Below are positions 1 through 36,555 of a stretch of 36,555 nt of DNA, piece after piece. Every line of letters starts with the position of its first letter. The first letter of the stretch is position 1. The position numbers and the translations under genes were made by a program. Source of the DNA: Methylococcales bacterium. GTDB taxonomy: Bacteria > Pseudomonadota > Gammaproteobacteria > Methylococcales > JAZGGE01. A model generated the notes under the pieces. That model ran no database searches, had not been told where the DNA came from, and was given only the letters and a program-made list of their open reading frames with translations. The stretch is from positions 1 through 36,555 of the forward strand of contig JAZGGE010000287.1 in assembly GCA_036480195.1 (NCBI GenBank), given 5' to 3'.

Positions 1-885
1 GTCTATCAGCTTTATCCACCCCCCTTTCAGGAGAAATCGCTTAAGGGACTTTACCTGGAACAAAAGCTTTACAAGTTAGGAACAAAAGATGAACCTTTTG
101 TCTATGCTAATTTCCTTTCCAGCCTTGATGGCCGAATCGCGGTGGATGATGTGAATAGTGGGAAGTCCTATCTTCCTGAAAAGCTGACGACGCCAGACGA
201 TTTCAGGCTATTTTTGGAGCTCCATGCCCAGGCTGATTGTTTGATTACCCATGGCGGGTATTTGCGGGCCTTGGCGGAAAAGCGGTTGGGAAATATTCTG
301 CAAGTAGGGCTATATCCCGATACCGAAGATCTCGTGTTTTGGCGACAGAAAAATGGACTGAAGCCGCAGCCAGCCATTGTAATTGCCAGTGCCAGCCTGG
401 ATTTTCCTATGCCAGGGAATATTCATCAGTTTGATCAGGAAATATTTATTGTCACCGGTAATAGGGCTGATCCACGTCGGGTGAAGTACTGGGAAGATAA
501 AGGTATTAGGGTGTTACGGGCAGGGTCTGGGCGATGGGTTGAGGGAAGGGCGTTGGTTCCTACCTTAAGTCATCTGGGTTTTAAGAGCATCTATCTTATC
601 GCAGGTCCATCCATGCTGGACACAATGGTTAGGGATCGTCAGTTAGCCCGACTCTATCAAACCATATCCCATCAATTAATGGGCGGTGAATCCTTTCATA
701 CGTTGCTACCTGGGCCGGTATTAGGTTCAGAAGGGACATTAAAGCTTAGTTACCTTTATTATGATTCTTCTTCAACTAACGGTGTAGGGCAGTGGTTTTC
801 ACAGTTTGAAATGTTTCCCGGTTCCAGTGATGATATAGTGAGTGAAGAAAAGGAAAACAATTTAACAAAAAATCTAAGAGAGTAA
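1..885 (+). CDS. RibD C-terminal/dihydrofolate reductase-like family protein (5' truncated by window edge)
   Basis: Frame is open from base 1 and reads ...PFVYANFLSSLDGRIA, a RibD_C-type N-terminal motif. IYLIAGPSML resembles the xEGG nucleotide-binding segment. Confidence 0.8.
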   Translation, partial: VYQLYPPPFQEKSLKGLYLEQKLYKLGTKDEPFVYANFLSSLDGRIAVDDVNSGKSYLPEKLTTPDDFRLFLELHAQADCLITHGGYLRALAEKRLGNILQVGLYPDTEDLVFWRQKNGLKPQPAIVIASASLDFPMPGNIHQFDQEIFIVTGNRADPRRVKYWEDKGIRVLRAGSGRWVEGRALVPTLSHLGFKSIYLIAGPSMLDTMVRDRQLARLYQTISHQLMGGESFHTLLPGPVLGSEGTLKLSYLYYDSSSTNGVGQWFSQFEMFPGSSDDIVSEEKENNLTKNLRE

Positions 886-889
886 GTGA

Positions 890-1900
890 ATGCACAATGT
901 AACCTTAATTAAAGGTGACGGGATTGGTCCCGCGATTATGGATGTTGCCGTGAAGATTATCGATGCTTCCGGCGTAGAGATTCAGTGGGAAGAAATGGAA
1001 GCCGGGATGGTTGCATTTGAAAAATACAGCAATCCACTTCCTGATACAACATTGGAATCTATAGAGCGGACTCGGATCGCCTTTAAAGGGCCATTGACGA
1101 CGCCAGTGGGAAAAGGATTTCGCAGTATCAATGTGGCTTTACGGAAGGAGTACGATCTTTTCGCCAACGTGCGTCCAGCGAAAACCTGGAAAGGAGCTCA
1201 GACGCGCTACGACAATGTGGATATTGTAATTGTCAGAGAGAATACCGAAGGTCTTTATATGGGGCTTGAACACTACATTGGCCATAAAAAGGATGTCGCC
1301 CAAAGTATTGCCGTTGCCACCCGGGAAGGGTCACGTCGAATCGTGGAATATGCTTTCAAATACGCTCGGGAGAACAACAGAAAAAAAGTAACTGTTGCCC
1401 ATAAAGCGAATATTCTCAAATATTTGATGGGTTTATTTCTGGATGTTGCGAGGGAAGTCGCCAAGGAAAATTCGGATATAGAATTCGATGAAATTATTAT
1501 AGATGCATGCTGTATGCGTATGGTGATGAATCCGGAGCAGTTTGACGTTATTGTAACGACGAACATGTTCGGTGATATTCTCTCTGACCTTGCGGCAGGT
1601 CTGGTGGGTGGTTTGGGGTTGATTCCGGGAGCCAATATCGGTTTTGATGCCGCTCTTTTTGAGGCCGTTCACGGTAGCGCACCGGATATTGCAGGAAAAA
1701 ATATTGCCAATCCCGCTGCAGTTATTATGGCGGGGGTCATGATGTTGAAACATTTGGGGGAAGACCAGGCTGCAGCACAAATTCAGAAGGCAGTGGAACA
1801 AGTGGTTGAAGAGGGAAAATACGTAACACCGGACTTAAACAAAGATTCAAAATATGGTACTTCGGACATGGGTGATGCAATCATAGCTGCAATGGGGTAA
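890..1900 (+). CDS. icd: Isocitrate dehydrogenase, NAD-type (isocitrate/isopropylmalate dehydrogenase family)
   Basis: Motifs GDGIGP, SINVALR, RENTEG, HKANI, NMFGDILSD and EAVHGSAPDIAG; 336 aa. Confidence 0.85.
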   Translation: MHNVTLIKGDGIGPAIMDVAVKIIDASGVEIQWEEMEAGMVAFEKYSNPLPDTTLESIERTRIAFKGPLTTPVGKGFRSINVALRKEYDLFANVRPAKTWKGAQTRYDNVDIVIVRENTEGLYMGLEHYIGHKKDVAQSIAVATREGSRRIVEYAFKYARENNRKKVTVAHKANILKYLMGLFLDVAREVAKENSDIEFDEIIIDACCMRMVMNPEQFDVIVTTNMFGDILSDLAAGLVGGLGLIPGANIGFDAALFEAVHGSAPDIAGKNIANPAAVIMAGVMMLKHLGEDQAAAQIQKAVEQVVEEGKYVTPDLNKDSKYGTSDMGDAIIAAMG

Positions 1901-1912
1901 GCAAGCAGGTAC

Positions 1913-2521
1913 GTGTCCCATGTACTGGATCTAAAAAAGGAGTTGAGGCAGAAGGGCTATAAAGTTCGTGCCTGTCAGCGTGACAAAGATAAGTTAAGCG
2001 GTAAAATTTGTGAACGGTTTATCGGGCAACCTGAATATCAACGTGCCAAGGTGGTCATGTGGTATCTTCACTGCCGGTCGGAGGTAAGAACAAGTTCTGT
2101 GGTTGAGGCTGCACTACAGGACGAAAAAACACTTGTTGTACCCTACTGCACTAAAGATGAGGATGGCAACAACAAGCTTGGTTTATGGCGGCTGGAAAGC
2201 TTCGAAGAGCTTGTGCCAGGAACGTGGGATATCCTCGAACCCCCACGAAATCGTTGGGCGGAACTGAATAAGGAAATCGGGCCTTCAGCGCTGGATATGG
2301 TCTTGGTACCCGGGGTGGCATTCGATCGGGACGGAGGGCGTCTTGGAAATGGTGCGGGATACTATGATCGCTTAATGTCCCAGGTCCGAGCTGATACCTT
2401 ACTCGTTGCCGCAAGTTACGAATCGCAGCTTTTTCCCAGAATTCCGATGGTGCCTTACGATGTTTTTATGGATAAAGTGATAACGGAAAAGGCGGTTTAC
2501 ACAGGTCGTGGGCGAGTTTAG
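1913..2521 (+). CDS. ygfA: 5-formyltetrahydrofolate cyclo-ligase
   Basis: KKELR N-terminus; VPGVAFDRDGGRLGNGAGYYDR signature. Confidence 0.92.
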   Translation: MSHVLDLKKELRQKGYKVRACQRDKDKLSGKICERFIGQPEYQRAKVVMWYLHCRSEVRTSSVVEAALQDEKTLVVPYCTKDEDGNNKLGLWRLESFEELVPGTWDILEPPRNRWAELNKEIGPSALDMVLVPGVAFDRDGGRLGNGAGYYDRLMSQVRADTLLVAASYESQLFPRIPMVPYDVFMDKVITEKAVYTGRGRV

Positions 2522-2527
2522 AAGGTT

Positions 2528-3697
2528 TTGGATCAAGAAGCTCTGAAGAATTCCGTACCGGAAACGCCAGCCTTTATCTATGATGAAGAATATATCCTTA
2601 GCCAGCTCAGAATATTGGCCAAACTACGGGGTAGTTCGCAGTTAAAGCTTCTTTATTCGATCAAATCATTCCCCTTTGCCGGTGTTCTCCGTCTTGTTCA
2701 GCCTGGGGTTGATGGTTTTTCAGTGAGCTCGGTTTTTGAAGCGCGGTTGGCGAGCAAGTTCATTCGGGGGGGCGAGATACATATTACAACGCCTGGGTTA
2801 CGTCACGGTGAAATGGATGAAATCGTACGCCTTTGTGATCATGTAAACTTCAATTCACTTGAACAATATCAACGTTTTTCGCCTGGAATATCCAGTAGTG
2901 TCCAGATTGGTCTAAGGGTAAATCCGCAACTCTCTTTTCTTAAAGACCCCCGGTTTGATCCTTGTCGCAGATTTTCAAAATTGGGAGTTCCTTTGCGAAG
3001 ATTGAAGGCAATCCCTTCGGATGACAAACTATGGCAAGGAATCCACGGGCTTCACTTTCATACTCTGTTTGAATCCAATTCATTTGATCCACTCTTGCAA
3101 ACTGTAGAGCGGTTGGAGAAAGAGATCCCGCATGTTTTGGATAAGTGTCGGTGGATTAACCTTGGGGGGGGGTATTTGTTCGATACGTGGAAGCAATTGA
3201 GCCCGTTGGCCGAAATTTCGACAAGGTTAAGAGAGCGGTGGGGGCTGAAGGTATACTTCGAGCCAGGAAAGGCGATTATGGGTAAGGCAGGCTATTTGAT
3301 TGCCAGTGTTATTGATCTTTTTAAAAGTGATGGTAGAGTAGTGGCTATATTAGATACTTCGGTGAATCACCTGCCGGAAGTCTTTGAGTATCAGTCCGCA
3401 CCAACCCTCGCGAGTGAGTGTTTACCGGGGTCGAATCGTGTTTTGATGGCTGGGTGTACTTGTTTAAGTGGAGATGTTTTCGGAGAATACAATTTGAAAC
3501 AGCCATTATCATTGGGCGACAGAATTGTTTTTTCCAATGTGGGCGCCTATAGTCTGGTTAAAGCCAGTCGGTTTAATGGTTATAATTTGCCAACAGTTTA
3601 TGCGCAACATGGAGAAGGGAAAGTAACATTGAAAAAACAGTATGATTACCGTGAATATTATACTCAATGGGTAGAGGAGGGAATTGACAATGAGTGA
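2528..3697 (+). CDS. nspC: Carboxynorspermidine decarboxylase-like PLP-dependent decarboxylase (fold type III)
   Basis: TPAFIYDE, YSIKSF (PLP lysine), GLHFH, NLGGG, FEPG, CLSGDVFG, FNGYNLP. TTG start is uncertain. Confidence 0.75.
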   Translation: MDQEALKNSVPETPAFIYDEEYILSQLRILAKLRGSSQLKLLYSIKSFPFAGVLRLVQPGVDGFSVSSVFEARLASKFIRGGEIHITTPGLRHGEMDEIVRLCDHVNFNSLEQYQRFSPGISSSVQIGLRVNPQLSFLKDPRFDPCRRFSKLGVPLRRLKAIPSDDKLWQGIHGLHFHTLFESNSFDPLLQTVERLEKEIPHVLDKCRWINLGGGYLFDTWKQLSPLAEISTRLRERWGLKVYFEPGKAIMGKAGYLIASVIDLFKSDGRVVAILDTSVNHLPEVFEYQSAPTLASECLPGSNRVLMAGCTCLSGDVFGEYNLKQPLSLGDRIVFSNVGAYSLVKASRFNGYNLPTVYAQHGEGKVTLKKQYDYREYYTQWVEEGIDNE

Positions 3698-4193
3698 TAT
3701 AGCAAACCTTTTTAAGACGTTAACTCATGGCATTTTTGTGATTGGTGTCAGCGATGGCAAAAAGCAAAACGCTTTTACAGCAGCCTGGGTTATGCAGGCA
3801 TCTTTTGATCCATTGATTCTGGTTTTGAGCATCAATCCCAACCATTCATCTTATGTATTATTGAAGGAAAGCAAGAGTTTTTCTGTCAATGTGCTGAATC
3901 ATCGTCAACGGGATTTAGCTGCTCATTTTGGCGGCCCAGCATCCTCAAATAAGCTGGCCAGTGTTGCCTGGCATAGAGGAATAGGCGATTTACCTGTTTT
4001 AGATGATGCCTTGGCCTACATAGAATGTATTTTTAGCCACGAAACTCCGGTGGGGGATCATATGTTAGTTGTGGGTAGTGTTGTCGGCGGAGCTATTATT
4101 AAAGGAGGTGAGCGACCGCTCGTTTATAGTGATCTGGGAGATATGGATGATAGTGCAAAATACTACCCAAAGGCATTTGCCACGTTAACTTGA
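3690..4193 (+). CDS. Flavin reductase-like family protein
   Basis: NAFTAAWVMQASFDP, FSVNVL and GDH motifs. ATG at 3690 follows GAGGAGG. Confidence 0.88.
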   Translation: MSDIANLFKTLTHGIFVIGVSDGKKQNAFTAAWVMQASFDPLILVLSINPNHSSYVLLKESKSFSVNVLNHRQRDLAAHFGGPASSNKLASVAWHRGIGDLPVLDDALAYIECIFSHETPVGDHMLVVGSVVGGAIIKGGERPLVYSDLGDMDDSAKYYPKAFATLT

Positions 4194-4196
4194 TAA

Positions 4197-5165
4197 GTGG
4201 ATGGATTCTATGCTCGTGATTTTCTGGAAACAAGCGAAGGACTGATTTTTGCTGTAGTCATTAATGGCGCAGATGAAAGCGGTGTCTATTGCTTTTTGAG
4301 ATACGTTGATGAGGACGATAGATATAGAAAAGTAACGACGCCCGAGGCAAACACCCGAATAGAGCGTTATCACCCGGAATATCTTTTCTACGCGAAACAG
4401 TGGGACACTTATCTTCACAAAATACCCCTGGATAGAATTCAAAACCATTTTCGCCCCAGAGAAAGGCTACAAGTGCTATTAGAAAGTGACCCTGCAGATA
4501 ACGTTGAGGCTAGTCTGATTGATCTCCTCCATATGCTCGAGAAACGACAGATAGACTTAGGGAGTCTGGGGGTAACTGGCTCTATTCTTATCGGAGCACA
4601 TTCAGAAAAATCAGATATTGATCTTGTCGTTTATGACAGGAAGGAATTCCATGGGCTTCGAAATATAGTAAAAAGTCTTATCGTAGAAAATAAATTGCAG
4701 GCATTAGATGATAATTTTTGGTTTAGTACTTATGAACGCCGGGGATGTGCTCTTGGTTTGAGTGAGTACATTTGGCACGAAAGACGAAAATACAACAAAG
4801 CAGTAATAAATGGGGTTAAATTTGATATTTCGTTTGTTGATACTAAGATGATTCCAGATATGACTCCTTATCGGAAATCAGGCAAAACGGTTTTGGTATC
4901 GACTATAACGGATGATCAATGGGCATTTGATTGCCCAGCACGGTATTTCGTTAGCGATGATAAAATCAAAGAAGTGGTGAGTTTTACTCCCACCTATGTC
5001 GGGCAGGGCAGGAAGGATGAGCAGATAGAGGCAGCGGGTTGGTTGGAGGTTTCTGAGAGTGGGCAACAACGACTTGTTATTGGATCCAGCCGGGAGGCAA
5101 CTGGGGAATATATAAAGGTTGTAAATCAATTCCCCGAAAATAAGAATGAGGAAAAGTTCGTATAA
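4197..5165 (+). CDS. Predicted nucleotidyltransferase (pol-beta fold, COG1665-like)
   Basis: GVTGSILIG...SDIDLVVY catalytic motif. N-terminal RDFLET..GLIF and C-terminal YVGQ...G.LE segments resemble archaeal-type members (family assignment from recall). Confidence 0.7.
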   Translation: MDGFYARDFLETSEGLIFAVVINGADESGVYCFLRYVDEDDRYRKVTTPEANTRIERYHPEYLFYAKQWDTYLHKIPLDRIQNHFRPRERLQVLLESDPADNVEASLIDLLHMLEKRQIDLGSLGVTGSILIGAHSEKSDIDLVVYDRKEFHGLRNIVKSLIVENKLQALDDNFWFSTYERRGCALGLSEYIWHERRKYNKAVINGVKFDISFVDTKMIPDMTPYRKSGKTVLVSTITDDQWAFDCPARYFVSDDKIKEVVSFTPTYVGQGRKDEQIEAAGWLEVSESGQQRLVIGSSREATGEYIKVVNQFPENKNEEKFV

Positions 5166-5320
5166 GACAGGAGGGCAGGATTGTTAAAGTAAGCCTGAGG
5201 TTTTGCTCCTTCATCAATGAGGAAGCGAAATATGATCCTACATTCCCCCAGGCTACTGCTACCGATTACGATTTCGGCATCATAGCAATGCTCTACGTAA
5301 CCGAAGGATAGCTGAACGTA

Positions 5321-5452
5321 TTATTCGTCGCTATCGCCAGGCTCTTTGAATACCCATTTCACGAAAAAATAGATAGCCGCAGCAATGACAATAGCGCCCG
5401 CGATACCGGACGGCTCTTTCAACATTTCTGTTAAATCAAGTATGGCTCCCAT
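5321..5452 (-). CDS. Small single-pass membrane protein, 43 aa (not in ORF track)
   Basis: MGAILDLTEMLKEPSGIAGAIVIAAAIYFFVKWVFKEPGDSDE*. SD-like AAAGGGG lies upstream of the ATG. Confidence 0.7.
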   Translation of the reverse strand: MGAILDLTEMLKEPSGIAGAIVIAAAIYFFVKWVFKEPGDSDE

Positions 5453-5525
5453 AAATTTTTACCCTTTAATTTGTAGTTGATAATAATAGAATCTATAGCT
5501 GATGTTTGATCGAACTATAAGCTAC

Positions 5526-5553
5526 ATAATAACTTTCTGATGTAGTAAGTCAA
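5526..5553 (-). promoter_or_regulatory. Candidate sigma-70 promoter for the 43-aa ORF
   Basis: TTGACT-N16-TATTAT on the minus strand, about 70 nt upstream of the ATG. Confidence 0.35.
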
Positions 5554-5626
5554 GGAATCTTTTTGTCTTGAAAAAATAGACGAGCGTAGGTTTTGAGCGT
5601 AAAAACATCGATTTTACAGCGATTGA

Positions 5627-5842
5627 TTAGATAGAAAGAACGAACTGTACAACGGTGTAAACGACGAGAACAAACACAATCGTCAATATTGCTCCAGCAA
5701 TGATGTAGGGTATGGCTGAATTGCCTTCCTGGAAGTCTTCTTCTAGGTTTTTTCTGCTTTGGATTCCAACGGCCGCGGCAATAACACTTTGAAAAATCCG
5801 TAGAATTGACTTACTCGTTGGTTTAGGTCGTTGAGTCATCAT
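5627..5842 (-). CDS. DUF2970-family small membrane protein
   Basis: FQSVIAAAVGIQSRKNLEEDF followed by a C-terminal TM helix. Start trimmed to ATG 5842. Confidence 0.8.
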   Translation of the reverse strand: MMTQRPKPTSKSILRIFQSVIAAAVGIQSRKNLEEDFQEGNSAIPYIIAGAILTIVFVLVVYTVVQFVLSI

Positions 5843-5912
5843 TGATTCCAGAGTAAAAAAATATCGTCGCGGATGCTCGTCCGCGACAGTTGCTTTTCTC
5901 ACGTATAGAAAA

Positions 5913-6281
5913 CTATTTTTTCTTAGTGAATTTTGATAGGGATGAAGGTATCTGTAATTTCCCCTTTAACAAATACTTGGCACGGACTGCCCATACCGCC
6001 AGTAGTCCAAAGATTGGCGGTGAAAGCTCCAGATAAATTGACCAGAAGCGCCCCATTATCCCTTGTGGAGCACCGTCAGAACGGTGACGGATAACGAGCA
6101 TGCTCACGTCATGCTTATCCCAAATGTGCAGGCCGACATTGAGCCAACCAACTAAGACCTGCACGAAAAAGAAAACGACGGCCCCGATTATAGCCCAGCG
6201 AATAGCGTTGCCTGTTTTATGATTTATCGATGTGTTAAACATCCAAATCGCTGCGAGAATAGTACAGATTCCACCAATCAT
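5913..6281 (-). CDS. Hypothetical membrane protein (about 3 TM)
   Basis: Hydrophobic segments; AAAGG upstream of the ATG. Confidence 0.7.
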   Translation of the reverse strand: MIGGICTILAAIWMFNTSINHKTGNAIRWAIIGAVVFFFVQVLVGWLNVGLHIWDKHDVSMLVIRHRSDGAPQGIMGRFWSIYLELSPPIFGLLAVWAVRAKYLLKGKLQIPSSLSKFTKKK

Positions 6282-6339
6282 AATATTACCTTTAAGTTAT
6301 TTGTTTGCTAAAAAAAGTGAACTTTATAATATCTGAAAC

Positions 6340-6426
6340 TAGCCTGTCTTTCCACTCATCCTCCATGTTGCTTAGACTGCTATCGCCTATTCGAGCATCT
6401 TTGAAGGTGAACAGAAATCCTGTGCC
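6340..6426 (-). repeat. Degenerate copy of palindromic element family E
   Basis: Minus strand CAGGATTTCTGTTCACCTTCAAAGATGCTCGAATAGGCGATAG...GCAACATGGAGGATGAGTGGAAAGACAGGC aligns by eye with the core of the 32150-32314 element. Confidence 0.6.
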
Positions 6427-6477
6427 AGTTTTGGTGTTATTCACTCCCGTTTCTACATGTTTCACTGACGCCGAAAA

Positions 6478-6882
6478 CTACTTCCTTCTGAAAATGTAAA
6501 AACCTGTGTTAACGCCTCTCATAAGAATCATGCTGTCTTCCTTTATCTCGTAAACGCTATAGGTATCCACTTTATTTGTTCGGCCAGGAACCGGAGACAC
6601 AATATTTCCATCTTTTATCTCATAAGTCATTTCTTGTGTTGTATTTTTCTTCAGGATGCGGTTATATCCACTACTACTCATTTTTCCGTCTTTGGTAAAT
6701 TCCCAGATTCGGTCTTCAGGAATTCTTTCTCCGCCTAGTGATCTGGGAGCGACCTCTTCCAATACCCATTTACCGATCAGTTTGGAATTGTCTTCGAGTT
6801 TTTCTACAGCAACCGCTACCGAAGAACAAATTATCGAAAGTCCAAAAAGTGTTGTATTGATTAGTGTCGATACTGATTTCAT
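6478..6882 (-). CDS. Exported lipocalin-like beta-barrel domain protein
   Basis: Signal peptide MKSVSTLINTTLFGLSIICSSVAVA; LIGKWVL motif; strong AGGAGGA SD before ATG 6882. Confidence 0.7.
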   Translation of the reverse strand: MKSVSTLINTTLFGLSIICSSVAVAVEKLEDNSKLIGKWVLEEVAPRSLGGERIPEDRIWEFTKDGKMSSSGYNRILKKNTTQEMTYEIKDGNIVSPVPGRTNKVDTYSVYEIKEDSMILMRGVNTGFYIFRRK

Positions 6883-7163
6883 TTTTTTCCTCCTAATGGC
6901 CTTCAAAACTTTAAGAGCCTGAACCCACGAGTTCAGATGCTTATTGAATGTGGCCTGTGTTTTTCTATGCCAACGATTTATGGTTGTTTGTTGCAGGCAA
7001 TCAACCCTGTTATTCAAAGCTATTCCTAGCTATCAGCATTATGACAACATTTGCTTTGCGCTGGCAACATGTAATGGTTTTTTTGGTGAACCTGGGGAGG
7101 CAATATTGTTTCAGTATTCCACAAGATGAAGATACAATAGAGTCCTTCCAAAAATATCAAGCT

Positions 7164-10100
7164 ATGATAATGACAACAACGAATCCCAGGTTTCCCCTGT
7201 TAGAGCAGCAGCTTAAGAACCGTATCCTGATACTTGACGGTGCAATGGGGACAATGATACAAGGCTACCATTTGGAGGAAGGTGATTATCGCGGTGATCG
7301 ATTCAGTGATTGGCCAAGTGATCTAAAAGGCAATAATGATCTTCTCTCCTTGACCCAGCCGGATATTATTAAAGCGATTCACAAAGAATATCTGAAAGTC
7401 GGTGTAGATATTATAGAAACCAACACATTCAACGCTACCCGCATTGCCATGGCGGACTACAAGATGGAGTCTTTAGCCTATGAAATAAACGAGATGTCGG
7501 CTCAGCTTGCACGTCAGGCAGCAGATGAATTAACAGCGCAGACACCTGATCAACCACGGTTTGTTGCCGGTGTCCTGGGGCCTACCAATCGAACTTGTTC
7601 AATATCTCCGGATGTAAACGATCCGGGTTTTCGTAATGTTTCCTTTGACGAACTGGTTGAAGCTTATCTGGAATCTATCGATGGATTGATAAAGGGTGGC
7701 GTAGATATCCTGCTGATAGAAACGATCTTCGATACCCTGAATGCCAAAGCCGCAGTATTTGCTGTGGAGCAATACTTCGACGATAATTCAGTTCGTCTGC
7801 CGGTTATGATCTCCGGGACAATAACCGATGCCTCAGGTCGAACGTTATCAGGACAGACGACGGAAGCCTTTTGGAATTCCCTGTGTCACGCCAAACCCAT
7901 TTCAATTGGACTCAATTGTGCCTTGGGGGCTAAAGATTTACGCCAATACATCGAAGAATTGGCGTCAGTGGCAGATACTTACGTTTCGGCTCATCCTAAC
8001 GCAGGTCTTCCTAATGCGTTTGGAGAATATGATGAAACACCGGAGGATATGGCGGGAGAAATCAAGGAATGGGCGACTAGTGGCTTCCTTAATATAATCG
8101 GAGGTTGCTGTGGTACCTCACCCGCACATATTTCAGCAATTCGCGAAGTTGTTCAGAATGTCGCCCCACGAAAGATTCCTGAACTGGAACGCCAGTGCCG
8201 GTTATCCGGTCTGGAGCCGATGCATATTGGCAAAGATTCTCTTTTTGTTAATATCGGTGAACGGACGAATGTCACTGGTTCTGCCCGCTTTCGCCGATTG
8301 ATTAAGGAAGGGGATTTCGATACCGCGCTTAACGTGGCCAGGCAACAAGTGGAAAATGGCGCCCAGATAATCGATATCAACATGGATGAAGGTATGCTGG
8401 AGTCACAGGAAGCCATGGTCAGGTTTCTGCTACTGATCGCCTCAGAACCGGACATCTCCCGTGTTCCGATTATGATCGATTCATCCAAATGGGAGATTAT
8501 TGAAGCGGGATTGAAGTGTATTCAGGGCAAAGGGATCGTCAATTCCATTTCTATTAAGGAAGGGGAAGAAGCCTTCATTCGTCACGCAAAATTAGTGATG
8601 CGCTATGGAGCGGCCGCCATCATCATGGCATTCGACGAGGAAGGGCAGGCGGACACTAAAAATCGTAAGGTAGAAATTTGCACCCGAGCCTATAAAATAC
8701 TGACCGAGAAAGTAGGTTTTCCACCCGAAGATATCATTTTTGATCCTAATATTTTTGCTGTTGCCACCGGCATTGAAGAACACAATCCTTACGGCCAGGA
8801 TTTCATTGAGGCCACGAGAGAAATTAAGGGTACTTTACCCTTTGCACTGGTTTCCGGAGGTGTTTCCAATGTTTCCTTTTCGTTCCGCGGGAACAACCCG
8901 GTTAGGGAGGCAATTCACGCAGTATTTCTTTATCACACTATCCATGTCGGCATGGATATGGGTATCGTTAATGCAGGACAACTAGCCTTATACGACGATA
9001 TTCCTTCCGAGCTCAAGGATCGGGTCGAAGATGTCATCCTCAACCGCCATCCTGATGCCTCAGAACGGCTTCTCGAGGTTGCCGAGAAATACCGGGGTGA
9101 TGGCAGTGTCGAGACAAAGAAGGAAGATTTGGCTTGGCGCGAACTTCCCGTAGAAGGGCGACTCGCCCATGCGTTGGTTAAAGGTGTTGCAGACTACATT
9201 GTAGAAGACACCGAAGAGGCTCGACAGCAAATGGATCGTCCGCTGCATGTGATAGAAGGGCCGCTGATGGATGGTATGAATATAGTCGGCGATCTTTTCG
9301 GCGACGGCAAAATGTTTCTGCCCCAAGTGGTAAAGTCTGCTCGGGTAATGAAGAAATCGGTTGCTTATTTAATGCCTTTTATGGACGCAGAGGATAGCGC
9401 CGGTCATCAATCCAATGGCAAGATATTGTTAGCGACAGTTAAAGGTGATGTTCACGATATTGGCAAGAATATTGTTGCAGTAGTTTTGCAATGTAACGGT
9501 TACGAAACTATTGATCTGGGTGTGATGGTACCGACTGAAAAGATTTTAGAAACCGCACGCAAGGAAAATGTCGATATTATTGGACTGAGTGGACTAATCA
9601 CACCTTCTTTGGACGAAATGGTTCACGTGGCCAAAGAGATGGAGCGCCAGGGGTTTGAAATTCCCCTGATGATAGGTGGAGCAACCACATCGCGGGCGCA
9701 TACTGCAGTCAAAATCGATCCTCACTATAGCGGTCCATCGGTCTATGTGGTTGATGCCGCACGTAGTGTTGGGGTTGCAAGCAGCTTGATCAGTGACGAT
9801 TTGAGAAAACCTTTTATGGCTGATTTAACAGTGGAATATGAAGAAGTCCGCAAGCGTCATCAAGGTCGTAAAACCGCTGACAAACTATTGAACCTGGTTA
9901 AGGCACAATCTAATAGATTTAATCCCGATTGGAGCGACTATACGCCACCAGTACCTGAATCGTTAGGGTGTAAGGTGTTCGACGAATGTCCTTTGGAAGA
10001 CATTGTGCCCTATATAGATTGGTCGCCGTTTTTCCAAACCTGGGATCTAATTGGCAGCTATCCCAAAATACTCGACGATGAGATCGTCGGCGAGCACGCG

Positions 10101-10868
10101 AAAACGCTATTGGACGATGCGAAGACGATGCTTAACCAAATTGTTGACGAAAGATGGTTAAAGGCTCGAGCTGTTGTTGGCTTGTTTTCGGCGGCTAGTG
10201 AAGGCAATGATATCGTTATTTTCTCAGATGAAAATCGGAATGAAAAACGGGCCGTGCTTCATCATTTACGACAACAGAACAAAAAACCTGCTGAACGGCC
10301 AAACTATTGCCTGGCGGATTTTATTGCGCCGCAGGATAGTGGCAAACCGGACTATATCGGTGCCTTTGCAGTGACCGCCGGCATCGGAATAGAGGAGCAT
10401 TTTCAACGCTTTGAGGCCGACCACAACGATTATCATGCCATCATGCTAAAGGCATTGGCTGATCGGCTGGCGGAAGCGCTTGCCGAAAAAATGCATCATG
10501 ATATTCGGACAGCCATCTGGAAGTACGCGGATGATAAAGATCTGTCTATGGAACAGATGATCAAGGAGAAATACCAGGGCATCCGTCCGGCACCTGGTTA
10601 TCCCGCTTGCCCGGATCATACTGAAAAAGCAACTTTGTTTTCTTTACTTGACGTCGAAGAACAAGCCGGTATCACTCTAACGGAAAGTTACGCCATGTAT
10701 CCTGCCGCTTCGGTGAGTGGTTGGTATTTTTCTCACCCCGACGCTCAATACTTCAATGTTGGGAAGCTTGGGCGAGATCAAATCGAAGATTACGCTCAGC
10801 GTAAAAGCTTGACTGTGAAGGAAACGGAACGATGGTTGTCAGCAAATCTGGCTTATGAACCTGACTAA
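7164..10868 (+). CDS. metH: Cobalamin-dependent methionine synthase
   Basis: [28 protein letters not shown] (B12-binding) and [12 protein letters not shown]. Start at ATG 7164 or 7170. Confidence 0.97.
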
Positions 10869-10910
10869 AAATGGATTTCATTTGCTACGGTTTCTATTCT
10901 CCGATACCTC
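10859..10910 (+). repeat. Remnant right end of element family B
   Basis: CTGACTAAAAATGGATTTCATTTGCTACGGTTTCTATTCTCCGATACCTC versus B1 end CTGACTCAAAATGGGTTTCCCTCGCTACGGTTTCTATTCTCGGACAGCCTC. Confidence 0.7.
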
Positions 10911-10919
10911 CTAACCAAT

Positions 10920-11168
10920 GTGAAACATGTCATTCTCTATGGCACAGCAGCATGTCATCTGTGTGAAGAAGCTGAGGAGTTGCTGATAAAAGCCCAGCAA
11001 GTAATTGCTTTTCCAATACAAATACAAAAAGTCGATATTTCAGAAAGTGATGATTTAATGAGTCGTTATGGTATTCGTATTCCCGTGGTCTTCAAAAAAG
11101 AGGCCGGGGCGGAGATTAATTGGCCTTTTGATTTTAACGCTTTGGTTGATTTTCTAGTGACTGGATAG
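10920..11168 (+). CDS. Glutaredoxin-like protein (DUF836 type)
   Basis: LYGTAACHLCEEA (CxxC), RYGIRIPV, WPFD. Confidence 0.88.
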   Translation: MKHVILYGTAACHLCEEAEELLIKAQQVIAFPIQIQKVDISESDDLMSRYGIRIPVVFKKEAGAEINWPFDFNALVDFLVTG

Positions 11169-11249
11169 TTTCTTTCGGTTTTTTCTTATCTACGCTCTGC
11201 GTCCAATAATCGTAACGAAAAGTGCTGGAGATGGAGGTTGCTCAGGGTA

Positions 11250-11348
11250 TCACTGATTTTTCGAAATCTCATCAATATTTACAGATACCTGTAAAATCTG
11301 CCTACTGCCCTCTCCCTGTGCACCATTTATATCAATAAATTTCACCAT
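11250..11348 (-). pseudogene. rtcA: Decayed fragment of RNA 3'-terminal phosphate cyclase
   Basis: MVKFIDINGAQGEGSRQIL resembles the RtcA N-terminal DGAQGEGGGQIL motif. The frame stops after 32 aa. Confidence 0.55.
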
Positions 11349-11541
11349 TGCCTAAGAGAAATAGGGCCATATATGGACCGATATGTAGTACTCAATCCGC
11401 TCCGGGTCGGCCCACCAAGACAACATTAAAAGAGTGCTAGCAACTTGTTGGCTCCCTCCGAGCTATACTGTATATTCCATAATTGAAAATTTATTTCACT
11501 TCGTCGCATCGTCCCAAGAAGTTTAACCTATACACTGTTAC

Positions 11542-12084
11542 ATGCTCAAAATAGCAATTCGTACTGGGTGTTTGTTGCCCGGACCTCCTGGTCATTCCAG
11601 TGGTACTTTCAAAGCTCGATATCCAGCTTTTCTGATTTTGGCTTTTCTCTTGTCAGCGTGTTCCACTGTTTCCCTAACTTTGCAAAGAGAGAGCGTCAAC
11701 CCTGATCAACTATCGGCGAACCATTGGGTATCTGAAGCAAGGGATACTGTGACAGAAGCCCGCCACCTACGTGTACTCTGGCGTGATACCGAATCGCATT
11801 TTTCAAAAGCGAAAAACTCACTCGCGAATGGCAAGTATCAGGCCGCCATTAATAATGCGCAGCTGGCTCTCGATGAGGCTCGCTTGGCGATTAATCAAAG
11901 CTACCTGGAACGGGCAAAGTCCGGTATCCAACAACTGGACTCAAACACCCAAAGATATAATTCGACTCAGCGGAAGTTGATTGAGATAATTCAGAGGGAA
12001 ATTCGACTTAAGAAGGGACAGTCCGCATACCGGCATTTAATGGATTTCTTTAATAATGAAACCAAATATAAAAATGACCCTTGA
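11542..12084 (+). CDS. Hypothetical helical lipoprotein
   Basis: Lipobox LLSAC after a hydrophobic stretch; helical body containing LWRDT. Confidence 0.65.
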   Translation: MLKIAIRTGCLLPGPPGHSSGTFKARYPAFLILAFLLSACSTVSLTLQRESVNPDQLSANHWVSEARDTVTEARHLRVLWRDTESHFSKAKNSLANGKYQAAINNAQLALDEARLAINQSYLERAKSGIQQLDSNTQRYNSTQRKLIEIIQREIRLKKGQSAYRHLMDFFNNETKYKNDP

Positions 12085-13330
12085 AGAAACGAAAGCTATT
12101 ATATTAACTTTACATCGCATACTAAAATCATTCTTTCAGGTTTTTAGCCGCGGCCAATCTTTTCGCGATGCATCGGCACTTGCCTACACAAGCCTAATTT
12201 CATTCGTGCCGCTAATGGCCGTATCATTGTCGATATTTTCCGCATTCCCTGCTTTTGACAACATCAGCACTCAAATGCAGGATTTCGCGTTCGAAAACTT
12301 TGTTCCCACTTCGGGAAAAGTTGTACAGGAATATCTACTTGAATTTTCCAATAAAGCCAAACGTCTCACTGGCGTAGGAATCATATTTTTGGTGATTACG
12401 TCTATCCTGTTGATGTCAACCATCGAAAGAGCCTTAAATTCTATTTGGCAAGTTTCAGAAAACCGGAATCTCATTGAGCGGTTCACAATCTATTGGTCTG
12501 TATTGACTGTAGGGCCATTGCTCATGGGAATGGCCATGGTTGTTACTTCATATATAGTCTCAATCCCATTCATTACTGAAACAGCCTCCCTGATCAGCCG
12601 CAAACTTGGGTTCTTGCGACTGGTGCCATTTTCCATGGAAACCATCGCGTTTGTGCTGCTCTACATCATAGTTCCCAACATCAAGGTTGCCTTTCGGGAC
12701 GCTTTGCCAGGTGGAATGGTAGCTGCTGTTCTGTTCGAAATCGCTAAATCAGGATTTGCCTGGTACATAACTCGTTTCCCAACCTACGAAACGATTTATG
12801 GCGCACTATCTATTATTCCCATTTTTCTTATCTGGGTGTATTTGTCCTGGATTGTTGCTTTAATCGGCGCTGAGATCACCCATTTTCTTTTTATCCTCAG
12901 AACATCTCCTGACAAATTAATAGCAAAAGGCAACAATCATGATTTTTTATGTGCTTATCATATCCTTGGCCATTTATGGAAAGCTCAAGGCGAAGGTCAG
13001 CCCGTTGAACTGGAACACTTGGTTTCCACTTTTCCTGCATATGGCGCTCAAAGTATTGAAAATGCTTTGATTCAGCTTCAGAATAATAAGGTTGCGATGC
13101 GGAATGAGCATGGTGACTGGTTTCTGGCTCGTGATCTATCCCGCTACACGTTGCTAGATCTCTATCGATCACGGCAATATCCATTGCCAAAACACCTAAC
13201 TATAGACAGCATGGGCGAAGGACTTAGACCAGTGCTCGATCAAATAGAGGGGACGATAGATACTGTAATGGACTTACCCATGTCAGATCTTTTCCAGACA
13301 GACACTAGATCAACACCTGAAATTCTTTAG
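12056..13330 (+). CDS. yihY: YihY/virulence factor BrkB family inner membrane protein with C-terminal HTH-like extension
   Basis: ASALAYTSLISFVP and YETIYGALSIIPIFLIWVYLSW motifs. Alternative start ATG 12074. Confidence 0.9.
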   Translation: MKPNIKMTLEETKAIILTLHRILKSFFQVFSRGQSFRDASALAYTSLISFVPLMAVSLSIFSAFPAFDNISTQMQDFAFENFVPTSGKVVQEYLLEFSNKAKRLTGVGIIFLVITSILLMSTIERALNSIWQVSENRNLIERFTIYWSVLTVGPLLMGMAMVVTSYIVSIPFITETASLISRKLGFLRLVPFSMETIAFVLLYIIVPNIKVAFRDALPGGMVAAVLFEIAKSGFAWYITRFPTYETIYGALSIIPIFLIWVYLSWIVALIGAEITHFLFILRTSPDKLIAKGNNHDFLCAYHILGHLWKAQGEGQPVELEHLVSTFPAYGAQSIENALIQLQNNKVAMRNEHGDWFLARDLSRYTLLDLYRSRQYPLPKHLTIDSMGEGLRPVLDQIEGTIDTVMDLPMSDLFQTDTRSTPEIL

Positions 13331-13352
13331 GAACCCGGAGAAATCAAAATAG

Positions 13353-16300
13353 ATGGAGAATAAATTACTCGATAATTTTGAAAAGCTCTCTCAGGAGGAA
13401 CAGGATATTCTGTTGGCTCTGTCCATTGTCTATGCCCCCATTGGCCAAACCCGGTTTCAGGAGTTTTTGAAACAGTCGTACTGTGTTCCTGCCGAAGTCA
13501 GCAATCTCGTTGCTAAACCGTTACGTGAGAAACTGGTTAGTTTAGAGCTTATCGAAGCGACACCTGAGGGTTGGATTTGTTCGCGTGCAATTTCCGAAGT
13601 GTTGATGAAAAAAATGGCTGGACGGTCTTCGCTTTTCGACAAATTGACCTTTTTCCTGTTAACCCAAAGTCTTAATTACAACAACCCTAGCTTGTTTCTC
13701 CTTTATGACGTAAGGGATTTACGGATCTACCTGTATCGAAGTGATGAAAAGGAATTTATCAATCACATACAGCAATTTGAACAGAATAATCTACAGGATT
13801 TAATTTCCACATTAGAGTCTCTTTTTTTTCAGGATTTTGATGCTGACTGGTTTAATGATCTTTCGGCAACGCTTCGATTGAAGGTACTACAAAGCTATCA
13901 GCTCGCTTTGCGTTGGCACCTTATGGGGTGTGATTTCCAATATCGGTTAATGAACGATTGTTTCAAAGAAACACATAATCCTTCGAAACTGATAATTCAT
14001 CGATACGCTGAATTGCATTTGCTTCGGGGTGATTTTCGAGGCATTGAGGGTTTGCTGGAGGGAGACGACTCAGTGGTCGCTCTGAAAATGATGGGTATGA
14101 TGCGTTTTATGGAGCATCGTAATGAAGAATCTGTGATGTTATTTGATGCCGCCTGGAAGGCGTTGAAGAAAGAGACTCGTAAACGCAATATATGTTTGGA
14201 TGATTTTCCGGGGTACTTTTTTCATCTGGCTTTATTGTGTAGTCAGACACCAAAAAATCAAGTTACCTTAACGAAACAACTGCAAATCGCCGTTAAGCAA
14301 CATGTGTGGCAGGACGGTTTCTTGCTCGCTGAGGAAAGACTTCTCGTCGGACTTAAGGTGTATCAGGCAAAAGCCAAAATCACCGATACTGCGAGCCAAG
14401 TCTTGTTCCAATATCATAAGTTTTCCTATGACCTTCTATTCTGTGTTCTGTTACTTTATTGGCTGGGTGAAACCGACAGGATGTTGAAAAAAGAACCATT
14501 AATCACAGATCAATTGAATGCATTTTGTGAGCAAGCGGACCAGAATAACTATTTCTGGTTTGCGGCGGTCAGCGCCGGTTTATTAGAAAGATTATCAGCG
14601 GCTAACAAGACGACACAGAAAATCGCACAGAAGTATCGTGAATCTGAATTCAATGCCATTATCGATCTGCTGCCTCGTATTGAACCCTGGGAACGCGCCC
14701 TCGACGCGTTGACAAAGCTTGGAGGGGTAGACGAAGAATTGGGGGATTCTTCAGAAATCAATAGGGAATACCGAATGGTTTGGGCTGTTACGATGGCAGA
14801 CCAATACGCCTATTTGGCCCCCAAAGAACAACGGATGGGTAAAAACGGACGGTGGACGAAAGGCCGTCCCGTGGCATTAAAACGCTTGCAGCAAAACCGG
14901 GAGGAGTTCGATTATTTGACCGAACAGGATCTGCTGATTTGCAGTCATATTGAGGCGGAATATGAGCGGAGTTTTTACAGTTATCGCCCCAAAGAAGTTT
15001 ATCTGTTAAATGACCTCGCGATTATCGAAGCGGTAGGGCATCCCAATGTTTATTGGGATGATGTAAACAGCTTTGATTCACCCGTTAATATTTCCGCTGC
15101 GGAATTGCAATTACTGGTTTCGGAACAAAAAGGAAAGTTACTCATCGCACTTTCACCTTTTCCCAGTGAGCAGCAAAAATATATTGCTGAAAGAACAGTA
15201 AGCAATGACATACTGATTTATCGTTTAAATGAGCAGCAGCATCAAGTTGCCGGAATACTGGGAAAAAACGGACTGCTGGTACCCAAAAAAGCCAAACAAC
15301 AGGTCATTGATTCGATAGCATCAATCGCTTCAATGCTAACAGTGCAATCGGATATTGGTGGGCAATCCAGTCATGCGGAAACGGTCGCAGCCGATAGTCG
15401 TTTGCATATCCATTTGCAGCCCGTGGGTGAAGGCATTCAGGTCGATATTTTTGTCCAGCCATTTACTACGGGTGGCCCACTGTATAAACCGGGCAGTGGC
15501 GGAACAACTGTGCTGGCCGAAATTGATGGCAAACAGTTACAAACCCTGCGTAATTTTACTCAGGAGCAGACCTATCTGGATCAAGTTTTGGAAAACTGTC
15601 CGGGACTCTACCCGACAACGGATTTCAAATGGATATTGGATGATCCAGAACTGGCGCTGGAAGCGCTATTGCAATTGCAGGCTTTGGATGACTTTGCAGC
15701 GCTGGAATGGCCTAAAGGAAAAGCCATTAAAGTCAGTCGAGAAACCGGAGTTTCCCAGGTTCAGTTTTCTGTGCGTAAAGAAAAGGATTGGTTTAGCGTT
15801 TCAGGGCAAATACAGGTTGATAATGGTCGGGTATTGGAATTGCAGAACCTGATGGAATTATTGGCGGCGACACCAGGACGGTTTTTGAAGCTCGAAGACG
15901 GCCAAATCATTGCTTTAACCCAGGAGCTACGGCAACGCCTGGATGACTTCGCCGGTCTGGGTGAAGCTCATGGTAAGGATTTACGTTTTCACCCTTTGGC
16001 GGCGCAAGCATTGGACGATATGGCTGAAGGCATGACAGTAAAAGCCGGCAAGCATTGGCGCGAACAATTAGAAAAGCTCTCAGAAATGGCTGATTTAAAC
16101 CCCGAGGTGCCTGCCACCATGCAGGGCGAATTGCGTGATTACCAATTGCAAGGTTATCAATGGATGGTTCGACTGGCCCATTTGGGCGCTGGAGCCTGTT
16201 TGGCGGATGACATGGGGTTAGGCAAAACCATTCAGGCATTAGCATTGATACTATCAAGAACAACTGAGGGCCCTACCCTGATTTTAGCGCCAACATCGGT

Positions 16301-17513
16301 TTGTATGAATTGGTTGGAAGAAGCACAGCGTTTTGCGCCGACTCTCAATACCGTCTATTTCGGTAGTGGCAATCGTCAGCAGATTTTAGATCAAGCCGGG
16401 CCTTTTGATTTGGTGGTGTGCAGCTATGGATTGTTGCAAAGTGAAGCCGAAAAACTGATGGAAATAAGATGGCACACCCTGGTTGCCGACGAAGCACAGG
16501 CGATAAAAAATCCACAGACACAGCGTTCCAAAGCAGCTATGGCACTGCAGGGAGATTTTAAATTAATCACAACGGGGACACCGATAGAAAATCATCTGGG
16601 CGAACTGTGGAATTTGTTCAATTTGATTAATCCCGGTTTATTGGGATCGCTCAAAAAATTCAATGAGCGCTACGCTCAGAAAATCGAAAACCAGAAAGAT
16701 CTTGCGACTCAACAAAGACTGAAAAAACTACTCCAGCCCTTTATTCTAAGACGTTTAAAAAATGATGTGTTACCTGAACTGCCTGCACGAACTGAAGTTA
16801 CATTGCATGTTGAATTGAGTGCCGAAGAAACTGCCTTGTACGAAGCGTTGCGTCGCAATGCCATGCAAACCATGACCACATCGCTGGATCAGGCAGTACC
16901 ACCTGGACAGCAACATTTAAAAGTACTGGCCGAAATAATGAAACTGCGCCGTGCCTGCTGTAATCCACGCTTGGTACTCCCAGAAACCGATATCAGTAGC
17001 GCCAAGTTACAAGCGTTTGAAGAGCTTGTCGATGAGTTGATATCCAATCGGCACAAAGCATTAGTGTTCAGTCAGTTTGTCGATCATTTAACTTTGCTTC
17101 AAGAACTATTGGATAGAAAAGGTATCAGTTATCAATATCTGGATGGAGCAACAACAATACCAAAGCGAAAAGCTGCCGTAAAAGCCTTCCAGTCCGGTGA
17201 AGGTGATCTATTTTTAATTAGCCTTAAAGCCGGTGGTGCAGGACTCAATCTTACTGCTGCCGACTATGTCGTACATATGGATCCATGGTGGAATCCTGCT
17301 GTTGAAGACCAGGCATCCGATCGCGCCCATCGGATCGGGCAAAAACGCCCCGTGACCATATATCGACTGGTTGCGAAAGGCACGATTGAAGATAAAATTG
17401 TCGACTTGCATAGACACAAGCGTGATCTGGCGAATAGTTTGCTCGAGGGCGGAGAGATCAGTGGAAAAATGTCGGTTAAGGATATGCTGGAGTTGATTCG
17501 GGAAATAGACTAA
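13353..17513 (+). CDS. SNF2-family ATPase/helicase with long N-terminal helical region (1386 aa)
   Basis: LRDYQ, LADDMGLGKT, DEAQ, TGTPIEN, LVFSQF, SLKAGGAGLNL, QASDRAHRIGQ. Confidence 0.93.
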   Translation: MENKLLDNFEKLSQEEQDILLALSIVYAPIGQTRFQEFLKQSYCVPAEVSNLVAKPLREKLVSLELIEATPEGWICSRAISEVLMKKMAGRSSLFDKLTFFLLTQSLNYNNPSLFLLYDVRDLRIYLYRSDEKEFINHIQQFEQNNLQDLISTLESLFFQDFDADWFNDLSATLRLKVLQSYQLALRWHLMGCDFQYRLMNDCFKETHNPSKLIIHRYAELHLLRGDFRGIEGLLEGDDSVVALKMMGMMRFMEHRNEESVMLFDAAWKALKKETRKRNICLDDFPGYFFHLALLCSQTPKNQVTLTKQLQIAVKQHVWQDGFLLAEERLLVGLKVYQAKAKITDTASQVLFQYHKFSYDLLFCVLLLYWLGETDRMLKKEPLITDQLNAFCEQADQNNYFWFAAVSAGLLERLSAANKTTQKIAQKYRESEFNAIIDLLPRIEPWERALDALTKLGGVDEELGDSSEINREYRMVWAVTMADQYAYLAPKEQRMGKNGRWTKGRPVALKRLQQNREEFDYLTEQDLLICSHIEAEYERSFYSYRPKEVYLLNDLAIIEAVGHPNVYWDDVNSFDSPVNISAAELQLLVSEQKGKLLIALSPFPSEQQKYIAERTVSNDILIYRLNEQQHQVAGILGKNGLLVPKKAKQQVIDSIASIASMLTVQSDIGGQSSHAETVAADSRLHIHLQPVGEGIQVDIFVQPFTTGGPLYKPGSGGTTVLAEIDGKQLQTLRNFTQEQTYLDQVLENCPGLYPTTDFKWILDDPELALEALLQLQALDDFAALEWPKGKAIKVSRETGVSQVQFSVRKEKDWFSVSGQIQVDNGRVLELQNLMELLAATPGRFLKLEDGQIIALTQELRQRLDDFAGLGEAHGKDLRFHPLAAQALDDMAEGMTVKAGKHWREQLEKLSEMADLNPEVPATMQGELRDYQLQGYQWMVRLAHLGAGACLADDMGLGKTIQALALILSRTTEGPTLILAPTSVCMNWLEEAQRFAPTLNTVYFGSGNRQQILDQAGPFDLVVCSYGLLQSEAEKLMEIRWHTLVADEAQAIKNPQTQRSKAAMALQGDFKLITTGTPIENHLGELWNLFNLINPGLLGSLKKFNERYAQKIENQKDLATQQRLKKLLQPFILRRLKNDVLPELPARTEVTLHVELSAEETALYEALRRNAMQTMTTSLDQAVPPGQQHLKVLAEIMKLRRACCNPRLVLPETDISSAKLQAFEELVDELISNRHKALVFSQFVDHLTLLQELLDRKGISYQYLDGATTIPKRKAAVKAFQSGEGDLFLISLKAGGAGLNLTAADYVVHMDPWWNPAVEDQASDRAHRIGQKRPVTIYRLVAKGTIEDKIVDLHRHKRDLANSLLEGGEISGKMSVKDMLELIREID

Positions 17514-17570
17514 CTCTAATGCCATTAAGTCTCAACGGATTTTCTCATGAAAGTCACTCTATCTTCAGAC

Positions 17571-17773
17571 TACCAGATCTCATTACAGTGAATTAAAAGG
17601 TTATAGAAATTCATGTGATTTTGTTCTGAGCCTAAAATAACGACTTCTCTTCGTAGGAAGGGCTTTAGCCGCGATCTCGGGCTAGATCGCGGCTAAAGCC
17701 CTTCCTACGAAGGTATTAAAACAAATTCCGTGAATTTCTATAACCTTTTGATTCACTGTGATGAGATCAGGTA
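17571..17773. mobile_element. MITE-like element F: about 54-bp imperfect terminal inverted repeats, TA at both ends
   Basis: 17571-17625 TACCAGATCTCATTACAGTGAATTAAAAGGTTATAGAAATTCA... pairs with 17720-17773 ...TGAATTTCTATAACCTTTTGATTCACTGTGATGAGATCAGGTA. Confidence 0.75.
17649..17712. repeat. GTAG-type REP doublet (REPIN-like perfect hairpin) nested in element F
   Basis: 29-bp perfect arms CTTCGTAGGAAGGGCTTTAGCCGCGATCT / AGATCGCGGCTAAAGCCCTTCCTACGAAG with a 6-nt loop. Confidence 0.85.
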
Positions 17774-17864
17774 TCCTGAGTCTAGTCAGACTTGGTCTGA
17801 TTGGCAATCAAAACTTCTTGACCTATTAATCTTAAAAAAGTATTTCAGCACCCCTAAACCGGAA

Positions 17865-20800
17865 TCAAATCAAAACCGAAAAAAGTAGATTAACATCGAC
17901 AAATGATTGCTCAACCAAAGCGTCCGGAACCTCCGGACTTTGGCTTAACGAGATGATTCTTACCATAGTACCTGCTTGTTCTGGAGTTAAAACCTGCGCA
18001 GGTACAATTTCGCTATATAGCCAGACTACTGCTGAATCTAGCGAGGGCGGTTGAGTTTGGCCATTGAGTCCGGCTACTTTCAATACTAAGGCTGATGCTA
18101 ATAAATCCATCACACCGGCTGTGCATCCCTGTTGCAACAACACCTCAGCCGAATTCAGCTTCTGTCGCGCTGCTTCCAATAACAGATTTTCAGGTTTTTC
18201 TTCAGACTCTGCAGATTCGAATATAACGCGTGTTTCCGCTACTGGTGAAGCAGTTCCAAGACGCTGCAGACTCCGCAAAGTACGCGAATCAATCACAGCA
18301 ATCGGTAATTCCGACTGTGACAAATCCTCCGCGACTTGCTCATCGACATCGTTCATTGGATTAACAACCACCAATAAACCGCCGCCCGAACCTAAAATCC
18401 GTTCAAGACGATTACTGAATACATTTTGAATTTCTTCGATCAATTGCCGAAGCCGACTTTCGTCTTCCTCAACAACCGGCGTGGTTTCTTTAACCAGGAT
18501 TTCTGAATCTTTCTGTACGGACTCTGCAACCGGTGCTAGTTGTTCGGTTACTTCCTGAGCCATTTTAGGTTCCGCTTCCGCCAGATCGTCAATCAACGTC
18601 TGTAGCATTTTTTTGGAAACACCGACCACATCTTCGGAAGCATCGGGACTGATCACATTATCGAATAAAGCACGCTTACCCTTAACCAAACTGGCAACCC
18701 TCTGCTCATAGGAATTTTCCGCCAGAAGCAGAAAAATCTGCACTTTCTGCTTTTGTCCGAGGCGGTGAATTCTTGCGATACGTTGATCCAGCACAGCCGG
18801 ATTCCAAGGCATGTCCAGATTAATCAAGGCTGTCGCAGATTGCAGGTTTAAGCCTGTACCACCAGCATCGGTGGAGATAAACACCTGTACCGCAGCGTCA
18901 TTTTGAAATCTATCCATTAAGTCGCCGCGTTTATGACTGGGAACGCCACCATGCAAGCGCACACACCCCAACTTCAAAGAGCGGGCCAGTGATTCGACCA
19001 TTTCTGTCATTAACGCCCATTGCGAAAATACCACCACCTTACGGTTACTTTGCAGACATAGCTCTTCTAGTAGCCGCGCTAATTCATCAAGTTTTGGTGA
19101 ACCCTCAGTTTCTTTATCCACCAAGCCAGCCGCATTACATGCCATACGAGCCTGTTGCAAGGCTGCCATCATTCGGTTTTGCTCGCCAGGCGTTAATGGT
19201 CGCCGTTTGGCAATATGGGCTAAGCGTCCCGCCGTCGATAGTGCGTAATCATGTAATTCCAATTGCTCATCGGTCATTGGAATATCCAGGCTAATTTCGG
19301 TACGATCCGGTAATTGGTCGCTCACCAGGCTTCGATTGCGCCGCAGCATTACCGACGCGATTCGCCGTCGTAATTCAGACAAATTTCGATAACCGATGAC
19401 CTTACCGCGTTCATCGGTAATATGAAAATCAAGCAGACAACGCCACAAAGGCCCCAAAACCCGGGCATCGACTACTTGCAGTAAGCTGTATAAATCTTCC
19501 AGCCGATTTTCCAAGGGCGTTCCACTCAACACGAATACATAGCGTGATGGAATCAATTTGACTGTCGAAGCCAACTTTGTGCGCCAGTTTTTAATTCGCT
19601 GAGCTTCGTCGAGGATTATCAAATCCGCCTTAAGGGTTTCATTGATCACGGTTAAATCGCGCAAAACCAATTCATAATTGATTATAAAAAACAGCGCATC
19701 GGCCCGATATTGCACCATGCGGCTTTCCACATTACCCTGAATAATCTGTACTGAACGGGCAGTAAATTTCTGAATTTCCCGTGCCCATTGATGCTTGAGT
19801 GATGCCGGACATAACACCAAGACCCGTTGTACACCTTCATTGTCGGCTAACCAGGATGTAGCGGAAATGGCTTGCAAGGTTTTACCCAAACCCATGTCAT
19901 CGGCCAGTAAGGCTCTACCCCGCGAAGCTAAAAACGCAACACCCTCACTTTGATACGGGAACAACCGGGCCTTGATTCCCGGCAATACACCATTAGTTCG
20001 CAGAATTTCCTGCTCAATTTTTTGACCCCGTATCGCTTGTGCGGCATCGTCAGCACATTGACGGACAAACTGAATAACATCATCCCCCAACTGAAAATCA
20101 TCCCGTCCACATACCTGTTCGGAAAAACGATAAAAATCATCTGGCAAGCGTCCACTAAAAACTCCGTTCTGATCGAAATACTCTAGCGCTATTGCCGCCA
20201 AACCGGCCTCAATTTCCGGTTTGTGATGTACACGGATAACAGGACGAGTCGCGGATTCCCACACCAGATGCACAAATGAAACCGGACAACCGGCCGCTTT
20301 TAGTTTTGCGTATCCCGGTTGTTTTTTTGCGTAATGTACCACCGCCTCAATATGCTTGCAGGTTCCCAGGCGATTGCTGGCTAAATCAGGGCAGGTACAA
20401 TAATTCATGCGTTGATCCAATGAACGGATTTGAACCCGATATGATTTCTGCCAATGGGTGGTCGATACGATGGATGAAGCTTGCCAGGTGCCGAAACCCA
20501 AATTACCTTCGACCAACTTAACCCGTACTTCGTTGTGGCCCTTTTTAATACGCTCCTGAATTGCTTCATCGACGGCACTACCCAACGTTTTCACGTCTTC
20601 CTCGAAGCCAAACTGGTCGGCATACGCATATAAAACCGCCACGGTGTGCCTGCAAACATCCGTCCCTTCATGGCAATCGCAACTTGCAATTAACTGTCCG
20701 TCTTTGTGACATAATTCCAGCCAATAGGGTTCATCATCTTCGGCATCTTCCACCTGCGCCGTCAATCTGTCATCCACCCTGTCCAGAGCAAATACACGGT

Positions 20801-20894
20801 TTTCTGAAAAATAGGCAAGTCCTTGCTTAACTAAGTCACTGGAAGCAATGGAATGCAAGCGTTCGGTATCGTAGAGGAAAAAATCATTATCCAT
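17865..20894 (-). CDS. SWIM zinc finger-SNF2 family ATPase/helicase with C-terminal extension
   Basis: Two SWIM motifs (CDC..CRH, CTCPD..CKH); LADDMGLGKT, DEAQ, SGTPLEN, QRIARIHRLGQ. Start ATG 20894 or TTG 20900. Confidence 0.92.
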   Translation of the reverse strand: MDNDFFLYDTERLHSIASSDLVKQGLAYFSENRVFALDRVDDRLTAQVEDAEDDEPYWLELCHKDGQLIASCDCHEGTDVCRHTVAVLYAYADQFGFEEDVKTLGSAVDEAIQERIKKGHNEVRVKLVEGNLGFGTWQASSIVSTTHWQKSYRVQIRSLDQRMNYCTCPDLASNRLGTCKHIEAVVHYAKKQPGYAKLKAAGCPVSFVHLVWESATRPVIRVHHKPEIEAGLAAIALEYFDQNGVFSGRLPDDFYRFSEQVCGRDDFQLGDDVIQFVRQCADDAAQAIRGQKIEQEILRTNGVLPGIKARLFPYQSEGVAFLASRGRALLADDMGLGKTLQAISATSWLADNEGVQRVLVLCPASLKHQWAREIQKFTARSVQIIQGNVESRMVQYRADALFFIINYELVLRDLTVINETLKADLIILDEAQRIKNWRTKLASTVKLIPSRYVFVLSGTPLENRLEDLYSLLQVVDARVLGPLWRCLLDFHITDERGKVIGYRNLSELRRRIASVMLRRNRSLVSDQLPDRTEISLDIPMTDEQLELHDYALSTAGRLAHIAKRRPLTPGEQNRMMAALQQARMACNAAGLVDKETEGSPKLDELARLLEELCLQSNRKVVVFSQWALMTEMVESLARSLKLGCVRLHGGVPSHKRGDLMDRFQNDAAVQVFISTDAGGTGLNLQSATALINLDMPWNPAVLDQRIARIHRLGQKQKVQIFLLLAENSYEQRVASLVKGKRALFDNVISPDASEDVVGVSKKMLQTLIDDLAEAEPKMAQEVTEQLAPVAESVQKDSEILVKETTPVVEEDESRLRQLIEEIQNVFSNRLERILGSGGGLLVVVNPMNDVDEQVAEDLSQSELPIAVIDSRTLRSLQRLGTASPVAETRVIFESAESEEKPENLLLEAARQKLNSAEVLLQQGCTAGVMDLLASALVLKVAGLNGQTQPPSLDSAVVWLYSEIVPAQVLTPEQAGTMVRIISLSQSPEVPDALVEQSFVDVNLLFSVLI

Positions 20895-20928
20895 GTTCAA
20901 ATCTTCTGCTAAATCGGGATGTCGGTAT

Positions 20929-21090
20929 TATACCTTTCGCGTTCAAGAATGCCCGTTTTGGGTGGGTATATTTTTGTGAAGGGCTAGAGGTAGAACCGCA
21001 GGAAGAGTCATCTCTTTCAAGGTTCTACAACGACGCTCTTCGCGCAAAGATGTGCGCTGAAAATGGGTATTCTTGGGCGCGAGAGGTATA
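20929..21090. mobile_element. MITE-like element A1 (162 bp, TATACC...GGTATA termini)
   Basis: Left end TATACCTTTCGCGTTCAAGAATGCCCGTTTT versus reverse complement of the right end, TATACCTCTCGCGCCCAAGAATACCCATTTT. Confidence 0.8.
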
Positions 21091-21109
21091 AATGACATTA
21101 GAAGCGTTA

Positions 21110-23128
21110 TTACTCAGTCACCATCGCGTCCCGCGCTGCCATAAGAAGCGTTTGTGCCTGGGTTAATACCTGCTTTCTGCGGTTCCAACTCCAGGTTTTA
21201 CGAGCTTTTTTCTGTTTCTTGATGGCTCTATTGACCAGAATGAGTGCTTCTGGGTTCGCGTTAACCTGGCCACCCATCAGAACTTCTGTGGCATCGCTAG
21301 AATCTGCCAGAGCCTGATGAATTATTTTTCTGCTGTGGCGGATACGGTTTAATCCCTTGGAATGTTCCAATTGCTGGTAGGCACTATCTACATTATCGAC
21401 TGCGCTGAGTGTTCTGAGGAACAGGGCGATGGCAACGACAGTGGACGACTCCATCTTGATGCCACGATCGTCAGCATTGTTAAAGGCATCACTATTGTAG
21501 AATGCGACCGCCTCTTCAATGGTGTTGACGGAGTGATTGTGGAAGAAGGGTGCCGTATCGGCACGGAAGGCGTCCACCATGCTGAATTTTTTATTTCCGT
21601 AACAGGGTTGATCATTATTGATACCGCAATCGCTATTGACAGTATCGCCAAATCCTCCATCAATAGGAATTGTGGCGTCAATCAGTCGGTGCATTGGGTG
21701 AGGGAGATCTTCAATTCCGGTGTTGCGATTGCCGTTTGCCAGGGTACTGGAACTGATGGCTCCGGCATGGAAGTGGCAGCCTTTGCATTCTCCTGTGCCC
21801 ATAGTGAAAGGCCCGCTGGAAGGATCCTTTGAGTGAAACAGTTCCTTACCCTTTTCGACGATCGGACTGCTAAAAGCCATCGAATCCAGGTTCCAGGGAT
21901 CTTGTCGGCCAAGAGACAGAAGATAGGCTTCAATGGCATCGAGTTCATCTTCAGTAGGAAGCCGAAAATCCTCTCCCTCTGTGCGGCCAAGTGTTCTTGG
22001 GAGATGCTGGATAATTGCCCCGATAACAAACATTCGCAAACTGCCGCAATTGGGAGAGCCGTCCCCAGACCAGCCAAGCATATCTTCGCAGTGCTGAATT
22101 TCCGGATCTTTGGCTGCAGGTTCCTTACCCATGGATAATCCCAAGGAGAGAGTATGGGGTGCGGCCCGAAGTGTAGCAGGCTTGTCAAACCCATCTATAT
22201 TCGCTTTAAATAAAGCTAATTGCCGAATTAACTGAGCATTTTCGAGGTTGGCGAGGTCTGGATTATTTTCATGGACGAATAATGGATCATCATCGCGTAG
22301 TTTGGCGATATAGTTGGGGTCGATGGTATGGTTGTTATCCAGTCGGTGACAGGTTTCACAAGTACGGCCATTTCCATCAAAGGTTTCGTTGATGAATAGA
22401 TCCCGGCCTTTGGCGATTTGTTCGCCAAGTATCACTTCCAGATTTCGATGTAGGCCGTCGGCAAGTACAGGTTTTGGCAGCAAGAATTGGAAGGGTGTGG
22501 CGACTCTTCCCTGATTTTCAGGATGGCTGATATTGCCGATATCAGTAATTGTCCATAGCTGATCGGTATAAAACAAACGCTGGAAAAAGCTTGGGCTGCC
22601 GTACAATAATCCACCATTATTCGGAGTTTGGTTTACCTTTGCGACAACGACCTGATCAAGCTTGAAGCCTTCGAGTTTCGAACGATTTAGCCAGGTGAGA
22701 ATTTGATGAGTTTCATCTTTGTATTGCAAGCTTCCGATCTTTACTTTTCGGTTTGCGCTATGGCTTAAATCGGGTTCTTTCTGGTTGTCAATAAACCAGA
22801 GGTCGTATTCGTTCCGGTTATCAAGGCCCATTACAGTAACTTCAGTCTTACCATCTAGCAGATTGATTTGGATAGATCCAGTCGCGGAAAGGGTTTCTTT
22901 TGAAAAAGCACGGCTATAGGCAAGCGGTAGACTTAAAATTTCTCCACCTTGATTCCTGGTGTAGCGTTGTTTCCATCTTTCAAAGGTAAGCTTTAGAGTT
23001 TTTGGATTGCCTCTACCCGTGATGAGCTGGGTTTCATTGTTACCTGGGTCGTATTTTTGCAGGGTAATGGATAACCCTGTAATTAACATGGTTATTAATG
23101 CCAAACAGAGTAGCGTTTTTGTTCTCAT
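21110..23128 (-). CDS. Exported or membrane-anchored di-heme cytochrome c, peroxidase/MauG superfamily, with N-terminal extra domain
   Basis: CETCH and CKGCH heme motifs; GRDLF and GKELF helices; ADTAPFFHN; N-terminal hydrophobic segment. Confidence 0.82.
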   Translation of the reverse strand: MRTKTLLCLALITMLITGLSITLQKYDPGNNETQLITGRGNPKTLKLTFERWKQRYTRNQGGEILSLPLAYSRAFSKETLSATGSIQINLLDGKTEVTVMGLDNRNEYDLWFIDNQKEPDLSHSANRKVKIGSLQYKDETHQILTWLNRSKLEGFKLDQVVVAKVNQTPNNGGLLYGSPSFFQRLFYTDQLWTITDIGNISHPENQGRVATPFQFLLPKPVLADGLHRNLEVILGEQIAKGRDLFINETFDGNGRTCETCHRLDNNHTIDPNYIAKLRDDDPLFVHENNPDLANLENAQLIRQLALFKANIDGFDKPATLRAAPHTLSLGLSMGKEPAAKDPEIQHCEDMLGWSGDGSPNCGSLRMFVIGAIIQHLPRTLGRTEGEDFRLPTEDELDAIEAYLLSLGRQDPWNLDSMAFSSPIVEKGKELFHSKDPSSGPFTMGTGECKGCHFHAGAISSSTLANGNRNTGIEDLPHPMHRLIDATIPIDGGFGDTVNSDCGINNDQPCYGNKKFSMVDAFRADTAPFFHNHSVNTIEEAVAFYNSDAFNNADDRGIKMESSTVVAIALFLRTLSAVDNVDSAYQQLEHSKGLNRIRHSRKIIHQALADSSDATEVLMGGQVNANPEALILVNRAIKKQKKARKTWSWNRRKQVLTQAQTLLMAARDAMVTE

Positions 23129-23202
23129 CGTCCAATCCTCTTAGTTTTCTTTGTTTTCGGTTATGGTAGGATTTGATAGCACTCCCTCTCCCTATGGGGA
23201 GT

Positions 23203-23297
23203 TATACCTCTCGCGCCCAAGAATACCCATTTTTAGCGTGCATCTTTTCGCGAAGAGCGTCGTTGTAGAACCTTGAAAGAGGCGGTTCTACGCCTAG
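23203..23297. mobile_element. Element A2: inverted, truncated copy of A1 ending at CTAG
   Basis: Matches the reverse complement of the right part of A1 with an internal deletion of about 12 nt. Confidence 0.85.
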
Positions 23298-23455
23298 GAG
23301 GCTGTCCGAGAATAGAGAATCTACTGCGGAAAAGCCCATTTTGGCCAGATTTTTCGATCATTTTCGTTAAATAGCCCACTATTCGCCTCAAATGATCGAA
23401 AAATCTGACTCAAAATGGGTTTCCCTCGCTACGGTTTCTATTCTCGGACAGCCTC
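23298..23455. mobile_element. MITE B1 (158 bp) flanked by CTAG duplication
   Basis: Perfect 18-bp TIR GAGGCTGTCCGAGAATAG / CTATTCTCGGACAGCCTC; CTAG at 23294-97 and 23456-59. Confidence 0.88.
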
Positions 23456-23459
23456 CTAG

Positions 23460-23520
23460 TCAGCTATAGGAAAGACAATGCCTTATGAGCATCAAAAAGC
23501 ATTGTCATTCCTATAGCTGA
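23460..23520. mobile_element. Mini hairpin element C (61 bp) flanked by CTAG
   Basis: TCAGCTATAGGAAAGACAATGC / GCATTGTCATTCCTATAGCTGA; CTAG at 23456-59 and 23521-24. Confidence 0.75.
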
Positions 23521-23563
23521 CTAGCCACATTGCGGATAGGCACTTACCTACGTTAATAGTTAA

Positions 23564-23579
23564 AGCACTATGCATGCCA
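23564..23579 (-). promoter_or_regulatory. Candidate sigma-54 (-24/-12) promoter for the di-heme gene
   Basis: Minus strand TGGCATGCATAGTGCT, with GG-N10-GC spacing, pointing toward the ATG at 23128. Confidence 0.5.
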
Positions 23580-23790
23580 TTCGTAGAGCCAAAAATAGTA
23601 TTATCGGTTTGTGAGTTAAGGGCTACGGCGTTCTCGTCCGGAGATTAGAAATAGGAACTTGAAAAATAACGGAGGAAGATTCGAATGAGGCCATTGGAAC
23701 CCTAATTATTTATGTTATATGCCATATTGAGTAGGGCATATGACGCAAACCTGTTGTGGGCGAATAGTAACTCGCCTTTTCATCAGTTTT

Positions 23791-23852
23791 AGGTGTTGTA
23801 CAAATAGTGGCGTAGTTTGTCTATGCACCTATGTTGTATGTCCTGATGTGAA
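23791..23852 (-). repeat. Degenerate core of element family E
   Basis: TGTTGTACAAATAGTGGCGTAGTTTGTCTATGCACCTATGTTGT resembles 24970-25012 and the reverse complement of the E1 core. Confidence 0.55.
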
Positions 23853-24158
23853 ATTAACGTACGGCCTTAGTCGTGTCCTTTGATACAACCTCGACGGAGT
23901 GCCGGTCTCGGGATTCTATCTAATTTTTGTTCTTAGCGACTAGGCTTGACTGTAGGGGCTTAGGCGCGACAAATAGGGTACGGTCGAGTGTTCACTTAAA
24001 AAGATACTGGAAATTCCTTTATGGTTGCGGTACGCTTATATCTATTGCATGATGTTCAGCATTTTTCAGAAGTACCTTCCCAGTTCTCTCCTGTAAATTG
24101 CCAGGTAGTGTTGCAATTCAATGTTCTTTTATTTATACATCTAAAGGTGGTTAATACA

Positions 24159-24365
24159 ATGGTTTCAGGTACTGTAAAATGGTTTAACGACGGAAAAGGT
24201 TATGGGTTTATTTCGCCTGCCGATGGTAGTGCCGATGTTTTTGTCCACTTTTCTTCGATTGCCTCTGAAGGTTTTCGATCCTTATCTGAAGGTCAAGCGG
24301 TTCGTTATGAGGTAGAAGACGGTCCCAAGGGGCCGCAAGCAGCACAAGTAATGGTTGATAGCTAG
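24159..24365 (+). CDS. Cold-shock protein (CspA family)
   Basis: [15 protein letters not shown] and DVFVHFS (RNP1/RNP2). ATG 24159 follows AAAGGTGG. Confidence 0.95.
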
Positions 24366-24511
24366 GAGACTGTCCTGGAATAGGGAGCCAATTGTGAGAA
24401 AACTGTTTGGCCAGATTTTTGTTAAATAGCCCACTATTCACCTCAATTGATCTAAGAATCTGATTCCGAAGGGCTTTCTCCTCGCAACAGTTTCTATTCT
24501 CGGACAGCCTC
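24366..24511. mobile_element. MITE B2, degenerate copy inserted at the csp stop codon
   Basis: CTAG-GAGACTGTCCTGGAATAG ... CTATTCTCGGACAGCCTC-CTGG. Internal GTTAAATAGCCCACTATTC is shared with B1. Confidence 0.85.
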
Positions 24512-24644
24512 CTGGCCATAGACTTGGTTGCCTGTTTTGACCCCTGCAGCAAGCAAGCTGTGGGCTTTTTCGTTTTTCCATAACAAAGTTAATAAGATTT
24601 GTCATGGGGTTCGATACCTTCTCTAACTTAAATGGTTATGCAAT

Positions 24645-24917
24645 TTGAAAAGAATATTTGTTGGAAGTTTACCCTCTGAAGCCACAGAAGAATCTGTTAC
24701 GGCATTGTTCTCTGAGTTTGGTACAGTGCGTGGAATACAACTTATTACGGACGTATTTAGTGGCCATTGTCGGGGCTTTGGATTTGTTGATATGGAAGGG
24801 CATGAAGCGAGAGCAGCTATTGCAGGGCTTGATGGCAAGATGCACGCCGGAAAGCCTTTAAAAGTTAGGTTTGAAGACGTGCGGGCTTCTCGTGGTAAAA
24901 AAGGCCGACGCCGTTAG
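24645..24917 (+). CDS. RRM-domain RNA-binding protein
   Basis: IFVGSL (RNP2), RGFGFVDM (RNP1), basic tail; TTG start. Confidence 0.9.
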   Translation: MKRIFVGSLPSEATEESVTALFSEFGTVRGIQLITDVFSGHCRGFGFVDMEGHEARAAIAGLDGKMHAGKPLKVRFEDVRASRGKKGRRR

Positions 24918-25074
24918 GAATCGATCAAATAAAGCTAGAATATGTCTTGTTTTTTTAGCCGTCTTCTCATGCTGTGCAAATAGTGGTGCAGTTTGTTACG
25001 CGCCTATTTGTGCGTTTTGAATATGAATAAAATCCGGTGCGGGTTTCAGTTTTTTATTTAGTTCTGGTTCCTTA
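24914..25074 (-). repeat. Degenerate near-full-length element of family E beginning at the RRM stop codon
   Basis: GCGCCTATTTGTGCGTTTTGAATATGAATAAAATCC matches the E1 reverse complement GCGCCTGTTTCTGCGCCTTGAAGATGAAAAAAAATCC. Weak terminal IR. Confidence 0.6.
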
Positions 25075-25112
25075 ACAAACAAAGAATTAACCTAAGGTTT
25101 TTATGAATCAAA

Positions 25113-25592
25113 ATGGTGGTATGTAAAGTCTACGAAGGGCAGCTCCACATTCAGGATGCAAAATTTTGTCTTGTTGTATCACGGTTCAACAGTTTCATTG
25201 TCGAACAATTGCTCAATGGCGCGATTGACGCGTTATCCAGGCACGGTATTGATAAGCAGTCAATAGAAATTGTAAGAGCTCCAGGTGCTTTCGAATTACC
25301 TATTACTGTCCAGAGAGTGGCAAAAACAGGAACGTATGATGCAATTGTTGCGCTAGGTGCAGTAATACGAGGAGATACGCCACATTTTGAGTATGTTGCT
25401 GGGGAGTGTGTTAAGGGTATTGCTGGCGTTTCGCTCAGTTTTGATATCCCGGTTAGCTTTGGCGTTTTGACGGTTGATACACTGGAGCAAGCCATAGAAA
25501 GGGCGGGTACAAAAGCTGGAAATAAGGGTGCCGAGGCGGCATTGTCTGCCTTGGAAATGGTTAGTTTGTTTCGTGAGTTAGAAAAACGATGA
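25113..25592 (+). CDS. ribH: 6,7-dimethyl-8-ribityllumazine synthase
   Basis: [34 protein letters not shown]. Confidence 0.97.
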
Positions 25593-26035
25593 GTACTGCG
25601 CGAACCCAAGCGCGTCGCTGTGCTGTTCAAGCACTTTATCAGTGGCAAGTGGCTGGTCAAGAGTTATGCAATATCGAAAAACAGTTTCTGGAAGATCCCG
25701 ATTATATTATTGGTCAGTCAAGCTATTTCCGTGAGCTATTGTATGGTGTCCCTAAAGATTTAGGGCGAATCGATGCTGCGTTGAGCCAGTTTGTCGATCG
25801 ACCGATAGAGAAACTTGATCCCGTTGAACGCGCGATATTACGGATTGGAGCGTACGAATTGCTTCACCGTTTGGATATTCCCTTTAAGGTCGTTCTCAAC
25901 GAAGGAATCAATTTGGCAAAACGGTTCGGGGCAACTGAGAGCCATAAATATGTGAATGGTGTGCTGCATAAAGTCGCTAGAAAGCATCGGACAGTAGAAA
26001 GGCAGACTTATATCGAGCCGGCCTCAACGGGGTAG
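25589..26035 (+). CDS. nusB: Transcription antitermination factor NusB
   Basis: [28 protein letters not shown]; ATGA overlap with ribH. Confidence 0.97.
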
Positions 26036-26036
26036 C

Positions 26037-27017
26037 GTGTCGCTTACAGAATTTGATCTGATCCGACGGTATTTCCTTCGCAAAAAAACAACTAGACATT
26101 CCGCTACGGTTTTGGGGATAGGCGATGATTGTGCTTTGTTGTCGATGGACGAAAAGTACGAACTGGCAGTTACCATAGATACAATGGTGGAAGGAACGCA
26201 TTTTTTCCCGGGAGTTAATCCGGTATCATTGGGACACAAAGCATTAGCGGTAAATCTAAGTGATTTGGCTGCGATGGGTGCTGATCCTCGTTGGATTACC
26301 TTGGGATTAACGTTGCCAAATGCAGACGAGGGTTGGCTGAATGGATTTGCCAGGGGATTGTTCCAATTAGCCGATAAGTTCTCTGTGGATTTGATTGGCG
26401 GCGATACGACTCGTGGACCCTTGGCTGTATCGATACAAGCTCTCGGGGTATTGCCCAAAAGTACGGCGTTATTTCGTGGGGCTGCACAAACTGGTGATTT
26501 GCTTTTTGTCACCGGTTATATCGGAGATGCTGGCATTGGACTTCTGATGGAACAACAGAAATTGCCGTTTCGAGATGAGCAGGCGCTTAGAAAATTGCAT
26601 TTCCCGCAGCCTCAAGTTAATGTTGGCTTGGCAATTCGAACGATGGCGAATGCCTGTATCGATATTTCCGACGGGCTATTAGCCGATCTCGGTCATATTT
26701 TGGAAGAAAGCAATGTCGGGGCAACCATCAACTTTGAAAAAATTCCTTTTTCACATTCCGTTCAGCGATATATTAGGGAAAGTTGTGATTGGCGGTTTCC
26801 TTTAGGTGCTGGTGATGACTATGAGCTCTGTTTTACCGTAGAGTCTGGACGGGAATCTGAGTTACATAGAGCTATGAGTAGGCTTGGTACTCCGTATACA
26901 TGCATAGGAAGGATTGAAGAAACTCCTGGAATTCGGCTTTTAAAAGAAGGCGAATTGCAGACTGTTTCTGCTGCAGGGTATCGGCATTTTTCCGCAGTAG
27001 AGCGGGGTGGTCATTGA
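26037..27017 (+). CDS. thiL: Thiamine-monophosphate kinase
   Basis: EFDLI, GIGDDCA, NLSDLAAMG, GGDTT, DISDGL, GDDYEL. Confidence 0.96.
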   Translation: MSLTEFDLIRRYFLRKKTTRHSATVLGIGDDCALLSMDEKYELAVTIDTMVEGTHFFPGVNPVSLGHKALAVNLSDLAAMGADPRWITLGLTLPNADEGWLNGFARGLFQLADKFSVDLIGGDTTRGPLAVSIQALGVLPKSTALFRGAAQTGDLLFVTGYIGDAGIGLLMEQQKLPFRDEQALRKLHFPQPQVNVGLAIRTMANACIDISDGLLADLGHILEESNVGATINFEKIPFSHSVQRYIRESCDWRFPLGAGDDYELCFTVESGRESELHRAMSRLGTPYTCIGRIEETPGIRLLKEGELQTVSAAGYRHFSAVERGGH

Positions 27018-27072
27018 ACTGCTTTCATCTGATTTCAGTCCGAGTGTCTCTATCTTTTGCTGTTTCGATGTA

Positions 27073-27279
27073 ATGCAACGCATATATGATGCTCAAGATG
27101 TAATAGAGGGAAATATTCTTAAAGGCTTGTTGGAACAGTGCGGAGTAGCCGCAAATATTACTGGATACTATCTTCAAGGAGGAATTGGCGAACTTCCGGT
27201 TAGCGGGACGGTTTCGATATGGGTAGAGAACGAAGATGTAGAACAGGCTCAGAGTATAGTTGATGAGTATAGAAAATAA
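27073..27279 (+). CDS. DUF2007 / putative signal-transducing small protein
   Basis: MQRIYDAQDVIEGNILKGLLEQCGV...LQGGIGELP pattern. Start trimmed to ATG 27073. Confidence 0.75.
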   Translation: MQRIYDAQDVIEGNILKGLLEQCGVAANITGYYLQGGIGELPVSGTVSIWVENEDVEQAQSIVDEYRK

Positions 27280-27325
27280 GAATACATCGTGTGCATCAAT
27301 TCATTGGAGATAATATTAAGTAAAA

Positions 27326-27811
27326 ATGACTATAGACGTAGACAGTTTTAAAAAAGCCCTTCAAGATTGGGCATCAGGCGTTACCGTTGTCACGACAAAA
27401 ACGGATCGATTTGGTTGCCAGGGGATGACGGCCACAGCGTTTTCCAGTGTATCGGTCGATCCACCTCTGATTTTAGTTTGCCTCAACAAATCGGCGGATA
27501 CTGCTGAAGGCATAAAGGAAAGTCAATGTTTTGCTGTCAATATTCTCAATTCGGATCAACAGGAGATTTCCAATAGTTTTGCCGGTGGGAGTACCCAGGA
27601 AGAACGCTTTAAAAGTGTCACTTGGAGTGAATCTACAACGGGTGCTCCAATTCTTGATTCAAGCCTTGCATCACTCGACTGCCGGGTCGTGGATCAGGTT
27701 TTTGCGGGGACTCACTGGATTATTATTGGTGAAGTGCAAGACGTGATTTGTCGATCTGGAGAACCGCTCTTGTACTATCAGGGTGGCTACCAAACACTTT
27801 TGAAGCCCTGA
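27326..27811 (+). CDS. Flavin reductase-like family protein
   Basis: ASGVTVVT, GMTATAFSSVSVDPPLILVC, GTHWIIIG, PLLY. Confidence 0.92.
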   Translation: MTIDVDSFKKALQDWASGVTVVTTKTDRFGCQGMTATAFSSVSVDPPLILVCLNKSADTAEGIKESQCFAVNILNSDQQEISNSFAGGSTQEERFKSVTWSESTTGAPILDSSLASLDCRVVDQVFAGTHWIIIGEVQDVICRSGEPLLYYQGGYQTLLKP

Positions 27812-27813
27812 TC

Positions 27814-27866
27814 TCCGCGATAATTTACCCACCCAGAACGGGCATCCTTAAACGGAAAAGATTATA
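27814..27866. repeat. Remnant of element A (the end that is missing from A2)
   Basis: AATTTACCCACCCAGAACGGGCATCCTTAAACGGAAAAGATTATA versus A1 reverse complement AATATACCCACCCAAAACGGGCATTCTTGAACGCGAAAGGTATA. Confidence 0.7.
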
Positions 27867-28078
27867 TAATTCAGGCTATTATGGGCCTTGGGTCTGGCCA
27901 AACCCAGATTCTTTTCTAGAAACAATTCCGTCCCTATTTCTTCGCAGCTAGTATGGCGGTAGATACGAAAACTTGACACCATTACCCCCTTGTGGCGTAT
28001 ATTTAGCTGTGTCGTCACGAAAAGTTACGGCATTCTCTATGTCAATAATAATATACTTTAAATTAGAGGGGGATTTCA

Positions 28079-28777
28079 ATGGAAATAATTACTACGAGTG
28101 TCGGTTTGGAAATGCTAATGCGTTTTGCCCATTTTTTGGCGGGGATTACGTGGATCGGATTACTTTACTACTTCAATTTCGTACAAACAGAGTACTTCAA
28201 GGAAGCCGAGGCTTCTTCCAAGTCTGATGCGATACGTGGGCTTGTTCCTCGTGCTTTATGGTGGTTTCGTTGGGGAGCGATGGTTACATTGCTGACCGGG
28301 ATTGCAATTTTTGCAATTCGAGGCGGTGGTATGTCGATGGATATCTATATTGGTGCGTTGCTGGGTATTTTTATGTTTGTTAACGTTTGGATGATCATAT
28401 GGCCCAGCCAACAAGTAGTCATTGCTTCAGCTGAAGCAGTCGCTGGGGGAGGGAAGGCCTTACCTGATGCGGCTGACTCTCTTGCTAAAGCAGGCTTGGC
28501 TTCCAGAACCAATACACTGTTTTCAATTCCTATGCTTTTCTTTATGGGAGCATCCTCGCACTATCCACACGCCTTTAGTGGGTTCGCTTTCCTACTTGCT
28601 GTCGTCATTATTCTTGTTTTGGAATTTAATGGCGCGTATCCGGTTATAAAAGGCAATGACTTGGTCAAAAAACTGCCTGCAGCAGGTAAAATGGGTCCCA
28701 TGGCAAGCGTTAAGGGAGTGATACACAGTGGGTTAGGATTAACTGCCGTTCTATTTTTGATATTGGATATGCTGTAA
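28079..28777 (+). CDS. PuuD/urate oxidase N-terminal-like membrane protein lacking a cytochrome c domain
   Basis: RFAHFLAGITWIGLLYYFNF, WFRWGA, MFVNVWMIIWPSQ, ASRTNT..SIPMLFFM..SSHY. No CxxCH. Confidence 0.8.
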   Translation: MEIITTSVGLEMLMRFAHFLAGITWIGLLYYFNFVQTEYFKEAEASSKSDAIRGLVPRALWWFRWGAMVTLLTGIAIFAIRGGGMSMDIYIGALLGIFMFVNVWMIIWPSQQVVIASAEAVAGGGKALPDAADSLAKAGLASRTNTLFSIPMLFFMGASSHYPHAFSGFAFLLAVVIILVLEFNGAYPVIKGNDLVKKLPAAGKMGPMASVKGVIHSGLGLTAVLFLILDML

Positions 28778-28811
28778 CACAGTAATCCTTCAATTTTTTT
28801 GAGAAGCTTTA

Positions 28812-28853
28812 TCCTATAGACTCCGTCAATACGATATTGGCGGAGATCTAGGA
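28812..28853. terminator. Hairpin between convergent genes, candidate terminator
   Basis: CTCCGTCAATA-CGA-TATTGGCGGAG with extended flanking pairing, followed by a T-run on the + strand. Confidence 0.5.
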
Positions 28854-28884
28854 GTTTTTATTTCTTGGACAGTGACTTAGTTTG

Positions 28885-29268
28885 CTACCCTCTTGAAGAG
28901 GCAAGAGCGGAGAGATCTCTTTCGAGTAGCTCGCTATCCCCAAGGTTTAGTTCCACTAACCGCCTAAGCTCTGATATGCTATCGAGATCAATGTTCTCGC
29001 AATGAAATCCTGCTTTGTTTCCTTCCATATGTGCCAGGGTGACGGTCATTGTGATTTGCACATCATCAGCCAAGGCAAGAGTAACAAGGTAGGGAGATTT
29101 GGTTTCCCCTGACCAGGGCGCTTGAAATTCCAGCAAGCAACCTTTCAAGGAAAGGTCGGAGACCTGACATGGCCAGGATTCTCTTGAATTGGATAGAGTT
29201 GCATCAGCAAAATACATAACCCGGTTAAAATTACGCTTATCTTCAAAAACTTTTTCCGCTTCCTTCAT
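28885..29268 (-). CDS. PilZ domain protein
   Basis: RNFNR (RxxxR) and DLSLKG (DxSxxG); LRRLVELNLGD tail. Confidence 0.92.
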   Translation of the reverse strand: MKEAEKVFEDKRNFNRVMYFADATLSNSRESWPCQVSDLSLKGCLLEFQAPWSGETKSPYLVTLALADDVQITMTVTLAHMEGNKAGFHCENIDLDSISELRRLVELNLGDSELLERDLSALASSRG

Positions 29269-29906
29269 TTTTCATCCTCCAAATAAAATCGCAGAGTATT
29301 TTTCTCAATTTCCAGTGTGTCACCGTTTTGTAATTTAATGCTTTCTTCACCAATTTCGTCCTTATTGAGTTTAATAAGAGCGTTGTTTTCCAGCGGCGAT
29401 ATAAAGAAACCATCTTTGCGTCTTGCAATAACGGCAACACCTGATCCAGGCTTGCCTAGCCGGGTCATTGCTCTGTTCAAAGGAATGATACGGCCAATGT
29501 TTTTGCCTCGTAATATTTGCAGATTGGCTGCGATATTCGATGTTTCGGACGACACCTTATTGCTAGTTGCAAAGGCGGTAAGTTCTTTGAAATATTTGTC
29601 TTCTGTTGGAATGGGCGAAGCTTTTGAAGAATAAAGCAGGGTATGCTTTCCAATTGTTATAACATCGCCATCAATTAGATTATGTTCTGTTCTTTTTTGA
29701 TTATTTACCAGAATGGACGCGCTTACATTGGCCTGTTTCAGGTTTGCGCCATCGCTATCCAATGAAACGATTGCATGGGTTGATGCAACTGCGAGGCTGT
29801 CAATCGATATGGAATTGGACAGGGCTCGACCAATAGAGATTTCTCCTTGCTCGAAGCTATAGGTCTCAATGAAGCGTCCCTTGAAGGTGAGCGTAAATTT
29901 CGCCAT
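29265..29906 (-). CDS. FHA domain protein (tandem FHA-like)
   Basis: ISIGR...SLAVASTHA...LIDGDVITIGKH, with a second FHA-like module. Overlaps the PilZ start. Confidence 0.88.
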   Translation of the reverse strand: MAKFTLTFKGRFIETYSFEQGEISIGRALSNSISIDSLAVASTHAIVSLDSDGANLKQANVSASILVNNQKRTEHNLIDGDVITIGKHTLLYSSKASPIPTEDKYFKELTAFATSNKVSSETSNIAANLQILRGKNIGRIIPLNRAMTRLGKPGSGVAVIARRKDGFFISPLENNALIKLNKDEIGEESIKLQNGDTLEIEKNTLRFYLEDEK

Positions 29907-30124
29907 TATTTGCAGAATATTCAGTTACTAAAATGCAGTGAAAGCTCCTCGATAGACCCGGTCCCACTAGGAAAACAAATCATTGGTGTTCGGTGCTCAC
30001 CTTTTCTTGTTCCATAAAGAAAAACCCGATAACTATCTGAATCCATGAGTCCAAGACAGATGGGGTGCAGGTATTGGTCTTCAATTTAAGTATAGACATA
30101 AAACCGGCAATGCAAAGCGAATTT

Positions 30125-31390
30125 TTACTTTTTCTTCTTACGATGTTTCTTTGTCGAAAGAAATCGTACCTTTTTCACTGCATTCCCATCAAGACTGATA
30201 ATTTCAAGAGGATAGTTGAAAAGTGTGAAATTGGTACCCGGTTCAGGGATGTTTTCCAGAAACTCAATGATTAATCCGTTTAGGGTTTTAGGTCCCTCTA
30301 CCGGGAATTCCCAACCGGTTGCTCGATTGAGCTCCCGTACTGTAATACTGGCATCAACGAGGAAACTGCCATCCTTTTGTTTTTGTACGTCTTGGGGGTT
30401 GGAAACAAACTCTCCAACGATTTCCTGAAGTATGTTTTCTAATGTAATGAGTCCGAGTACGTCGCCATATTCATCAACAACCAGACCAATCCGCTCATCT
30501 TCCTGTTTGAAGTTCACCAGCTGGTTATGCATTGATGTATTTTCTGGGATGAAGTACGTTTTTTTCAGATTGTTGATAATGGTTTCATGATCGAAATTTT
30601 TATTGGACAGTAAAGCCAGGATTTTACGCAGGTGAAGAAATCCGATAACTTGGTCGATACTTTTCCTATAGACGGGGAGGCGAGTGTGGGGGCTGTTTTT
30701 AAGTTGATTAACGATCACCTCTAGTCGATCTTCCAGGTCTATACCCTGGATTTCGTTACGTGGCACCATGACATCTTCAACAGTTGCTGATTCCAGATCA
30801 AGAATGCCCAGTAGCATATTCTGGTATCGCTGTGGCATTAAGGCATCGGCTTCAGCGACCACTGTTCGTAATTCTTCCTTGCTGATGTTGTCGCGGCCTA
30901 GAGTGTTAGGATTGACGCCGACCAGTCTGAGTAGCTGATTGGCTATGAGATTTACTGTCCAGACGATGGGATAAAGCAATCGCAGCAAGGGAACAAACAC
31001 CCAGGATGCAGGAAAAGCCAGTTTTTCCGGATTTATAGCTGCCAGGGTTTTTGGTGCGACTTCGGCAAAAATTAAAATAACCAAGGTAAGGATGCCTGCT
31101 GCTCCGGCAATGCCTGCTTCACCAAATAACCTTAAGGCAATGACCGTACTCAGTGACGATGCCAAGATGTTGACGAAGTTATTGCCGAGAAGAATCAGGC
31201 CAATGAGCCGATCCGGACGTTCAAGGAGCTTCTGTGCTCGAATCGCCCCGGAATGTTTGGTCTTTACGAGATGTCGTAACCGATAGCGGTTGAGCGTCAT
31301 CAGCGCCGTTTCGGAACCGGAAAAAAAAGCGGATAGAAGGATAAGAACAAAAAGTATGCTAAAAAGTATACTCAGTGGAATGTCGTTCAA
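30125..31390 (-). CDS. yfjD: HlyC/CorC (CNNM-CBS-CorC) family transporter-associated protein
   Basis: SAFFSGSETALMTLNRYRL, ILLGNNFVNI, HTRLPVY, VVDEYG, KTLNGLI. Confidence 0.9.
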   Translation of the reverse strand: MNDIPLSILFSILFVLILLSAFFSGSETALMTLNRYRLRHLVKTKHSGAIRAQKLLERPDRLIGLILLGNNFVNILASSLSTVIALRLFGEAGIAGAAGILTLVILIFAEVAPKTLAAINPEKLAFPASWVFVPLLRLLYPIVWTVNLIANQLLRLVGVNPNTLGRDNISKEELRTVVAEADALMPQRYQNMLLGILDLESATVEDVMVPRNEIQGIDLEDRLEVIVNQLKNSPHTRLPVYRKSIDQVIGFLHLRKILALLSNKNFDHETIINNLKKTYFIPENTSMHNQLVNFKQEDERIGLVVDEYGDVLGLITLENILQEIVGEFVSNPQDVQKQKDGSFLVDASITVRELNRATGWEFPVEGPKTLNGLIIEFLENIPEPGTNFTLFNYPLEIISLDGNAVKKVRFLSTKKHRKKKK

Positions 31391-31495
31391 GTGGTTAAAA
31401 TTTAGTGTAGTTAAAACGTTGAGTTTCTAAGGCGAAAAGGAGTTAATGTCAAGTGCAACAGCACCCTGCTAACTTGCTGCTCTGTGGCAAGAGTT

Positions 31496-32092
31496 CTAAC
31501 CTTCGGAAAGTAAAATATATTTGAGGTGTAATTGTTCAACCTGTTTTTCCAGTAGATCAATTTTATCGTTGTTGGTAATGATATCGTCTGCTGATTTTAA
31601 CCGCTGATCACGGGATACTTGAGATTGTATTATGCGCTGGATTTCCTGACGGCTTAGTTTATCACGTTCGGCAACCCTTTGAATTTGAGTTTCAACGGGA
31701 CAGTCGATGACAAGTATGTGGTCAACGAACCCTTCCAGTCCGGTTTCCAGCAGCAGTGGAATACAAAAGACACAATAGGGAGCGATCAGCTGCTGCTGTT
31801 CTTTATCCATCGCTTTTATTATCAGGGGGTGAAGGATCGTTTCGAGCTGTTTCCGTTTGCCATCTGATTCGAATACGATAGTTCGGAGTTTACTGCGATT
31901 GAGCTGTCCTTCTTCCGTCAATAATCCTGGCCCGAATTGTTTTACAATTTGATCCAATGCCGGCTGTCCAGGGTTTACAAGTTGCCTCGCAATTACATCG
32001 GCCTCGATAACAGGGATTTCGCGGGTAGAGAATAGATTTGCTACGGTCGTTTTACCGCAGCCTATCCCTCCTGTAAGACCGATTTTTAACAT
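31496..32092 (-). CDS. coaE: Dephospho-CoA kinase
   Basis: MLKIGLTGGIGCGKT, ADVIAR, LETILHP, IPLLLE. Start trimmed to ATG 32092. Confidence 0.95.
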   Translation of the reverse strand: MLKIGLTGGIGCGKTTVANLFSTREIPVIEADVIARQLVNPGQPALDQIVKQFGPGLLTEEGQLNRSKLRTIVFESDGKRKQLETILHPLIIKAMDKEQQQLIAPYCVFCIPLLLETGLEGFVDHILVIDCPVETQIQRVAERDKLSRQEIQRIIQSQVSRDQRLKSADDIITNNDKIDLLEKQVEQLHLKYILLSEG

Positions 32093-32149
32093 ATGGATTA
32101 TATTGTATCTGGTACCGAAAAGTGACTCAATTTTTAGTTCGAACAATCG

Positions 32150-32314
32150 TATAAGTACCAGAGCATAGTTAATTTGACAGTTTTGTGCAGGATTTTTTTT
32201 CATCTTCAAGGCGCAGAAACAGGCGCATAGTGCACTATGTAACTGTTTTTGCAACGCGGAAGATGAGAAAAAAGACAAGCAAACTGTTAAATTAATTATG
32301 CGGAGGTACTTATA
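32150..32314. mobile_element. MITE-like element E1: 165-bp imperfect palindrome with TATAAGTACC...GGTACTTATA ends
   Basis: Arms of about 80 nt pair along nearly the whole length, centred on CATAGTGCACTATG. Confidence 0.82.
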
Positions 32315-32315
32315 A

Positions 32316-33194
32316 TCAGCCCGGTATTCCGATCGACGTTAGATAATAAGCAATGATTCTTTCACCCCAAATCAAGGCGATAAACCCGGCAGCTGCGAGA
32401 TAGGGTCCAAAGGGGATAGGTGTCTGGCGATCATGGTTGAAAAATAGCATCATTGAGATTCCAATGATCGCTCCGACCAACGACGAAAGGAGGATGATCA
32501 GGGGTAGGAATTGCCATCCCATCCAGGCACCTAGCAAGGATAGGAGTTTAAAATCTCCGTAGCCCATACCTTCTTTACCAGTAACTAGCTTGAAAAGATG
32601 GTAGACGAGCCATAAGGTTAAATAGCCGGCGACTGCGCCGATAATACTTGCCGGGCTATCCGTATAGATTCCGAATACTGATATGAATAAGCCTAACCAA
32701 AGTAGCGGTAAGGTTATAGAATCGGGTAATAGCTGATGGTCGATATCAATGAGAGATAGTGAGATCAGGGACCAAACTAAAATGAATGCCAGTAGTGCTT
32801 CCCAGCCAAATCCGAAATGCCAGGCAGCGAGAGCGGTGCAAACACTGGTAAACAATTCGACCAAAGGGTAGCGCGCCGAGATTTTGGTATTGCAATGGGC
32901 GCAGCGTCCTTTAAGGAATAGATAGCTTAGAATGGGGATGTTTTCCCAAGGTGCAATCGTATGATTGCAAGCGGGGCAACAAGAACCCGGAGTTAACAGG
33001 TTAAGTGCTGGCTTATTGTCTTCCGGTTCCGGCAGTTCGAGAAATTCAGTGCATTCCCTGCGCCAATTCCGTTCCATCATAAGTGGGAGCCGATAGACTA
33101 CAACATTTATAAAACTCCCGACTAATAACCCGAATAATCCACTTAATAGAATGAAGAATAATGGATTGTGCTCTAGAACATAAAAAAGCGTCAC
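32316..33194 (-). CDS. pilD: Type IV prepilin peptidase/N-methyltransferase
   Basis: GSFINVVVYRLP, two CxxC, IDIDHQLLPD, GMGYGDFKL, PFGPYLA. Confidence 0.97.
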   Translation of the reverse strand: MTLFYVLEHNPLFFILLSGLFGLLVGSFINVVVYRLPLMMERNWRRECTEFLELPEPEDNKPALNLLTPGSCCPACNHTIAPWENIPILSYLFLKGRCAHCNTKISARYPLVELFTSVCTALAAWHFGFGWEALLAFILVWSLISLSLIDIDHQLLPDSITLPLLWLGLFISVFGIYTDSPASIIGAVAGYLTLWLVYHLFKLVTGKEGMGYGDFKLLSLLGAWMGWQFLPLIILLSSLVGAIIGISMMLFFNHDRQTPIPFGPYLAAAGFIALIWGERIIAYYLTSIGIPG

Positions 33195-33270
33195 GGGGTC
33201 TCCGTCAATAAAATTCTAAGAACCGCCATTGTCTAACTTATCCATCATCCGTTTTGTGTTTTATTTTATT

Positions 33271-33440
33271 TTAACCCGGATCCGTGAGTCCATCGCGAAT
33301 GCAGAGCGTAAGTTACAGATTTCACAGTGGAATTAAAAAATACTAGCTTGATTCAATAGGTTAAGCGAGTGTTTTTTGAACCACTGTGGGAACAAGAGCA
33401 TGTGCTCTGCGTCGTTACGGACTCACTGATCTAGCTTTAA
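33271..33440. repeat. Imperfect palindromic element G (about 170 bp) between pilC and pilD
   Basis: GATCCGTGAGTCC..GCAGAGC..CACAGTGG..AAAAAATACT pairs with AGTGTTTTTT..CCACTGTG..GCTCTGC..GGACTCACTGATC; TTAA at both ends. Confidence 0.72.
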
Positions 33441-33443
33441 CAC

Positions 33444-34658
33444 TTAAACCACCGATCCCATCTGGAATATCGGCAAGTACATGGCAACAACCAGGCCACC
33501 GACAACAACACCAAGAAACGCCATGATCATGGGTTCGATCAGACTGCTTAGAGAATCAACCGCATTATCCACTTCTTCTTCATAGAAATCTGCAACTTTC
33601 TCCAACATTTCATCAATTTTTCCCGATTCTTCACCAATGGCGACCATCTGAACTACCATGTTGGGGAAAAGATCTGCCTGGCGCATAGACTGTTGCAGTT
33701 GTTGACCGGTCGCAACATCTTCACGCATCCGTAAAACTGCATTCGAATAGACGATGTTGCCTGTTGCCCCGGCGACAGAAGTCAATGCTTCAACCAGTGG
33801 AACACCTGCGGTAGACATAGTTGCTAATGTTCTAGAATAGCGCGCAATGGCGGCTTTATTGACTATGTCGCCGATGACAGGTACCTTCAACAAAGTTCTG
33901 TCGAGCATTTCATTAAACTTCCGAGAGCGTCTTTTGGTCTGCTTTACAACATAGATTACCCCAATAATACCGCCGAAGACTGCATACCAGTATTCTTGCA
34001 TGAAACGAGATAATCCGACTACGAATTGGGTGAATGCCGGAAGGTCAGCGCCAAAGCCGTTGAACAGATCTTCGAACTGCGGTACGACGAAAATAAGGAG
34101 AACCGCAGTCACAATGAAAGAGATAACCAGCACAGCGATGGGGTAGGTCATGGCTTTCTTGATTTTCCCCTTGAGGGTTTCGGTTTTCTCTTTATAGTCC
34201 GCTATTTTGTGCAGTAGTGATTCGAGTACACCAGCTTGTTCGCCAGCATTTGTCAGGTTGCAGAACAGGTCATCAAAATAGAGAGGATGTTTGCCCAAGG
34301 ATTCGGCGAGTGTATTGCCACTTTCCACATCGACTTTCACGGCCAAAATTAATTCCTGCATACTGGGATTTTCATGACCCCGACCGACAATCTCAAAAGC
34401 CTGAACCAGGGGTACTCCCGCTGTAAGCATCGTTGCCAATTGGCGGCTAAAAATCGCAATATCTTTAGGGGTAATTTTTTTACCCATTTTTCCAAATAAA
34501 GGTTTTGGTTTTTTCTTAACCTTTATGGGTTTGATGCCTTGACGACGTAGCTCTGCTTTGACGGCAATTTCACTTTTCCCCGTCAGTTCACCTTTATTCT
34601 TTGAACCTTTTCTATCGGTGCCTTCCCACACAAAAAGGGTTAATGCTTGTTCTGCCAT
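33444..34658 (-). CDS. pilC: Type IV pilus inner membrane platform protein
   Basis: FSRQLATMLTAGVPL, KIKKAMTYP, GEESG, AMYLPIF. Confidence 0.97.
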   Translation of the reverse strand: MAEQALTLFVWEGTDRKGSKNKGELTGKSEIAVKAELRRQGIKPIKVKKKPKPLFGKMGKKITPKDIAIFSRQLATMLTAGVPLVQAFEIVGRGHENPSMQELILAVKVDVESGNTLAESLGKHPLYFDDLFCNLTNAGEQAGVLESLLHKIADYKEKTETLKGKIKKAMTYPIAVLVISFIVTAVLLIFVVPQFEDLFNGFGADLPAFTQFVVGLSRFMQEYWYAVFGGIIGVIYVVKQTKRRSRKFNEMLDRTLLKVPVIGDIVNKAAIARYSRTLATMSTAGVPLVEALTSVAGATGNIVYSNAVLRMREDVATGQQLQQSMRQADLFPNMVVQMVAIGEESGKIDEMLEKVADFYEEEVDNAVDSLSSLIEPMIMAFLGVVVGGLVVAMYLPIFQMGSVV

Positions 34659-34663
34659 GGTTT

Positions 34664-36379
34664 TTACTCTCTGGTTACACGGTTAAGTTCTTTCAAACTG
34701 GTTATTCCCTCCCGAACTTTATTCAGTCCGGATTCTCTAAGATCGTTCACACCGTCTTGTTTTGCTGCTTCTGCTAATTGTAGGGTATTCCCGCCTTCAA
34801 GAATAATGCGGGTTAGTGTTTCTGTGATGGGCATCACTTGATAAATTCCGACCCGTCCTTTATAACCGCCAACACAATGGTCGCAACCATCACCCGCTGT
34901 ATAGATTTCAAGCTCATTAAACTCATCCTTTCGAAAGCCAGTTTCGATCAGAACTTCTTCCGGTAATTTTTCTTCAGTTTTGCAATGTTCGCACAATCTT
35001 CTCGCCAATCTTTGGGCCATGATCAAAACAACCGACGAAGCGATATTAAAGGGAGGAATACCCATCTGCATCAGGCGGTCGAGAGTTTGCGGCGCGTCGT
35101 TGGTATGCAGTGTTGAGAGAACCATATGACCTGTTTGAGCGGCCTTAACGGCGATTTCTGCGGTTTCGAGATCCCGTATTTCTCCGACCATGATAATGTC
35201 CGGATCCTGCCGCAAGAATGCTCTGAGCGAAGTGGCAAAAGTAAGGCCAGCCTTGGGATTCATGTTGACTTGGTTGATGCCCGATACGGTAATTTCTACC
35301 GGATCTTCCGCTGTGGAAATATTCCTTTCCGGTGAATTGAGAATATTAAGGCCAGTATATAGAGATACAGTTTTACCACTACCTGTGGGACCTGTGACCA
35401 GAACCATGCCGTATGGTTTATTAATCGCATCGAGAAACAATCGCTGTTGTTCCTGTTCGAATCCCAGTTTCTCAATACCCATTTGGGCATTGGTAGGATC
35501 CAGAATACGTAGTACAACTTTTTCCCCAAATAGTGTTGGGCAAGTACTGACTCGAAAGTCAATCGAGCGATTTTTAGATAGCGTCATTTTAATGCGGCCA
35601 TCTTGAGGGACGCGGCGTTCAGCAATATCCATACGGGACATTACCTTAAGCCGGGCAGTGATGCGATTGGCTAAATTAGCGGGTGGAGCTGCCACTTCCT
35701 GTAAGATGCCATCACTGCGATAACGAACCCGGAATTTTTTTTCGTAGGGTTCAATATGAATATCCGATACGCCTTTCTTAATGGCATCCAGGAGAATCTT
35801 ATTTACAAAGCGAACGATTGGTGTCTCGTCTATGTCGCCTTCTACATCTTCATTGTTGTCAATATCATCCCCGCCCATGACCTCAAGATTTTCGAGGTCA
35901 TCATCCATGAGGTCGGTCATGGTGTTATCGGCAGCATCGAGAGCATTCTCTATGACACGGGAAAGTTTTTCCTCCTCGACTAATACTGTTTCCGCTGTGA
36001 GGCCGGTGTGGAATTTTATCTCGTTTAAGGCATGAACATTGGTCGGGTCAGAAATTGCCACAAACAGACGGTTTCCACGTTTGAACAGTGGCAAGGCATG
36101 GTGCTGGCGGATCAGTTTCTCGCTAACAAGACTGATTGAAGACGTAATATTTTCGATTGCGTCCAAATCGAATAATGGCACACCAAATTCTTTCGAGGTG
36201 GACTGGGCAATGGATAAGCCATCCAATATCTTGTTATTTACCAGATAGGTGACAAAAGGGACTTTTTTCTTTCTTGACTCTTCATGATGGGCAAGCGCAT
36301 CGGCATCTTCCATGTGACCTGCCTGGACAAGACATCTTGCTAAGCCTGTTAGCTGTATATGCTTCGCTGCGGTAACCAT
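34664..36379 (-). CDS. pilB: Type IV-A pilus assembly ATPase
   Basis: SDIHIEP, GPTGSGKT, LRQDPD, STLHTN, zinc CxxC pairs. Confidence 0.97.
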   Translation of the reverse strand: MVTAAKHIQLTGLARCLVQAGHMEDADALAHHEESRKKKVPFVTYLVNNKILDGLSIAQSTSKEFGVPLFDLDAIENITSSISLVSEKLIRQHHALPLFKRGNRLFVAISDPTNVHALNEIKFHTGLTAETVLVEEEKLSRVIENALDAADNTMTDLMDDDLENLEVMGGDDIDNNEDVEGDIDETPIVRFVNKILLDAIKKGVSDIHIEPYEKKFRVRYRSDGILQEVAAPPANLANRITARLKVMSRMDIAERRVPQDGRIKMTLSKNRSIDFRVSTCPTLFGEKVVLRILDPTNAQMGIEKLGFEQEQQRLFLDAINKPYGMVLVTGPTGSGKTVSLYTGLNILNSPERNISTAEDPVEITVSGINQVNMNPKAGLTFATSLRAFLRQDPDIIMVGEIRDLETAEIAVKAAQTGHMVLSTLHTNDAPQTLDRLMQMGIPPFNIASSVVLIMAQRLARRLCEHCKTEEKLPEEVLIETGFRKDEFNELEIYTAGDGCDHCVGGYKGRVGIYQVMPITETLTRIILEGGNTLQLAEAAKQDGVNDLRESGLNKVREGITSLKELNRVTRE

Positions 36380-36474
36380 TTAGCAATAAATTTAATTTGA
36401 GATTTTTGTTTGATAAGGATCTGGGTTAATCTTAAGCATAGAAGATCACCGTGGATTGTCCAATTTTTGGCTAG

Positions 36475-36555
36475 AAGGCTGTCCGAGAATAGAAACCGTA
36501 GCGAGGGAAACCCATTTTGGGTCAGATTTTTCGATCATTTGAGGCGAATAGTGGG
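36475..36555. mobile_element. MITE B3, inverted copy truncated by window edge
   Basis: After CTAG, 81 nt match the reverse complement of the B1 right half with 2 mismatches. Confidence 0.88.

Follow-up and report, generated by a model that had tools for sequence, protein, structure and literature searches.

ERIC and Correia repeats have been studied for decades and are used for strain typing. ERIC (IRU) is a 127-bp MITE of Enterobacterales, and the Correia or NEMIS element of Neisseria is another MITE, flanked by TA and either about 105 or about 155 bp long. A REP, by contrast, is a small GC-rich hairpin that bears a 5' GTAG and has neither inverted-repeat ends nor a target duplication. According to one review, ERIC had yielded no DNA motif besides the inverted repeats (PMC2229807), and two reviews describe cutting of Correia transcripts by RNase III at the inverted repeats and the orientation-dependent unmasking of an RNase E site by ERIC (PMC2229807, PMC10969869). 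A limited literature search turned up no work on methanotroph MITEs and none on a loop that different MITE families have in common.

The MITEs described here lie in the window, the whole 36,555-nt stretch of Methylococcales bacterium DNA that was analysed (Table 1). Several of them carry AGGCG...YAAC(G), which is a conserved purine-rich internal loop of the long hairpin that forms the MITE body, not a free-standing element. A sequence-only reading of this DNA had claimed the motif for A2, B1 and, nested twice, E1, in families with different termini; the three sites have the coordinates and sequences claimed, and the termini (TATACC; TAAGTACC with flanking TA; CTAG-GAGGCTGTCC) are borne out. 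Copy A1 reads AGAGG where AGGCG is expected, the consensus of the 157 full copies of family A being CTAGGCG.

Table 1. MITE copies, hairpins and motif sites in the window.
Feature	Position	Strand	Sequence or remark
B-arm fragment	10858-10918	-	motif absent
A1, full copy of MITE family A	20929-21091	+	TATACC...GGTATA
A1 central hairpin	20986-21032		outer loop 5' strand AGAGG 20986-20990 (degenerate), 3' strand CAACG 21028-21032
A1 helix flanking outer loop	20991-20997 / 21021-21027		TAGAACC / GGTTCTA
A1, further in			inner loop GCAGG/TCAA; apex AAGAG-TCAT-CTCTT
A2, right-hand half copy of family A	23202-23293	-	stops at CTAG with B1 abutting; no left arm of A beyond B1
Motif of A2	23261-23295	-	AGGCG-TAGAACC-...-GGTTCTA-CAACG; AG of AGGCG is part of the CTAG shared with B1
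B1, full copy of MITE family B	23294-23459	-	CTAG-GAGGCTGTCC...GGACAGCCTC-CTAG
Motif of B1	23365-23388	-	AGGCG-AATAG-TGGG-CTATT-TAACG; as folded, GA-[G]-GC-[G...] opposite [...T]-AA-[C]-GA
Small CTAG-flanked palindrome of another repeat family	23456-23524	.	motif absent; adjoins B1
B2, degenerate copy of B	24362-24518	-	decayed motif AGGTG-AATAG-TGGG-CTATT-TAACA
E1, full copy, subfamily f13 of E-type superfamily	32152-32312	+	TAAGTACC...GGTACTTA; TA on both sides, 32150-32151 and 32313-32314
Conserved 69-nt core of E1	32199-32267	+	match to covariance model R1, 83.4 bits
Nested motifs of E1	32209-32256	+	AGGCG-CAGAAAC-[AGGCG-CATAG-TGCA-CTATG-TAAC]-TGTTTTTG-CAACG
B3, B copy interrupted by window end	36459-36555	+	sequence as far as ...TTTGAGGCGAATAGTGGG

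The invariant unit of the loop is 5'-GGCR-3' opposite 5'-YAAC-3', in which an R-Y pair and a pair of the first G with C enclose mismatched G·A and C·A; its full outer form is 5'-AAGGCR / 5'-YAACGC. The same local geometry appears in minimum-free-energy folds of E1, A, B and one of two folded ERIC copies (L155), and in these folds the motif sits where the palindromes break symmetry, as had been proposed. Its two halves occupy mirror positions and are not complementary to each other. They are 14 nt apart in B and the inner E pair, 37-38 nt in A and the outer E pair, about 90 nt in the 155-nt Correia form and longer still in ERIC, by reading rather than by measurement, and they lie from 26 nt to about 70 nt from the element ends. 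One might think of AAGGCG and CAACGC as two protein-binding sequences in duplex DNA that mark the left and right sides of the element without any folding, since the halves always hold mirror positions without mutual complementarity, and transposons commonly have left and right ends that differ. We regard this as highly improbable: both the spacing of the halves and their distance from the ends vary over the ranges just given, they are always juxtaposed only when folded, and neither the covariation of the helices nor the excess of G·T on one strand (both below) would be explained.

The significance of the motif comes from the hairpin. As a bare pattern (AGGCG-N8-38-YAACG) it is not significant in the window, where it has 5 matches, 2.48 +/- 1.64 are expected, and 5 is reached in 12 of 100 shuffles; the bare match at 30678-30713 belongs to none of the element hairpins. 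When AGGCG, a stem of at least 5 pairs, a loop, the returning stem and YAACG were required over the whole genome, 182 matches were found, mostly copies of families A and B and thus not independent events, as against 2 with the flanks swapped, 8 with them reversed and 2 with them reversed and swapped.

A repeat census of the genome yielded 829 repeated segments, 144 kb in all, among which the motif is carried by families A (157 full copies), B (96) and 7, or G (16), as well as by the E-type superfamily with its 190 distinct loci; at least four or five kinds of termini accompany it. The elements are those of MITEs in size and copy number (160-170 nt, many dispersed copies), and terminal inverted repeats are present, family consensus sequences and folds pairing from end to end. 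The family E of the earlier reading is one subfamily (f13, 12 full copies) within a very large superfamily. Its members have in common a homologous core some 95 nt in length, are about 160 nt long and mostly have GG...CC ends with a 3-bp TTA/TAA direct repeat, or TATAC ends. In 11 of 17 E-type seeds the same trinucleotide, TTA or TAA, flanks the element at either end as a putative target duplication; the CTAG of B and the TA of A and f13 are palindromic, so that a target duplication there is indistinguishable from inverted repeat.

What the 3-bp direct repeats suggest is a transposase of the DDE type. Most E-type subfamilies resemble IS5 or PIF-Harbinger-derived ('Tourist-like') MITEs in their GG...CC ends and identical flanking TTA/TAA; the combination of an apparent 3-bp TWA duplication with GG... 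ends is present in most of them and absent from f13, A and B as written, f13 differing from the IS5 type by having TAA...TTA inside the inverted repeat, plus TA. Family B has GAGGCTGTCC as its end, at CTAG, and we take both this end and the E-type GG...CC/TTA-TAA ends to fit the ends and targets of the IS5 family. IS5/Harbinger-type MITEs are not known to us to have a conserved central loop, nor do we know of a precedent for a DDE-type transposase that requires a folded centre. DDE_Tnp_4 (PF13359) had 0 matches in the MITEs' own genome and in carrier genomes G002, G029 and G021, and 2 in a fifth carrier, G009; DDE_Tnp_1 (PF01609) is present, and none of the six loci inspected has matching ends. 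The few places searched contained no autonomous element with the same ends; the MITEs' own genome is assembled in 419 contigs, from which insertion sequences may be missing. Neither a binding factor nor a transcript was seen.

The families are less separate than their termini had implied. The apical module of B (AGGCG-NATAG-N4-CTATN-TAAC) is entirely common to the E-type core (8.5 bits, with a shuffle maximum of 3.7), A-type ends are found on two different centres (one of them family 8), each bracketed by AGGCG...CAACG, and the genome is rich in nested and chimeric elements, including 24 composite segments in which B stands at CTAG beside the A motif in mixed orientations. Given the shared module and the A ends on other centres, the centre is no less likely to have spread by modular exchange or shared descent than to have converged independently. 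The proposal of a structural signal independent of the termini is partly supported, by the shared loop with different termini, the covariation and the favoured strand; the independence of the families had been overstated. Nor is every part strictly needed: in the abundant E subfamilies f2 (59 segments) and f9 a perfect helix replaces the outer loop, and a 68-nt derivative of A (7 copies) lacks the whole centre. It is in this light that a loop without function has to be weighed. Such a loop would simply have been passed on as part of a central module that nesting and recombination moved from one MITE family to another, its conservation reflecting recent spread, horizontal transfer and ascertainment and the helix covariation reflecting arm-to-arm correction in palindromes. 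The composites, the centres under A-type ends and the module common to B and E all speak for such inheritance, as does divergence within families, which is much the same in the motif as in the rest (A, 9.1% vs 12.6%; B, 6.7% vs 7.3%; E, 4.2% vs 4.4%). After insertion, the motif decays about as fast as other positions.

As had been claimed, the flanking helices on both sides covary, whereas the letters of the loop are constant. Among 20 E-type seeds of the MITEs' own genome, 91.5% of cells pair, compared with 74.8% in shuffles (0 of 500 as high). A cross-genome E-type set (46 sequences, 33 genomes) shows 91.3% pairing vs 70.1% and 211 double-change cells vs 57, with both-side changes in 6 of the 7 pairs of helix 1 and all 8 of helix 2; slid controls pair at 27-43%. 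In the same set the closing R-Y pair covaries (GC 31, AU 8) and the in-loop G-C pair is retained in 46 of 46. Column identity is 0.978 for AAGGC and 0.946 for AACG against 0.674 and 0.599 for the helices, a contrast inflated by ascertainment, since R1, the covariance model built on the E-type core, has a preference for conserved loops and every cross-genome member was recruited with it. The expectation that the motif be more conserved than its neighbours holds, subject to this bias, for the E-type loop across genomes. Within families it holds barely or not at all, a result that at this level counts against the earlier reading by its own standard.

Multi-copy relatives matching R1 occur in 15 of 60 other genomes from the order; for the class the figure is 14 of 150 and for the phylum 12 of 150, with 10 of these last 12 carriers belonging to other classes. 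As judged from sequence, the loop marks an old MITE superfamily spread over Pseudomonadota. It recurs in A and B, whose arms have no detectable similarity to that superfamily, and also in ERIC and Correia; between ERIC, Correia, A and the E core no other mutual similarity was detected. Inheritance without function accounts poorly for this lack of other similarity, for adjacent helices that changed often with pairing kept beside a loop 95-98% identical over three taxonomic levels, or for the covariation (G-C, A-U) of the closing pair, which is seen in Correia as well as in the E-type set, and although recruitment by R1 counts in its favour we think it unlikely.

The two strands of the elements are not equivalent. 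RNA folding energy is lower for the strand bearing AAGGCR (the top strand) in 31/31 and 9/9 elements (40/40), and likewise in E1 (-78.9 vs -55.8 kcal/mol), A1 (-97.8 vs -58.4) and ERIC L155 (-70.6 vs -47.9); in E1, A1 and B1 the top strand is also favoured with DNA folding parameters. In the arms outside the modelled core, G·T outnumbers A·C on this strand (104 vs 42), per element in 21 cases against 3 with 4 ties, a count on which sign tests overstate, elements of related genomes not being independent. Wobbles in the core favour neither strand (helix 2, G·T 71 vs A·C 46; apical stem, A·C 51 vs G·T 2). Preference for one strand fits a folded single strand rather than duplex DNA, and an arm asymmetry that follows motif orientation, 21 elements to 3, would not be predicted by correction between the arms of a duplex.

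The folded strand could be RNA. Transcripts that run through a copy in the top orientation would fold into a hairpin of the whole MITE. Its loops might guide or restrict the action of RNase III or RNase E, or be bound by some other RNA-binding protein; the stability of flanking mRNA would be set in this way, and lineages that handle the RNA harmlessly would retain more insertions. The far greater stability of top-strand RNA in E1, A1 and ERIC L155, its lower energy in the other 40 of 40, the excess of G·U-type pairs and the RNase III cuts in Correia and RNase E site with ERIC described in the two reviews (PMC2229807, PMC10969869) all agree with this. However, orientation to flanking genes is unbiased (A 46/33, B 22/18, E 39/47; pooled, 107 sense vs 98 antisense), so that the proposed test for strand bias relative to transcription was negative; motif intactness is not associated with orientation, a crude scan inside A1, B1 and E1 gave no promoter-like site, and the motif decays in resident copies about as fast as elsewhere. 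Moreover, any mismatch weakens long dsRNA, which leaves fixed letters across the phylum unexplained. We regard an RNA-level signal as a less likely alternative. Relative to the GC-skew strand, E shows a weak bias (77/190, p 0.011), whereas A (83/157) and B (48/96) show no bias.

The resemblance to ERIC and Correia, which had been suggested earlier, was confirmed in real copies, both having the same hexamer pair at mirror positions. In E. coli K-12, AAGGCG is present in 11 of 12 ERIC copies, YAACGC in 5 and both in 4. Like family A and the TATACTTCGC-type E elements, ERIC is a small imperfect palindrome with TATAC...GTATA ends; AAGGCG lies on its 5' arm and YAACGC, in the copies that have it, on its 3' arm, the predicted loop geometry of L155 is that of E1, and its AAGGCG strand folds better. 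Unlike them, its centre is a different, longer hairpin, and 7 of the 12 K-12 copies have another right arm from which YAACGC is absent. R1 has no match in E. coli K-12 (best E 0.23), and A and E are not ERIC, only TATAC and the hexamer pair being common to them by reading of the K-12 copies beside the A and E consensus sequences. All 29 full Correia copies have AAGGCR at nt 27-32, immediately behind the 26-nt inverted repeat; YAACGC is at the mirror position in 26 of 29, ending at nt 128 in the 155-nt form, and AAGGCA is accompanied by TAACGC in 2 of 3 cases. The Correia element differs in its own termini, a 26-bp inverted repeat TATAGTGGATTAA..., by which all 29 copies are distinct from A, B and E, and in an interior that is not one continuous hairpin in the fold. 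Its GGCG could alternatively pair with the CGCC after CAA; such a shift of register finds no support in the covariation of the E type. The strand asymmetry of Correia is small (-64.8 vs -61.2 kcal/mol).

The nearest precedent for how the motif might work is, by analogy, the REP/REPIN-RAYT system, in which short repeated hairpins with fixed letters beside a variable stem are read as folded single strands. The elements themselves are not REPs or REPINs, being 160-nt inverted-repeat elements, and the genome's own REP-like family (GTAGGAG..GCTTTAGCCGCGAT; families 4, 17 and 18) is separate and lacks the motif. Rfam offered only hairpin-like microRNA models below threshold (21.6-33.9 bits, with cut-offs of 79-330). 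The apical module GGCGCATAG-N4-CTATGTAAC has what we take to be a resemblance to dif arms. A Xer dif-like site has two 11-bp arms around a spacer of 6-8 bp; the elements do not fit this, the apical spacer being 4-5 nt and free in sequence and the outer motif halves 37 nt apart. Nor are they like the attC sites of integrons, with their paired R boxes, 5' RYYYAAC ... GTTRRRY 3': YAAC here belongs to the 3' part of the hairpin, and opposite it stands GGCR rather than GTT.

The same loop in several MITE families, in E-type relatives and in ERIC and Correia suggests that some factor reads it. Selection would act on the fold of the single strand that bears AAGGCR, and probably when elements propagate rather than on each resident copy, because resident copies lose the motif like other positions and lie in either orientation to genes. 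We therefore favour, with a probability of roughly 0.55, the loop as a candidate recognition or architecture site that, once the top strand has folded, would serve a factor required to mobilise elements or to establish new copies. This putative factor may be a transposase domain or a conserved host protein, and folded DNA is slightly preferred over RNA as the form read. A more sweeping and doubtful version would make GGCR/YAAC (AAGGCR/YAACGC) the common handle of phylum-wide orphan MITEs, ERIC and Correia included, and the putative site, on the folded top strand, at which a single conserved factor acts in trans whatever the termini; this would be either a protein of the host or a mobilisation enzyme not yet recognised as such. 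One factor moving or establishing elements in this way would explain why no cognate transposase is tied to them.

At the least, about 4% of the genome is now explained, and a covariance model is available that detects such elements in distant genomes. If a fixed loop between covarying helices on one strand is indeed the common feature, ERIC and Correia would be linked to a superfamily with members at three taxonomic tiers of Pseudomonadota, and the loop would be a simple marker for finding such elements. It would also provide a concrete, mutable target for asking how orphan MITEs are mobilised or tolerated.

The motif AGGCG-[helix]-YAAC(G) is an internal loop of fixed sequence within a hairpin that covaries and is strand-specific; MITEs with ends of several kinds carry it throughout the phylum, two classic families included. 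In the window sequence, the three sites quoted for it by the sequence-only reading are exact, and the termini of families A, B and E are as they were written there (see table). In A2 only the right half of the A element remains, and the AG of its AGGCG belongs to the CTAG where B1 abuts; the consensus of the 157 full-length A copies in the genome is CTAGGCG-TAGAACC-GCAGG-AAGAG-TCAT-CTCTT-TCAA-GGTTCTA-CAACG. Matches to the bare pattern in the window are not significant (5 against 2.48 expected, a number reached by 12 of 100 shuffles). Over the whole assembly (3.57 Mb, 419 contigs), a hairpin-constrained pattern (AGGCG, a stem of at least 5 pairs, a loop, the return stem and YAACG) gave 182 matches, against 2 with the flanks swapped, 8 with the flanks backward and 2 with both. 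The motif is real and non-random. These 182 matches are mostly A and B copies, the independent events being far fewer, and the weight of the motif rests on the number of separate lineages that have it, not on the raw match count. No convincing solo motif hairpin was found outside MITEs among the single-member clusters (21 of 26 clusters); by reading, most of these resemble random matches within unique sequence, a few being divergent E-like elements, and for this reason we rejected the motif as an independently mobile mini-element. In an Rfam scan of 20500-33000 (E up to 1), the elements matched only sub-threshold microRNA-like hairpin models.

Features of the window and of related contigs, and repeat families of the genome
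Feature	Location	Strand	Ends or sequence	Copies	Motif
Motif site of A2	23261-23295	-			present
Motif site of B1	23365-23388	-			present
Motif site of E1	32209-32256	+			nested twice
A1	20929-21091		AGAGG at the motif position, not AGGCG		
Bare-pattern match, none of the hairpins	30678-30713				
Outer asymmetric pair of E1, 5' arm and 3' arm	32183-32198, 32268-32285		GCGCMGGAT 5', AGACAAGNAAG 3'		
CTAG of family A	23294-23297			24 composite segments genome-wide	
REP-like repeat; core palindrome	17551-17793; 17649-17712		CTTCGTAGGAAGGGCTTTAGCCGCGATCT...AGATCGCGGCTAAAGCCCTTCCTACGAAG; first letters GTAG-like		AGGCG/YAAC absent
SNF2-family helicase genes, one with SWIM zinc finger	13353-17513, 17865-20900	+, -			
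672-aa ORF between A1 and A2	21110-23128	-			
Rfam cspA thermoregulator, weak match	23979-24424	+			
68-nt A derivative (family 16)	e.g. C324:5867-5934			7 segments	
Tandem array, period ~213 bp	L283 2650-3280 (G009:C1, ~4884250-4884880)		REP-like GTGGGAGCGATCCCCAGATCGCGATCG unit		
A-like end after the array	L283 3285		TATACCTTTCGCAC...GAGAAGGCG		
Family A			TATACC	157 full copies	with
Family B			CTAG/GAGGCTGTCC	96 full copies	with
E-type superfamily			TTAGGAACGGG, TTAGGTGGTT, TAAGGAGCTGG, TAAGGCAACT, TAAGTACC, among others (last = E of the sequence-only reading)	270 profile matches, 190 distinct loci after merging both-strand matches	with
Family 7 (G)			TACTAGTACTC	16 segments	with
Family 8			A-like, other centre	14 segments	with
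Family without motif			TTAACCCTGGATCC	48 segments	without
REP-like family (families 4, 17, 18)			GTAGGAG...GCTTTAGCCGCGAT	44 or more segments	without

The MetH encoded in the window shares 72% identity with its counterparts in Methylococcaceae and Crenothrix assemblies, which places the host in the Methylococcales. Self-comparison of the genome gave 829 repeated segments, mostly of 150-200 nt and totalling 144 kb (~4% of the genome). The ends of motif-bearing MITEs include GGAGCGAGG, GGAACGTGC, TATACTTCGC and GAGGCTGTCC, and two or three further families besides those in the table are without the motif. The REP-like family may be a RAYT-type REPIN system. The 68-nt derivative joins the A left arm to its own reverse complement with no centre, and may be a sign that the central hairpin is not needed for A ends to move. 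The GCTATTTAACGAA of B may resemble the rrn boxA sequence. The cspA match lies between B1 and B2 and scores 30.6 bits against a cut-off of 78 (E 8.7e-5); the 672-aa ORF has no Pfam domain and has the two large helicase genes as neighbours.

The families had been proposed to be unrelated. This is only partly right: the A consensus is unmatched by a profile of the E core, but the E-type subfamilies are one superfamily with a homologous core of ~95 nt in common, and the same profile finds in the B consensus the apical module AGGCG-NATAG-N4-CTATN-TAAC only (8.5 bits; the highest of 200 shuffles scored 3.7). In related genomes, A-type ends occur with two different centres, each lying between AGGCG and CAACG but with its own helix (TAGAACC/GGTTCTA in one, CAAAAAC/GGTTTTG in the other), and E-type cores also have TATACTTCGCRCGG ends, both in contig C297 of the present genome and elsewhere in other genomes. 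Together, A-type ends with two centres and E cores with differing ends mark the centre as a module that moves between elements whose ends differ, a pattern that is neither the simple deletion of a single recent ancestor nor clearly an independent invention. The CTAG of family A lies directly at the motif's 5' edge; B and a small palindrome flanked by CTAG sit there repeatedly, with insertions in both orientations. A single amplified A::B composite was rejected as the source of the composite segments, since they are heterogeneous (mean pairwise identity 0.77) and hold B in both orientations, which indicates repeated insertions at one CTAG; this CTAG looks like an insertion hot spot.

Twenty E-type cores picked for differing helices align without gaps over 69 nt. 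When scored for a structure of helix 1, loop, helix 2, loop and apical helix, 91.5% of their cells pair, against 74.8% in shuffles, none of 500 shuffles reaching the observed values; both sides change at 13 pairs, and slid controls pair at 29-47%. A covariance model built from this alignment, R1, has at least 145 matches in the genome itself (150 of 1146 candidates scored) and is matched in 15 of 60 other genomes of the order, 14 of 150 sampled over the class and 12 of 150 sampled over the phylum, 10 of these last 12 being labelled as other classes. Matches are often multi-copy, the per-genome counts being lower bounds. We aligned 46 representatives from 33 genomes (own genome 11, order 14, class 13, phylum 8), leaving out close duplicates, a copy with a 28-nt insertion, a copy without the outer loop, weak matches and one short apex (loci L109, L110, L115, L116, L119, L120, L122, L124-L129, L135, L137, L145, L146, L148, L293). 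This set has 91.3% of its cells paired (70.1% after shuffling), with 211 double-change cells against 57, and both sides change at 6 of 7 pairs in helix 1 and at all 8 in helix 2. Covariation is also seen at depth in the apical stem (CATAG/CTATG, CATAC/GTATG, TATAG/CTATA) and between the last letter of AAGGCR and Y (G-C 31, A-U 8, other 7), and none of the 46 has lost the G-C pair within the loop. The columns of AAGGC and AACG reach identities of 0.978 and 0.946, those of the two helices 0.674 and 0.599, among members that, across genomes, were all found with R1, a model rewarding the very loop columns compared. The outer loop is more constant than the inner one, whose forms are AGGCG/TAAC, GCAGG/ACGAA, GCACG/GCGAA, GCAGG/GGCAA, and GCAGG/TCAA in family A, and in two abundant E-type subfamilies, f2 and f9, a perfect helix replaces the outer loop. 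Further out in the hairpin, E-type arms hold a second conserved asymmetric pair, as in E1 (see table), which is kept across phylum-level members and in which a 5'-arm G or C again faces a 3'-arm A.

A resemblance to ERIC and Correia elements had been suggested, and it proved correct for AAGGCR/YAACGC. Among 12 ERIC copies located in E. coli K-12 by the ERIC2 primer, AAGGCG is on the left arm of 11, YAACGC on the right arm of five and both are present in four, whereas the other seven copies have a different right arm; R1 has no match in E. coli K-12 (best E-value 0.23). The Correia set comprised 120 loci of a genome-contig scan, mostly Neisseria and Eikenella by record titles. All 29 full copies, those with two exact 19-nt ends, have AAGGCR at nt 27-32, and 26 have YAACGC at the mirror position; AAGGCA is paired with TAACGC in two of three cases. 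In its available part, a 2008 review (PMC2229807) describes ERIC as having no DNA motifs found other than inverted repeats, and such a loop goes unmentioned in the available parts of a 2011 review (PMC3184786), a 2024 review (PMC10969869) and a 2024 survey (PMC11602168). A search for literature on MITEs in methanotrophs returned nothing relevant.

Minimum-free-energy folds of E1, A, B and an ERIC copy (L155) have one layout, helix-NA-[G]-GC-[R...] facing [...Y]-AA-[C]-GCN-helix, in which G·A and C·A are predicted to form a 2x2 mismatch between closing G-C and R-Y pairs. A shifted register, pairing GCG with CGC and bulging AAG and YAA, is not supported by the E-type alignment, where the partner with which the sixth letter of AAGGCR covaries is Y, not the C required by such a shift. 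Other known signals (K-turn, loop E, 11-nt tetraloop receptor, dif/Xer, attC, IHF consensus) do not match the sequences. Folded as RNA, the top strand (AAGGCR on the 5' arm) reaches a lower energy than the complementary strand in E1 (-78.9 vs -55.8 kcal/mol), A1 (-97.8 vs -58.4), B1 (-100.6 vs -93.4), two ERIC copies (-70.6 vs -47.9 and -52.3 vs -42.6) and a Correia copy (-64.8 vs -61.2). The same is true of 31 of 31 elements of other genomes (mean difference -13.5) and of a further nine of nine from other classes. Because the loops themselves give part of this difference, mismatches were counted in the arms only: outside the modelled core the top strand has 104 G·T against 42 A·C, and G·T exceeds A·C in 21 elements, with the reverse in three and a tie in four, these elements being related and not independent, with at least 15 kinds of termini by reading of the sequences. 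One A copy close to the family consensus (contig C268) has 9 G·T and 0 A·C in its arms; within the core neither kind prevails throughout (helix 2 71 vs 46, apical stem 2 vs 51). The structural reading is supported. The main rival to a recognition or architecture site is an RNA-processing role for the loop, which we regard as rather unlikely. Folds of E1, A1 and B1 with DNA parameters again favour the top strand, the motif region being an open internal loop with these parameters, and all six strands do far better than shuffles (z -4.8 to -11.4).

E-type seeds mostly begin with GG, and 11 of 17 readable seeds are flanked on either side by one identical triplet, TTA or TAA, features that fit IS5- or Harbinger-type elements; in f13, the subfamily of E1, TAA...TTA lies inside the inverted repeat, with TA in addition. 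DDE_Tnp_4 (PF13359) is absent from the genome and from three other rich carriers, and no matching ends were found at the PF13359 matches in the loci read or at six DDE_Tnp_1 (PF01609) loci inspected. A scan of the complete genome G009 for the TATACTTCGC end gave only pairs 160-210 bp apart. In this shallow search of few genomes and loci, a partner transposase was not found.

Among copies of one family, the motif is scarcely more conserved than its surroundings (diverged cells 9.1% vs 12.6% in A, p 4e-5; 6.7% vs 7.3% in B; 4.2% vs 4.4% in E/f13), and the variants look like drift; its conservation shows between lineages. The strand bias relative to transcription that had been suggested as a check is absent by crude ORF calls (A 46/33, B 22/18, E 39/47 relative to flanking genes). 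An apparent orientation bias among all structural matches (53 vs 27) was not reproduced per family, and no link was found between motif intactness and orientation. When the G-rich contig strand stands in for the leading strand (it is the strand of 63.6% of crudely called genes), there is a weak bias in E only (A 83/157, B 48/96, E 77/190, p 0.011). GC skew in this genome is strong (absolute value at least 0.02 in 356 of 419 contigs), and GCGATCGC has only 44 copies. A promoter scan found no site inside A1, B1 or E1, and fewer sites overall than in shuffles. Because resident copies keep the motif hardly better and show no gene-orientation bias, its conservation between lineages points to selection on propagating copies. 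A shared protein may read the loop. Our reading, with a probability of roughly 0.55, is that the loop serves, in the folded top strand, as a site of recognition or architecture, one that would matter when these elements propagate.
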